In this document: positions 1 to 21,994 of the stretch, one piece after another
Numbering within the stretch: the first letter of the stretch is position 1
Layout of the letters: every line of letters begins with the position of its first letter
Virus record (IMG/VR): IMGVR_UViG_2802429253_000005
Location: 1 to 21,994 of that record
Length of the DNA stretch: 21,994 nt
From: a virus
Lineage: Duplodnaviria; Heunggongvirae; Uroviricota; Caudoviricetes
Direction: 5' to 3' (one strand)
The notes under the pieces: generated by a model
The model's input: the letters and a program-made list of their open reading frames with translations, nothing else
Database searches by the model: none
Told to the model about the DNA's origin: nothing
Made by a program: the position numbers and the translations under genes

Positions 1-158
1 TGTGAGTCAGCGAATTACATAGGGGCTCGCAGCTTTATGGCTGCAATAAAGCCGGATATAAAGCTGCAACCTACCGTCAATGTCAAAACAATGGAAGCTG
101 TGCAAAACGGGATGCGTTCATATAAATTCCCCATAGCTTCCCTACCAGGAAGGTAGGC

Positions 159-190
159 ATAAAAAACCAGCAATAACAGGCTGGTTTATA
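159..190 (-). terminator. Intrinsic terminator immediately downstream of the tRNA 3' end (minus-strand sense)
   Basis: Inverted repeat AAACCAGC (164-171) / GCTGGTTT (180-187) with an 8-nt loop; on the minus strand the stem is followed directly by a T-run (complement of A161-A166). Confidence 0.6.
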
Positions 191-199
191 TAATCTTTT

Positions 200-246
200 T
201 GGTCGGCACGAGAGGATTTGAACTTCCGATCCCCGACACCCCATGA
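200..246 (-). other. Partial tRNA gene, 3' ~46 nt only (tRNA-Pro-like); putative prophage attachment-site core
   Basis: Reverse complement reads CATGGGGTGTCGGGGATCGGAAGTTCAAATCCTCTCGTGCCGACCA: T-loop TTCAAATCC, acceptor 3' strand and terminal CCA. Sequence on the tRNA 5' side (247-290) has no matching acceptor strand (no CGGCACG), so the gene is not intact. tRNA-Pro identity is from memory of enterobacterial proL-type sequences, not from a search. Confidence 0.55.
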
Positions 247-540
247 CACTGCTTGTAAAACGCTGAGAGCCGCGCTATTGCTGGTTAAAAGCACTATTCA
301 TATGTATAAACAAACAGTGCTTTTTCAACAAAATCTGCTCTATATACTTCAATGGCTTAAGTGGTGGTTTCTCCCCATGCTTGGTAGGTATAATACCTTG
401 ATGCTAAAGTAGGTTACTCACTTGAAGAAACAGCTAGTTAGTATCAATTATGTTGCTCCAGCTGACTGAAAAAAGTTATCAATGATGCATGGAACATACG
501 CCCTTGAATTTTTCATTAGATTTTAGAAAAGGAATTGAGC

Positions 541-1422
541 ATGGGTTTAGCTGAGTGGTTTTGCGGATTTTGCTCCAATCTGACTGTAAAAGATGGTGGA
601 ACAATTTCAACTAGATATAGGAATATAACGAAGCGTTTAAATACGGATTTTTGGGATAGCAGTTCTGATACTTCTCATAGTCTCTACGTTGGATCATATG
701 GTCGGAACACAGCTACGCAAGGCTTGAGCGATCTGGATATGATTTTTCAGCTACCATATTCCGAGTATCAAAAATACAATAGCTACTTAGGAAATGGGCA
801 GTCAGCATTGCTTCAAGCGGTTAAGAGATCTATTGAAAAAACCTATGCTACCACTAGTATTAGAGGTGACGGTCAAGTGATCCTTGTACCGTTCAATGAT
901 GGAATTACATTTGAAGTCGTTCCAGCTTTCCTCAATGTTAGTGATAGTTACACATTTCCTGATGCGAACGGTGGTGGCCGTTGGAGGATTACAAATCCAA
1001 AGCCAGAAATTTCTGCAATGAGGTTAAGAAATAACATTACCAATAACAATTTGGTGCAACTTTGTAGAATGGCAAGAGCTTGGAAGCGTAAATGGGATGT
1101 ACCTATAAGTGGTTTACTCATTGATACGCTTGCGTATCAATTCATTGAAAATTGGGCGCATAGAGATAAGTCGTATCTTTACTACGATTTCATGAGTCGT
1201 GATTTCTTCAAATGGATGGCTGATCAAGATACGAGTAAGGAGTATTGGAAAGCGCCAGGAAGTGGTCAGTATGTCTATGGTAAAGGGCTTTTCCAATATA
1301 AAGCAAAACGGTGCTATAACATTTCACTCGAAGCTATAGAGCATGAAATGGCGACCCCAAAACGCGAATGGTCGGCTAAGCAAAAATGGCGGGAGATTTA
1401 TGGATCAACATTTCCAGACTAA
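541..1422 (+). CDS. Pol-beta superfamily nucleotidyltransferase, CD-NTase/SMODS-like (candidate signal synthase)
   Basis: ORF of 293 aa from ATG 541 (GGAA 6 nt upstream; the track's 535 start is TTG). Contains GSYGRNTATQGLSDLDMIF, i.e. a G[S]x9-13 Dh[DE]h nucleotidyltransferase active-site signature, with further acidic residues downstream (RGDGQ, FNDG). Size is typical of cGAS/DncV-like or SMODS enzymes, not of small MNT antitoxins. AT-rich codon usage. Confidence 0.6.
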   Translation: MGLAEWFCGFCSNLTVKDGGTISTRYRNITKRLNTDFWDSSSDTSHSLYVGSYGRNTATQGLSDLDMIFQLPYSEYQKYNSYLGNGQSALLQAVKRSIEKTYATTSIRGDGQVILVPFNDGITFEVVPAFLNVSDSYTFPDANGGGRWRITNPKPEISAMRLRNNITNNNLVQLCRMARAWKRKWDVPISGLLIDTLAYQFIENWAHRDKSYLYYDFMSRDFFKWMADQDTSKEYWKAPGSGQYVYGKGLFQYKAKRCYNISLEAIEHEMATPKREWSAKQKWREIYGSTFPD

Positions 1423-1981
1423 GGATACACCTGAATCTAGAAGGGTTTTAGAAGGGCAGATCAGAGAGTGTTATGGTCGGGTCGTTTACTCACATAAGAC
1501 GCATGAAAAATGCTCAGACATTCTCCTATCTCGACTATCTTCTATAAAGTTTTGGCAAATAATTCTCTCCGCCTTAACTACTGGAGGCTTTCTAGCAACT
1601 TTTTTCGGCGCGGGTGAAGTAGGCACGGGGGTTGGGATTGTTGTTTCAACACTGCTTCTCATTCTTAACGCTTATACCAAAGATTATGACCTTGGTGAGT
1701 TGGCGCAAAAACATAAGCAGGCTGCAAATGAGATCTGGTTAATCCGAGAAAAGTATTTATCATTGCTTACAGACTTAGCAATGGGTGAAAAACCAATCGA
1801 GCAATTGCAGTCAGAGCGGGATTCGTTACTCGAGAGTTTACATTCAGTGTATTCAGGCTCTCCTAGTACAACATTTGAAGCTTATAAAAAAGCACAGGAC
1901 GCATTAAAAAACAAAGAAGATTTAACATTTTCTGAAGAAGAAATAGATGCTTTTCTTCCCAAGGAACTGAAAAGAAGATAA
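1400..1981 (+). CDS. 2-TM membrane protein with helical C-terminal region (SLATT-like candidate effector)
   Basis: ATG at 1400 is in frame with track ORF 1343-1981 and overlaps the upstream gene's last 23 nt (coupled operon). Two adjacent hydrophobic helices (FWQIILSALTTGGFLATFF and VGTGVGIVVSTLLLILNAY) followed by a charged, helical tail. SLATT assignment is inference from architecture only. Confidence 0.5.
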   Translation: MDQHFQTKDTPESRRVLEGQIRECYGRVVYSHKTHEKCSDILLSRLSSIKFWQIILSALTTGGFLATFFGAGEVGTGVGIVVSTLLLILNAYTKDYDLGELAQKHKQAANEIWLIREKYLSLLTDLAMGEKPIEQLQSERDSLLESLHSVYSGSPSTTFEAYKKAQDALKNKEDLTFSEEEIDAFLPKELKRR

Positions 1982-1992
1982 ATATGTTGCGA

Positions 1993-2026
1993 GGGCAAAT
2001 ATAAATATTTGCCCCTATTTTTTTAT
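1993..2026 (+). terminator. Intrinsic terminator ending the nucleotidyltransferase/2-TM operon
   Basis: Perfect hairpin GGGCAAATA-TAAA-TATTTGCCC (1993-2014) followed by CTATTTTTTTATTT. Confidence 0.65.
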
Positions 2027-2122
2027 TTGTTAATATTAATTTTAGCAGGGCTAACTTTCCGGTAAGAATTAATTACTGGTCATATGCTCCTTGGTTAATA
2101 AAATTCTATGCCTTACTTGGTG

Positions 2123-2503
2123 CTAGCTGGCTTTAATTTCTCCATGTGGAACTACAACCCAGTCGATATGGTTTTGCGTGTAGATTTTAGTTGATTTCGC
2201 ATCGCTGTGTGCCATTCGTCCTTGTGGATCGATGCCCTGCTGATCAAAAAGATGTGCTGCTAAGGCGCGAATTTCGTGAAAGGTTGGCCTTTCATCCATC
2301 GGCCGTTTGTCATATAAACCCAGCTTGTCACGCGTAGCTGAAAACGACCGACTCAAATAGTCTGGTGCAACTTGAGTGGGATGAGAAACTTCTTTGCTGC
2401 GTTTAACCTGCCGTTCCGGGATCTGGTGAACGATAAATGGGCTGGCCACGTTATTGCGACTTTCATCAATGATCCGCTTCAATTCGTCACCAATCGGTGA
2501 CCG
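2123..2503 (-). pseudogene. int: Truncated lambda-family tyrosine integrase (C-terminal catalytic fragment only)
   Basis: Translation ends ...RPTFHEIRALAAHLFDQQGIDPQGRMAHSDAKSTKIYTQN..., matching the lambda Int C-terminus pattern (PTFHELRSLSARLY...GH.SD.M...Y) with the conserved Arg, His and Tyr. The frame hits a stop at 2504-2506 and the upstream sequence is unrelated, so ~230 N-terminal residues are missing. Confidence 0.8.
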
Positions 2504-2676
2504 CTACATGACGGGAACGCTTACAATCTATTAATGTCTACTAAGTGCTAGGAGCGGACATTGGTTAATGGGGATATGTCATTCGCCTGGGGCAGATCAA
2601 GAAAGTAAAAATCCCAGCTGTCGATAATTGGAATCCATGATAAGGTTTACGGGTAACTGATTGATAAATAAATTGA

Positions 2677-2874
2677 ATGGAATATGGAAAAATGACAAAG
2701 TCAATAGCGGATAAATCTGTAACTGATTTAACTAAAGAAATCGATAAATTAAAGAAAATTGCCAAAGATCTTGAAGATGTATTACCAGAAAAAACACCAC
2801 AAATTAATTCAGCAAAAAAAATCATTGACGATGCAATAAACGAAAGAGAAAAAGAGATAGAAAAGCGTTTCTAA
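2677..2874 (+). CDS. Small highly charged, probably coiled-coil protein (hypothetical)
   Basis: 65-aa ORF (alternative in-frame ATG at 2692) rich in K/E/D with heptad-like spacing; AT-rich; followed by a hairpin terminator. No recognisable family. Confidence 0.35.
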   Translation: MEYGKMTKSIADKSVTDLTKEIDKLKKIAKDLEDVLPEKTPQINSAKKIIDDAINEREKEIEKRF

Positions 2875-2897
2875 GCATAACAATAGACTAGTCTCTG

Positions 2898-2927
2898 GGA
2901 GGCCGTACCAGCGGCCTTTCTTCTTCC
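2898..2927 (+). terminator. Intrinsic terminator after the small coiled-coil ORF
   Basis: Hairpin AGGCCG-TACCAG-CGGCCT followed by TTCTTCTTCCC (moderately T-rich). Confidence 0.4.
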
Positions 2928-3240
2928 CGTAATCTAGTAAAATCGTCGGTTTTTAATCAATTAATTAACTCATCTATTACCAACTCCTGGTTGGTTGCTA
3001 ATGATGTCATAGTGTCGCTAACGGCCTGAATTACTCAGTCCGTTCTTCGCTCAAAGCGGGCTAGAAGGTTAGCTTGCGTCGGACTTGGCGTATTTAAAGA
3101 AGTGCTGGTGGTGACAGGTTATTATGTTCCATTTCTACAGAACAAAATCACAGAAACTATACCCAATAGTTGTATTGAATCACTGACGAGACAGCCTCAT
3201 ATTTATCAGGACTGGTGTACGTCCAATACAGGAGGTTGTG

Positions 3241-3330
3241 GTGCTGGTTCTCAAATGTGCGCTGGCTATTGCTGCTGTAATGGCAATTTATTGCCTTGCT
3301 GTTGTTCTTATGGATCGCCTTTCTGACTGA
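3241..3330 (+). CDS. Possible small hydrophobic membrane peptide (29 aa)
   Basis: Strong AGGAGG (3230-3235) 5 nt upstream of GTG 3241; frame reads (M)LVLKCALAIAAVMAIYCLAVVLMDRLSD, one predicted TM helix with a short charged tail. The track's Cys-rich 74-aa ORF is an alternative frame of the same DNA. Confidence 0.3.
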   Translation: MLVLKCALAIAAVMAIYCLAVVLMDRLSD

Positions 3331-3541
3331 TTTCATATTGGCGAGGTAACGGGAGTTAAGTAGAATGGCTGCGGGTGCTTGAGGCTATCTGTCTCAGGCA
3401 TGAACACCAAAGGCAGATAGAGAAAAGCCCCAGTTAACATTACGCGTCCTGCAAGACGCTTAACATTAATCTGAGGCTCAATCTATGAACGGCAAATCTA
3501 GGTTAGCCTCTTACGTGCCGAAAGGCAAGGAGAAGCAGGCT

Positions 3542-3697
3542 ATGAAGCAGCAAAAGGCGATGCTAATCGCCCTGATCGTCATCTGTTTAACCGTCATAGT
3601 GACGGCACTGGTAACGAGGAAAGACCTCTGCGAGGTACGAATCCGAACCGGCCAGACGGAGGTCGCTGTCTTCACAGCTTACGAACCTGAGGAGTAA
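3542..3697 (+). CDS. hok: Hok/Gef-family type I toxin (membrane-depolarising peptide)
   Basis: 51-aa product MKQQKAMLIALIVICLTVIVTALVTRKDLCEVRIRTGQTEVAVFTAYEPEE is near-identical to the HokD/RelF and Gef consensus as I recall it; GGAG-type RBS upstream of ATG 3542; the track ORF from 3485 is an in-frame upstream extension. Confidence 0.85.
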   Translation: MKQQKAMLIALIVICLTVIVTALVTRKDLCEVRIRTGQTEVAVFTAYEPEE

Positions 3698-3705
3698 GAG
3701 ACCAG

Positions 3706-3785
3706 GCGGGGGAGAAATCCCTCGCCACCTCTGATGTGTCAGGCATCCTCAATGCACCCACACTTAACCCGCTTCGGCGTTTTTC
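3706..3785 (+). other. Structured 3' UTR of the hok transcript (GNRA-loop hairpin plus weak UUCG-loop terminator)
   Basis: GGCGGGGGA-GAAA-TCCCTCGCC hairpin (3706-3727, one G-U pair) and AACCCGCTTCGGCGTTTTT (3766-3785). hok mRNAs are known to carry 3' fold-back elements. Confidence 0.45.
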
Positions 3786-3839
3786 CGTTGATTAACTCTA
3801 TTATCAGAGAACCGAACTTTTACTGATGGGGGCAGGGAG

Positions 3840-4232
3840 ATGAAGAAACTTGTTTTAGTTGCAGGTGTAATGATTGCAACAGTAATGTTGGGAGGGTGTG
3901 CAGCAAAGATCGATCCTGCGTTGAAAGCAGAAGCAATGAAACCACTAACATGTAAAGATGAAAAGCAATGTGACTTTTATTGGAAACGAGCGCAATTCTG
4001 GTTGGCTAATAATTCCTCATGGAAAATTCAAACGGCGACAGACACGCTAATTTCCACTTATAACCCTTCACCAAATAGCCCATTCCTCGCTTATCAAGTG
4101 AGTAAAATGCCAAATGAAGATGGATCTGCAAGAATTTTCATCAAGCCTTTTTGCGATAATATGTTTGGCTGTCAACCAAACCCCTATCAGGCAATTGTTT
4201 CCTTTAAAAACTTCGTTAAAACTGGGCAGTAA
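3840..4232 (+). CDS. Secreted lipoprotein, Cys-rich (hypothetical; possible moron)
   Basis: N-terminal signal peptide MKKLVLVAGVMIATVMLGGC with an L-G-G-C lipobox; GGGAG RBS 5 nt upstream; six cysteines in the mature part; own terminator downstream. Confidence 0.7.
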   Translation: MKKLVLVAGVMIATVMLGGCAAKIDPALKAEAMKPLTCKDEKQCDFYWKRAQFWLANNSSWKIQTATDTLISTYNPSPNSPFLAYQVSKMPNEDGSARIFIKPFCDNMFGCQPNPYQAIVSFKNFVKTGQ

Positions 4233-4361
4233 TGTATAGCGGGACGGTAAATTATTAGTGAAAACGCTGTAAACCCTATGGATTGAGTCAGGATTTAATC
4301 CGATAATTATTCTATCGTTCCTTTACAAGTCCGGCATATTACCTTCAGTTTGTTTTAGCAT

Positions 4362-4388
4362 ACCCGCTTCGGCGGGTTTTGTTTTTTT
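4362..4388 (+). terminator. Intrinsic terminator after the lipoprotein gene
   Basis: CCCGC-TTCG-GCGGG hairpin (4363-4376) followed by TTTTGTTTTTTT. Confidence 0.7.
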
Positions 4389-4459
4389 CTGGCATTCTGG
4401 TTTACAATACGCACGCCAGCCTGAACAACTGGCACCTGCTGCGCCAGCAGAGACAACCG

Positions 4460-4732
4460 ATGGCGCACAATACCAAACATCACAATTCTGATACCGACCT
4501 TGCCAGCAGGCACGGGCTGCGTTCTCACGCATTCAAATATGACTGGTATCAGCACGATCCCTGCACTGAAGAACAGGCCGAATGGCTGATTCATAACTAC
4601 CGCAGACGTGGGTATGAGTTTAAGAAAGCCCTTAGCCTCGACTACCGTCACTGGATAATCTACGTCAGGCTCCCTTATTCCGAACGCCCGCCGCGTCCAT
4701 CCCGCACATTCCAGCAACGCATCTGGAGGTAA
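4460..4732 (+). CDS. Hypothetical phage protein (90 aa), translationally coupled to the downstream DUF968-like gene
   Basis: ATG 4460 in frame with track ORF 4379-4732 (the 4379 start lies inside the terminator hairpin); stop TAA 4730-4732 sits just before GTG 4734; basic, His/Arg-rich product with no recognised motif. Confidence 0.4.
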   Translation: MAHNTKHHNSDTDLASRHGLRSHAFKYDWYQHDPCTEEQAEWLIHNYRRRGYEFKKALSLDYRHWIIYVRLPYSERPPRPSRTFQQRIWR

Positions 4733-4733
4733 C

Positions 4734-5789
4734 GTGCGGGTATTACTTCGACCTGTTCCGGTACCGGAACTTGGGCTGGTGGTGCTAAAGCCGGGCCGTG
4801 AATCCATGCAGGTATTTCATAATCCTCGAGTGCTGGTGGAACCGGAGCCAAAAAGCATGCGTAATCTGCCGTCCGGGGTCGTTCCTGCCGTTCGCCAGCC
4901 GCTGGCGGAGGATAAATCATTACTGCCATTTTTCAGCGACGAACGAGTGATTCGTGCTGCTGGTGGCGCTGGCGCATTGTCTGACTGGTTACTGCGCCAT
5001 GTTAAATCCTGCCAGTGGCCATACGGCGATTATCACCACAGTGAAACCGTCATTCACCGTTATGGCGCTGGCGCGATGGTGTTGTGCTGGCACTGCGACA
5101 ACCAGCTGCGTGACCAGACATCCGAATCACTCGAGCAACTTGCTCATCAAAACCTGTCAGCATGGATGATTGACGTCATACGCCATGCAATGAATGGCAC
5201 GCAGGAGCGGGAGTTATCGCTGGCTGAATTATCCTGGTGGGCGGTCTGCAATCAAGTGGCGGACGCGCTTCCGGAGGCAGTATTACGTCGTTCTTTGGGG
5301 TTACGTGCGGAAAAAATCCGCTCCTTGTACCGCGAAAGCGACATCGTACCGGGAGAGCAGACCGCCACCAGCATACTGAAGCAGCGCACAAAAAATCTTG
5401 CGCCGCTGCCTCACGCCCACCAGCAAAACCCGCCACAGGAAAAGACGGTGGTCAGCATTGCTGTTGATCCGGAGTCACCGGCTCAGTATCTCCAGCGCCA
5501 GAAACCACAACGGGAAGAGATGCCTGTATACACGCGCTGGGTAAAAACGCAGAAATGCATGACGTGCGGTAATCAGGCAGATGATCCGCATCACATCATT
5601 GGTCATGGACTGGGAGGGATGGGAACAAAGGCTGATGATTTGTTTGTTATTCCGCTGTGCCGTAAATGTCATAACGAACTGCACGCCGGGGTAAAAGATT
5701 TTGAAGAAAAACACGGCAGCCAGCTGTTGTTGCTGATTCGTTTTTTAATGCACGCGAGAAATTCGGGTGTCCTGAAGTGGAAAGCATAA
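4734..5789 (+). CDS. DUF968-like prophage protein with Cys/His zinc-binding clusters and a C-terminal HNH-like motif (YdfU-like)
   Basis: GTG 4734 preceded by GGAGG (4723-4727). Motifs CWHCDNQLRD and C-terminal CMTCGN...HHIIGHG...CRKCHNELH. Position directly upstream of rusA and Q matches lambdoid nin regions. Confidence 0.65.
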   Translation: MRVLLRPVPVPELGLVVLKPGRESMQVFHNPRVLVEPEPKSMRNLPSGVVPAVRQPLAEDKSLLPFFSDERVIRAAGGAGALSDWLLRHVKSCQWPYGDYHHSETVIHRYGAGAMVLCWHCDNQLRDQTSESLEQLAHQNLSAWMIDVIRHAMNGTQERELSLAELSWWAVCNQVADALPEAVLRRSLGLRAEKIRSLYRESDIVPGEQTATSILKQRTKNLAPLPHAHQQNPPQEKTVVSIAVDPESPAQYLQRQKPQREEMPVYTRWVKTQKCMTCGNQADDPHHIIGHGLGGMGTKADDLFVIPLCRKCHNELHAGVKDFEEKHGSQLLLLIRFLMHARNSGVLKWKA

Positions 5790-6170
5790 ATGACTGAGCG
5801 CATAGAATTTGTTTTGCCTTACCCGCCGTCGGTGAACACCTACTGGCGCCGTCGTGGTGGCGTATATTTTGTATCAAAAGCCGGTGAGCGTTATCGCCGG
5901 GATGTGGCGCTTATTGTTCGCCAGCAGCGACTGAAATTAAATCTGTCCGGTAGATTGGCAATCAGGATTATTGCAGAGCCACCGGATAAGCGCCGCCGCG
6001 ACCTGGACAATATCCTGAAGGCACCACTGGATGCACTGACACATGCAGGACTGCTTATCGACGATGAGCAGTTTGACGAAATCAATATAGTGCGCGGTCA
6101 GCTCGTTCCTGGTGGTCGACTGGGCGTGAAAATTTACGAAATAATGCATGACGGGCAGGTCAATAAATGA
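5790..6170 (+). CDS. rusA: Holliday-junction resolvase RusA
   Basis: 126-aa product with PYPPSVNTYWRRRGG...RRRDLDNILKAPLDAL...DDEQ, matching RusA family motifs (PPS.N.Y, RRRDLDN, catalytic acidic residues). ATG overlaps the upstream stop (TAAATG). Confidence 0.85.
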   Translation: MTERIEFVLPYPPSVNTYWRRRGGVYFVSKAGERYRRDVALIVRQQRLKLNLSGRLAIRIIAEPPDKRRRDLDNILKAPLDALTHAGLLIDDEQFDEINIVRGQLVPGGRLGVKIYEIMHDGQVNK

Positions 6171-6988
6171 AGCTGGAAGATTTACCGAAATACTACTCCC
6201 CAAAATCGCCTGGCCTGACTGATGCATCCGTCTCGACGTCAAAAGATACGCTGAGTATCACTGATGTGATGGCTGCGCAGGGTATGACACAAAACCGTGC
6301 TGAGATGGGATTTTCTGCGTTCCTGGGGAAAATGGGCATTAGTATGAATGACAGGGCGCGGGCAACAGAATTACTGGCAGATTATGCATTAAGTCAGTGC
6401 GATCGCGTGGCGGCGTTGAGAAAACTTCCGGCAGAAATAAAACCGGCAGTGATGCGCATTATGGCTTCGTACGCTTTTGAGGATTATGCCCGCAGTGCAG
6501 CTAGTAAAAAACAGTGCCCTTGTTGCGGCGGGAAAAAATTTATTGAAAGCGTAGTTTTTACAAACAAGGTCCAGTATCCGGATGGCAAGCCGCCAGTATG
6601 GGCAAAGTGTACAAAAGGCGTGTATCCGTCTTACTGGGAAGAATGGAAAAAAGTCCGGGAAGTGGTAAAAGTTGCCTGTCCTGAATGCGGGGGAAAGGGT
6701 GAGGTCTCCACCGCCTGTAAGGATTGCCGTGGGCGTGGTGTAGCCATTCATCGTGAAGAGTCAGAAAAACGGGGCATGCCTTTTATCAGGGACTGCCAGC
6801 GTTGTGGCGGTCGTGGCTATGAAAGACTGCCGTCGACGGAGGCATTTAATGCCATATGTGAGGTGACAAATCAGATAACACGCGCGTCATGGGAAAAAAC
6901 GGTTAAGCAATTCTATGACACTCTGGTGGTTCGGTTTGACATTGAAGAGGCATGGGCGGAGCGGCAGTTAAAAAAGGTAACCAGATAA
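6167..6988 (+). CDS. Late-gene antiterminator Q-like protein with four CxxCxGxG zinc-finger repeats
   Basis: Gene sits immediately upstream of a promoter/terminator pair and the lysis cassette; ATGA overlap with the rusA stop. Repeats CPCCGGKK, CPECGGKG, CKDCRGRG, CQRCGGRG. Function is assigned from position, not from recognised homology. Confidence 0.55.
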   Translation: MKLEDLPKYYSPKSPGLTDASVSTSKDTLSITDVMAAQGMTQNRAEMGFSAFLGKMGISMNDRARATELLADYALSQCDRVAALRKLPAEIKPAVMRIMASYAFEDYARSAASKKQCPCCGGKKFIESVVFTNKVQYPDGKPPVWAKCTKGVYPSYWEEWKKVREVVKVACPECGGKGEVSTACKDCRGRGVAIHREESEKRGMPFIRDCQRCGGRGYERLPSTEAFNAICEVTNQITRASWEKTVKQFYDTLVVRFDIEEAWAERQLKKVTR

Positions 6989-6993
6989 CAAGG

Positions 6994-7022
6994 TTGATTT
7001 TTCCGGAATCTGTGGTAAATTC
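6994..7022 (+). promoter_or_regulatory. Candidate late promoter (pR'-like)
   Basis: TTGATT (6994-6999), 15-nt spacer, then TGgTAAATT (7012-7020, extended -10 like), just downstream of the Q-like gene. Confidence 0.4.
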
Positions 7023-7068
7023 GCCCTAACGATGGGCGTTTTATGCCTGACGTTAGAAGAATTTTTAC

Positions 7069-7094
7069 AACCCGCCGCCGTGCGGGTTTTTTTG
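7069..7094 (+). terminator. Intrinsic terminator (tR'-like) shortly downstream of the candidate late promoter
   Basis: AACCCGC-CGCCGT-GCGGGTT hairpin followed by TTTTTT; the promoter-short transcript-terminator arrangement is that of lambdoid Q-controlled late transcription. Confidence 0.6.
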
Positions 7095-7373
7095 TCTGCA
7101 CAACAGGTAAGAGCACTGAACCCGCAGACCTCGCGGAATTGGTGAAAGGTGCCGCGCAGTGCTCTTTCCGTTGTGCTGAATTAAGCGAATGCCGGAAGTA
7201 GAACCGGATCAACAAATGCGTACAGGCGTCATCGCCGCCCAGCAACAGCACAACCCAAACTGAGCCGTAGCCACTGGCTGTCCTGAATTCATCAGTGATA
7301 GTTATGCTGCGGCCTTCTTTTTCCCATTCCCAATATAAGAACTACGCAATCCGTTACTTGCGGAGGCGTTGCT

Positions 7374-7589
7374 ATGAAATCAATGGACAAAATCTCAACT
7401 GGCATTGCCTACGGAACATCCGCTGGTAGTGCGGGATACTGGTTTTTGCAGTGGTTGGATCAGGTCAGTCCGTCACAGTGGGCTGCAATTGGAGTGCTTG
7501 GAAGCCTTGTGTTGGGTTTTCTCACTTATCTGACAAATCTGTATTTCAAAATCAGAGAAGACAGACGAAAGGCTGCGAGAGGTGAATAA
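7374..7589 (+). CDS. S: Class II holin, phage 21 S-type pinholin with dual-start motif
   Basis: [28 protein letters not shown]...[12 protein letters not shown] matches S21 (Met1 and Met4 give the antiholin and holin forms); two TM segments. Confidence 0.85.
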
Positions 7590-8086
7590 TGCCTCCATCA
7601 TTACGAAAAGCCGTTGCTACGGCTATTGGTGGCGGGGCTATTGCTATAGCATCTGTGTTAATCACTGGACCAAGTGGTAACGATGGTCTGGAAGGTGTCA
7701 GTTACATACCATACAAAGATATTGTTGGTGTATGGACTGTATGTCACGGACACACCGGAAAAGACATCATGCTCGGTAAAACGTATACCGAAGCAGAATG
7801 CAAAGCCCTCCTGAATAAAGACCTTGCCACGGTCGCCAGACAAATTAACCCGTACATCAAAGTCGATATACCGGAAACAATGCGCGGCGCTCTTTACTCG
7901 TTCGTCTATAACGTGGGTGCTGGCAATTTCAGAACATCGACGCTTCTTCGCAAAATCAACCAGGGCGATATCAAAGGTGCATGTGATCAACTACGTCGCT
8001 GGACATACGCTGGTGGTAAGCAATGGAAAGGTCTCATGACTCGCCGTGAGATTGAGCGTGAAGTCTGTTTGTGGGGGCAACAATGA
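7589..8086 (+). CDS. R: SAR endolysin (T4-lysozyme-like muramidase with N-terminal signal-anchor-release domain)
   Basis: N-terminal Gly/Ala-rich weak TM segment [20 protein letters not shown]; remainder matches phage 21 R lysozyme as recalled; ATG overlaps the holin stop (TAATG). Confidence 0.85.
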
Positions 8087-8550
8087 GCAGAGTAACCGCG
8101 ATTACCTCCGCTCTGGTTATCTGCATCATCGTCTGCCTGTCGTGGGCTGTTAATCATTACCGTGATAACGCCATCGCTTACAAAGAGCAGCGCGACAAAA
8201 ACGCCAGAGAGTTGAAGTTGGCGAACGCCACCATCGCTGACATGCAGCAGCGTCAGCGTGATGTTGCTGCGCTCGATGCAAAGTACTCGAGAGAATTAGC
8301 TAATGCGAAAGCTGAAAATGAAACTCTGCGCGCTGATGTTGCCGCTGGTCGTAAGCGCCTGCGGGTCAATGCCAGTTGCTACGCAGCCGTGCGTGAATCC
8401 ACCGGACCCACCAGCGTGGATAATGCAACCATCCCCCGACTGGCAGACACCGCTGAACGGGATTATTTCACCCTCAGAGAGCGGCTGATGACGATGCAGA
8501 TGCAACTGGAAGGGGCACAGGAGTATATCCGCACTCAGTGCATTAAGTAG
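8083..8550 (+). CDS. Rz: Rz-like inner-membrane spanin (i-spanin)
   Basis: ATG 8083 overlaps the endolysin stop (ATGA); N-terminal TM helix followed by a long coiled-coil periplasmic domain; Rz1 is embedded in the +1 frame. Confidence 0.8.
8303..8488 (+). CDS. Rz1: Rz1-like outer-membrane lipoprotein spanin (o-spanin), embedded within Rz
   Basis: [21 protein letters not shown]... with lipobox and proline-rich mature region ([27 protein letters not shown]), very similar to lambda Rz1. Confidence 0.8.
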
Positions 8551-8592
8551 CCTTTTTATCGTGGTAAACATTTCGCAGGGTATGAGGTATTT

Positions 8593-8943
8593 ATGCCATC
8601 ACTAATCCCACGTGCCTGCCGTAAGCGTGGATGTGCAGGTACAACCACAGACAGTTCTGGTTACTGCGATAAACATCGTGGCGAAGGATGGGTACAGCAT
8701 CAACGCGGACTGAGTCGCCACCAGCGTGGCTATGGCTCGAAATGGGATGCCATACGTGCGCGCATACTGAAGCGTGATAATCATCTGTGTCAAAACTGCC
8801 TGCGCAATGGGAGAGCCGTTGAAGCCAGAACTGTGGACCACATCATTCCGAAAGCTCATGGTGGCACAGATGCAGACAGTAACCTGCAGAGTCTGTGCTG
8901 GCCCTGCCATAAAGCAAAAACAGCGCGCGAACGCATCAATTGA
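8593..8943 (+). CDS. HNH endonuclease associated with the terminase
   Basis: 116 aa with CxxC...HxxxxxxGG...N...CxxCH pattern (DHIIPKAHGG, CWPCH); located just upstream of terS as in HK97-like cos phages. Confidence 0.8.
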   Translation: MPSLIPRACRKRGCAGTTTDSSGYCDKHRGEGWVQHQRGLSRHQRGYGSKWDAIRARILKRDNHLCQNCLRNGRAVEARTVDHIIPKAHGGTDADSNLQSLCWPCHKAKTARERIN

Positions 8944-9090
8944 TAACAGCTCCCATCTGCAGGGGAGGGGCGGGTCAAATCTCTGCAACCCTGGCTGTTC
9001 AGTACCGCCGCCTGACCTTTCCTCGCATCGCCGCAGGTTCGAAAACTTTTTTTTGGAATGTGATTAAATGATTGATAGGTAAAACCGATT

Positions 9091-9573
9091 ATGTCAGGAC
9101 CCCCGAAAACCCCGCCACGCCTGCATTTGATACGAGGCAACCCCTCAAAGCGCCCCGTTAAAGACCCCAAAAAAGCCGCTAAAAAGGATGAAAAAGGTCT
9201 CCCTAAAATTCCGCAACATTTAGGGGCGCAGGGGAAGTACTGGTTCAGGCGAATGGCGGAAGAACTGAATGCGGAAGGGATCATTTCTCAGCTTGATGCG
9301 CGTGCACTCGAGTTACTGGTGGAAGCCTACACCGAATACCGGCATCACTGCGAAACACTCGATGTTGAGGGGTACACCTACCGCACGGAAACGCAGAACG
9401 GTGATGTGCTGATTAAGGCACACCCGGCTGCTGCGATGAAAGCGGATGCCTGGAAGCGGATCCGGGCGATGCTTGCAGAATTTGGTATGTCACCGGCAAG
9501 CCGGGCGAAAGTAAATACCGCCGGACCGGATGATGTTGATCCGCTGGCAGAGCTTTTAAAAGCGAGAGACTGA
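9091..9573 (+). CDS. terS: Terminase small subunit (P27/HK97-type)
   Basis: 160 aa, basic N-terminus; immediately upstream of and overlapping the large terminase gene (TGATG). Confidence 0.7.
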   Translation: MSGPPKTPPRLHLIRGNPSKRPVKDPKKAAKKDEKGLPKIPQHLGAQGKYWFRRMAEELNAEGIISQLDARALELLVEAYTEYRHHCETLDVEGYTYRTETQNGDVLIKAHPAAAMKADAWKRIRAMLAEFGMSPASRAKVNTAGPDDVDPLAELLKARD

Positions 9574-11330
9574 TGGCAAAAGTGGCTGACGGGATCCGCT
9601 ACGCCGAACGTGTTGTTGCAGGAGAAATAGTCGCTGGCGAATTTGTCCGTCTGGCCTGCCAGCGTTTTCTTGATGATCTGAAGTATGGCGAAGAGCGGGG
9701 GATTTATTTTAGTGAACCCCGTGCGCAGCACATCCTGAATTTCTACAAATTTGTGCCTCATGTGAAAGGGGCGCTGGCAGGCCAGCCCATTGAATTGATG
9801 GACTGGCATGTATTTATCCTCATTAATATTTTTGGTTTTGTCATTCCGCTGGTGAATGAAGAGACCGGGGAAGTTGTCATGCGCAGCGATGGCAGCGGAC
9901 GCCCGGTGATGGTGCGCCGGTTCCGGACGGCGTACAACGAAGTTGCCCGTAAAAACGCAAAATCAACCCTGTCATCGGGTATCGGTCTGTATATGACGGG
10001 GGCAGATGGTGAAGGCGGGGCTGAGGTGTATTCAGCCGCAACCACGCGTGACCAGGCCAGAATTGTGTTTGAAGACGCCAAAAATATGGTCAGAAAAGCC
10101 CGGTCGACACTCGGGCGGTTGTTTGATTTCAACAAGCTGGCGATTTACCAGGAGCAGAGCGCATCAAAATTTGAACCGCTTTCCTCGGATGCAAACAACC
10201 TGGACGGTCTGAACATCCACTGCGCCATTATTGATGAGCTGCATGCTCATAAAACCCGTGACGTGTGGGACGTTCTGGAAACGGCAACCGGTGCCCGTCT
10301 GCAGTCCCTGTTATTTGGTATCACCACGGCGGGCTTTAACAAGGAAGGGATTTGTTACGAGCAACGCGATTACGCCATCAAGGTATTGCGAGGCTATAAC
10401 AGTGACGTGGAGGGCGCGGTAAAAGATGACTCCTACTTTGCGATTATTTACACGCTCGATGAGGGAGATGATCCGTTTGATGAAACGGTCTGGCAGAAAG
10501 CGAATCCGGGCCTGGGCATCTGTAAACGCTGGGATGATCTGCGTCGTCTGGCGAAAAAAGCGAAGGAGCAGGTCTCGGCGCGGGTGAATTTTTTCACCAA
10601 ACACATGAATGTGTGGGTCACTGCCGAATCGGCCTGGATGGACATGATTAAGTGGGAGAAGTGCGAATATATTGCTCCACAGCATGAGCTGAAAACGTAT
10701 CCCATGTGGGTCGGTGTCGACCTTGCTCATAAGATTGATATCTGCGCGGCGGCAAAACTCTGGCGAACCGATAACGGGCATGTTCATGCCGATTTTAAAT
10801 TCTGGCTTCCGGAAGGGCGACTGGATCGGTGTTCACGGCAGCAGGCAGAACTTTACCGGAAGTGGGCGGAGATGGATAAGCTCATCCTGACGGATGGTGA
10901 TGTTATCGATCATGCTCAGATAAAAAGTGACCTACTGGAATGGATTGGCGGTGAAAACCTGAGGGAACTGGGATTTGACCCGTGGAGCGCAATGCAGTTC
11001 AGTCTGGCGCTGGCTGAAGAAGGGATACCGCTGGTGGAAGTTCCGCAGACGGTCCGCAATCTGTCAGAGGCCATGAAGGAAACGGAATCACTGGTCTATG
11101 CCGGGCGTTTCCATCACAGCAATCATCCGGTCATGAACTGGATGATGTCTAACGTTACGGTGAAACCGGACAAAAACGACAATATTTTCCCGAATAAATC
11201 CACGCCGGAAGCCAAAATCGACGGTCCTGTTGCGATGTTTACAGCAATGAGCCGGATGCTGGTCAATGGCGGTGAACCGGAGCCGGATCTGTCTGAACAC
11301 CTGATTAGTGTTGGTATCCGCTCGCTTTAA
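9573..11330 (+). CDS. terL: Terminase large subunit (ATPase plus nuclease)
   Basis: 585 aa; position and size; Walker-like motifs (e.g. [10 protein letters not shown] as Walker B-like); HK97-type gene order. Confidence 0.85.
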
Positions 11331-11341
11331 CCGAGGGCATT

Positions 11342-11524
11342 ATGTTTCTGATAATTCTCACGCCACTGGTGGGTGTGCTGGGGGCGCTTTTGCTGTCGTA
11401 TGGTGCCTGGCTGATTTATCCCCCGTCGGGTTTTGTTGTTGCCGGGGCGCTGTGTCTGTGCTGGTCGTGGCTGGTTGCGCGTTATCTCGATCGCGGTCAG
11501 CGGGTCGCCTCCGGAGGTGAGTAA
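11342..11524 (+). CDS. Small membrane protein (2 predicted TM helices), hypothetical
   Basis: GAGGG RBS upstream of ATG 11342; stop overlaps the portal ATG (TAATG), so it is embedded in the packaging operon; very hydrophobic 60-aa product. Confidence 0.45.
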
Positions 11525-12765
11525 TGTTTTTCCAGGGGCTTTTTCAACGCAAAAATAACACTCCCGTTACAACACCCGGGATGCTTGCGGAAGAGTTGGG
11601 ATTGTCATACGACACCTATACCGGAAAGCGGATCAGCAGTCAGCGGGCCATGCGGCTGACGGCGGTGTATTCCTGCGTCAGAGTGCTGGCGGAGTCTGTT
11701 GGTATGCTGCCCTGTAGCCTCTACAAAATCACCGGCACCCTTAAAACACGGGCGGTGGATGAACGACTGCATAAGCTGATTTCGGCAAAACCCAATGGCT
11801 ACATGACACCGCAGGAATTCTGGGAACTGGTCATTGTCTGCCTGTGTTTGCGGGGGAATTTTTACGCTTACAAGGTGAAGGCGCTGGGAGAAGTGGTGGA
11901 GCTTCTTCCGATAGATCCGGGTTGTGTGGAGCCGAAGCTGAACTGTCAGTGGCAGCCGGTTTATCAGGTGACGTTTCCGGATGGTTCCGTGGATGTGCTG
12001 ACCCAGGATGAAATCTGGCATGTGCGTACTCTGACGCTGGACGGACTGGTCGGGCTGAATCCCATTGCGTATGCGCGTGAGGCCATTTCACTGGCAGCGG
12101 CAACCGAGGAGCACGGCGCCAGGTTGTTTGGTAACGGTGCTGTGACATCCGGTGTGTTGCGTACGGAACAAAAGCTCACGCCGGATGCTTATGAGCGCAT
12201 GAAGAGGGATTTTGAGGAGCGTCATCTTGGGCTGGGTAATGCGCACCGTCCGATGATTCTGGAAATGGGGCTGGACTGGAAGCCGGTGGCACTGAATGCC
12301 GAGGACAGCCAGTTCCTGGAAACCCGCAAGTTTCAGTTGGAAGAAATCTGTCGTCTTTTCCGCGTGCCACTGCATATGGTGCAGAACACTGACCGCGCCA
12401 CCTTCAACAATATTGAAGAGCTGGGGCTTGGCTTCATTAACTATTCCCTTGTGCCGTATCTGACCCGTATTGAACAGCGGATCAATACAGGGCTGGTGAG
12501 GGAGAGTAAAAAGGGAAAATTTTACGCCAAATTTAATGCCGGGGCGTTGTTGCGTGGTGACATGAAATCCCGCTTTGAAGCGTATGCCACGGGGATCAAC
12601 TGGGGGATTTATTCCCCTAATGACTGCCGTGATCTGGAAGATATGAATCCCCGACCGGGCGGTGATGTGTATCTGACACCGATGAACATGACCACCAGTC
12701 CCTCTGCTGGCGATGACAACGGTAAGAAAAAGGAGAGTGGAGATGCAGACAAAACAGCGTCTTGA
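11524..12765 (+). CDS. Portal protein (HK97 family)
   Basis: 413 aa; GGAGGTGA RBS; lies between terminase and prohead protease; acidic C-terminus. Confidence 0.85.
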   Translation: MFFQGLFQRKNNTPVTTPGMLAEELGLSYDTYTGKRISSQRAMRLTAVYSCVRVLAESVGMLPCSLYKITGTLKTRAVDERLHKLISAKPNGYMTPQEFWELVIVCLCLRGNFYAYKVKALGEVVELLPIDPGCVEPKLNCQWQPVYQVTFPDGSVDVLTQDEIWHVRTLTLDGLVGLNPIAYAREAISLAAATEEHGARLFGNGAVTSGVLRTEQKLTPDAYERMKRDFEERHLGLGNAHRPMILEMGLDWKPVALNAEDSQFLETRKFQLEEICRLFRVPLHMVQNTDRATFNNIEELGLGFINYSLVPYLTRIEQRINTGLVRESKKGKFYAKFNAGALLRGDMKSRFEAYATGINWGIYSPNDCRDLEDMNPRPGGDVYLTPMNMTTSPSAGDDNGKKKESGDADKTAS

Positions 12766-13393
12766 TATACCGCTGAACCTGAAATCCGTCAGTGATTCCG
12801 GGGAATTTGAAGGTTACGGTTCTGTTTTTGGTGTTAAGGACAGCCACGATGATGTGGTGGTCCCCGGAGCCTTTACCACAACACTCCAGAAATGGAGCGA
12901 AAAAAAGGCGCTGCCTGCGTTGCTCTGGCAGCACCGCATAGATGAGCCCATCGGTGTGTACACCGAAATGAAAGAAGATGATGTCGGGCTTTATGTCAGG
13001 GGACGATTACTCATTGATGATGATCCCCTGGCAAAACGTGCACATGCCCATATGAAGGCCGGTTCTTTAACCGGCCTTTCTATTGGCTACATCCTGAAAG
13101 ACTGGGAGTACGACCGTGAAAAAGGGGTATTCCTGCTGAAAGAGATCGACCTGTGGGAGGTCAGTCTGGTGACGTTTCCTTCCAATGATGAGGCTCGCAT
13201 CAGCGATGTGAAAAATGCGCTGGCGCGTGGGGAGATCCCTGATCAGAAAATCATTGAGCGGGTCCTGCGCGATGTTGGACTTTCGCGAACCCAGGCCAAA
13301 GCATTCATGGCCGGGGGATACGGCGCTTTATCCCTGCGTAATGCTGAGGATGTGGATGCCGCACTGAATGCATTGAAAAATCTTAAATTTTAA
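12743..13393 (+). CDS. Prohead maturation protease (HK97 family)
   Basis: ATG 12743 preceded by AGGAGAG; lies between portal and major capsid protein; ~216 aa. Confidence 0.8.
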   Translation: MQTKQRLDIPLNLKSVSDSGEFEGYGSVFGVKDSHDDVVVPGAFTTTLQKWSEKKALPALLWQHRIDEPIGVYTEMKEDDVGLYVRGRLLIDDDPLAKRAHAHMKAGSLTGLSIGYILKDWEYDREKGVFLLKEIDLWEVSLVTFPSNDEARISDVKNALARGEIPDQKIIERVLRDVGLSRTQAKAFMAGGYGALSLRNAEDVDAALNALKNLKF

Positions 13394-13406
13394 CCAGGAG
13401 TAAATA

Positions 13407-14633
13407 ATGGCTGTTGATATTAAAGACGTTGAACAGGTCGCGCAGGATTTGCAGCAGAAGTTTGACGATTTTAAGGCAAAAAACGACAAGCGCATTGACG
13501 CGATCGAACAGGAAAAAAGCAAGCTGGCCGAACAGGTGGAAAGCCTGAACGGGCAAATCAGCGAGCTGGAGAACCTGAAAAGCGACCTGGAAAAAGAGCT
13601 GGCAGACATCAAGCGTCCGGCAGGCGGCACGCAAAATAAAGTTGCCGGTGAACACAAAGAAGCGTTTATCGGATTTATGCGCAAGGGGCGTGAAGACGGT
13701 CTGCGTGAACTTGAACGTAAGGCGCTTCAGGTAGGTAATGATGAAGATGGTGGTTATGCCATTCCGGAAGAACTGGATCGTACCATCCTGACGCTGCTGA
13801 AAGATGAGGTGGTGATGCGCCAGGAAGCCACTGTGATCACCCTCGGTGGCTCGGATTATAAAAAACTGGTGAATCTGGGCGGCACTAAGTCCGGATGGGT
13901 GGGGGAAACGGATACGCGTCCGGAAACCGCCACCTCAAAACTGGGGCTGATTGAACCTTTTATGGGGGAAATCTACGGCAACCCGCAGGCTACCCAGAAA
14001 ATGCTCGATGATGCTTTTTTCAATGTGGAAGACTGGATCAACAGTGAACTGGCGCTGGAATTTGCCGAACAGGAAGAAATTGCCTTTACCAGTGGCGACG
14101 GCAGCAAAAAACCAAAAGGTTTTCTGGCTTATGAGTCCACCGATGAAGATGACAAGACCCGTGCGTTTGGCAAACTTCAGCACATCGCTTCCGGTTCGGC
14201 TTCTGGCGTGACCGCTGATGCGATCATTAAACTGATTTACACCCTGCGCAAGGCGCACCGTAGCGGCGCGAAGTTCATGATGAATAACAGCAGCCTGTTT
14301 GCCATTCGCCTGCTGAAGGATAACGACGGAAATTATCTGTGGCGTCCGGGCATTGAGCTGGGTCAGCCTTCTTCACTGGCGGGGTATGGCATCGTTGAGA
14401 ATGAGCAGATGCCGGATATTGCTGCCGATGCAAAAGCCATTGCGTTTGGTAACTTCAAACGCGGCTATACCATTGTTGATCGCATCGGTACCCGTATCCT
14501 GCGTGACCCGTACACCAACAAACCGTTTGTGGGCTTTTATACCACCAAGCGAACCGGCGGTATGCTGGTGGATTCTCAGGCGATTAAGCTGATGAAAATT
14601 GGGGCCGCAACCCGCCAGAAAGCCGCGGCGTAA
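13407..14633 (+). CDS. Major capsid protein (HK97 fold) with N-terminal coiled-coil scaffolding (delta) domain
   Basis: 408 aa; AGGAG RBS; N-terminal ~100 aa strongly coiled-coil (EQEKSKLAEQVESLNGQISELENLKSDLEKELADIK); follows the protease. Confidence 0.9.
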   Translation: MAVDIKDVEQVAQDLQQKFDDFKAKNDKRIDAIEQEKSKLAEQVESLNGQISELENLKSDLEKELADIKRPAGGTQNKVAGEHKEAFIGFMRKGREDGLRELERKALQVGNDEDGGYAIPEELDRTILTLLKDEVVMRQEATVITLGGSDYKKLVNLGGTKSGWVGETDTRPETATSKLGLIEPFMGEIYGNPQATQKMLDDAFFNVEDWINSELALEFAEQEEIAFTSGDGSKKPKGFLAYESTDEDDKTRAFGKLQHIASGSASGVTADAIIKLIYTLRKAHRSGAKFMMNNSSLFAIRLLKDNDGNYLWRPGIELGQPSSLAGYGIVENEQMPDIAADAKAIAFGNFKRGYTIVDRIGTRILRDPYTNKPFVGFYTTKRTGGMLVDSQAIKLMKIGAATRQKAAA

Positions 14634-14646
14634 TGCGGTTTTTTAT

Positions 14647-14666
14647 GCCCGCACAGTGTTGCGGGC
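14647..14666 (+). other. Stem-loop immediately after the major capsid gene
   Basis: GCCCGCA-CAGTGT-TGCGGGC; not followed by a U-tract, so more likely a stabiliser or processing site than a full terminator. Confidence 0.35.
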
Positions 14667-14677
14667 AGGAGTTTCTG

Positions 14678-14995
14678 ATGGCAGCAATAGTGGAAAAACT
14701 CAGGGCGCAGTGCCGTATTGATACAGATGATGCAACTGATGATGAGTTACTGATGCTGTATTTCCGGGCTGCCTGCCGCAAGGCAGAAAATTTTATCAAC
14801 CGTAAGCTTTATGAGGAGACGGTGCCGGAAGGTGATCCTGACGGGGTGCTTATAGCTGATGATGTTTTGCTGGCGCTCATGTTGCTGGTCGGACACTGGT
14901 ACGAAAACCGGGAAAATTCCTCAGATGTCAGCAAGGCACCAGTCCCGTTTGGTTTTTCTTCTCTGCTGGAGCCTTATCGTTTTATTCCTTTGTAG
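14678..14995 (+). CDS. Head-tail connector protein (gp6-like)
   Basis: ATG 14678 preceded by AGGAG; 105 aa; position right after the capsid gene. Confidence 0.55.
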   Translation: MAAIVEKLRAQCRIDTDDATDDELLMLYFRAACRKAENFINRKLYEETVPEGDPDGVLIADDVLLALMLLVGHWYENRENSSDVSKAPVPFGFSSLLEPYRFIPL

Positions 14996-15003
14996 GAGGA
15001 ACC

Positions 15004-15342
15004 ATGCAGGCGGGCAGATTACGTGATCGCGTAACTATTCTGAATGTCACCACCGCCCGCTCTCCGTCAGGGCATCCGGTGGAGACGGTGACGGAGGGAG
15101 CTACCGTATGGGCAGAAGTTAAGGGTATCAGCGGGAGGGAGATAATCTCAGGCGGAGCAGAAACCGCTCAGGCTACGGTCAGAGTCTGGATGAGATTCCG
15201 GCGCGATGTGACAGCGACTTCACGTCTGAAAGTGCTGACCGGTGCATTTAAAGGGGCCATTCTGGGTATAGAAGGTCCACCAATACCGGATGCACGCGCC
15301 ACCCGGCTTGAAATACTCTGCAGCCTGAAGGGGAATGTGTGA
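15004..15342 (+). CDS. Head-tail adaptor / head closure protein
   Basis: 112 aa; GGAGGA RBS; position within the HK97-type head completion cluster. Confidence 0.6.
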   Translation: MQAGRLRDRVTILNVTTARSPSGHPVETVTEGATVWAEVKGISGREIISGGAETAQATVRVWMRFRRDVTATSRLKVLTGAFKGAILGIEGPPIPDARATRLEILCSLKGNV

Positions 15343-15788
15343 TGGATTTCAGTCTTGATTTTTCCGGCCTGGCGGATATTGCACGGGATCTGGAGACGCT
15401 CAGCAGGGCAGAAAACAATAAGGTTCTGCGCGATGCCACCCGTGCCGGTGCTGAAGTTATGCGGGATGCAGTTGTTGAACGTGCGCCGGAGCGAACCGGG
15501 AAACTGAAGAAAAATGTGGTTGTTCTCACTCAGCGTTCAAAGCGTCGGGGGGAAATTATCTCGGGTGTCCACATTCGCGGACGGAACCTGCGAACCGGAA
15601 ACAGTGATGACAGCATGAAAGCCAGCGATCCCCGAAATGCGTTTTACTGGCGCTTTGTGGAGCTGGGAACGATAAACATGCCCGCGCATCCATTCATTCG
15701 CCCGGCTTTCGATACGACAGAGGAGCTGGCGGCGCAGGTTGCCATACAGCGAATGAATCAGGCTATTGATGAGGTCTTAAGTAAATGA
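15339..15788 (+). CDS. HK97 gp10-like neck / tail completion protein
   Basis: 149 aa; start overlaps upstream stop; positional and compositional match. Confidence 0.55.
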   Translation: MMDFSLDFSGLADIARDLETLSRAENNKVLRDATRAGAEVMRDAVVERAPERTGKLKKNVVVLTQRSKRRGEIISGVHIRGRNLRTGNSDDSMKASDPRNAFYWRFVELGTINMPAHPFIRPAFDTTEELAAQVAIQRMNQAIDEVLSK

Positions 15789-16129
15789 GGGAGGCCACAC
15801 TGTATTCCCTGCTGTCTCAGCTGGCCGGAGGACAGGTATATCCTTATGTGGTCCCGCTGACGGAGGGAAAGCCTGCGGTATCTCCGCCGTGGCTGGTGTT
15901 TTCTGTGGTGTCTGACACGGCGTCTGATGTGCTTGATGGTCAGGCTGAATCCAGAATTGTCGTGCAGATCGATGTCTGGGCGACGGTACCTGATGACGCA
16001 GATGATATTCGTGAGCAGGCGCTTGATGCAGTAAGGAAACTGGCACCTTCCGTTATTTCTAAAACGCAGGGTTATGATCCTGACTCCCGTCTGAGCAGAG
16101 CCACGCTTGAATTTCAGGTAATAGCCTGA
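15785..16129 (+). CDS. Tail terminator-like protein (gp11-like)
   Basis: 114 aa; ATGA overlap with the upstream gene; last gene before the major tail protein. Confidence 0.5.
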   Translation: MREATLYSLLSQLAGGQVYPYVVPLTEGKPAVSPPWLVFSVVSDTASDVLDGQAESRIVVQIDVWATVPDDADDIREQALDAVRKLAPSVISKTQGYDPDSRLSRATLEFQVIA

Positions 16130-16149
16130 GGTCGTTAATGATTTTACCC

Positions 16150-16172
16150 ACCCGCCGCTGGCGGGTTTTTTA
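16150..16172 (+). terminator. Intrinsic terminator/attenuator upstream of the major tail gene
   Basis: CCCGCC-GCT-GGCGGG hairpin followed by TTTTTTATTTT. Confidence 0.55.
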
Positions 16173-16188
16173 TTTTCAGGAGACGAGT

Positions 16189-16893
16189 ATGTCCTCTAAT
16201 TTTGAGCGTTCGCAACTGACGAAAATTATGATTTCGTCTGCACCGGTAACAGCAGAAACCCTGGATTCTGCCAGCTATCTTGGCCTGAGCTGTACAATCA
16301 AAGAGGTGCAGTTTACCGCAGGACAAAAGCAGGATATTGATGTCACCACGCTGTGTTCTGTTGAGCAGGAAAATATTAACGGTCTTGGTGCCGCGTCAGA
16401 GATTTCCATGTCAGGCAACTTTTACCTCAATGCTGCCCAGAACGCGTTGCGCAGTGCCTATGACAATGACACCACGTATGGCTTTAAAGTTATTTTTCCG
16501 TCAGGAAACGGATTTACCTTTATGGCAGAGGTGCGTCAGCATACCTGGTCTGCAGGAACCAATGGTGTTGTGGCTGCAACGTTTTCCCTGCGCCTGAAAG
16601 GTAAACCTGTGCTGACGACAGAGCCGCTGAAAGTGAAGGTCGATTTAAACAGCACGCTGCAGGTTTCTGCCGGAGCGAAACTCGAAATGGTGGTTGAGGC
16701 TGCCGGTGGTGTGCCGCCTTATTCTTATGTCTGGAAGAAAGGTAGTTCTCCTGTTTCCGGACAGACGGCGGCAACGTTCAGTAAGGCATCAGCAGCATCT
16801 GGTGATGCCGGTGCGTATACCTGCGAGATTTCTGATTCAGCAAGCCCGGTTAACAAAGTGACCTCCACTTCCTGCACTGTAACCGTCAGTTAA
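16189..16893 (+). CDS. Major tail (tube) protein, lambda gpV-like, with C-terminal Ig-like domain
   Basis: ATG 16189 with GGAG 7 nt upstream; YGFKVIFPSGNGFTFMAEV resembles the lambda V core motif (YKIRFPNGTVDVFRG); C-terminal ~90 aa Ser/Thr/Val-rich beta-type sequence typical of Big_2 domains. Confidence 0.75.
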   Translation: MSSNFERSQLTKIMISSAPVTAETLDSASYLGLSCTIKEVQFTAGQKQDIDVTTLCSVEQENINGLGAASEISMSGNFYLNAAQNALRSAYDNDTTYGFKVIFPSGNGFTFMAEVRQHTWSAGTNGVVAATFSLRLKGKPVLTTEPLKVKVDLNSTLQVSAGAKLEMVVEAAGGVPPYSYVWKKGSSPVSGQTAATFSKASAASGDAGAYTCEISDSASPVNKVTSTSCTVTVS

Positions 16894-16907
16894 TGAGGAT
16901 GGATGTG

Positions 16908-17279
16908 ATGACTAAAAATATCCGTAATCTGGCACTGGCAACGATGTCGGGGTTTCGCCATAAAACCGTTGATGTGCCTGAATGGGAGGGAGCAACGGTT
17001 GTATTACGGGAACCTTCTGCAGAAGCCTGGTTGCGCTGGCAGGAGATCGTTAAAGCCAGGGAAGATGATACATCGCCATCTGTTGCAGAGCGTGCCCGCC
17101 GAAATCTGGAGGCGGACGTTGAACTGTTCATTGATGTTCTGTGTGATACCGGACTGCAACCTGTATTTTCAGAGGATGATCGTGAACAGGTGATTGCCGT
17201 GTATGGCCCGGTGCATGCGCGGCTTCTTCGGCAGTCTCTGGAACTGATCAGTGATGCCGGAGAGGTTAAAAAAAAGTAG
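16908..17279 (+). CDS. Tail assembly chaperone G-like
   Basis: ATG 16908 preceded by GAGGA; ends ...EVKKK at an AAAAAAG slippery heptamer; sits between the major tail and tape measure genes. Confidence 0.7.
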   Translation: MTKNIRNLALATMSGFRHKTVDVPEWEGATVVLREPSAEAWLRWQEIVKAREDDTSPSVAERARRNLEADVELFIDVLCDTGLQPVFSEDDREQVIAVYGPVHARLLRQSLELISDAGEVKKK

Positions 17280-17581
17280 CGCTTCCGGGGATGCGTTTTC
17301 TGATGATGCTGGCGCTCAGGATGGGGCGCACATTGTCAGAGTTACGCCGGGAAATGTCCGCATCAGAAATCATGATGTGGGCAGAATTTGACAGGTTCAG
17401 CCCGCTGGGAGACGAACGGGCTGATATCCGGGCTGCCCAGATTGTTTCAGCTGTTTACGGTGCGCAGGGGGTCAAAGTGCCACTGAATGATGCGCTTCTT
17501 CAGTGGGAGAAGGAGCAGACAGAAGGCGTATCAGATCCATTTGCCGGACTGGAAAACGCGCTTTTAATAGTGTCTCAGTGA
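17276..17581 (+). CDS. T-like extension of the tail assembly chaperone, expressed as a G-T fusion by -1 programmed frameshift
   Basis: Open frame in the -1 register relative to G runs with no stop from the slippery site (17270-17276) through 17581; its first ATG (17291) has no independent RBS; the arrangement is the conserved G/GT design. Confidence 0.6.
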   Translation, partial: VALPGMRFLMMLALRMGRTLSELRREMSASEIMMWAEFDRFSPLGDERADIRAAQIVSAVYGAQGVKVPLNDALLQWEKEQTEGVSDPFAGLENALLIVSQ

Positions 17582-17589
17582 GTCAACAT

Positions 17590-17612
17590 AACCGCTTCGG
17601 CGGTTTTTTTTT
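17590..17612 (+). terminator. Intrinsic terminator/attenuator between GT and the tape measure gene
   Basis: AACCGC-TTCG-GCGGTT hairpin followed by nine T. Confidence 0.65.
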
Positions 17613-17622
17613 CGTCCGGAGA

Positions 17623-20600
17623 ATGAGTGTGGCGACATTACGTGAACTGATTATTAAAATCTCGGCAAATTCCCGGTCATTCCAGTCAGAGATCTCCCGG
17701 GCTTCGCGTATGGGGCAGGATTACTACCGTACCATGCAGAACGGAGGCCGGCAGTCCGCTGCTGCATCCCGTGAAATGCGGCGTGCACTGGCAGAAGTGA
17801 CGGATCAGATAAATACAGCTAAATCTTCGGCACTGAATATGGCGGGGGCATTTGCCGGGGCTTTTGCTACCGGTCATCTTATTTCTCTCGCCGATGAGTG
17901 GAATTCAGTAAATGCCCGTCTGAAGCAGGCCTCACAGTCCAGTGATGATTTTCAGGCATCACAGCGTGAATTAATGGCGATCAGCCAGAGAACGGGGACG
18001 GCGTTTTCTGATAACGCCAGCCTTTTTGCCCGTTCTGCAGCTTCCATGCGGGAGTATGGTTACAGTTCTGAGGAGGTACTGAAAGTCACCGAGGCGATCT
18101 CCACGGGCCTGAAATTATCCGGTGCCAGTACAGCAGAAGCCAGTTCGGTGATCACGCAGTTCAGTCAGGCACTGGCGCAGGGAGTGCTGCGCGGTGAAGA
18201 GTTTAACTCGGTGAATGAGAACGGCGATCGTGTTATTCGTGCGCTGGCTGCGGGAATGGGGGTTGCCCGTAAGGATCTGAAGGCCATGGCGGATAACGGA
18301 AAGTTGACCGCCGATAAGGTTGTTCCTGCACTGATTAGTCAGCTTGGGGCATTACGTGATGAATATGCGGCAATGCCTGATACGGTTTCATCCTCTGCAA
18401 CCAAAGTTGAAAACGCCTTTATGGCCTGGGTTGGTGGTGCGAACGAGGCAAGCGGAGTGACGAAGACGCTCTCCGGTGTGCTGAATGGTATTGCAGGCAA
18501 TATTGACACTGTGGCAACCGCTGCCGGTGCTCTGGTTGCCGTCGGGGTAGCCCGATATTTTGGCAATATGGCGTCTTCTGCTGGATCTGCAACTGCCGGA
18601 TTAATTACTGCAGCCAGAAACGAAGTGGCTCTTGCGGAAGCGCAGCTCCGGGGGACACAGATAGCAACAGCCAGGGCGCGTGCGGCGGTTTATCGTGCGC
18701 AACAGGCGGTTGTTGCTGCTCGCGGTACCGAAAGGCAGGCAGCCGCAGAAGCGAAACTGGCTGCTGCCCAGGCATCACTTACCCGTAATATTGCGGCCAG
18801 AACAGCAGCACAGACAACGCTGAATACTGTCACGTCAGTGGGAAGTCGTCTGTTAAGTGGAGCACTGGGACTGGTTGGTGGGGTGCCGGGGCTTGTCATG
18901 CTGGGGGCCGCGGCCTGGTACACGATGTATCAGAATCAGGAGCAGGCCAGAGAATCTGCACGCCAGTATGCCGCAACAATCGACGAAATTCGCCAGAAAA
19001 CGTCGGCAATGTCGCTTCCTGAAGCGTCAGATAATGAGGAAAAGACGCGGCAGGCACTGGAGGAACAAAATCGCCTGATTAGCGAACAGGAAGGAAAAAT
19101 TCGCGGACTGAAAAATCAAATTGCTGATTATCAACGTTGGCTTGATGAAAGTTCGCAGAGTGGTTCGGGTGCTGAAATCATCCTTAAAGGGCTTGCCGAA
19201 GCAACAAATCAACTGGCAGTTGAACAATCCCGTCTCACTCAAATGCAGGGCAAAGCGCAATCTATTCAGGATGTGCTTGCCGGGCTGGAGGAGCGACGGG
19301 TGGCGTTGATCCGTCAACAGGCGGCGGAACAAAACAAAGCGTATCAGTCCCTGTTGATCATGAATGGGCAGCATACCGAGTTTAATCGCCTTCTTGGGCT
19401 TGGTAATGAATTACTTCAGCAGCGACAGGGGCTGGTGAATGTACCGTTACGGCTACCACAGGCAACCCTGGATGATAAACAGCAGACCGCACTGAATAAC
19501 AGCAAGCGCGAACTGGCTCTGTCCCGCCTTAAGGGGGAAGCGCGTGAGCGTGCCCGACTGGGCTATGCTGCGGATGATCTCGGCTTTGTGGGAGAGGCGT
19601 ATCAGACAGCCAGACAGAATTATATCAATAACTCACTGGATGCCTGGCGAAATAACCAGGCAAATAAACCCAAAACGCATAAAAAGACCGAAGCGGAAAA
19701 AACAGAAGATATTTATAAACGGCTGATTAAACAGCAAAAAGAACAGATAGCACTGGCAGGGCAGAATACTGAACTGGCTAAGATGAAATATCAGGTCAGT
19801 CAGGGCGAATTATCAACCTTATCAGAAGCGCAGAAACAAACCCTTTTACAGAATGCAGCACTCATCGACCAGAAAAAAATTCGTGAGCAAATTGCTGCTT
19901 ATGAAAGCAGCCTGGCGGACAGTAACGCCAGTGTCAGGGCATCAAATGAGGCTCAGTTGTTAGGGTATGGAGACGGAACACGAATACGTGAGCGGCTTCA
20001 GGAAATGTGGAACATCCGACAGGAGTTTGAGCAGAAAAATAATGAGTTGCTGAGACAGTACCAGACCGGAGAAATCGAAGAAGCCCTGTGGAAACAGGAA
20101 AAAACGCTGAATGAAAAATATCTGGAGGAGCGTCTCAACGATCAGCAGGATTATTATGCAAAGGCCGATGCTTTACGCAGTAACTGGAATGCCGGGCTCA
20201 AAGAGGGGCTGACGAACTGGGCAGACAGTGCCACTGATTATGCTTCACAAGCGGCAGATGCGGTCGTTTCCACTATGGATGGTCTGGTTTCAAATATTTC
20301 TGAGGCACTGGCCGGAAACGTTGTGGACTGGAGAAACTGGGGGAGTTCGATCCTTCAGGAAGTTTCAAAAATCCTGATGAACGCGGCAATTGTTAACGGG
20401 CTGAAATCACTCTCCGGGACAATGTCGGGAGCGGGGGGATGGATTGGTAGTGTTGGCGACTGGCTTTCCGGTGCAGTGGCAAACGCAAAAGGTGGTGTTT
20501 ATACATCGGCAAATCTGAGTGCTTACAGTAACACCATTGTGGATACCCCGACGTATTTTGCTTTTGCGAAAGGTGCCGGGCTGATGGGCGAGGCCGGGCC

Positions 20601-20841
20601 TGAAGCTATCATGCCACTGACCCGGGCAGCGGACGGCTCTCTTGGAGTCAGAGCCATTGGCAATGTGAATGGTGGCGGGGGATTTGTTTATTCTCCCGTG
20701 TATCACATCAGTATTCAGAATAAAGGGAGCAATGGCGAGATAGATACACAGTCAGCCAGGGGGCTGGTGGATCTGATCGACAGCAGGGTTGTGTCAATTA
20801 TGCAGTCATCACGTCGGGACGGAGGATTATACAGTGCCTGA
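17623..20841 (+). CDS. Tail tape measure protein
   Basis: ~1070 aa, Ala/Gln-rich and largely helical, with a Gly-rich hydrophobic segment; ATG 17623 preceded by GGAG, chosen over the track start 17503 which lies upstream of the terminator. Confidence 0.9.
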   Translation: MSVATLRELIIKISANSRSFQSEISRASRMGQDYYRTMQNGGRQSAAASREMRRALAEVTDQINTAKSSALNMAGAFAGAFATGHLISLADEWNSVNARLKQASQSSDDFQASQRELMAISQRTGTAFSDNASLFARSAASMREYGYSSEEVLKVTEAISTGLKLSGASTAEASSVITQFSQALAQGVLRGEEFNSVNENGDRVIRALAAGMGVARKDLKAMADNGKLTADKVVPALISQLGALRDEYAAMPDTVSSSATKVENAFMAWVGGANEASGVTKTLSGVLNGIAGNIDTVATAAGALVAVGVARYFGNMASSAGSATAGLITAARNEVALAEAQLRGTQIATARARAAVYRAQQAVVAARGTERQAAAEAKLAAAQASLTRNIAARTAAQTTLNTVTSVGSRLLSGALGLVGGVPGLVMLGAAAWYTMYQNQEQARESARQYAATIDEIRQKTSAMSLPEASDNEEKTRQALEEQNRLISEQEGKIRGLKNQIADYQRWLDESSQSGSGAEIILKGLAEATNQLAVEQSRLTQMQGKAQSIQDVLAGLEERRVALIRQQAAEQNKAYQSLLIMNGQHTEFNRLLGLGNELLQQRQGLVNVPLRLPQATLDDKQQTALNNSKRELALSRLKGEARERARLGYAADDLGFVGEAYQTARQNYINNSLDAWRNNQANKPKTHKKTEAEKTEDIYKRLIKQQKEQIALAGQNTELAKMKYQVSQGELSTLSEAQKQTLLQNAALIDQKKIREQIAAYESSLADSNASVRASNEAQLLGYGDGTRIRERLQEMWNIRQEFEQKNNELLRQYQTGEIEEALWKQEKTLNEKYLEERLNDQQDYYAKADALRSNWNAGLKEGLTNWADSATDYASQAADAVVSTMDGLVSNISEALAGNVVDWRNWGSSILQEVSKILMNAAIVNGLKSLSGTMSGAGGWIGSVGDWLSGAVANAKGGVYTSANLSAYSNTIVDTPTYFAFAKGAGLMGEAGPEAIMPLTRAADGSLGVRAIGNVNGGGGFVYSPVYHISIQNKGSNGEIDTQSARGLVDLIDSRVVSIMQSSRRDGGLYSA

Positions 20842-21175
20842 GCCTGAAGTTTTTAACTGGATCCCCCGCGAGGGGATGGAGACGACACGAAAGCCATCTG
20901 TTATTACGGTAAAGTTCGGTGACGGATATGAACAGCGGCGGGCTGGTGGTCTGAATGCGGATCTGAAAACGTTTAAACCGGTGTTTCGTGTCACAGATGA
21001 ATATTCCCGTGCTGCGCTGGACAGTTTTTTATCCCGTCATGCCGGGATACGTGCTTTTTTGTGGCGCCCGCCAAAACACAACAGGACTGTCAGGGTTGTC
21101 TGCAGGGAGTGGAGTACTTCGGATAATGCCATGTATACCGATTTTAACTGTACCTTTGAAGAGGTCACTCACTGA
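20834..21175 (+). CDS. Minor tail protein M-like
   Basis: GTG 20834 preceded by GGAGGA and overlapping the tape-measure stop; VKFGDGYEQRRAGGLNADLKT resembles lambda M (VRFGDGYSQRAPAGLNANLKT) as recalled. Confidence 0.7.
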   Translation: MPEPEVFNWIPREGMETTRKPSVITVKFGDGYEQRRAGGLNADLKTFKPVFRVTDEYSRAALDSFLSRHAGIRAFLWRPPKHNRTVRVVCREWSTSDNAMYTDFNCTFEEVTH

Positions 21176-21873
21176 TGCAGGATATACAACAGGAAACACT
21201 GAATGAGTGTACAAAAGCGGAGCAATCCGCACTGGTCGTGCTCTGGGAAGTCGATCTGACAGAAGTCGGTGGCGAGCGTTATTTTTTCTGTAATGAGCAG
21301 AACGAAAAAGGTGAGTCAGTCACCTGGCAGGGGCGGCAGTATCAGGCGTATCCCATTCAGGGGAGCGGATTTGAGATGAACGGCAAAGGAGCCAGTGCCA
21401 GACCAACACTGAAAGTATCTAATCTGCACGGTATGGTCACCGGTATGGCGGAAGATCTGCAGAGTCTGGTCGGCGGAACGGTGGTCCGGCGTAAGGTTTA
21501 CGCCCGTTTTCTGGATGCGGTGAACTTCGTCAACGGAAACAGCGACGCCGATCCGGAGCAGGAGGTGATCAGTCGCTGGCGCATCGAGCAGTGCAGCGAA
21601 CTGAGCGCGGTCAGTGCCTCCTTTGTACTGTCCACGCCGACGGAAACGGACGGCGCTGTTTTTCCGGGACGTATCATGCTGGCCAACACCTGCACCTGGA
21701 CCTATCGCGGTGATGAGTGCGGTTATAACGGTCCGGCTGTCGCGGATGAATATGACCAGCCGACGTCCGATATCACGAAGGATAAATGCAGCAAATGCCT
21801 GAGCGGCTGTAAGTTTCGCAATAACGTCGGCAACTTTGGCGGCTTCCTTTCCATTAACAAACTTTCGCAGTAA
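21175..21873 (+). CDS. L: Minor tail protein L
   Basis: 232 aa, near-identical over its whole length to lambda gpL as recalled (MQDIxQETLNECT...CSKCLSGCKFRNNVGNFGGFLSINKLSQ). Confidence 0.9.
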   Translation: MQDIQQETLNECTKAEQSALVVLWEVDLTEVGGERYFFCNEQNEKGESVTWQGRQYQAYPIQGSGFEMNGKGASARPTLKVSNLHGMVTGMAEDLQSLVGGTVVRRKVYARFLDAVNFVNGNSDADPEQEVISRWRIEQCSELSAVSASFVLSTPTETDGAVFPGRIMLANTCTWTYRGDECGYNGPAVADEYDQPTSDITKDKCSKCLSGCKFRNNVGNFGGFLSINKLSQ

Positions 21874-21916
21874 ATGTAATGAACGCATCCCCAATCATCA
21901 AATCCGGAGCGCGGTG

Positions 21917-21994
21917 ATGGATGGGGAGAATATCGGGAAGGTGTGGAACCTGGCAGATTTCCGGCATCATAGTGCCCAATACGGGATGCAGAAA
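21917..21994 (+). CDS. Probable start of the next tail gene (lambda K position); partial, runs off the window
   Basis: ATG 21917 with GGAG 8 nt upstream; open to the window end; assigned only from position. Confidence 0.3.
   Translation, partial: MDGENIGKVWNLADFRHHSAQYGMQK

Follow-up and report, generated by a model that had tools for sequence, protein, structure and literature searches.

A predicted two-gene type I CBASS operon between attP and an integrase remnant, in a probable fossil integration module carried by Qin-like prophages of Escherichia coli

In phage lambda the attP core and the int stop codon are separated by only a short distance, like the 137 nt found in live relatives of the module described here, and the accessory genes of the b region lie on the P′ side of attP. 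The locus analysed here, within a 21,994-nucleotide stretch of a Caudoviricetes virus record (IMGVR_UViG_2802429253_000005; the window), resembles lambda in that int is transcribed towards attP and arm-type sites are present on both arms, and in strain 82.0311 the same block occupies the place of the lambda b region, after stf/tfa and near bioA. Unlike in lambda, the cargo separates attP from int on the P side, and the integrase family and its target (tRNA-Pro) are different.

Conserved flanks beside an integrase enclose variable anti-phage cargo at the psu-int locus of P4, at P2 loci, and between cI and int of Vibrio K139-like phages (Rousset et al. 2022, PMC9122126). Similarly, at the loci compared here the cargo between a conserved P arm and a conserved int 3′ end consists of CBASS, AbiL-like, PDC-S31, weakly RelA/SpoT-like or other genes. 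In contrast to those hotspots, the integrase belongs to the proL-targeting family of the Eeyore and Flotzy type, the cargo has the last arm-type site of attP on one side and the int stop codon on the other, and the slot in the window is detached from a working integrase. We found no described proL/yejO hotspot in the literature.

CD-NTase–SLATT6 operons from E. coli act as broad CBASS defences, restricting phages of five families by factors that reach or exceed 10,000 (bioRxiv 10.1101/2023.05.21.541620). Two of these, EcCdnF04-SLATT6 and EcCdnF05-SLATT6, are likewise two-gene combinations of a CD-NTase and a SLATT protein with no ancillary regulators, but they use SLATT6 whereas the effector in the window belongs to SLATT family 4. 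Panoptes (OptS/OptE) is also a two-gene pairing of a nucleotide cyclase and a two-transmembrane (2-TM) effector, and kills by disruption of the inner membrane (PMC12657218). The window differs from Panoptes in having a SMODS CD-NTase rather than mCpol and SLATT_4 rather than S-2TM-beta, and inverse signalling is not indicated.

The features at the left end of the window are listed in Table 1. Their best explanation, which we regard as probable, is a fossil integration module with a type I CBASS operon in the slot between attP and int.

Table 1. Features of the block at the left end of the window
Feature	Coordinates	Strand	Remarks
Right (3′) end of IS110-family insertion sequence	1–124	+	Matches many E. 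coli sites
P′ arm remnant of attP	125–199	-	Arm-type repeats and hairpin
att core, 3′ 48 nt of tRNA-Pro(GGG) proL	200–247	-	Anticodon loop to CCA; two substitutions
P arm of attP	248–383	.	Conserved with live relatives
Cargo cassette	384–2122		1.74 kb; limits set by where homology to relatives stops
Cassette leader	384–540	+	TATAAT 389–394, weak -35, AAGGA RBS; read from sequence
CD-NTase, predicted SMODS-family cyclic-oligonucleotide synthase, 293 aa	541–1422	+	Pfam, PADLOC
SLATT_4 two-transmembrane effector (predicted), 193 aa	1400–1981	+	Pfam, PADLOC, NCBIfam
Intrinsic terminator	1993–2024	+	Closes cassette; faces convergent int remnant
Integrase pseudogene, C-terminal third	2123–2520	-	HxxR box and catalytic Tyr region kept
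Rest of mosaic segment	2521–3337	.	AT-rich; 65-aa ORF 2677–2874

An earlier note on this DNA, made from the sequence alone, had placed a tRNA-fragment att core at 200–246, and the assignment holds: 46 of 48 positions are identical to the 3′ end of E. coli proL, and the other two, 224 and 230, are C>T changes, of which one disrupts a T-stem pair. The functional attP of phages Eeyore and Flotzy is identical to attB over the first 44 nt of the core (44/44 over the shared segment). A 19-nt core string occurs once in the window (0 expected), and the window contains neither a second copy of the core nor, by ARAGORN, a whole tRNA. The live prophage end that the note implied at this site is not supported, as a phage P′ arm adjoins the core on its outer side, the core carries two substitutions, an insertion sequence has entered the site, and int is a stump.

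The P′ arm is recognizable by its TTCCC(C) arm-type repeats, at 127–132 and 138–142, with a third repeat lying beyond the insertion sequence in intact copies. These copies share an 11-nt repeat phasing with the free-phage attP of Eeyore and Flotzy, the repeats being at -85/-74/-63 from the core in the former and -86/-75/-64 in the latter. Alignment of the left flank to the Eeyore arm scores 37 (shuffled sequences, 5.7 ± 2.0), whereas alignment to the K-12 proL chromosomal flank scores 5.0 (shuffles, 6.4 ± 2.2), which is chance level and rules out host DNA from the yejO side of proL. A hairpin followed by a T-run at about 161–187, read from the sequence, would terminate the tRNA transcript after integration. 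On the other side of the core the P arm ends in TTTCTCCCCAT (368–378), an arm-type-like site. The P′ arm, core and P arm are thus contiguous, as expected of an unrecombined attP, so this att site appears to have undergone no Int-mediated integration.

The first bases of the window are not host DNA either, but the end of an IS110-family element. Bases 1–126/135 match many unrelated E. coli sites at 92–100%, each just downstream of an IS110-family transposase gene, and leftward from this junction the IS-free copies of the block have a different sequence. The element cuts the P′ arm at 124/125, between the first and second arm-type repeats, and the first repeat is lost.

On the far side of the cassette, the earlier note had an integrase ending at 2123. 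A stop codon is indeed present at 2123–2125 on the minus strand and the family is correct, but only the last 124 of 392 codons remain, and no full-length integrase adjoins this attP. The remnant is identical at 116 of 124 positions to residues 269–392 of the 392-aa integrase in the proL prophage of EC20-4B-2; it lacks the arm-binding and core-binding domains, in-frame stops are present upstream of it, and RefSeq labels the same stretch 'recombinase, frameshifted, missing N-terminus'. The 8-mer CATGACGG (2507–2514) also spans the anticodon region of proL, and after the int remnant of Ec42 there is a similar motif, CTACAT(G/C)AC. A shared, site-specific breakpoint, with Int-mediated deletion at such a pseudo-core, could be suspected from this resemblance and was rejected: by alignment these bases are diverged int sequence, the Ec42 int remnant runs about 40 nt further, and the 8-mer recurs at 6147. 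The 'intK/ydfW' fragment of the K-12 Qin prophage is no homologue of the remnant at either the DNA or the protein level, and YdfW is unrelated.

The limits of the cargo at 384 and 2122 follow from comparison with relatives of the module. Seven proL prophages and two free phages are homologous to the window from position 161/196 to 376–383, where the similarity ends, and in the seven prophages, which have unrelated cargo in the slot, homology is confined to 196–383 and 2123–2510. Eeyore and Flotzy, the two free phages, encode integrases of the family to which the remnant belongs. In these phages the distance from core to int stop is 137 nt, compared with 1878 nt in the window and 1141–3923 nt in the seven prophages; the slot is also empty in eight E. 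coli genomes. Elsewhere it is occupied by AbiL-like (1.6e-64), PDC-S31 (5e-22) or weakly RelA/SpoT-like genes, by genes for two proteins, of 283 and 289 aa, that match nothing in Pfam or PADLOC, by a TPR gene paired with one for a 127-aa protein, or by a gene for a DUF4760 protein. At all ten of the ten loci compared the flanks are conserved and the cargo differs. Three of eight filled slots have PADLOC matches (CBASS, AbiL-like and PDC-S31), a small sample from which to judge enrichment. The integration module of these proL-targeting phages has no free gap other than the slot, from the last P-arm site to the int stop codon. None of the E. coli copies of the cassette that we inspected is beside a full-length integrase, all having the same truncated int, and comparison with the relatives suggests that the cassette was captured in a live int–att slot.

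These comparisons show the slot to be variable, as in relatives it is empty or holds something else. The earlier note had further described the insert as AT-rich and self-contained, and both descriptions are apt. The GC content is 0.389 over 384–2122 compared with 0.523 in the structural genes, and every 1739-bp segment from base 3800 on is at 0.486 or above. The GC3 of the cassette genes is 0.34–0.35 (structural genes, 0.54 ± 0.05), and their codon adaptation to the structural module is 0.55–0.62 compared with 0.73 ± 0.04. The cassette is a two-gene operon with its own terminator, formed by a 9-bp stem (GGGCAAATA...TATTTGCCC) followed by CTATTTTTTT. With foreign composition, a confirmed att core, and genes that differ or are absent in related phages, it qualifies as a moron, located exactly between the att site and the int 3′ end in a variable slot, as had been suggested. 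A perfect -10 hexamer, TATAAT, was noted by eye in the leader at 389–394 and may be the cassette promoter; the -35 is weak, and a consensus scan found no full promoter upstream of the cassette.

The nucleotidyltransferase and 2-TM genes that the earlier note had placed between the att core and the integrase stop are both there, the first preceded by a ribosome-binding site (AAGGA) 9 nt ahead of its ATG. The product of this gene matches Pfam SMODS (2.1e-50) and, over its full length, the PADLOC oligonucleotide cyclase model PDLC00786 (4.6e-144). Its motifs are G51-S52, D64-x-D66 and E125. The G51-S52 and D64/D66 residues are invariant in homologues from many phyla and E125 is present in eight of nine, with Gln in one; this third acidic residue is Glu where Asp is usual. 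The closest solved structure is 6p8u/6p82 (molecule name 'Nucleotidyltransferase'), which we take to be P. aeruginosa CdnD, and a motif residue of the cyclase aligns with the catalytic strand of that chain. The match is only 7e-9. Against the NCBIfam CBASS_cyclase_b equivalog (NF041117) it scores 116.9 bits over residues 13–229, where the cut-off is 200, and it is classed by sequence as a relative of that group that falls outside it.

The downstream gene begins inside the cyclase gene, the two overlapping by 23 nt, and has its own ribosome-binding site (GGGAG). Its product matches Pfam SLATT_4 (4.4e-74) and the PADLOC 2TM effector PDLC00696 (9.9e-85), scores above the NCBIfam SLATT_4 cut-off, and contains a hydrophobic hairpin at about residues 50–92. 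The pairing of an NTase with a SLATT protein is conserved on plasmids of distant phyla. We found no solved structure for the SLATT_4 family, and we know of no direct biochemical study of it. Among the ORFs of the window and their domain models there are no Cap2/Cap3 (E1/E2/JAB) or HORMA/TRIP13 genes near the cassette, its neighbours being the P arm of attP on one side and the terminator and int remnant on the other. With a SMODS cyclase, an effector in the same operon and no ancillary genes, the segment 384–2122 is classified, from its sequence, as a two-gene type I CBASS operon of a SMODS CD-NTase and a SLATT_4 effector. The exact proteins (WP_000521772 and WP_000371964) have no description that we could find in the literature. 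In sequenced phages, megablast detected no DNA closely related to the cassette, and the only phage matches at the protein level are to two Listeria phages, at 44%. By analogy with these protein families, infection would activate the CD-NTase, whose cyclic oligonucleotide would bind the cytoplasmic part of the SLATT protein; this would then oligomerise and permeabilise the inner membrane, and the infected lysogen would die or arrest before the invading phage matures.

The att site, cassette and int remnant are part of a block of roughly 3.3 kb that by sequence comparison appears to be mosaic DNA carried within a lambdoid prophage of the Qin type. Near 3338 the sequence returns to the shared Qin-like backbone, and backbone relatives without the block align only from that point. 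The IS-free genome L115 is 99.95% identical over 125–14232, and to the left of the block it has exo-dicB-cI-cro-ydaT-replication-DUF977; the block thus has the replication genes on one side and the hok/sok-nin-Q region on the other, within a Qin-like prophage whose boundary it does not mark. In more than ten further genomes the immunity and replication genes of the prophage itself lie upstream of the block, and LR-24 has such a prophage with its own full-length integrase next to rspB. In other strains, as in 82.0311, the block also follows tail-fibre genes of lambda-like prophages; it is shared to 3056 in this context and to 3779 in the Qin context. The cassette is present in 47 E. coli genomes and is 98.9–99.9% identical in 46 of these, across the two contexts; in the 47th, CH4804, an insertion sequence cuts the SLATT gene. 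In the assembly collection, 2565 blocks contain the exact cassette protein. An Rfam scan of 1–4300 identified only sok. The K-12 Qin prophage shares the backbone (dicB, ydfA-C, hokD, ydfU and Q) and likewise has a variable accessory interval between its immunity/replication genes and hokD, where the dicC-hokD interval contains ydfX, ydfW, flxA, ydfV and relBE; unlike the window, K-12 has no sequence related to the block.

Other readings of the locus can be weighed against this arrangement. A tRNA-fragment core together with an integrase-family ORF oriented as in lambda, its transcription directed towards att, is what would be expected if 200–246 were a working att junction at the left prophage end, 2123 the end of a working integrase, and the cassette a moron in a live module. 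We regard this as hardly credible, as int keeps only residues 269–392, the outer flank of the core is P′ arm rather than host DNA, and the insertion sequence cuts the att site; moreover, L115 and more than ten other genomes place the block downstream of immunity and replication genes, and the LR-24 prophage has a full-length integrase of its own next to rspB. Alternatively, a small element with an integrase of its own, either a satellite or a defence islet, could have inserted site-specifically into the prophage as an independent integrative unit and left the block as its remnant; the block is compact (about 3 kb), has defence cargo beside an integrase fragment, and is found at two different prophage positions. 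This too is quite improbable, however, given that the contiguity of P′ arm, core and P arm argues against Int-mediated integration of this att site, that the window has no second core copy, and that the full-length relatives of the integrase come from the free phages Eeyore and Flotzy and from full-size prophages rather than from islets.

Two further alternatives concern what the cassette does. Operons of a cyclase and a 2-TM protein can work in the inverse (guard) sense, in which a constitutively made nucleotide restrains the effector until phage sponges release it (PMC12657218), and such signalling, or a non-defence addiction-like role, would be consistent with a cassette that has no regulator gene. 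Either role is nonetheless unlikely here, as Panoptes pairs an mCpol cyclase with S-2TM-beta and the cassette a SMODS CD-NTase with SLATT_4, the cassette proteins match PADLOC CBASS models over their full length, and the E. coli CD-NTase–SLATT6 operons are broad CBASS defences (bioRxiv 10.1101/2023.05.21.541620). The undetected consensus promoter and the decay of the neighbouring attP and int could be taken to mean that the cassette is inert, hitch-hiking within lambdoid mosaic segments as silent or non-functional DNA; we give this a low probability, as both ORFs are intact with their catalytic and transmembrane features conserved, the near-identity among 46 of the 47 carriers in two contexts was maintained while the flanking int decayed, and the exact protein recurs across the 2565 assembly blocks.

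Under the preferred reading of a fossil module with a CBASS cassette, the cassette would have been captured in the int–attP slot of a proL-type phage, and a later recombination would have removed the 5′ two-thirds of int and moved the block into lambdoid prophages or left it there as accessory DNA. The block is presumably kept for the defence it confers. We consider it possible, although somewhat less than evenly probable, that the gap from P arm to int stop is an undescribed, base-precise defence hotspot in proL-targeting E. coli phages, that its uncharacterised cargos (the 283-aa and 289-aa proteins, the TPR and 127-aa pair and the DUF4760 protein) are new anti-phage genes, and that fossil blocks hand their cargo on to related phages. 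If so, the fossil blocks, in which the cargo is flanked by roughly 330 nt of attP and roughly 400 nt of the int 3′ end, would be homology-armed cassettes that pass it to incoming phages by recombination.

A cassette in a slot of this type is an ordinary kind of feature, here cleanly delimited, and it provides a base-resolved example of how temperate phages gather defence genes and pass them on. In different E. coli phages the same flanks enclose nothing, CBASS, AbiL-like, PDC-S31-like or other genes, and with such varied cargo between constant flanks the slot could be mined for new defence genes. It also illustrates that cargo can outlive the integration module that captured it, with the CBASS genes intact, attP and int decayed, and the block moving between prophage positions. 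For annotation, a tRNA fragment beside an integrase ORF is not necessarily a prophage boundary.

The integrase-family ORF that reads towards the attachment site is a stump with stop codons upstream of it. It corresponds to the C-terminal part (residues 269-392) of a 392-aa integrase from a proL prophage, with 116/124 residues identical. RefSeq labels the stretch as a frameshifted recombinase with its N-terminus missing, and the truncation is identical in every E. coli copy of the cassette inspected. A common breakpoint at a pseudo-core was suspected, tested and dropped, as was homology of the remnant to K-12 intK/ydfW.

The tRNA-fragment att core proposed in the earlier note is real (see table), with two differences from proL (C>T at 224 and 230); a single copy of its 19-nt core string is present in the window (zero expected), and no whole tRNA gene was found in the window. 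In block copies free of the insertion sequence, the 150 nt outside the core contain three TTCCC(C) repeats at -85, -74 and -63, and the same repeats lie at -86, -75 and -64 in the attP of the free phages Eeyore and Flotzy, which have the same integrase family. This outer flank aligns with the phage arms with scores of 31-37, versus 5.7 +/- 2.0 for shuffled sequence, and its score against the K-12 proL flank is at chance level (5.0). These two results rule out host DNA on the left side of the tRNA fragment, and the repeats, arm alignment and host-flank score together argue for an attP that has not recombined, with P' arm, core and P arm, rather than for a junction of prophage and host. At the yejO-side junction of the APEC O78 proL prophage (3137-3214 of that locus) RefSeq annotates a whole 78-nt tRNA-Pro, implying that the phage P arm completes a tRNA-like gene beside the core.

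The IS110-family element splits the P' arm between the first and second repeats, with TTCCCCATAG directly at its right end. Two other genomes have the same element (at about 2690-4130) between tail genes L and K, where it abuts (A)TCCCATGAC / CCCATGAC; the three sites suggest sequence-specific targeting of a CCCAT-like motif.

Features in and around the cassette (window coordinates unless stated)
Feature	Coordinates	Strand	Basis or remark
IS110-family insertion sequence, right end	1-124		window begins inside element
att core, last 48 nt of E. coli tRNA-Pro(GGG) (proL)	200-247	reverse complement	sequence match
nucleotidyltransferase, 293 aa	541-1422		full-length SMODS CD-NTase; Pfam 2.1e-50; PADLOC oligonucleotide cyclase 4.6e-144
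SLATT_4 two-TM effector, 193 aa, hydrophobic hairpin	1400-1981		Pfam 4.4e-74; PADLOC 2TM effector 9.9e-85
intrinsic terminator	1993-2024		3' of SLATT_4 gene
integrase-family ORF, C-terminal stump	ends 2123	minus	
65-aa lysine/glutamate-rich ORF	2677-2874		GC 0.28
30-aa strongly hydrophobic ORF, VVLVLKCALAIAAVMAIYCLAVVLMDRLSD	3238-3329		just upstream of sok
complete hok/sok type I toxin-antitoxin locus	3373-3697		just right of block
predicted lipoprotein, 130 aa	3840-4232		GC 0.39; between hok and DUF968 gene
pP_pnuc_1/pP_pnuc_2 protein	8832-9676 in four tail-fibre-context loci; 15251-16093 in another	opposite to block	

Between core and stump lie the nucleotidyltransferase and hydrophobic-hairpin genes, as the earlier note described, forming a 1.74 kb cassette (384-2122). 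The two genes overlap by 23 nt and each is preceded by a ribosome-binding site. Residues G51-S52 and D64-x-D66 of the CD-NTase are invariant among homologues from distant phyla and E125 is kept in 8/9 of them; the nearest solved structure is 6p8u/6p82 (P. aeruginosa CdnD), and E125 aligns with a catalytic Asp there. The effector scores above the NCBIfam SLATT_4 cut-off, the CD-NTase below its NCBIfam equivalog cut-off (116.9 versus 200 bits), and a search for a solved structure of a SLATT_4 protein returned none. Since no Cap2/Cap3 or HORMA/TRIP13 genes lie beside the cassette, its gene content identifies it as a predicted minimal type I CBASS. Cyclases 59-86% identical occur in more than 80 species of many phyla (from Enterobacterales, Chloroflexota, Planctomycetota, Cyanobacteria, Nitrospirota and others), an unusually high identity for a defence gene compared between phyla. 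Plasmids of Microcystis, Enterococcus and Macrococcoides, among others, also carry the NTase-SLATT pair.

By analogy with these families, infection would activate the CD-NTase, and its cyclic oligonucleotide would be bound by the SLATT protein, which would oligomerise, breach the inner membrane and abort the infection. For E. coli CD-NTase-SLATT6 operons, restriction of up to 10,000-fold or more is reported against phages of five families (bioRxiv 10.1101/2023.05.21.541620). An inverse, Panoptes-like signalling logic (PMC12657218) is unlikely, because both Panoptes protein families are unlike those of the cassette.

The cassette is foreign in composition, with a GC content of 0.389 where the structural genes have 0.523 (from base 3800 onward every window of its length has at least 0.486), GC3 of 0.34-0.35 versus 0.54 +/- 0.05, and codon adaptation to the structural module of 0.55-0.62 versus 0.73 +/- 0.04. 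It also occupies a precise slot, the gap between the last P-arm site of attP and the integrase stop codon. Full-length integrases 70-86% identical in nucleotide sequence to the remnant are encoded by prophages that sit between yejO and proL and have yfdR, yfdQ and yfdP as early genes. Measured between the 44-nt core and the int stop, the slot has 1878 nt in the window and, in seven prophages, 1141, 1159, 1283, 1381, 1518, 3157 and 3923 nt. It has 137 nt in Eeyore and Flotzy, whose P arm stops 3 nt short of the stop codon, and in eight E. coli genomes it is empty as in Eeyore. Homology of the window to every relative is limited to 161/196-376/383 and 2123/2136-2398/2510, and the cargos of the relatives all differ: an AbiL-like ATPase (1.6e-64) with a partner gene and a DUF4760 protein; a protein matching DUF2971/PDC-S31 (5e-22); a RelA/SpoT-like match that is weak (6e-06, on the edge of the Pfam cut-off), beside a small gene; a weakly TPR-matching protein and its 127-aa neighbour; and three proteins, each some 283-289 aa long, that match no family convincingly, one of them having a single weak sub-threshold Pfam match. 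With a genuine core, non-native composition and a slot either empty or differently filled, none of the outcomes set beforehand as refuting a moron at the int-att junction was found. Ec42 and roughly a dozen genomes like it have in the slot another, distinct int C-terminal remnant (4458-4807 of the Ec42 locus; 68% identical to that of the window), between two cargo sets and upstream of a full-length integrase, so turnover of the slot can leave integrase stumps.

The arrangement of att core, cassette and int 3' end thus stands as first described, but its att site and integrase are relics inside another prophage, neither a boundary nor a working integrase. An L115 contig (GCA_002965185.1) is 99.95% identical to window 125-14232, without the insertion sequence, and its order is exo, ydfD, dicB, cI, cro, ydaT, a replication gene and DUF977, followed by the block (the mosaic segment of roughly 3.3 kb containing the cassette) and hok. 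LR-24 and several other genomes share this order, and the LR-24 prophage has its own full-length integrase adjoining rspB. Relatives that share the backbone but not the block have other nin-type genes at that place, and their alignment with the window starts only at 3338; K-12 Qin has ydfX-ydfW-flxA-ydfV-relBE there and contains no block-related sequence. In other strains the block (window 125-3056) lies at the far end of lambda-like prophages, after a tail-fibre assembly gene; in strain 82.0311 it adjoins bioA, at the lambda b-region position. These tail-fibre-context copies have, just right of the block, a 280-aa protein (a predicted pPIWI-associated nuclease) that may be a second defence-type cargo. 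The cassette is present in 47/5426 complete E. coli genomes.

Right of the stump, the 65-aa ORF accompanies the block in all contexts and has sub-threshold matches only (Pfam, PADLOC, NCBIfam). The 30-aa ORF, with no family match, could be a further small membrane toxin or spurious. The hok/sok locus (sok, Rfam 110 bits, 3373-3547; Hok/Gef, 3e-23, 3485/3542-3697) is 97% identical to K-12 hokD, and the lipoprotein, also lacking a family match, occurs only in a subset of related prophages.

Presumably a proL-type phage acquired the cassette in its slot, most of int was then lost by recombination, and the block has persisted as accessory DNA of lambdoid prophages at two positions. Defence hotspots next to integrases have been described for P4, P2 and other prophages (PMC9122126). 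This cassette, a moron at an int-att junction where defence-type cargo gathers, adds a probable case.

Follow-up and report, generated by a model that had tools for sequence, protein, structure and literature searches.

The window analysed here is a 21,994-nucleotide stretch of lambdoid prophage DNA in which two overlapping open reading frames lie on the plus strand, at positions 541-1422 and 1400-1981, with a terminator downstream. The first (gene 1) encodes a predicted CD-NTase of 293 amino acids, that is, a SMODS-domain cyclic oligonucleotide synthase identified by Pfam, PADLOC, AF2 and Foldseek, and the second (gene 2) encodes a predicted SLATT_4 two-transmembrane effector of 193 amino acids, identified by Pfam, PADLOC, NCBIfam and RefSeq. 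Both frames and their 23-nt overlap are present as an earlier sequence-only reading of this DNA had claimed. A Shine-Dalgarno element on the plus strand (AAGGA, 529-533) lies upstream of the gene 1 ATG at 541, GGGAG at 1391-1395 lies upstream of the gene 2 ATG at 1400, and the same two starts are called by RefSeq in a near-identical locus. An upstream start for gene 2 at ATG 1343, which would give a protein of 212 amino acids, was discarded: matches to the family profiles start around residue 10-17 of the 193-residue form, RefSeq and all distant homologues have 193 amino acids, and GGGAG stands before 1400.

The two-gene operon is closed by an intrinsic terminator on the plus strand (1993-2024), recognized by a terminator scan and by its folding energy. 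It consists of a 9-bp hairpin at 1993-2014 followed by CTATTTTTTT, and a related prophage (L002) has kept the hairpin. The terminator had been described as strong; the hairpin and T-run are indeed there, but a folding energy of -11.8 kcal/mol makes it moderate rather than exceptionally strong. The pair is also more AT-rich than the surrounding phage genes, as had been proposed, with a GC content of 40.1% for 541-1981 versus 52.0% for 4700-21994. The native promoter that had been placed from position 365 onward is not established, as a consensus scan of the plus strand upstream of gene 1 (365-540) gave no sigma-70 promoter match. A perfect TATAAT occurs at 389-394 without an acceptable -35 element, and the DNA homology with L002 begins only about 35 nt 5' of the gene 1 ATG, and that comparison therefore gives no indication of a conserved promoter.

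A prophage end inside another prophage

The operon sits in an AT-rich, imported segment of 2.9 kb (125-3036, GC 39.9%) that comprises an att remnant, the predicted CBASS genes, an integrase remnant and a small ORF. This segment is 99.7-99.8% identical across 46 complete E. coli genomes and is located inside a Qin-like lambdoid prophage. Its left edge is marked by the 3' fragment of a tRNA-Pro gene on the minus strand (196-247), an att-site remnant of 52 nt that has 96% identity over 52 nt to the annotated tRNA-Pro of many E. coli genomes, while ARAGORN detects no complete tRNA in the window or in related loci. On the other side of the operon lies a tyrosine integrase pseudogene (2123-2522, minus strand), recognized by its match to the L002 integrase, by RefSeq and by Pfam, of which the C-terminal third remains. 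In L002 the same cassette is flanked by an intact integrase of 392 residues, and the remnant shares 86% identity with residues 274-392 of that protein; RefSeq names the remnant 'recombinase, frameshifted; incomplete', and it gives a weak match to Pfam Phage_integrase. An Rfam scan of positions 1-3600 identified sok only, the remaining matches being attributable to chance, and a hok/sok killer locus adjoins the two-gene operon. The arrangement illustrates how defence cargo can travel: the end of one prophage, with the order "att site, CBASS, integrase", has come by recombination to lie in the interior of another lambdoid prophage of Qin-like type. Expression of the cassette from within this degraded segment with its truncated integrase is assumed.

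The flanks of the operon hold only the tRNA fragment, the integrase remnant, small ORFs and hok/sok, and none of the neighbouring ORFs matches a CBASS accessory protein in PADLOC or Pfam. Similarly, genes 1 and 2 are the sole genes that the distant loci have in common. The lack of ancillary genes (Cap2/Cap3 E1-E2/JAB, HORMA/TRIP13, Cap6-8 and similar) therefore assigns the operon to CBASS type I.

RefSeq already has names for identical proteins, which occur on at least 1000 contigs, and of 5426 complete E. coli genomes 47 carry the cassette; in one E. coli strain (H26), among the 46 at 99.7-99.8% identity, it is split in two by an IS1203 insertion. Isolated phage genomes contain no DNA match to the cassette, and by protein comparison the isolated phages with a relative are two Listeria phages only, at 44% identity. 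The pair of 293 and 193 amino acids with its 23-nt overlap also occurs in enterobacterial prophages, Ignavibacteria, groundwater contigs and a Brocadiaceae MAG, and in the last of these (L009) it belongs to a chromosomal defence island, among PIN, TIR_2, methyltransferase, PDDEXK and ResIII genes. The dN/dS values of the two genes against diverged copies (0.06 and 0.03) indicate strong purifying selection, and distant pairs, with 70-80% amino-acid identity retained, show saturation at synonymous sites.

The predicted cyclase and its membrane partner

The assignment of gene 1 to the CD-NTases is based on several lines of evidence. Pfam SMODS (PF18144) matches it across the complete profile (positions 1-164 of 164, E=2e-50), the PADLOC cyclase model PDLC00786 covers it end to end (residues 1-292 of 293, 477 bits), and NCBIfam CBASS_cyclase_b matches with E=1e-33, with the NCBIfam CBASS cyclase equivalog models remaining under their cutoffs. 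The Pol-beta/CD-NTase active-site signature on which the sequence-only reading had relied is found at residues 51-69 (GSYGRNTATQGLSDLDMIF), and the catalytic set consists of G51-S52 (nt 691-696), D64 and D66 (nt 730-738) and E125 (nt 913-915). This GS/D/D/E arrangement is the family consensus, present in 54 of 75 unfused relatives of about 290 amino acids and in 34 of 37 relatives of the size that includes an AGS-C domain, and its complete retention in gene 1 argues that catalysis matters here. The AF2 model is of high confidence (pLDDT 96.7; 289 of 293 residues score at least 90, and none of its segments falls below 50), and structure prediction followed by Foldseek recovers a CD-NTase fold: the best 50 matches in the PDB are all bacterial CD-NTases, headed by Pseudomonas aeruginosa CdnD (PaCdnD) with a TM score of 0.75. 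In addition, the family profile of gene 1 detects PaCdnD (1e-28), BcCdnD (1e-20), EclCdnD (4e-13) and EcCdnC (2e-10). A best match to an antibiotic nucleotidyltransferase or an MNT antitoxin, which would have spoken against this assignment, is absent; that identity was rejected, as NTP_transf_2 reaches only E=0.007, under the cutoff, and the best matches are SMODS and CD-NTase. The searchable text of papers contains no mention of the RefSeq accession of gene 1.

In protease-sensing CD-NTases, some 30 disordered residues form a loop exposed on the surface, at the centre of the bilobed fold (PMC12991175). The AF2 model of gene 1 (293 amino acids) contains neither a disordered activation loop nor an AGS-C domain, and with no disordered segment the protein falls outside the activation-loop class as modelled; proteolytic cleavage of such a loop is therefore unlikely to be the trigger. 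The evidence on the clade of gene 1 conflicts. Clade D structures are its best matches by both sequence and fold, at only about 24% identity, and gene 1 has the motifs SDLDM and FEV, as compared to PDVDI and LDL in clade D. Relatives of gene 1 at 45-49% identity carry AGS-C, a domain that among type I CBASS enzymes is reported from clades B, F, G and H only (bioRxiv 10.1101/2023.05.21.541620). Similarity to solved structures thus points to clade D and the AGS-C-bearing relatives point away from it; clade F has no solved structure for comparison.

Gene 2 is matched over the full Pfam SLATT_4 profile (PF18186, positions 1-165 of 165, E=4e-74), end to end by the PADLOC effector model '2TM' (PDLC00696, 281 bits), and by NCBIfam SLATT_4 with 150.7 bits against a cutoff of 55, and its RefSeq entry, WP_000371964.1, is a 'SLATT domain-containing protein'. 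The two adjacent transmembrane helices that had been proposed correspond to hydrophobic segments at residues ~50-70 and 73-93, a hairpin encoded by positions 1547-1678 on the plus strand that is defined by hydropathy and AF2. Kyte-Doolittle values over 19-residue windows reach 1.4-1.87 only in this region, with a maximum of 1.87, and these two helices of transmembrane grade run counter to a soluble gene 2 product. The AF2 model (pLDDT 75.9) is all-helical, with helices at 11-61, 64-69 and 73-95 followed by more helices. Searches of the PDB with gene 2 gave no meaningful match by sequence and no match by fold with E<0.001; coiled-coil, chemoreceptor and ESCRT-like fold matches were set aside as generic helical noise. 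The SLATT_4 protein has no recognizable nucleotide-sensor domain either.

Candidate anti-phage operon and rival explanations

Taken together, the locus is very probably a two-gene anti-phage operon of CBASS type I that rides as cargo in a lambdoid prophage of E. coli, a reading to which we assign a probability of roughly 0.9 on the basis of sequence and structural models. The sequence-only reading had paired a nucleotide-signal synthase with a SLATT membrane effector in the manner of a minimal CBASS, and this stands up well: SMODS, SLATT_4 and PADLOC all match at full length, and the Pfam E-values of both proteins are far beyond chance. The two-gene system is a known, catalogued family and not a new variant. 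PADLOC- or DefenseFinder-style annotation would flag the locus automatically, which makes it one more copy of a catalogued system. Membrane proteins, SLATT4 included, are the largest class of CBASS effectors (PMC12480259), type I CBASS systems whose effectors are TM or SLATT proteins protect E. coli from many dsDNA phages (bioRxiv 10.1101/2023.05.21.541620), and anti-phage activity has been confirmed for a type I CBASS from Lactococcus whose SLATT effector belongs to PF18186 (PMC11381338).

By analogy with the family, the compact CD-NTase would be inactive in the lysogen and would be switched on when another phage infects the cell, converting NTPs to a cyclic oligonucleotide. This molecule would then act on the cytoplasmic helical part of the SLATT_4 protein, which would be anchored by its two-helix hairpin and might assemble or open in the inner membrane, so that membrane integrity would collapse. 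The infected cell would die or arrest before the phage cycle ends (abortive infection), and the lysogen population and the resident prophage would be protected. We infer from the family that gene 1 synthesizes a cyclic oligonucleotide, that phage activates it and that SLATT_4 disrupts the membrane when gated by the signal. PaCdnD and BcCdnD, the nearest solved relatives, make cA3, although gene 1 is only about 24% identical to them. The weakest of these inferred steps is signal reception, since SLATT_4 lacks a recognizable sensor domain and has neither a solved structure nor a structural neighbour in the PDB.

It is at this step that a different arrangement has to be considered, in which the NTase-fold protein docks on SLATT_4 and the gating takes place by contact or in cis, with no freely diffusing cyclic oligonucleotide; the pair would then still act by abortive infection, though without classical second-messenger signalling. 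Four representative relatives (P0160, P0164, P0166 and P0168, 489-508 amino acids) are single-chain SMODS-SLATT_4 fusions, in all four of which the third catalytic acid is replaced by N or H, and in one of them the first Asp and the GS serine are missing too. Direct gating would also fit a SLATT_4 protein that has no known ligand-sensing domain, and a 23-nt overlap that is tight and conserved would suit co-translation of the two proteins in stoichiometric amounts. On the other hand, gene 1 retains the full GS/D/D/E set, the four fusions may represent a single derived lineage, and ordinary signalling is compatible with fusion as well; as an account of this locus, contact gating therefore appears improbable. 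A somewhat broader proposal hinted at by the same fusions, namely that the compact cyclase and SLATT_4 are physically coupled as sensor and pore, that SLATT_4 either receives the signal in a new way or is gated directly, and that the trigger is unlike the protease-cleavage and AGS-C routes of other CBASS, is speculative and unlikely, if not quite to the same degree.

Two further readings would remove the defence function altogether. Some NTase-fold proteins (MNT) are antitoxins, and an overlapping two-gene operon on a mobile element, adjoining hok/sok, could in principle be an addiction module that stabilizes the prophage, in which a nucleotidyltransferase restrains a SLATT membrane toxin and phage defence plays no part. 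However, gene 1 resembles SMODS/CD-NTase proteins and not MNT, its structural neighbours are all CD-NTases, PADLOC models the family as CBASS, relatives defend against phage, and the Brocadiaceae pair resides in a chromosomal defence island, all of which leaves this the least probable explanation. That the cassette is a non-functional relic within a decayed import, inert in its host, is likewise very unlikely: the adjacent integrase is truncated and frameshifted, tRNA-Pro survives only as a fragment, the promoter scan gave no match and IS1203 interrupts the cassette in H26, but both ORFs, their ribosome-binding sites, the terminator and the catalytic residues are intact, the cassette is nearly invariant in the 46 genomes (the split H26 copy among them), and dN/dS against diverged copies is 0.03-0.06. 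A type I CBASS operon thus remains the preferred reading.

Relation to known systems

At 1.45 kb, the locus offers a natural and very compact instance, from E. coli, of a small cyclase combined with SLATT_4, the least understood branch of CBASS. Its closest counterparts in organization are EcCdnF04-SLATT6 and EcCdnD12-4TM (bioRxiv 10.1101/2023.05.21.541620), in which a CD-NTase is likewise combined with a small multi-TM effector in a two-gene system of E. coli or gammaproteobacteria without Cap2/Cap3 or HORMA accessory genes. Compared by description, they differ in having SLATT_6 or 4TM effectors, whereas the window combines SLATT_4 with a cyclase that lacks AGS-C. The lactococcal plasmid system pUCCL631_167/168 (PMC11381338) is also a two-gene type I system, and its PF18186 SLATT_4 effector of 190 amino acids is close in size to the 193 amino acids of gene 2; its cyclase, however, has 408 amino acids and an AGS-C sensor domain, as opposed to 293 without AGS-C in the window, and the gene order appears reversed, judging by the locus tags 167 (effector) and 168 (cyclase). 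Furthermore, that system resides on a Firmicutes plasmid and the present one on an E. coli prophage.

The closest solved structure is that of PaCdnD (PDB 6P82, 6P8J, 6P8U), which like gene 1 is a compact CD-NTase of about 300 amino acids. The two align over their full length (profile E=1e-28, Foldseek TM 0.75, 24% identity) with matching GS and DxD motifs, but differ at the third catalytic position (Asp in PaCdnD, Glu in gene 1), and PaCdnD belongs to a HORMA/TRIP13-regulated type III CBASS, whereas the window locus has no such genes. Further parallels are found in DRT10/UG17 (SLATT-5) and in the SLATT proteins with accessory roles in RADAR and DRT3, where, as predicted for the window, small effectors with 2-3 TM helices and a presumed pore-forming role are coupled to an enzyme that produces nucleic acids or nucleotides. 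The upstream enzyme is a reverse transcriptase in those other SLATT systems and a CD-NTase in the window, and SLATT_5 matches gene 2 at only E=0.02, so that its subfamily differs from that of DRT10/UG17.

Operon layout and protein families

On sequence grounds, this is a type I CBASS that has been catalogued before, a CD-NTase combined with a SLATT_4 effector and carried on a prophage. Gene 1 (541-1422, + strand) encodes a 293-aa protein and has an AAGGA motif 7 nt upstream of its ATG, and gene 2 (1400-1981, + strand) encodes a 193-aa protein with GGGAG 4 nt upstream of its ATG, the two overlapping by 23 nt in the same orientation. A terminator scan closes the pair with a 9-bp, GC-anchored hairpin at 1993-2014 that is followed by a T-run and has a folding energy of -11.8 kcal/mol, and the GC content of the pair is 40.1% as compared to 52.0% in the phage late region. 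The sequence-only reading had described this arrangement accurately, as it placed two overlapping, co-oriented ORFs at exactly these positions, credited them with their own terminator and called them richer in AT than the phage genes. It had also supposed a promoter upstream; a consensus scan of the + strand of 365-540 returned none. A perfect TATAAT hexamer lies at 389-394, 147 nt upstream of gene 1, without a recognisable -35 element, and the DNA upstream of the cassette is unlike that in its other carriers.

Gene 1 covers the entire Pfam SMODS model (E=2e-50), aligns end-to-end with the 293 positions of a PADLOC CBASS "Cyclase" model (477 bits) and matches 22 further CBASS cyclase models of PADLOC. 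AlphaFold2, given 37 diverse homologues, models it with very high confidence (pLDDT 96.7, pTM 0.91). A Foldseek search of the PDB gives only CD-NTases from bacteria among its 50 best matches, with Pseudomonas aeruginosa CdnD ranked first (TM 0.75, 24% identity). Both profile and fold thus bear out the nucleotidyltransferase identity that had been proposed from the active-site motif, GSYGRNTATQGLSDLDMIF, which is present at residues 51-69. The catalytic residues G51-S52, D64, D66 and E125 are all intact, and since this GS/D/D/E pattern is the family consensus (54 of the 75 relatives of ~290 aa, and 34 of the 37 AGS-C-sized ones), glutamate at the third acidic position is normal for gene 1 and not a defect. 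The model contains no disordered activation loop, an element that is cleaved by phage prohead proteases in clades A, G and part of clade D (PMC12991175).

The two adjacent transmembrane helices expected in gene 2 correspond to neighbouring hydrophobic helices at residues ~50-70 and 73-93. The protein covers the entire Pfam SLATT_4 model (E=4e-74), scores 281 bits against the PADLOC CBASS "2TM" effector model and exceeds the NCBIfam SLATT_4 cutoff, in agreement with the SLATT-type architecture suggested earlier. Its AlphaFold model is helical throughout with moderate confidence (pLDDT 75.9), and no relatives were found among solved structures, either by sequence or by fold.

Among the neighbouring ORFs there is no meaningful match to CBASS accessory proteins or other PADLOC families, and distant loci have only gene 1 and gene 2 in common with the window, which together indicate a minimal type I CBASS. 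The proposal of a nucleotide-signal synthase coupled to a membrane effector was therefore right, and the choice it left between a known family and a new variant falls to the known family, as both already have names in RefSeq, gene 1 as "SMODS domain-containing nucleotidyltransferase" (WP_000521772.1) and gene 2 as "SLATT domain-containing protein" (WP_000371964.1).

Prophage setting and conservation of the pair

By its sequence, the window is a lambdoid prophage, and beyond the right end of the cassette it encodes hok/sok, DUF968, RusA, antiterminator Q, lysozyme and Rz, followed by the small and large terminase, portal, Peptidase_S78 prohead protease, HK97-type capsid and tape-measure proteins. 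The CBASS is held in an AT-rich segment of 2.9 kb (125 to ~3036) that is common only to 46 carrier genomes, where a Qin-like prophage surrounds it (dicB, ydfA-D, hokD, ydfU, cspB, essD). The left start of the segment is marked by a 52-nt tRNA-Pro 3' fragment (196-247, - strand), and at its right end a tyrosine integrase survives only as its C-terminal third (2123-2522, - strand), annotated as a pseudogene and 86% identical to residues 274-392 of an intact 392-aa integrase in the enterobacterial prophages L002-L005. In these prophages, an 86% identical cassette lies between the chromosomal flank and that integrase. Read most simply, recombination seems to have brought the "att, CBASS, int" end of one prophage into the interior of another, Qin-like one, with decay around the cassette afterwards. 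Furthermore, nt 1-124 of the window do not correspond to what adjoins the segment in the 46 genomes, so more than one prophage background carries it. The segment also contains a Lys/Glu-rich, 65-aa ORF (2677-2874, + strand; a 60-aa hypothetical protein in RefSeq) with no family match beyond coiled-coil-type noise to JetC. Just to the right of the segment lies a hok/sok type I toxin-antitoxin (3373-3697, + strand; Rfam sok 110 bits, Pfam Hok/gef E=3e-23). A predicted 130-aa lipoprotein (3840-4232, + strand), whose signal peptide ends in LGGC, matches phrog_16082 over its full length, with no match in Pfam or PADLOC.

The exact sequences of gene 1 and gene 2 each occur in at least 1000 contigs, and the cassette is present in 47 of 5426 complete E. 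coli genomes, chromosomal in all, with at least 99.7% identity in 46 of the 47. In E. coli AUSMDU00014361 (match H26, NZ_CP045827.1 3327196-3330174) an IS1203-family insertion cuts it in two, a natural knockout. Proteins with 78-88% identity are found in Klebsiella, Enterobacter, Proteus, Pectobacterium, Aeromonas and viral MAGs, and this range also reaches Ignavibacteria and Brocadiaceae MAGs. All inspected loci pair a 293-aa gene with a downstream 193-aa SLATT_4 gene that overlaps it by the usual 23 nt, except for L006, where the contig end falls inside the second gene. Comparison of the E. coli proteins with the L007, L008 and L009 copies (Ignavibacteria/Brocadiaceae) gives unusually strong conservation, ~80% for the cyclase and ~70% for the effector; the overlap is kept there, and gene 2 starts with TTG in some copies. 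On the Brocadiaceae contig, the pair stands among PIN, TIR_2, large methyltransferase, PDDEXK and ResIII genes, surroundings typical of a defence island. The dN/dS values against the enterobacterial prophage copy are 0.06 for gene 1 and 0.03 for gene 2, and synonymous sites are saturated against distant copies at 70-80% amino-acid identity. The two genes are therefore, as one unit, under strong and long-standing purifying selection.

Clade of the cyclase and alternative readings

Gene 1 may be either D-like or a member of clade F, judged from partly divergent indications. Its most similar solved structures by family profile and Foldseek belong to clade D, and the family profile ranks P. aeruginosa CdnD (1e-28), Bacillus cereus CdnD (1e-20) and Enterobacter cloacae CdnD (4e-13) ahead of E. 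coli CdnC (2e-10), Bacteroides fragilis CdnB (2e-7) and CdnE (1e-4), with clade F having no solved structure for comparison. Clade D motifs have no exact match in gene 1. Gene 1 lacks an AGS-C domain, and relatives with 45-49% identity bear a C-terminal AGS_C, a domain reported in a type I screen only for clades B, F, G and H (10.1101/2023.05.21.541620). The AGS_C sensor domain (PF18134) is C-terminal in the homologues P0132, P0136, P0143 and P0155 (43-49% identity), and the relative P0201 has a type I R-M specificity (Methylase_S) domain in its place.

Some relatives hint that the nucleotidyltransferase and SLATT parts may be coupled directly, by a non-diffusible route and possibly without catalysis. 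In P0160, P0164, P0166 and P0168 (489-508 aa, 38-40% identity to gene 1), SMODS and SLATT_4 are fused into a single chain, and all four have N or H at the third catalytic acid, equivalent to E125; in P0160 the first Asp is also replaced by K, and GS by GC. The window enzyme, however, retains the complete consensus active site. A toxin-antitoxin module is contradicted by the affiliation of gene 1 with SMODS/CD-NTase rather than MNT and by the defence-island context, and a dead relic by the low dN/dS and by ORFs, signals and catalytic residues that are all intact.

Proposed mechanism and related systems

Beyond the demonstrated cyclase fold with an intact active site, two-TM effector, tight operon without accessories, conserved pair and defence-island association, the steps from infection trigger through nucleotide to the SLATT_4 membrane step are likely, as inferred from the family. 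Infection would switch the cyclase on, the resulting cyclic oligonucleotide would act on the cytoplasmic helices of SLATT_4, and the effector would then permeabilise the inner membrane, so that infection is aborted. Activation of type I CBASS and escape from it are reported to be determined by prohead protease and capsid-assembly proteins, and the resident prophage has its own Peptidase_S78 prohead protease and HK97-type capsid (12713-13393, + strand). As a compact E. coli operon, the cassette offers a convenient model for the family-wide questions of the trigger, the product and signal reception by SLATT_4.

Membrane proteins, SLATT4 included, are the most abundant class of CBASS effectors (PMC12480259), and type I CBASS with TM or SLATT effectors protects E. 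coli from many dsDNA phages (preprint 10.1101/2023.05.21.541620). Anti-phage activity is also confirmed for a lactococcal system of type I with an effector from PF18186, the Pfam family of gene 2 (PMC11381338).

Follow-up and report, generated by a model that had tools for sequence, protein, structure and literature searches.

Does the very short open reading frame that precedes hok in some lambdoid prophages encode a protein, and if so, what kind of protein? The question arises from a stretch of 21,994 nucleotides (IMG/VR record IMGVR_UViG_2802429253_000005, here called the window), which is a Qin-like lambdoid prophage with E. coli as the host species. A sequence-only reading of this DNA had pointed out a consensus Shine-Dalgarno (SD) sequence followed five nucleotides later by GTG and a 29-codon frame, situated just upstream of hok. 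The positions given in that reading are correct, and so is the placement next to hok, as can be seen from the following features of the region:

3038-3174, no strand assigned: conserved block upstream of the small-gene promoter, forming the right-hand flank of a cargo-exchange hotspot
3102-3326, plus strand: open reading frame of 74 amino acids, rich in cysteine, overlapping the small gene in the -1 frame; not a gene
3157-3336, minus strand: antisense open reading frame of 59 amino acids; not a gene
3175-3203, plus strand: promoter-like element TTGAAT-17 nt-CATATT, matching the consensus at 8 of 12 positions, with a predicted transcription start at about 3210
3230-3235, plus strand: SD sequence AGGAGG, 5 nt ahead of the start codon
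3241-3330, plus strand: small gene, 29 sense codons and a stop (GTG at 3241, TGA at 3328-3330), with the product MLVLKCALAIAAVMAIYCLAVVLMDRLSD
3338-3366, plus strand: hok promoter TTGGCG-17-TAGAAT, whose -35 box starts 7 nt past the small-gene stop
3373-3697, plus strand: complete hok/mok/sok locus, a neighbour of the small gene and no part of it
3373-3547, plus strand: hok mRNA leader with the sok target (Rfam RF01794, 110 bits, E=1e-25)
3485-3697, plus strand: mok, from the list of open reading frames
3542-3697, plus strand: hok, from the same list, annotated as hokD in near-identical E. coli genomes

The gene order of the window was read from Pfam matches and from the RefSeq annotation of near-identical genomes. 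The plus strand starts with a SMODS nucleotidyltransferase and a SLATT effector (535-1981), a recombinase fragment and a 65-aa ORF, after which comes the small-gene region. Downstream follow hokD, a 130-aa lipoprotein-like ORF, DUF968/YdfU, RusA, the antiterminator Q, and the lysis and structural genes. The nucleotidyltransferase (PF18144, E=2e-50) and the two-helix effector (SLATT_4; PF18186, E=6e-74) are, on these matches, a CBASS-like two-gene defence cargo. In other prophages the same slot holds a YobI P-loop NTPase, DUF4145, QueH or DUF2326 and, as judged by translations, deaminase-like, Ham1-type pyrophosphatase-like or SIR2-like proteins. Since the cargo differs between prophages at one slot, the slot is a cargo-exchange hotspot with its right flank from about 3038; homology to other prophages begins at about 3036-3048 in most loci, irrespective of the upstream cargo. 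The block at 3038-3174 has no Rfam match, and its folding on either strand is no better than that of shuffles (z of 0.05 and -0.83). The 130-aa ORF (3840-4232) has an N-terminus resembling a lipoprotein signal (MKKLVLVAGVMIATVMLGGC), has no Pfam or PADLOC match, and stands where most related prophages have rem.

The start of the small gene can be placed from the variation among its copies. The program-made list of reading frames opens one codon earlier, at GTG 3238 (30 aa), within the TTGTG spacer (3236-3240) that separates AGGAGG from the start. Codon 3238 varies among relatives (TGG, CCG, TCA, TTG, ATG), but all copies have GTG or ATG at codon 3241, with GTG in 214 of 215. The SD is present as GGAGG or GGAGA at the same spacing in nearly all of the 215 copies and in all eight of the divergent loci that were aligned. 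A first-order Markov model predicts 0.46 chance occurrences per window of a consensus SD with a start and an ORF of 20-50 codons. When a transmembrane-like hydropathy is added, none of 300 simulations yields such an ORF, and the real window has exactly one. Metagenome gene calls include N-terminally extended forms of 37-165 aa; these were rejected, as 201 of 215 copies have a stop in the same frame 17-19 codons ahead of the start and the upstream DNA is unrelated in divergent loci.

The peptide had been described as a single transmembrane helix with a short charged tail, and this description holds: the hydropathy fits one helix (GRAVY 1.81; best 19-residue Kyte-Doolittle window 2.70) and the charge of the tail is acidic. 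MLVLKCALAIAAVMAIYCLAVVLMDRLSD is thus predicted to be one transmembrane helix with a short acidic C-terminal tail. Its membrane topology is uncertain, the N-terminus being basic in this form and acidic in a 34-aa homologue described below. A remnant of a lipoprotein or secretory signal was also considered and rejected: a lipobox is missing (LVLK precedes Cys6), and the same TGA ends the ORF in every context.

Whether the frame is translated can be judged from how its codons change. Copies were gathered with a hand-made codon-degenerate DNA pattern, whose matches in the viral collection were all true family members, and substitution events were counted by parsimony on a neighbour-joining tree. 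Among 44 haplotypes, 42 of 77 events in the peptide frame are synonymous and 35 non-synonymous, with 31% synonymous expected (p=1e-5). In a less filtered set of 36 haplotypes, the counts are 41 and 43 of 84 against the same expectation of 31% (p=5e-4); omega is about 0.47 in this set. Pairwise comparison gives a pN/pS of 0.29. The events of these 36 haplotypes fall on codon positions 1, 2 and 3 in the numbers 26, 16 and 42. On the long branch leading to the copy on the virulence plasmid pINV, about 11-12 synonymous and 7-8 non-synonymous differences were counted by hand from the alignment. A second sample was anchored solely on flanking DNA (CATATTTATCAG ... ATTGGCGAG), which avoids selection for intact ORFs. 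In this sample the frame is open from the conserved start in all 124 copies, and it has 29 codons in 119. The five copies without the original stop read 2-6 codons further: one has 31 codons (stop lost) and four have 35 (an 11-nt deletion took the stop). In strain E700025 a 3-nt deletion is in frame. As judged from these substitution patterns, 3241-3330 is a real protein-coding gene whose amino-acid sequence is under purifying selection. The constraint, so estimated, is moderate (omega about 0.3-0.5), most substitutions being hydrophobic-for-hydrophobic, and selection may ask just for a transmembrane helix plus MDRL.

The other frames on the same DNA behave differently. The sequence-only reading had considered the cysteine-rich frame artefactual and had proposed to compare its substitution pattern with that of the peptide frame. 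The comparison, now made, favours the peptide frame: the cysteine-rich frame has 14 synonymous and 66 non-synonymous events, fewer synonymous than random. Its open stretch upstream extends from 36 to at least 97 codons, differing between haplotypes, so that both the events and the unstable N-terminal extent agree with an artefact. The exact 74-aa sequence is absent from a collection of 15 billion proteins, and Pfam, NCBIfam and PHROG give no family match. An origin of its upstream part as a decayed copy of a 27-aa ORF found near hok in other phages (type B, below) was rejected, there being no significant DNA similarity and no motif in the window. The +1 frame has 21 synonymous and 59 non-synonymous events. 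In the 59-aa minus-strand frame the numbers are 21 and 56 (p=0.29), and stops interrupt it in 5 of 29 haplotypes. One antisense frame is also enriched for synonymous change (p=0.001); as it shares wobble positions with the peptide frame and contains stops in every haplotype, the enrichment is a by-product.

The signals in front of the gene are conserved as well. The element at 3175-3203 is the sole site of its kind upstream of the small ORF on the plus strand. In 270 of 274 copies the distance between CATATT and the start codon is constant, and a TTGA-type -35 (TTGAAT, TTGAAG or TTGATT) lies 17 nt upstream of it in 234 of the 274, with differing spacer sequences. The element is therefore a plausible sigma-70 promoter for the small gene, with a predicted leader of about 30 nt. 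At the most divergent loci, homology extends from about 45-70 nt upstream of the start to about 14 nt past the stop. The comparison of loci thus delimits a conserved unit of about 150-170 bp, comprising the sigma-70-like promoter, the leader of about 30 nt, the consensus SD, GTG and 29 codons. The fold of the small-gene mRNA is no better than that of shuffles (z=-0.28), and in the short leader the SD is exposed. In the minimum-energy fold the SD is paired with 3293-3302; sequestration of this kind was rejected, since the fold is no better than shuffles and the pairing is not conserved in the alignment, read by eye. No dedicated terminator was found between the small ORF and the hok promoter; the scan gave two weak terminator-like matches, both within the ORF (3265-3295). 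Transcripts would thus be expected to continue into hok.

The small gene is common in E. coli. A 311-nt block that includes it matches, with identities of 78-100%, in 1972 of the 5426 complete E. coli genomes, and also in hundreds of IMG/VR phage contigs. E. coli C5 has the locus with 99.6% identity to positions 2880-3720 of the window. In a species-dereplicated scan of 185,579 genomes with a pattern specific to the 29-aa form, that form was found in E. albertii, E. ruysiae, Shigella flexneri and three MAG contigs only. These three contigs are short, carry near-identical copies of the locus, and are probably mis-binned. A phmmer search of 1.84 billion representatives gave nine matches, all at least 86% identical, and thus no distant relatives; it missed the 34-aa form. 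Pfam, NCBIfam, PHROG (E up to 10) and PADLOC (E up to 1) give no family match for the peptide; the lone PHROG match, of unknown function, is insignificant (E=0.74). Within the genomes and contigs so searched, the family is found solely in lambdoid prophages and phages of Escherichia and Shigella. The viable temperate phages Tritos, Evi and mEp460 carry the gene.

The description of the gene as unannotated stands for most genomes but not for all records. Among 40 RefSeq E. coli genomes drawn across the identity range, 39 have nothing annotated under the block. However, PGAP calls the gene in strain PM22 (WP_000960667.1), and the GenBank records of REL606, BL21(DE3) and others name it conserved hypothetical or membrane protein; REL606 and BL21(DE3) encode the variant MLVLKCTLAIVAVMAIYCLVIVLMDHLSD. 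Literature queried by accession, peptide string and topic yielded no published description of the peptide. The peptide is thus already in databases as a hypothetical or membrane protein, but, by the searches above, in no described family. In phage HannyBb (PP925841), two minus-strand hypothetical proteins are annotated upstream of hok in place of the small gene (positions 1454-1639 and 1636-1743 of the extracted locus), which is probably an annotation error. On pINV of enteroinvasive E. coli (EIEC) and Shigella, an intact, ATG-start small gene lies within the long regulatory region of the protease gene icsP, about 300 nt ahead of that gene, and the variant is present on 542 contigs. K-12 is without the small gene. 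In the Qin prophage of K-12 MG1655, hokD is the equivalent of 3528-3700 only, located 72 nt after relE, and it lacks the hok promoter, sok and the mok start. K-12 is therefore a poor model for this type of hok and for the small gene.

Phage contigs were also scanned with the hok promoter as the sole anchor, and the DNA upstream of hok was examined at 78 loci. The 29-aa gene is present in 15 of these and a 34-aa gene in 13. The 34-aa gene encodes MSDDISLAMEGALAV[IV]AVVGVYCLVVFLMDRLGN, has its own AAGGAGG, starts with ATG or GTG, and occupies the same position, with replication genes upstream and hok-YdfU-RusA-Q downstream. At the DNA level the two ORFs align over 83 nt with 73.5% identity (E=4e-11). 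Of the 23 codons in the alignment, 14 specify the same residue, and seven of these 14 differ synonymously; despite synonymous changes of codon, the 34-aa homologue retains Y, C, L, V, L, M, D, R and L. This form is routinely annotated as a hypothetical protein, in O157:H7 as well. By this similarity the 29-aa and 34-aa forms are one uncharacterised family with the core A-L-A-x-x-A-V-x-x-x-Y-C-L-x-V-x-L-M-D-R-L. Cys18 of the peptide is conserved. As read from the gene orders, the family is located between the variable anti-phage cargo slot and hok/sok, upstream of the Q antiterminator. The existence of the homologue makes the family older and broader than the 29-aa form.

How closely is the small gene tied to hok? 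Among 189 copies, hok follows at a fixed offset in 173, and in all 173 the distance from the small-gene stop to the hok -35 is invariant. In 15 of the 189 the small gene is intact without hok, and a convergent DUF1971 gene and a hairpin are present instead. On pINV the small gene is intact and hok has decayed to its promoter (TTGGCG...TAGAAT is recognisable) and a remnant of the 5' leader. Conversely, about 18% of E. coli hokD-like loci carry the block (2280 of 12,714 places), and at 9 of the 78 phage hok loci only a 3' stub of the small ORF is left. By this distribution the two genes are neighbours by synteny, and either persists without the other. A role of the ORF as a leader peptide or uORF of hok was rejected: the hok promoter lies downstream of the ORF, the 15 copies without hok keep the ORF intact, and most hok loci are without it. 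In 38 haplotypes of hok linked to the small gene there are 28 synonymous and 60 non-synonymous events (omega about 0.8, p=0.2), so that hok has a weaker coding signature than the small gene; the silent sites of hok are probably constrained by the overlapping mok frame and by mRNA structure.

These observations allow the alternatives to be weighed. It is very improbable that there is no gene at all, the DNA being conserved because it belongs to the hok promoter on its upstream side or because the cargo hotspot uses it as a recombination flank, with the open frame incidental. The block does mark the boundary of the hotspot, the 3' end of the ORF is its most conserved part and stands alone at the nine loci with a stub, and the sequences compared are closely related. 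Against this, the synonymous excess is specific to one frame and follows the codon positions, the frame is open in every copy of the unbiased sample, and one indel is in frame. Both the SD and the start codon are conserved, the peptide is preserved in the homologue, whose nucleotide identity is 73%, and loci that have lost hok retain the ORF. A functional coupling to Hok, with the peptide as a membrane partner (enhancer, timer or antagonist) or the gene as a cis element that tunes hok expression, is somewhat less improbable and still doubtful. Such coupling would explain the constant 7-nt offset, the similar placement of the 34-aa homologue immediately upstream of hok, the presence in other phages of an unrelated 27-aa transmembrane ORF whose end lies 6 nt short of the hok -35, and the lack of any terminator before hok apart from the two weak matches. 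Shared synteny can explain the linkage, given that the 29-aa and 34-aa forms hold the same genome position. Moreover, the small gene is truncated or absent at most hok loci and intact without hok in the 15 copies and on pINV, and a role purely in cis is disfavoured by the selection on the amino-acid sequence.

The type I toxin format had been suggested from size and composition, and the peptide indeed is shorter than 60 aa, hydrophobic and with one helix. Further examination does not support a toxin: no signal of an antisense or divergent sRNA was found, the leader is short and unstructured, and similarity to Hok or to another toxin family is lacking. It is unlikely that the small gene is the toxin of an unrecognised type I pair, or a membrane toxin timed by the phage, that depolarises the inner membrane. 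On that reading, its synthesis would be curbed by an undetected sRNA or by absent transcription in the lysogen. The single helix and charged tail fit the format, the GTG start in nearly all copies (214/215) is consistent with it, and hok is its neighbour in a region where genes for defence and abortive infection abound. On the other hand, the minus strand of 3204-3420 has no promoter of at least 8/12, by a scan that is insensitive, having missed the known sok promoter too, and the terminator scan found none on that strand. There is no complementary or inverted repeat between the upstream block and the translation start region, sok is the sole Rfam match at the locus, the mRNA fold is no stabler than shuffles with the SD exposed, and the conserved unit of about 150-170 bp leaves scant room for a partner gene. 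Membership in Hok/Gef was rejected (hhalign probability 1.9% over 6 columns; no Pfam match), and no Pfam toxin family is homologous. As sRNAs of this kind are hard to predict and the scan misses the sok promoter, these negatives are weak, and the toxin reading keeps a small probability rather than none. Overall, our searches gave no sign of a classical type I toxin in the small gene, and we think that it is not an RNA-controlled killer. It may be a small membrane regulator, the other format named in the sequence-only reading.

The reading we prefer, and consider probable, is that the small gene encodes a prophage accessory inner-membrane protein, made from its own promoter in the lysogen and acting as a membrane modulator of low toxicity. 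The product would span the inner membrane with its one helix. Expression in the lysogen would be driven by the gene's own promoter, in the manner of prophage moron genes. During lytic growth rightward early read-through would add transcription, as the gene shares its strand with the replication, Q, lysis and structural genes. The peptide may then modulate a membrane process relevant to the prophage; damage by the neighbouring Hok and the entry of other phages are candidates, and this is the weakest step of the proposal. From the distribution, the gene is dispensable for hok and, it appears, for the phage.

Among known systems, the small gene would work like the many single-helix membrane proteins of bacteria and is placed like a prophage moron. 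Bacterial single-pass membrane proteins of fewer than 50 aa include KdpF (29 aa), MgtS, AcrZ and CydX, which are chromosomal, each with a known partner complex. The small gene resembles them in length, a single hydrophobic helix, a strong SD, frequently missing annotation, and conservation in close relatives only. Unlike them, it is prophage-borne, confined to Escherichia and Shigella, and has no known partner; searches with family profiles and phmmer found no sequence similarity of the peptide to known small membrane proteins. The lambdoid morons are small accessory genes with their own promoter that are expressed in the lysogen. The small gene shares with them an accessory slot, here between the replication genes and Q, a promoter-like element, dispensability and a mosaic distribution, but it is much smaller and its hok-linked form has no dedicated terminator. 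The type I toxins of E. coli (Hok/Gef, Ldr, TisB, Ibs, ShoB, ZorO) are hydrophobic and of about 19-51 aa. ZorO has 29 aa (PMC2887945), the length of the peptide described here. The small gene likewise encodes a small hydrophobic peptide and adjoins a true type I locus, but it is without a detectable RNA antitoxin, a long structured leader or a family match, and its tail is acidic whereas that of type I toxins is basic. Like mok, it is a short reading frame physically tied to hok. However, mok lies inside the hok mRNA and overlaps hok, whereas the small ORF precedes the hok promoter and is no part of the hok transcript.

About one third of complete E. coli genomes carry the small gene, and nearly all of the sampled RefSeq genomes have no annotation there. 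K-12 is the strain behind most profiling of small ORFs. As K-12 does not have the gene, surveys of small proteins in that strain could not have detected it. Its position at the border of an anti-phage swap slot and hok/sok makes the gene a candidate for a new prophage-encoded membrane factor. The annotation can also be corrected in phage records that call spurious ORFs of the opposite strand over the small gene.

Other tiny ORFs occur near hok. At 19 of the 78 phage hok loci, a member of another, unrelated family of 27-aa single-helix ORFs (MTWPEAFTTVGIAMAVALVVYSICRWG), here called type B, stops 6 nt short of the hok -35. Examples are found in 933W (AF125520 complement, upstream of hokW; L278:796-879), in L279 and in about 60 IMG/VR loci. 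The ORF is unannotated in 933W, and has GGAGG 7-8 nt upstream. Its coding signature is strong, with 56 synonymous and 49 non-synonymous events where 27% synonymous are expected (p=6e-9), and in some genomes it is fused to an upstream DUF551 gene. In locus L320 and its relatives (type C), a 27-aa type-B-like ORF, the 34-aa homologue and hok stand in tandem. This tandem, together with the 27-aa family before hok in loci of the 933W type, raises the idea that in E. coli prophages the hok/sok locus is no two-part module standing by itself but the final member of a cluster of tiny membrane peptides, the small ones acting with or on Hok in the membrane. The cluster would consist of the 27-aa MxWPEAF...YxICRWG family, the 29/34-aa YCL...LMDRL family and Hok, and its small peptides might, for example, set the threshold or timing of killing by Hok in abortive infection or in lysis induced by the prophage. 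We regard this reading as unlikely, about on a par with the toxin reading. If the peptide does work with Hok, the understanding of prophage hok loci would change. In the type C loci a direct repeat, GGGTAAAAACG, occurs after the first ORF and again before the hok -35, and deletion between the GGGTAAAAACG copies could yield the two-gene arrangement of 933W. The same loci have a perfect palindrome with a 9-bp stem, CGATATGGGAATTCCCATATCG, between the 34-aa gene and hok, variants of which are present at other loci.

Follow-up and report, generated by a model that had tools for sequence, protein, structure and literature searches.

The hok gene near the left end of this Caudoviricetes sequence was read, in an initial annotation, as a stand-alone type I toxin gene without a relBE partner, placed exactly at the scar of a truncated prophage. 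This poses three questions: (i) whether the toxin gene has an antitoxin of its own, (ii) whether relBE is a partner that it lacks, and (iii) what a locus of this kind would do in a prophage. We considered them across the whole stretch of DNA analysed, 21,994 nt in length (hereafter the window). Regarding the first question, positions 3338-3784 very probably constitute a complete hok/mok/Sok type I toxin-antitoxin locus of the hokD/hokW lineage, for which we infer expression, toxicity and trigger by homology.

Toxin, leader and antisense gene

The Hok peptide is intact, as first annotated. The hok ORF encodes 51 aa, all of which (51 of 51 residues) are identical to HokD of Escherichia coli K-12, and it matches the Pfam family HOK_GEF (PF01848) at 81.6 bits (cut-off 22). 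A second hok copy was not found anywhere in the window. The elements recognised around this ORF, including those of the mRNA and of the region directly downstream, are as follows.

3338-3366, plus strand: hok promoter (TTGGCG at 3338-3343, 17-nt spacer, TAGAAT at 3361-3366)
3373-3784, plus strand: predicted full-length hok mRNA, 412 nt, which may read through to the terminator at 4362-4385
3373-3384, plus strand: tac element, GGGUGCUUGAGG
3425-3431, plus strand: ucb, or anti-Shine-Dalgarno box, AAGCCCC
3473-3476, plus strand: mok Shine-Dalgarno GAGG, 8 nt 5' of the ATG at 3485, read from the sequence
3485-3697, plus strand: mok (70 codons), read in the hok frame and ending at the same stop codon
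3493 to 3423, minus strand: Sok antisense RNA, about 71 nt, with a G start at 3493 (coordinates transferred from the annotated sokW of 933W)
3500-3528, minus strand: Sok promoter (-35 TTGCCT at 3528 to 3523, 17-nt spacer, -10 TAACCT at 3505 to 3500), read from the sequence
3528-3532, plus strand: hok Shine-Dalgarno AGGAG
3542-3697, plus strand: hok ORF
3705-3726, plus strand: 3'-UTR hairpin of 9 bp with a GAAA loop, in the minimum free energy (MFE) fold
3747-3759, plus strand: fbi element, CCUCAAUGCACCC
3767-3784, plus strand: remnant of the hok terminator (3-bp stem, U5), forming the first copy of a direct repeat of 18 nt
3785-4385, plus strand: lipoprotein cassette (CDS 3840-4232, followed by an intact terminator at 4362-4385)

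The mok frame matches PHROG 251 ('MokW-like host killing') at 113 bits, and the arrangement of mok and hok is that of mokC/hokC in K-12 and of mokW/hokW in phage 933W. With a Shine-Dalgarno sequence of its own, this upstream frame is the predicted route for coupled translation of hok.

Upstream of both frames, TTGGCG-17-TAGAAT is the only sigma-70-like site returned by a promoter scan of both strands between 3000 and 4400. It is conserved in related loci and ends 6 nt 5' of G3373, the predicted transcript start and also the first position of the Rfam match. Counted from that start the leader is 169 nt long; it is structured, as had been proposed, but shorter than the roughly 200 nt then given. 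Positions 3373-3547 match Rfam RF01794 ('sok') over the full model at 110 bits (E = 1.4e-24; gathering score 59). For comparison, K-12 hokC scores 118, hokB 110 and 933W hokW 113.5. We rejected this match as evidence for a Sok strand, as the model is written in hok-sense orientation: in K-12 it matches the hokC strand, with the annotated sokC opposite, so it marks the conserved leader. Set against known hok/sok loci, the leader has every canonical sequence element. Over 417 nt, the locus shows 92.8% nucleotide identity to the annotated mokW/hokW/sokW locus of 933W.

This leader is common. Other strains have the window's 204-nt promoter plus leader at 100% identity, and a match of 99% or more is seen in 138 records; the leader therefore carries no private disabling mutation. 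Of 5426 complete E. coli genomes, 4257 carry it at a coverage of at least 80%, the median being two copies. None of the 30 records listed has an annotated feature at this place, and in the RefSeq records examined only 'hokD' is labelled, with mok and Sok unannotated, which is how a hok locus can come to look partner-less.

A predicted antitoxin gene lies on the minus strand. Base for base, the -35, spacer and -10 of this gene are those of sokW in phages 933W and Sp5, and in a pairwise alignment the window equals 933W at every base from the Sok -10 through the hok ATG. The generic sigma-70 scan (both strands, 3000-4400) did not pick this promoter up because it is a weak match to consensus (7/12). 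The initial annotation had pointed to 3400-3540 as the place for a minus-strand promoter; the generic scan gives none there, and the site identical to that of sokW, at 3500-3528, does lie there.

Predicted Sok begins with 14 single-stranded nt, a 5' tail that covers the mok start codon, and continues as a long hairpin and a U-run; its 5' end is 9 nt inside mok, the same relative position as for sokC and mokC in K-12. Its predicted fold has a dG of -30 (z = -5.64), and the stem includes five covarying pairs (helix 4 of the 29-locus alignment described below). Two pairs of the hairpin are G-U on the Sok strand and would be C-A on the mRNA strand, which argues that the stem has been selected on the Sok strand. 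To judge from the sequence, a cis-encoded Sok gene with promoter, 5' tail and terminator hairpin is present. The hok gene does not stand alone, since the locus also has an in-frame mok and this minus-strand gene.

Predicted folding and the 3' end of the mRNA

The initial annotation had named two possible sources of control for this copy, an antisense RNA within the leader or folding of the mRNA, an expectation that agrees with the canonical hok/Sok elements for both that can be read in the sequence. Folded without constraints, the predicted mRNA (3373-3784) has an MFE of -162 kcal/mol (z = -6.47), and 0 of 100 shuffled sequences were as stable. In both the MFE and the centroid folds, tac (3373-3384) and fbi (3747-3759) form 12 bp with U3753 bulged, a predicted fold-back of the full-length mRNA. 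In the full-length fold, AGCC at 3426-3429 pairs with GGCU at 3475-3478, covering the mok Shine-Dalgarno GAGG. When the RNA is truncated to end at 3746, tac is predicted to refold onto AAGCCCC (3425-3431), and the mok Shine-Dalgarno pairs with the dcb element AGCCUC (3505-3510). The mok Shine-Dalgarno is sequestered in both predicted folds, by ucb at full length and by dcb after truncation. In the published R1 hok model, the full-length mRNA pairs tac with fbi and ucb with the Shine-Dalgarno, and the truncated mRNA pairs tac with ucb and the Shine-Dalgarno with dcb (PMC9841398). Both conformations predicted here match that model exactly. [quoted passage not shown]

Full-length hok loci, 29 in all, were aligned: that of the window and 28 others from E. 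coli, Shigella, E. albertii, E. ruysiae, E. whittamii, Kluyvera, Pseudocitrobacter, Pantoea and Erwinia. Over these loci the MFE structure of the window is 88.6% paired; with the 3' partners slid along by 1-3 columns as a control, pairing drops to 38-45%. The 88.6% is inflated, since the structure comes from a sequence that is itself in the alignment. Counts of pairs changed on both sides are less affected by this, and there are 36 such pairs versus 10-23 in the slid controls. The hairpin at 3705-3726 is 95.8% paired in the 29 loci, with three pairs changed on both sides (helix 16). For the tac-fbi helix, 98.9% of cells are paired across the 29 loci and both sides are invariant. No compensatory changes in it were found across these loci, and because the helix is invariant, covariation speaks neither for nor against it. 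The U that is bulged in the window's fbi is a normal variant, since this base is C or U across lineages.

Some relatives are decayed. Among the aligned loci, L018 has a mutated tac, and in L029 (hokC of the K-12 type) IS186 has removed fbi; several relatives are leader-less like K-12 hokD. Inactivating lesions in the leader had been named in the initial annotation as typical of decayed chromosomal copies; we found none in the window, where tac is unmutated, fbi is retained and the leader is in place.

The terminator is a different matter, and its degenerate state, already remarked on, can be explained: a 595-nt lipoprotein gene cassette has split it. After fbi, K-12 and E. coli LR-24 have ACCCGCTTCGGCGGGTTTT(T)G, with a dG of about -13, whereas in the window and in UMNF18 ACCCGCTTCGGCG and then TTTTTCC stand there, so that the stem is down to 3 bp. 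The two copies of the direct repeat (3767-3784 and 4362-4379) are spaced by 595. The remnant stem at 3770-3779 has a dG of -3.1, versus -12.8 for K-12 hokD and -13.1 for the copy at 4362-4377, and a terminator scan did not detect the remnant. The cassette encodes a 130-aa lipoprotein that matches PHROG 16082 (function unknown) at 278 bits and has a weakly Cor-like N-terminus. It is absent from LR-24 and K-12, whose hok terminator is intact. It occurs in 255 complete E. coli genomes, 250 of them with the same hok junction, which is also that of UMNF18. Being common to about 250 genomes, the split terminator is therefore a feature of a lineage and not private decay.

With the terminator crippled, the mRNA may in reality end at a different place, and lose fbi at a different time, than textbook hok mRNAs do. 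No promoter-like site was found by the sigma-70 scan between hok and the lipoprotein gene. It is possible, though on balance doubtful, that the hok mRNA is a bicistronic hok-lipoprotein transcript of about 1 kb that ends at 4385 in about 250 of the 5426 genomes. If so, fbi would lie about 625 nt from the 3' end, altering the 3'-trimming clock that activates hok, and the cargo gene would use the constitutive hok promoter and an unusually stable mRNA.

Prophage setting and the relBE arrangement

The hok locus sits in the nin-to-lysis region of a Qin-like lambdoid prophage. Downstream of hok are a rem-like ORF, DUF968/YdfU, RusA, Q, holin and lysozyme. On the 5' side, the following were recognised.

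535-1422: SMODS/cyclase gene of a CBASS type I pair
1343-1981: SLATT_4/2TM effector gene of the same pair
2123-2482, minus strand: C-terminal fragment of a recombinase

The Pfam matches of the ORFs 5' of hok are to SMODS, SLATT_4 and a phage-integrase fragment. The initial annotation had stated that relE and relB are missing upstream, and this holds for the whole 22-kb window: a tblastn search with the K-12 RelE and RelB proteins gave a best E of 0.13. The relB-relE-hokD arrangement is not found here, and the corresponding sequence reads instead as a full hok leader.

Treating relBE as the partner of hok is another matter. The Hok protein of K-12 Qin hokD (relF) is identical to that of the window; its 3' UTR is as in the window, including the GAAA hairpin and fbi, and so are its downstream neighbours (the rem-like gene, ydfU/DUF968 and Q). 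Upstream, only about 15 nt 5' of the ATG are homologous (AGGAGAAGCAGGCT); in K-12 the promoter, tac, ucb, mok and Sok, all of which the window has, are replaced by the 3' end of relE. The K-12 hokD terminator is intact, unlike the hok-proximal one in the window. Because the K-12 relB-relE-hokD layout is a rearranged form without promoter, tac, ucb, mok or Sok, relBE is not a missing partner. The K-12 layout is the exception, the leader-bearing form being the commoner one (4257 of 5426 genomes). Going by these alignments, K-12 hokD is a truncated, leader-less derivative, and the window copy represents the ancestral complete form of the hokD locus.

The placement of hok exactly at a truncation scar did not stand up. 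Positions 125-3400 of the window recur at 99.8% identity in E. coli LR-24, inside a complete Qin-like prophage, where the shared cassette lies between the replication genes and hokD. We considered the recombinase fragment at 2123-2482 as a truncated prophage integrase and rejected it; because the same sequence lies inside the complete LR-24 prophage, the fragment is part of the CBASS cargo cassette. Just one break is visible in the window, at about 125-127, where the sequence passes into the end of an IS110-family element; this point is 3.2 kb 5' of hok. In another strain, the stretch directly 3' of a transposase gene of the IS110 family equals positions 1-127 at 100% identity, and this sequence occurs in multiple copies per genome and also on plasmids. 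In UMNF18 a different gene occupies the slot 5' of hok, and homology to the window starts at about 3036. Overall, the slot 5' of hok in Qin-like prophages holds variable cargo (relBE in K-12, CBASS in the window and LR-24, another gene in UMNF18), and the hok terminator is a second variable cargo slot.

Other candidates in this region include a conserved 29-aa hydrophobic ORF at 3241-3330, which has an AGGAGG Shine-Dalgarno sequence and always abuts the hok promoter. As a weaker possibility, this ORF could encode a small membrane peptide, so far undescribed, with a functional link to hok. Pfam, PHROG and PADLOC searches of the ORFs at 3238-3330, 3102-3326 and 2677-2874 gave nothing significant, and counts of synonymous and non-synonymous changes in 3241-3330 did not discriminate it from one antisense frame. 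A 74-aa Cys-rich ORF at 3102-3326 was discarded, as a deletion of 1 nt interrupts the frame in its E. ruysiae homologue. A tRNA gene at 80-250, suspected from the six-frame translation, was also dropped: ARAGORN finds none, and the stretch resembles a tRNA 3' half by eye only.

Likely function and comparison with known hok loci

How the locus would work can be proposed from its homology to R1 hok/sok and Sp5 hokW-sokW. The promoter TTGGCG-17-TAGAAT would make a stable hok mRNA from G3373. At full length this mRNA would be silent, with tac paired to fbi and ucb (3426-3429) sequestering the mok Shine-Dalgarno. Slow trimming from the 3' end would remove fbi and release tac onto ucb, making the mRNA both translatable and open to Sok. 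Sok, an unstable RNA of about 71 nt made from TTGCCT-17-TAACCT, would pair across the mok ribosome-binding site and start codon, blocking translation of mok and hence the coupled translation of hok, and the duplex would be marked for RNase III. If Sok synthesis stopped, Sok would decay first, and the 51-aa Hok would be made and would insert in the inner membrane. Prophage induction, shut-off of host transcription and loss of the element are possible triggers.

Regarding the third question, we rank an induction-linked role like that of hokW as the most likely, followed by defence of the abortive-infection type and then by prophage addiction. Because hok is co-oriented with Q and the lysis genes, rightward transcription, antiterminated at induction, could occlude the convergent Sok promoter. 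[quoted passage not shown] On induction of Sp5, sokW RNA is lost in a RecA-dependent manner, HokW is made, growth arrests earlier and about two-fold more phage is released (PMC8621323).

The initial annotation had favoured the last of these roles, with hok as an addiction element stabilising a truncated prophage remnant. Post-segregational killing is the classical role of plasmid hok/sok, and in principle cells losing the element would be punished by such a mechanism. Here, this role seems unlikely, given that hok is not at a truncation scar and that its orientation shared with Q and the lysis genes could let rightward read-through at induction occlude the Sok promoter. Deletion of hokW-sokW from Sp5 had no effect on normal growth (PMC8621323), and the chromosomal hok loci tested showed no post-segregational killing, as summarised in bioRxiv 10.1101/2025.08.07.668861.

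A further possibility is that the locus is a decayed, non-functional relic whose elements look intact but are no longer expressed or able to be activated. The cassette has cut the hok terminator to a 3-bp stem, IS and cargo insertions lie upstream in the prophage, decayed relatives exist (L018, L029 and the leader-less loci), and the failure of tested chromosomal loci at post-segregational killing, as that preprint summarises it, could be read in the same way. We consider a relic quite improbable, since promoter, tac, ucb, mok Shine-Dalgarno and start, hok Shine-Dalgarno, ORF, fbi and Sok promoter are all there; other strains have an identical promoter and leader, and the remainder matches variants seen in the family. 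The split-terminator form has been kept in about 250 genomes, and hokW, which also lacks a hokD-type terminator, is nevertheless part of an experimentally active hokW-sokW pair (PMC8621323). Least credible by far is an antitoxin-less hok, silent or controlled by mRNA fold-back only, as the stand-alone reading would have it: the generic sigma-70 scan passed no antisense promoter, but the minus-strand -35, spacer and -10 are those of the experimentally validated sokW promoter, the Sok hairpin (z = -5.6) has covarying stem pairs, and its wobbles are G-U on the Sok strand versus C-A on the mRNA strand.

The complete hok/mok/Sok system that we favour is an ordinary member of a well-known family, of a kind found in many lambdoid prophages of E. 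coli and near the experimentally characterised hokW-sokW, and in that sense is already known. Its value is corrective: this is a complete hokD-type locus, of which relF/hokD of K-12 is a leader-less fragment. The HokD coding sequence has served as a toxic control (bioRxiv 10.1101/2025.08.07.668861).

Of the well-studied relatives, E. coli hokC (gef)/mokC/sokC has an in-frame mok with a common hok stop and a Sok 5' end 9 nt inside mok. Its RF01794 score is similar to that of the window, and nucleotide identity is about 75%. The Sok hairpin of hokC is shorter than the window's, and its terminator overlaps fbi directly.

The hok/sok system of plasmid R1 has the same elements and the same predicted conformational switch as the window, and both match RF01794; the window's Sok hairpin has a 16-nt insertion relative to the Rfam consensus. 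R1 hok/sok is carried on a plasmid, whereas the window copy is in a prophage, and the reading frames of mok and hok differ in R1 but coincide in the window. Protein identity between HokW and R1 Hok is about 44% (PMC8621323).

The closest comparison is with hokW of the Stx phages 933W and Sp5 (VT2-Sakai), which, like the window copy, is carried on a lambdoid phage or prophage. In 933W, mok and hok are likewise in frame, and sokW is 71 nt long and in the same place as Sok in the window. The tac and fbi elements are identical except for the bulged fbi base, U in the window and C in 933W. HokW differs from the window's Hok at a few C-terminal residues. The codons after the mok start, and hence the Sok 5' tail, are GCCGUUCAUAGAUU in the window versus GUUCAGCAUGGAUU in 933W; because the tails differ, the specificity of Sok may not be interchangeable with that of sokW. 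Right after fbi the 933W sequence diverges from the window, hokW being without the hokD-type terminator, and 933W has a ygiW-like gene as its downstream cargo where the window has the lipoprotein gene. In Sp5, sokW RNA was detected with a probe of sense sequence from the region equivalent to about 3463-3492 (PMC8621323). HokW of Sp5 is toxic and is neutralised by sokW expressed from its own promoter (PMC8621323, Takada et al.), and replacement of the sokW -10 (plus-strand AGGTTA to CGGCTC, primers YO-421/422) restores toxicity (PMC8621323).

Annotation and variation of hok loci

None of the 30 RefSeq records listed for hok leader matches in a collection of complete E. coli genomes (ecoli_genomes, H121-H150) carries a PGAP feature under the leader, and the only call at the locus is 'hokD'. 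As a consequence, mok and Sok are unannotated in those 30 records, and annotation as 'hokD' alone invites misreading as an 'orphan toxin'. Useful negative controls for the appearance of an inactivated copy are provided by decayed hok loci in other genomes, for example L018:1348-1769, L029:1366-1765, and L019, L021, L058 and L062. One decayed locus has a mutated version (GACTGCATGTGGCT) of tac, the 5' pairing element of hok mRNA; one, a K-12-type hokC, has foreign sequence in place of its 3' end, including the 3' pairing element fbi; and several are relE-hokD copies without a leader.

Codon 47 of hok (window 3680-3683) reads UAC followed by G, placing Tyr47 in a UUACGAA context that is unpaired in the MFE fold (predicted for window 3373-3784). 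This context is the TadA A-to-I editing motif, at which editing is reported in the literature to recode Tyr to Cys in a number of hok mRNAs. At this codon Cys is hard-coded (TGC) in the Pseudocitrobacter copies and in one Pantoea copy of alignment A2 (the window plus 28 other full-length hok loci).

A candidate small ORF and a lipoprotein gene flanking hok

3241-3330, candidate 29-aa hydrophobic ORF, unannotated; SD AGGAGG at 3230-3235
3785-4385, 130-aa lipoprotein gene inserted in the hok terminator; lipobox LGGC; PHROG 16082

The small ORF (VLVLKCALAIAAVMAIYCLAVVLMDRLSD), whose end lies 8 nt upstream of the hok -35, has no family match. It remains open, with only conservative replacements, in six distinct variants; one of these is the copy of phage HannyBb, which is 84% identical. 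Because the synonymous/non-synonymous ratio is similar in one antisense frame, we consider the ORF only a coding candidate. Just four phages in the phage collection have it; in the two whose flanks were read (Tritos and HannyBb), it lies directly upstream of hok.

On the other side, the two copies of an 18-nt direct repeat bracket the lipoprotein gene. The N-terminus of the lipoprotein faintly resembles Cor. The gene occurs in 255 complete E. coli genomes, with the same hok junction in 250 of these. No promoter-like site of its own was found for this gene, and it may be co-transcribed with hok.

The CBASS cassette and the start of the window

535-1981, two-gene CBASS type I system; whole cassette 125-2500
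2123-2482, minus strand, recombinase C-terminal fragment
about 196-250, minus strand, tRNA-3'-half-like stretch, seen by eye

The CBASS genes, which overlap by ~80 nt, encode, in this order, a SMODS cyclase (PADLOC Cyclase, 477 bits) and a SLATT_4 2TM effector (PADLOC, 280 bits). They are accompanied in the cassette by the recombinase fragment and the tRNA-like stretch, in which ARAGORN predicted no tRNA.

In E. coli CUVET18-1475, the sequence directly 3' of an IS110-family transposase gene is 100% identical to window positions 1-127. This stretch is found in 244 genomes, with a maximum of six copies in any one of them, and plasmids carry it too. Given this identity and the multicopy, plasmid-borne occurrence, the window probably begins within an IS inserted beside the CBASS cassette. 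The IS/cassette junction itself was found in none of the complete E. coli genomes of the collection.

The same cassette is present in E. coli LR-24, within a complete Qin-like prophage, where it occupies the position held by relBE in K-12 Qin (relB-relE-hokD). This slot looks like a variable site for defence/TA cargo.

Follow-up and report, generated by a model that had tools for sequence, protein, structure and literature searches.

A lipoprotein gene inserted into the hok terminator of a lambdoid prophage belongs to a large family carried by diverse mobile elements

A horizontally acquired accessory element with a single gene, a moron, has split the hok terminator hairpin of a lambdoid prophage. 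The predicted lipoprotein that it encodes is a member of a large uncharacterised family that circulates among prophages, plasmids (large ones as well as very small ones of the ColE1 type) and an integron. The DNA analysed, hereafter the window, is the complete stretch of 21,994 nucleotides of the IMG/VR record IMGVR_UViG_2802429253_000005. The lipoprotein probably gives its carrier a self-contained advantage, and the single most likely function, which we propose tentatively, would be a receptor-independent exclusion or entry block against foreign phages. Prophage outer-membrane lipoproteins are a known class, but few of its families, namely Cor, Llp, Rtp45 and Bor, have been elucidated. The family described here is new within this known kind: it comprises more than 1,100 clusters at 50% identity, occurs in four kinds of mobile element and is absent from curated databases.

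Insertion of the gene into the hok terminator

The features of the insertion site and of the gene are the following (window positions).

3373–3697, + strand: hok/sok type I toxin–antitoxin locus of the prophage backbone (Rfam RF01794 sok, Pfam HOK_GEF)
3767–3784, + strand: left junction, ACCCGCTTCGGCG followed by TTTTT, where the hok terminator recurs in crippled form, the stem-closing GG missing
3780–4361, + strand: inserted DNA of 582 bp, comprising a leader, the lipoprotein gene and a 129-nt 3′ untranslated stretch
3826–3839, + strand: ribosome-binding-site region, the purine/G-rich GATGGGGGCAGGGAG before the ATG
3840–4232, + strand: lipoprotein coding sequence, an ATG open reading frame of 130 amino acids plus stop (from the ORF list and its translation)
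3840–3899, + strand: signal peptide (residues 1–19) and lipobox cysteine C20 (codon 3897–3899), by a PS51257-type rule
3951–3971, + strand: first CX5C pair, C38 and C44 (CKDEKQC), invariant in a 56-sequence alignment
4152–4172, + strand: second CX5C pair, C105 and C111 (CDNMFGC), C105 invariant and C111 at least 90% conserved in the same alignment
4362–4387, + strand: intact intrinsic terminator, the original hok terminator, ACCCGCTTCGGCGGGT plus a T-run

The hok/sok locus was recognised by its Sok RNA (3373–3547; Rfam RF01794, 110 bits), the sole match of the Rfam scan over 2800–5000, and by the mok/hok frame (3485–3697; Pfam HOK_GEF, 3e-23). Upstream of hok, the window carries a SMODS-SLATT (CBASS-like) pair (PADLOC 4.7e-144 and 1.4e-84), with which the RefSeq names agree. 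The lipoprotein gene is placed between SMODS-SLATT/hok-sok and DUF968-rusA-Q, that is, in a cargo region, as the initial annotation had described.

Thirteen bases, ACCCGCTTCGGCG, are duplicated at 3767–3779 and 4362–4374 and flank the 582-bp insert; the longer direct repeat, D1, pairs 3767–3784 with 4362–4379. The two hairpin copies differ sharply in stability. The right one (4362–4387) is a hit of the terminator scan and folds with −13.1 kcal/mol (z −3.2), and the left one reaches only −5.1 kcal/mol (z −0.6), a value not superior to that of shuffled sequence. Empty sites are found in the phage vB_EcoS-640R1 and in E. coli LR-24, which are collinear with the window on both sides and lack precisely 3780–4361; the upstream SMODS-SLATT/hok backbone of LR-24 is 99.7% identical to that of the window. 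At these empty sites hok is followed by a single hairpin terminator, ACCCGCTTCGGCGGGTTTTGTTTTTT, from which the hairpin at 4362–4387 differs by one base in the T-run. The initial annotation had credited the lipoprotein gene with a terminator of its own. That hairpin belongs instead to the phage backbone, where it is the hok terminator and is present once in phages and strains free of the insert; its assignment to the moron was rejected on the empty-site alignments.

The GC content of the insert is 38.8%, as against 50.5% and 54.2% in its flanks, and only 4% of equal-sized segments are that low. Morons, in the sense of Juhala and Hendrix, are extra DNA of deviant base composition with their own promoter and terminator, expressed from the repressed prophage (PMC3594210); the segment 3780–4361 is extra DNA and deviates in base composition. 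Together, the AT-rich 582-bp insert, the exact empty sites and the presence of relatives at other positions in other mobile elements uphold the reading of the gene as a moron. No inverted repeats bounding the insert were found, and a miniature transposon was rejected for that reason. A match to rsmX in the 3′ stretch of the insert (19.9 bits, E 0.69) is attributed to chance. The GC minimum of the window as a whole falls in the cargo region farther upstream than the insert.

Of 5426 complete E. coli genomes, 255 (4.7%) carry the gene, always on the chromosome. Among the matches listed, the E. coli copies are annotated as ‘hypothetical protein’ throughout, and the carriers include human, poultry (APEC), pig (ETEC) and ST131 isolates. 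The fetched copies have a constant gene order (hok, lipoprotein, an ORF of ~90 amino acids, DUF968, rusA, Q) and occupy the nin region, which is remote from the tail genes. The same crippled left junction is common to 57 of the 58 fetched loci with an E. coli-type gene start, the window included, which implies descent from one insertion event; at the sole exception (locus L016) an IS-like sequence abuts the ATG.

The reading frame proposed in the initial annotation encodes MKKLVLVAGVMIATVMLGGCAAKIDPALKAEAMKPLTCKDEKQCDFYWKRAQFWLANNSSWKIQTATDTLISTYNPSPNSPFLAYQVSKMPNEDGSARIFIKPFCDNMFGCQPNPYQAIVSFKNFVKTGQ (130 residues), and the claimed ribosome-binding site is visible as a Shine–Dalgarno-like, G-rich GGGGGCAGGGAG immediately 5′ of the ATG. 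In relatives from other genera the ribosome-binding site and leader are kept as TTTACTGATGGGGATAGGGA (five-locus alignment). Comparison of the E. coli gene with that of Enterobacter gives a dN/dS of 0.105 at a dS of 1.43; in the comparisons with Pantoea, Phytobacter, Yersinia and a viral contig, dN is 0.10–0.21 and dS has reached saturation. Within E. coli, dN/dS is 0.17–0.28. The gene is under purifying selection both within E. coli and between genera. Because dN/dS is ~0.1 against other genera where dS is saturated, and because the family has 1139 representatives, the frame is real and far more than a chance ORF. It is intact in the translations examined, apart from one frameshifted variant (P0012).

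The transcription signals of the gene point to the resident locus upstream. No sigma-70-like site with at least 9 of 12 matches was found in 3698–3839. By eye, a −10-like TATTAT is present at 3799–3804 with no −35, and relatives show TTGnnn...TAGGAT at a similar upstream place. hok/sok, lying directly upstream, would be the likely source of transcription for the insert, and in the lysogen the lipoprotein gene is probably transcribed by 3′ prolongation of the hok RNA, which would end at 4387. Such read-through is suggested by the crippled state of the upstream terminator copy, together with the fact that no good promoter of its own is visible. For a lysogen of an LF82 prophage, the moron table of one study gives hokD a value of 3792 in its expression column, the largest among the entries considered (PMC9928086). 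A supporting parallel is offered by the homologue of Yersinia (58% identity), located on the same strand as parDE and 136 nt beyond it. In relatives within tail operons an intact terminator-like hairpin precedes the gene and is followed by the conserved leader TTTACTGATGGGGATAGGGA-ATG; read-through is therefore not general, and another mode of expression must exist there. Relatives elsewhere carry their own downstream hairpins (five-locus alignment). The insertion at hok would illustrate how a moron may borrow a resident toxin–antitoxin locus for its transcription signals.

Lipobox, conserved cysteines and predicted fold

The N-terminus, MKKLVLVAGVMIATVMLGG ahead of C20 (lipobox MLGG before C20), is classed as that of a lipoprotein by the PROSITE PS51257-type rule, which combines a basic n-region, a hydrophobic core, a lipobox [LVI][ASTG][GAS]C and a cysteine at position 15–35. 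The clear lipobox signal peptide reported previously is thus borne out. Only two of the 94 window ORFs of at least 60 amino acids pass this rule, the other being the spanin Rz1, which is nested in Rz (8303–8488). A strict lipobox is present in 167 of 199 family members. The residue at position +2 is Ala in the window protein and in 127 of the 167 lipobox-bearing relatives, and Asp in none of them. Sorting to the outer membrane in E. coli is governed by the +2 residue, according to the Lol rule, and the alanine leads us to expect an outer-membrane location.

The mature lipoprotein has 111 residues. Six cysteines had been counted in the mature domain in the initial annotation; the total is five (C20, C38, C44, C105 and C111), of which four are additional to the lipidated one. 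They correspond to the lipidated C20 and the two conserved CX5C pairs. Residues C20, P35, C38, C44, T73 and C105 are invariant across the 56-sequence alignment and C111 is nearly so, and the four-cysteine pattern CX5-6C...CX4-8C is kept in 183 of 199 family members. The cysteine pairs presumably form disulfide bridges.

A model was generated with AlphaFold2 from a 12-sequence alignment (mean pLDDT 78; 10-residue blocks of the mature domain mostly 85–93, range 67–93). The predicted topology is a short helix, a strand, a long helix, four strands and a C-terminal helix. In the model, C38 and C44 occupy the turn from strand to helix with which the folded domain begins, and C105 and C111 the loop that precedes the C-terminal helix. 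The loop comprising residues 77–83 has both the lowest conservation and the lowest model confidence in the protein. As predicted, the mature domain is a two-layer α+β sandwich, a common fold shared with some bacterial lipoproteins. Foldseek searches against PDB and BFVD gave no match at E 0.001 or better; weak generic matches were obtained to the eukaryotic KA1 domain, the N-terminal domain of BamC and Flpp3 (DUF3568). These resemble the lipoprotein in fold only, with 6–15% sequence identity, and no CX5C pairs are reported in them, unlike in the window protein. The modelled likeness transfers no function to the lipoprotein.

Searches of family databases were equally sparse in results. For the lipoprotein, Pfam (E up to 1) gave only a chance match to collagen C4 and no match to Bor or TraT, NCBIfam and PADLOC gave none, and no PDB sequence was matched with two family profiles. 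The PHROG collection contains phrog_16082, which matches residues 1–130 of 130 (1.8e-83) and consists of phage proteins of unknown function, and phrog_4186, also of unknown function, which matches residues 27–126 (1.6e-8). The matches to phrog_1119 (Cor; E 0.0096, residues 1–44) and phrog_812 (Rz-like; E 0.18) correspond to the signal peptide. Pfam searches with 56 family members recovered PDZ on the fused members, and DUF6491 and DUF4124 below threshold. The initial annotation had recognised none of Bor, Cor, Rz1, TraT and Llp in this protein. For the first four this holds, given the empty Pfam and NCBIfam results and the restriction of the Cor and Rz-like matches to the signal peptide; for Llp the evidence is weaker, namely that Llp does not appear among the fold-search matches listed. 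Neither profile nor structure searches matched a housekeeping lipoprotein family; such a match had been named in advance as counter-evidence. Judged by sequence, the family is unrelated to Cor, Llp, Rtp45 and Bor, and its likeness in fold to solved structures is weak and generic. A literature search returned no paper on the family, nor any under the RefSeq accessions of the protein or of its plasmid homologues.

Distribution of the family among mobile elements

An exhaustive HMM search retrieved 1139 representatives (50% identity) at E up to 1e-3 and 531 at E up to 1e-10; a word-indexed search found close relatives only. Among the matches listed, the source names of family members are all ‘hypothetical’ or similar. 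The 90% cluster of the lipoprotein is contaminated with Hok toxins, and its size and names were not used. A species-genome scan with a restrictive pattern yielded a single metagenome-assembled genome. The contexts of the relatives are as follows.

Enterobacter hormaechei (80% identity): between the tape-measure gene (H) and gpM
Pantoea ananatis and viral contigs (74–82% identity): the I–J interval, or a cargo islet that separates K from I
Phytobacter: prophage remnant with gpM
Yersinia enterocolitica (58% identity): early region, directly after ParDE, ~1.1–1.4 kb from a sieB homologue
PDZ-fused version (C-terminal PDZ): beside int/AlpA of a prophage
Salmonella, Citrobacter and Enterobacter: ColRNAI (ColE1-type) plasmids of 2.5–8.6 kb, homologue WP_032201349, 41% identical
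Shewanella conjugative plasmid (locus L141), 44%-identical homologue: first cassette, adjoining the integron integrase gene intI
Acinetobacter plasmids of ~110 kb: lipoprotein-family domain preceded by LysM and, ahead of that, an ordinary signal peptide, the two taking the place of the lipid anchor

The K–I islet of the Pantoea and viral contigs also holds a YafO toxin or a Bro antirepressor, and two small genes separate the Yersinia homologue from the sieB homologue. WP_032201349 is nearly the sole cargo on plasmids of 2.5–4 kb, its neighbours being Rop, mobilisation genes and a convergent 69-aa ORF. In Shewanella, GTTAGGC precedes the start codon and an attC site, GCCTAAC...GTTAGGT, follows the stop codon (inverse core RYYYAAC, core GTTRRRY); the attC repeat recurs after each of the next cassettes. 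The homologue accordingly answers to the definition of an integron gene cassette, a promoterless ORF beside intI/attI with an attC behind it.

Some distant members are found in plain chromosomal settings, beside a porin or beside alpha-2-macroglobulin/PbpC. The family as a whole is spread over environmental Proteobacteria and metagenomes, with members from Shewanella from sludge, the fungal endosymbiont Mycetohabitans and Pantoea. Repeated independent capture of the single gene argues for a self-sufficient, selectable function, and the fusions to LysM and PDZ argue for a periplasmic location of the family domain.

Possible functions at the cell envelope

The initial annotation had suggested superinfection exclusion or serum resistance as the role of the lipoprotein, which is plausible. 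The genomic contexts lean towards protection of the carrier at its envelope. This reading draws on the tail-tip operons, the vicinity of sieB and of toxin–antitoxin genes, and the SMODS-SLATT pair upstream in the window. The lipoprotein would be attached to the periplasmic leaflet of the outer membrane, its domain reaching into the periplasm, and might bind a conserved envelope component such that foreign phages enter the carrier cell less readily. Protection of this exclusion-like kind would be independent of the receptor of the resident phage itself. The strong conservation of the protein agrees with a target that is itself conserved in the host, or with a step that many invaders share.

Several known proteins offer partial parallels. 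Llp and Rtp45, the best understood among phage lipoproteins of this type, are outer-membrane lipoproteins on the periplasmic side that bind the phage receptor from inside, and a disulfide has been described in Rtp45 (PMC12685063). Like Llp of T5 and Rtp45 of Rtp, which are phage-encoded, lipid-anchored outer-membrane proteins with a periplasmic domain and are specified by a single partnerless gene (PMC12685063), the window protein is predicted to have these properties. It shares no sequence similarity with either, and both are absent among the fold-search matches listed. HK97 gp15, a tail-operon moron, mediates superinfection exclusion independently of the outer-membrane receptor (PMC3594210). 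It resembles the present case as an AT-rich single-gene insertion in a lambdoid phage, and relatives of the lipoprotein are likewise found in the tail operon by the tape-measure gene; however, gp15, a small YebO-family protein of the inner membrane, is not a lipoprotein (PMC3594210), and there is no homology between the two.

Against exclusion at the envelope count the lack of a characterised homologue (the names are all ‘hypothetical protein’ or similar), the lack of a PADLOC match and the ordinary chromosomal settings of some distant relatives. A position in a tail operon or in cargo is equally typical of virulence morons such as lom. Expression of the lipoprotein gene in the lysogen is, moreover, something that we infer. 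In size, the mature protein of 111 residues, with its α+β domain and two cysteine pairs, exceeds the known exclusion lipoproteins, Rtp45 having ~6 kDa and Llp being described as small (PMC12685063).

Should the receptor-independent block prove true, it would bear on the host range of therapeutic phages in E. coli, where ST131, APEC and ETEC isolates are among the carriers, and a sizeable family of “hypothetical” proteins would gain a function. A bolder reading is unlikely. It envisages a new, widespread single-protein envelope defence, in which a cysteine-paired periplasmic domain, fixed to the outer membrane or through LysM to peptidoglycan, would interrupt a step that many phages share. Candidate steps would be the action of a tail-associated cell-wall hydrolase or the passage of the tail tip and DNA across the periplasm. 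If true, such a defence would explain the stand-alone carriage of the gene by prophages, 2.5-kb plasmids and integrons.

Two other functions are, in our estimate, about as improbable as this bolder reading. The lipoprotein may be a host-fitness or virulence factor akin to Bor or TraT and unrelated to phages; at the surface or in the periplasm, it would help the carrier to withstand serum or complement, to tolerate stress or to colonise. Bor, too, is a lipoprotein encoded by a prophage moron (PMC3594210), and the carriers of the window gene among the matches listed include human, APEC, ETEC and ST131 isolates; strong conservation would also suit a conserved target on the host side. Bor of lambda and TraT of the F plasmid are, in the same manner, outer-membrane lipoproteins of mobile elements that are expressed in the carrier cell. 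Yet they act in serum resistance or surface exclusion, whereas the relatives fused to LysM or PDZ favour action in the periplasm over the cell surface. No similarity to Bor or TraT is detected, and serum resistance is irrelevant to the environmental Proteobacteria and metagenomes in which the family occurs.

The second of these functions is that of an orphan periplasmic immunity protein or inhibitor directed against an envelope-attacking enzyme, be it the peptidoglycan hydrolase of a type VI effector, a bacteriocin, a host lysozyme or a phage tail lysin. A small, periplasmic, cysteine-paired protein encoded by a highly mobile single gene is reminiscent of orphan immunity genes. In one version the family domain is joined to LysM, which binds peptidoglycan, and in tail operons the gene is near K, which has an NlpC/P60 peptidase domain. 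Conversely, no cognate toxin gene adjoins it in any context examined, likeness to solved structures is weak, and none of the familiar inhibitor families is known to have this fold.

Classical receptor masking of the Cor/Llp/Rtp45 type, in which the protein binds, from the periplasmic side, the outer-membrane protein that serves the resident phage as receptor and blocks adsorption of that phage and its relatives, is still less probable. An outer-membrane lipoprotein with conserved cysteine pairs, as predicted here, would be suited to it, given the disulfide of Rtp45 (PMC12685063), and in relatives the immediate neighbour of the gene is the tape-measure gene or J, a tail-tip gene. The J proteins themselves speak against it. 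Because J of the window lies beyond the window end, the comparison used that of an E. coli O177:H21 prophage (locus L135), which carries the gene at the same hok/DUF968 site. Over the N-terminal 800 amino acids, this J is 33–35% identical to those of three non-E. coli carriers, and over the C-terminal 250 amino acids no similarity to them is detectable; the lipoproteins of the same three carriers are 74–82% identical to that of the window. Nearly the same lipoprotein thus accompanies unrelated receptor-binding domains, and the gene is also borne by tiny plasmids and an integron, elements that have no receptor-binding protein. Both facts make a block of the own receptor unlikely. In E. coli, moreover, the copies lie between hok and DUF968, in the nin region and distant from the tail genes. 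Exclusion lipoprotein genes of the BASEL-type pattern stand beside the receptor-binding gene; the E. coli lipoprotein gene departs from that pattern and does not co-vary with the receptor-binding domain of J. Cor of phi80, N15 and HK022 is a moron of lambdoid prophages that alters outer-membrane function and excludes other phages (PMC3594210), but its similarity to the window protein (phrog_1119) is limited to the signal peptide, and nothing ties the latter to FhuA.

Finally, it is very improbable that the gene is a hitch-hiker with no present function in E. coli, kept through linkage to hok/sok: one insertion event at one site accounts for all fetched E. coli-type copies except one, and only 4.7% of complete E. 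coli genomes carry the gene, but it is under purifying selection within E. coli (0.17–0.28) and between genera (0.10, dS saturated), its frame is intact in the translations examined bar the one frameshifted variant, and many kinds of mobile element have acquired it in separate events.

Predicted defence cargo and other ORFs near the lipoprotein gene

The gene encoding the lipoprotein shares one common stretch of prophage cargo with a SMODS-SLATT pair. The neighbouring features in the window are:

535–1981, plus strand: two genes identified by PADLOC, a SMODS nucleotidyltransferase and a SLATT/2TM effector
2123–2482, minus strand: an ORF whose counterpart in near-identical strains is a recombinase pseudogene
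4460–4732, plus strand: a conserved ORF of about 90 residues, between the hok terminator and DUF968/ydfU

The PADLOC match has E-values of 4.7e-144 for the cyclase and 1.4e-84 for the effector, and RefSeq applies the SMODS/SLATT names to these genes in strains that are 99.7% identical. Judged by these matches, the pair is a predicted type I CBASS-like defence system. At least 80% of positions 1–3800 is found in only 11 complete E. coli genomes, and in all of the best five of these the match ends at position 3779, the left edge of the insert that carries the lipoprotein gene. The insert is absent from LR-24, the strain that was checked among the genomes that best match this region. The minus-strand ORF may be a relic of the arrival of the upstream cargo; its counterpart in near-identical strains is annotated as a 'recombinase' pseudogene that is frameshifted and N-terminally truncated. 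The ORF at 4460–4732 is listed as 'toxin to Rem' or as hypothetical in the annotations of related phages, and had no match in the PADLOC scan.

The hok transcript and the insertion

The insertion cuts hok off from its own terminator (positions 3698–3785 and 4362–4387). Control of the hok mRNA includes processing of its 3' end and, because the insertion parts the gene from its terminator, the transcript in the window may have a changed 3' end and changed regulation. The arrangement of hok, insert and terminator is nevertheless kept in 255 genomes. In one E. coli viral contig (L016, positions 1–331), a putative IS element end, which holds a reversed transposase frame, directly abuts the ATG of the lipoprotein gene, and the hok-derived leader is thereby lost.

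The 90%-identity cluster of the product of 3840–4229 in the protein collection has 1137 members, with Hok toxins mixed in, and is represented by an 87-residue fragment. Gene calls that were fused or partial across hok and the lipoprotein gene probably created this mixture, which would then be an artefact.

Homologues in other prophages, plasmids and an integron

Relatives of the lipoprotein were found at the following fetched loci (identities are to the window protein):

L072–L074, 5314–6402: homologue of 58% identity, Yersinia enterocolitica prophages
L141, 5660–9310: homologue of 44% identity as first integron cassette, Shewanella decolorationis plasmid pNi1-3
L136 (Salmonella, 3988 bp), L137 (Citrobacter, 2519 bp) and also L140: homologue of 41% identity, ColRNAI plasmids
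L138, 5776–6345: LysM-fused homologue, roughly 110-kb plasmids of Acinetobacter baumannii

The Yersinia homologue follows a parDE toxin-antitoxin pair at a distance of 136 nt, with both on the same strand, and is preceded by an extended -10-like sequence, TGGTAAAAT. Its placement after parDE recalls the E. coli arrangement, in which the gene adjoins hok.

On pNi1-3, the homologue cassette is located next to intI and heads the integron array, with a recognisable attC (GCCTAAC...GTTAGGT) after it and after each of the next three cassettes. The homologue is almost the sole cargo of the very small ColRNAI plasmids, where its tail-to-tail partner is a conserved 69-residue ORF (MTKFEAFKDQ...) with no family match and no signal peptide obvious on reading the sequence; L140 resembles a dimeric form of one of these plasmids.

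The Acinetobacter protein consists of a signal peptide lacking a lipobox, a LysM peptidoglycan-binding domain and the same four-Cys domain as in the window protein, in that order. Of the 144 plasmid matches, 126 come from Acinetobacter.
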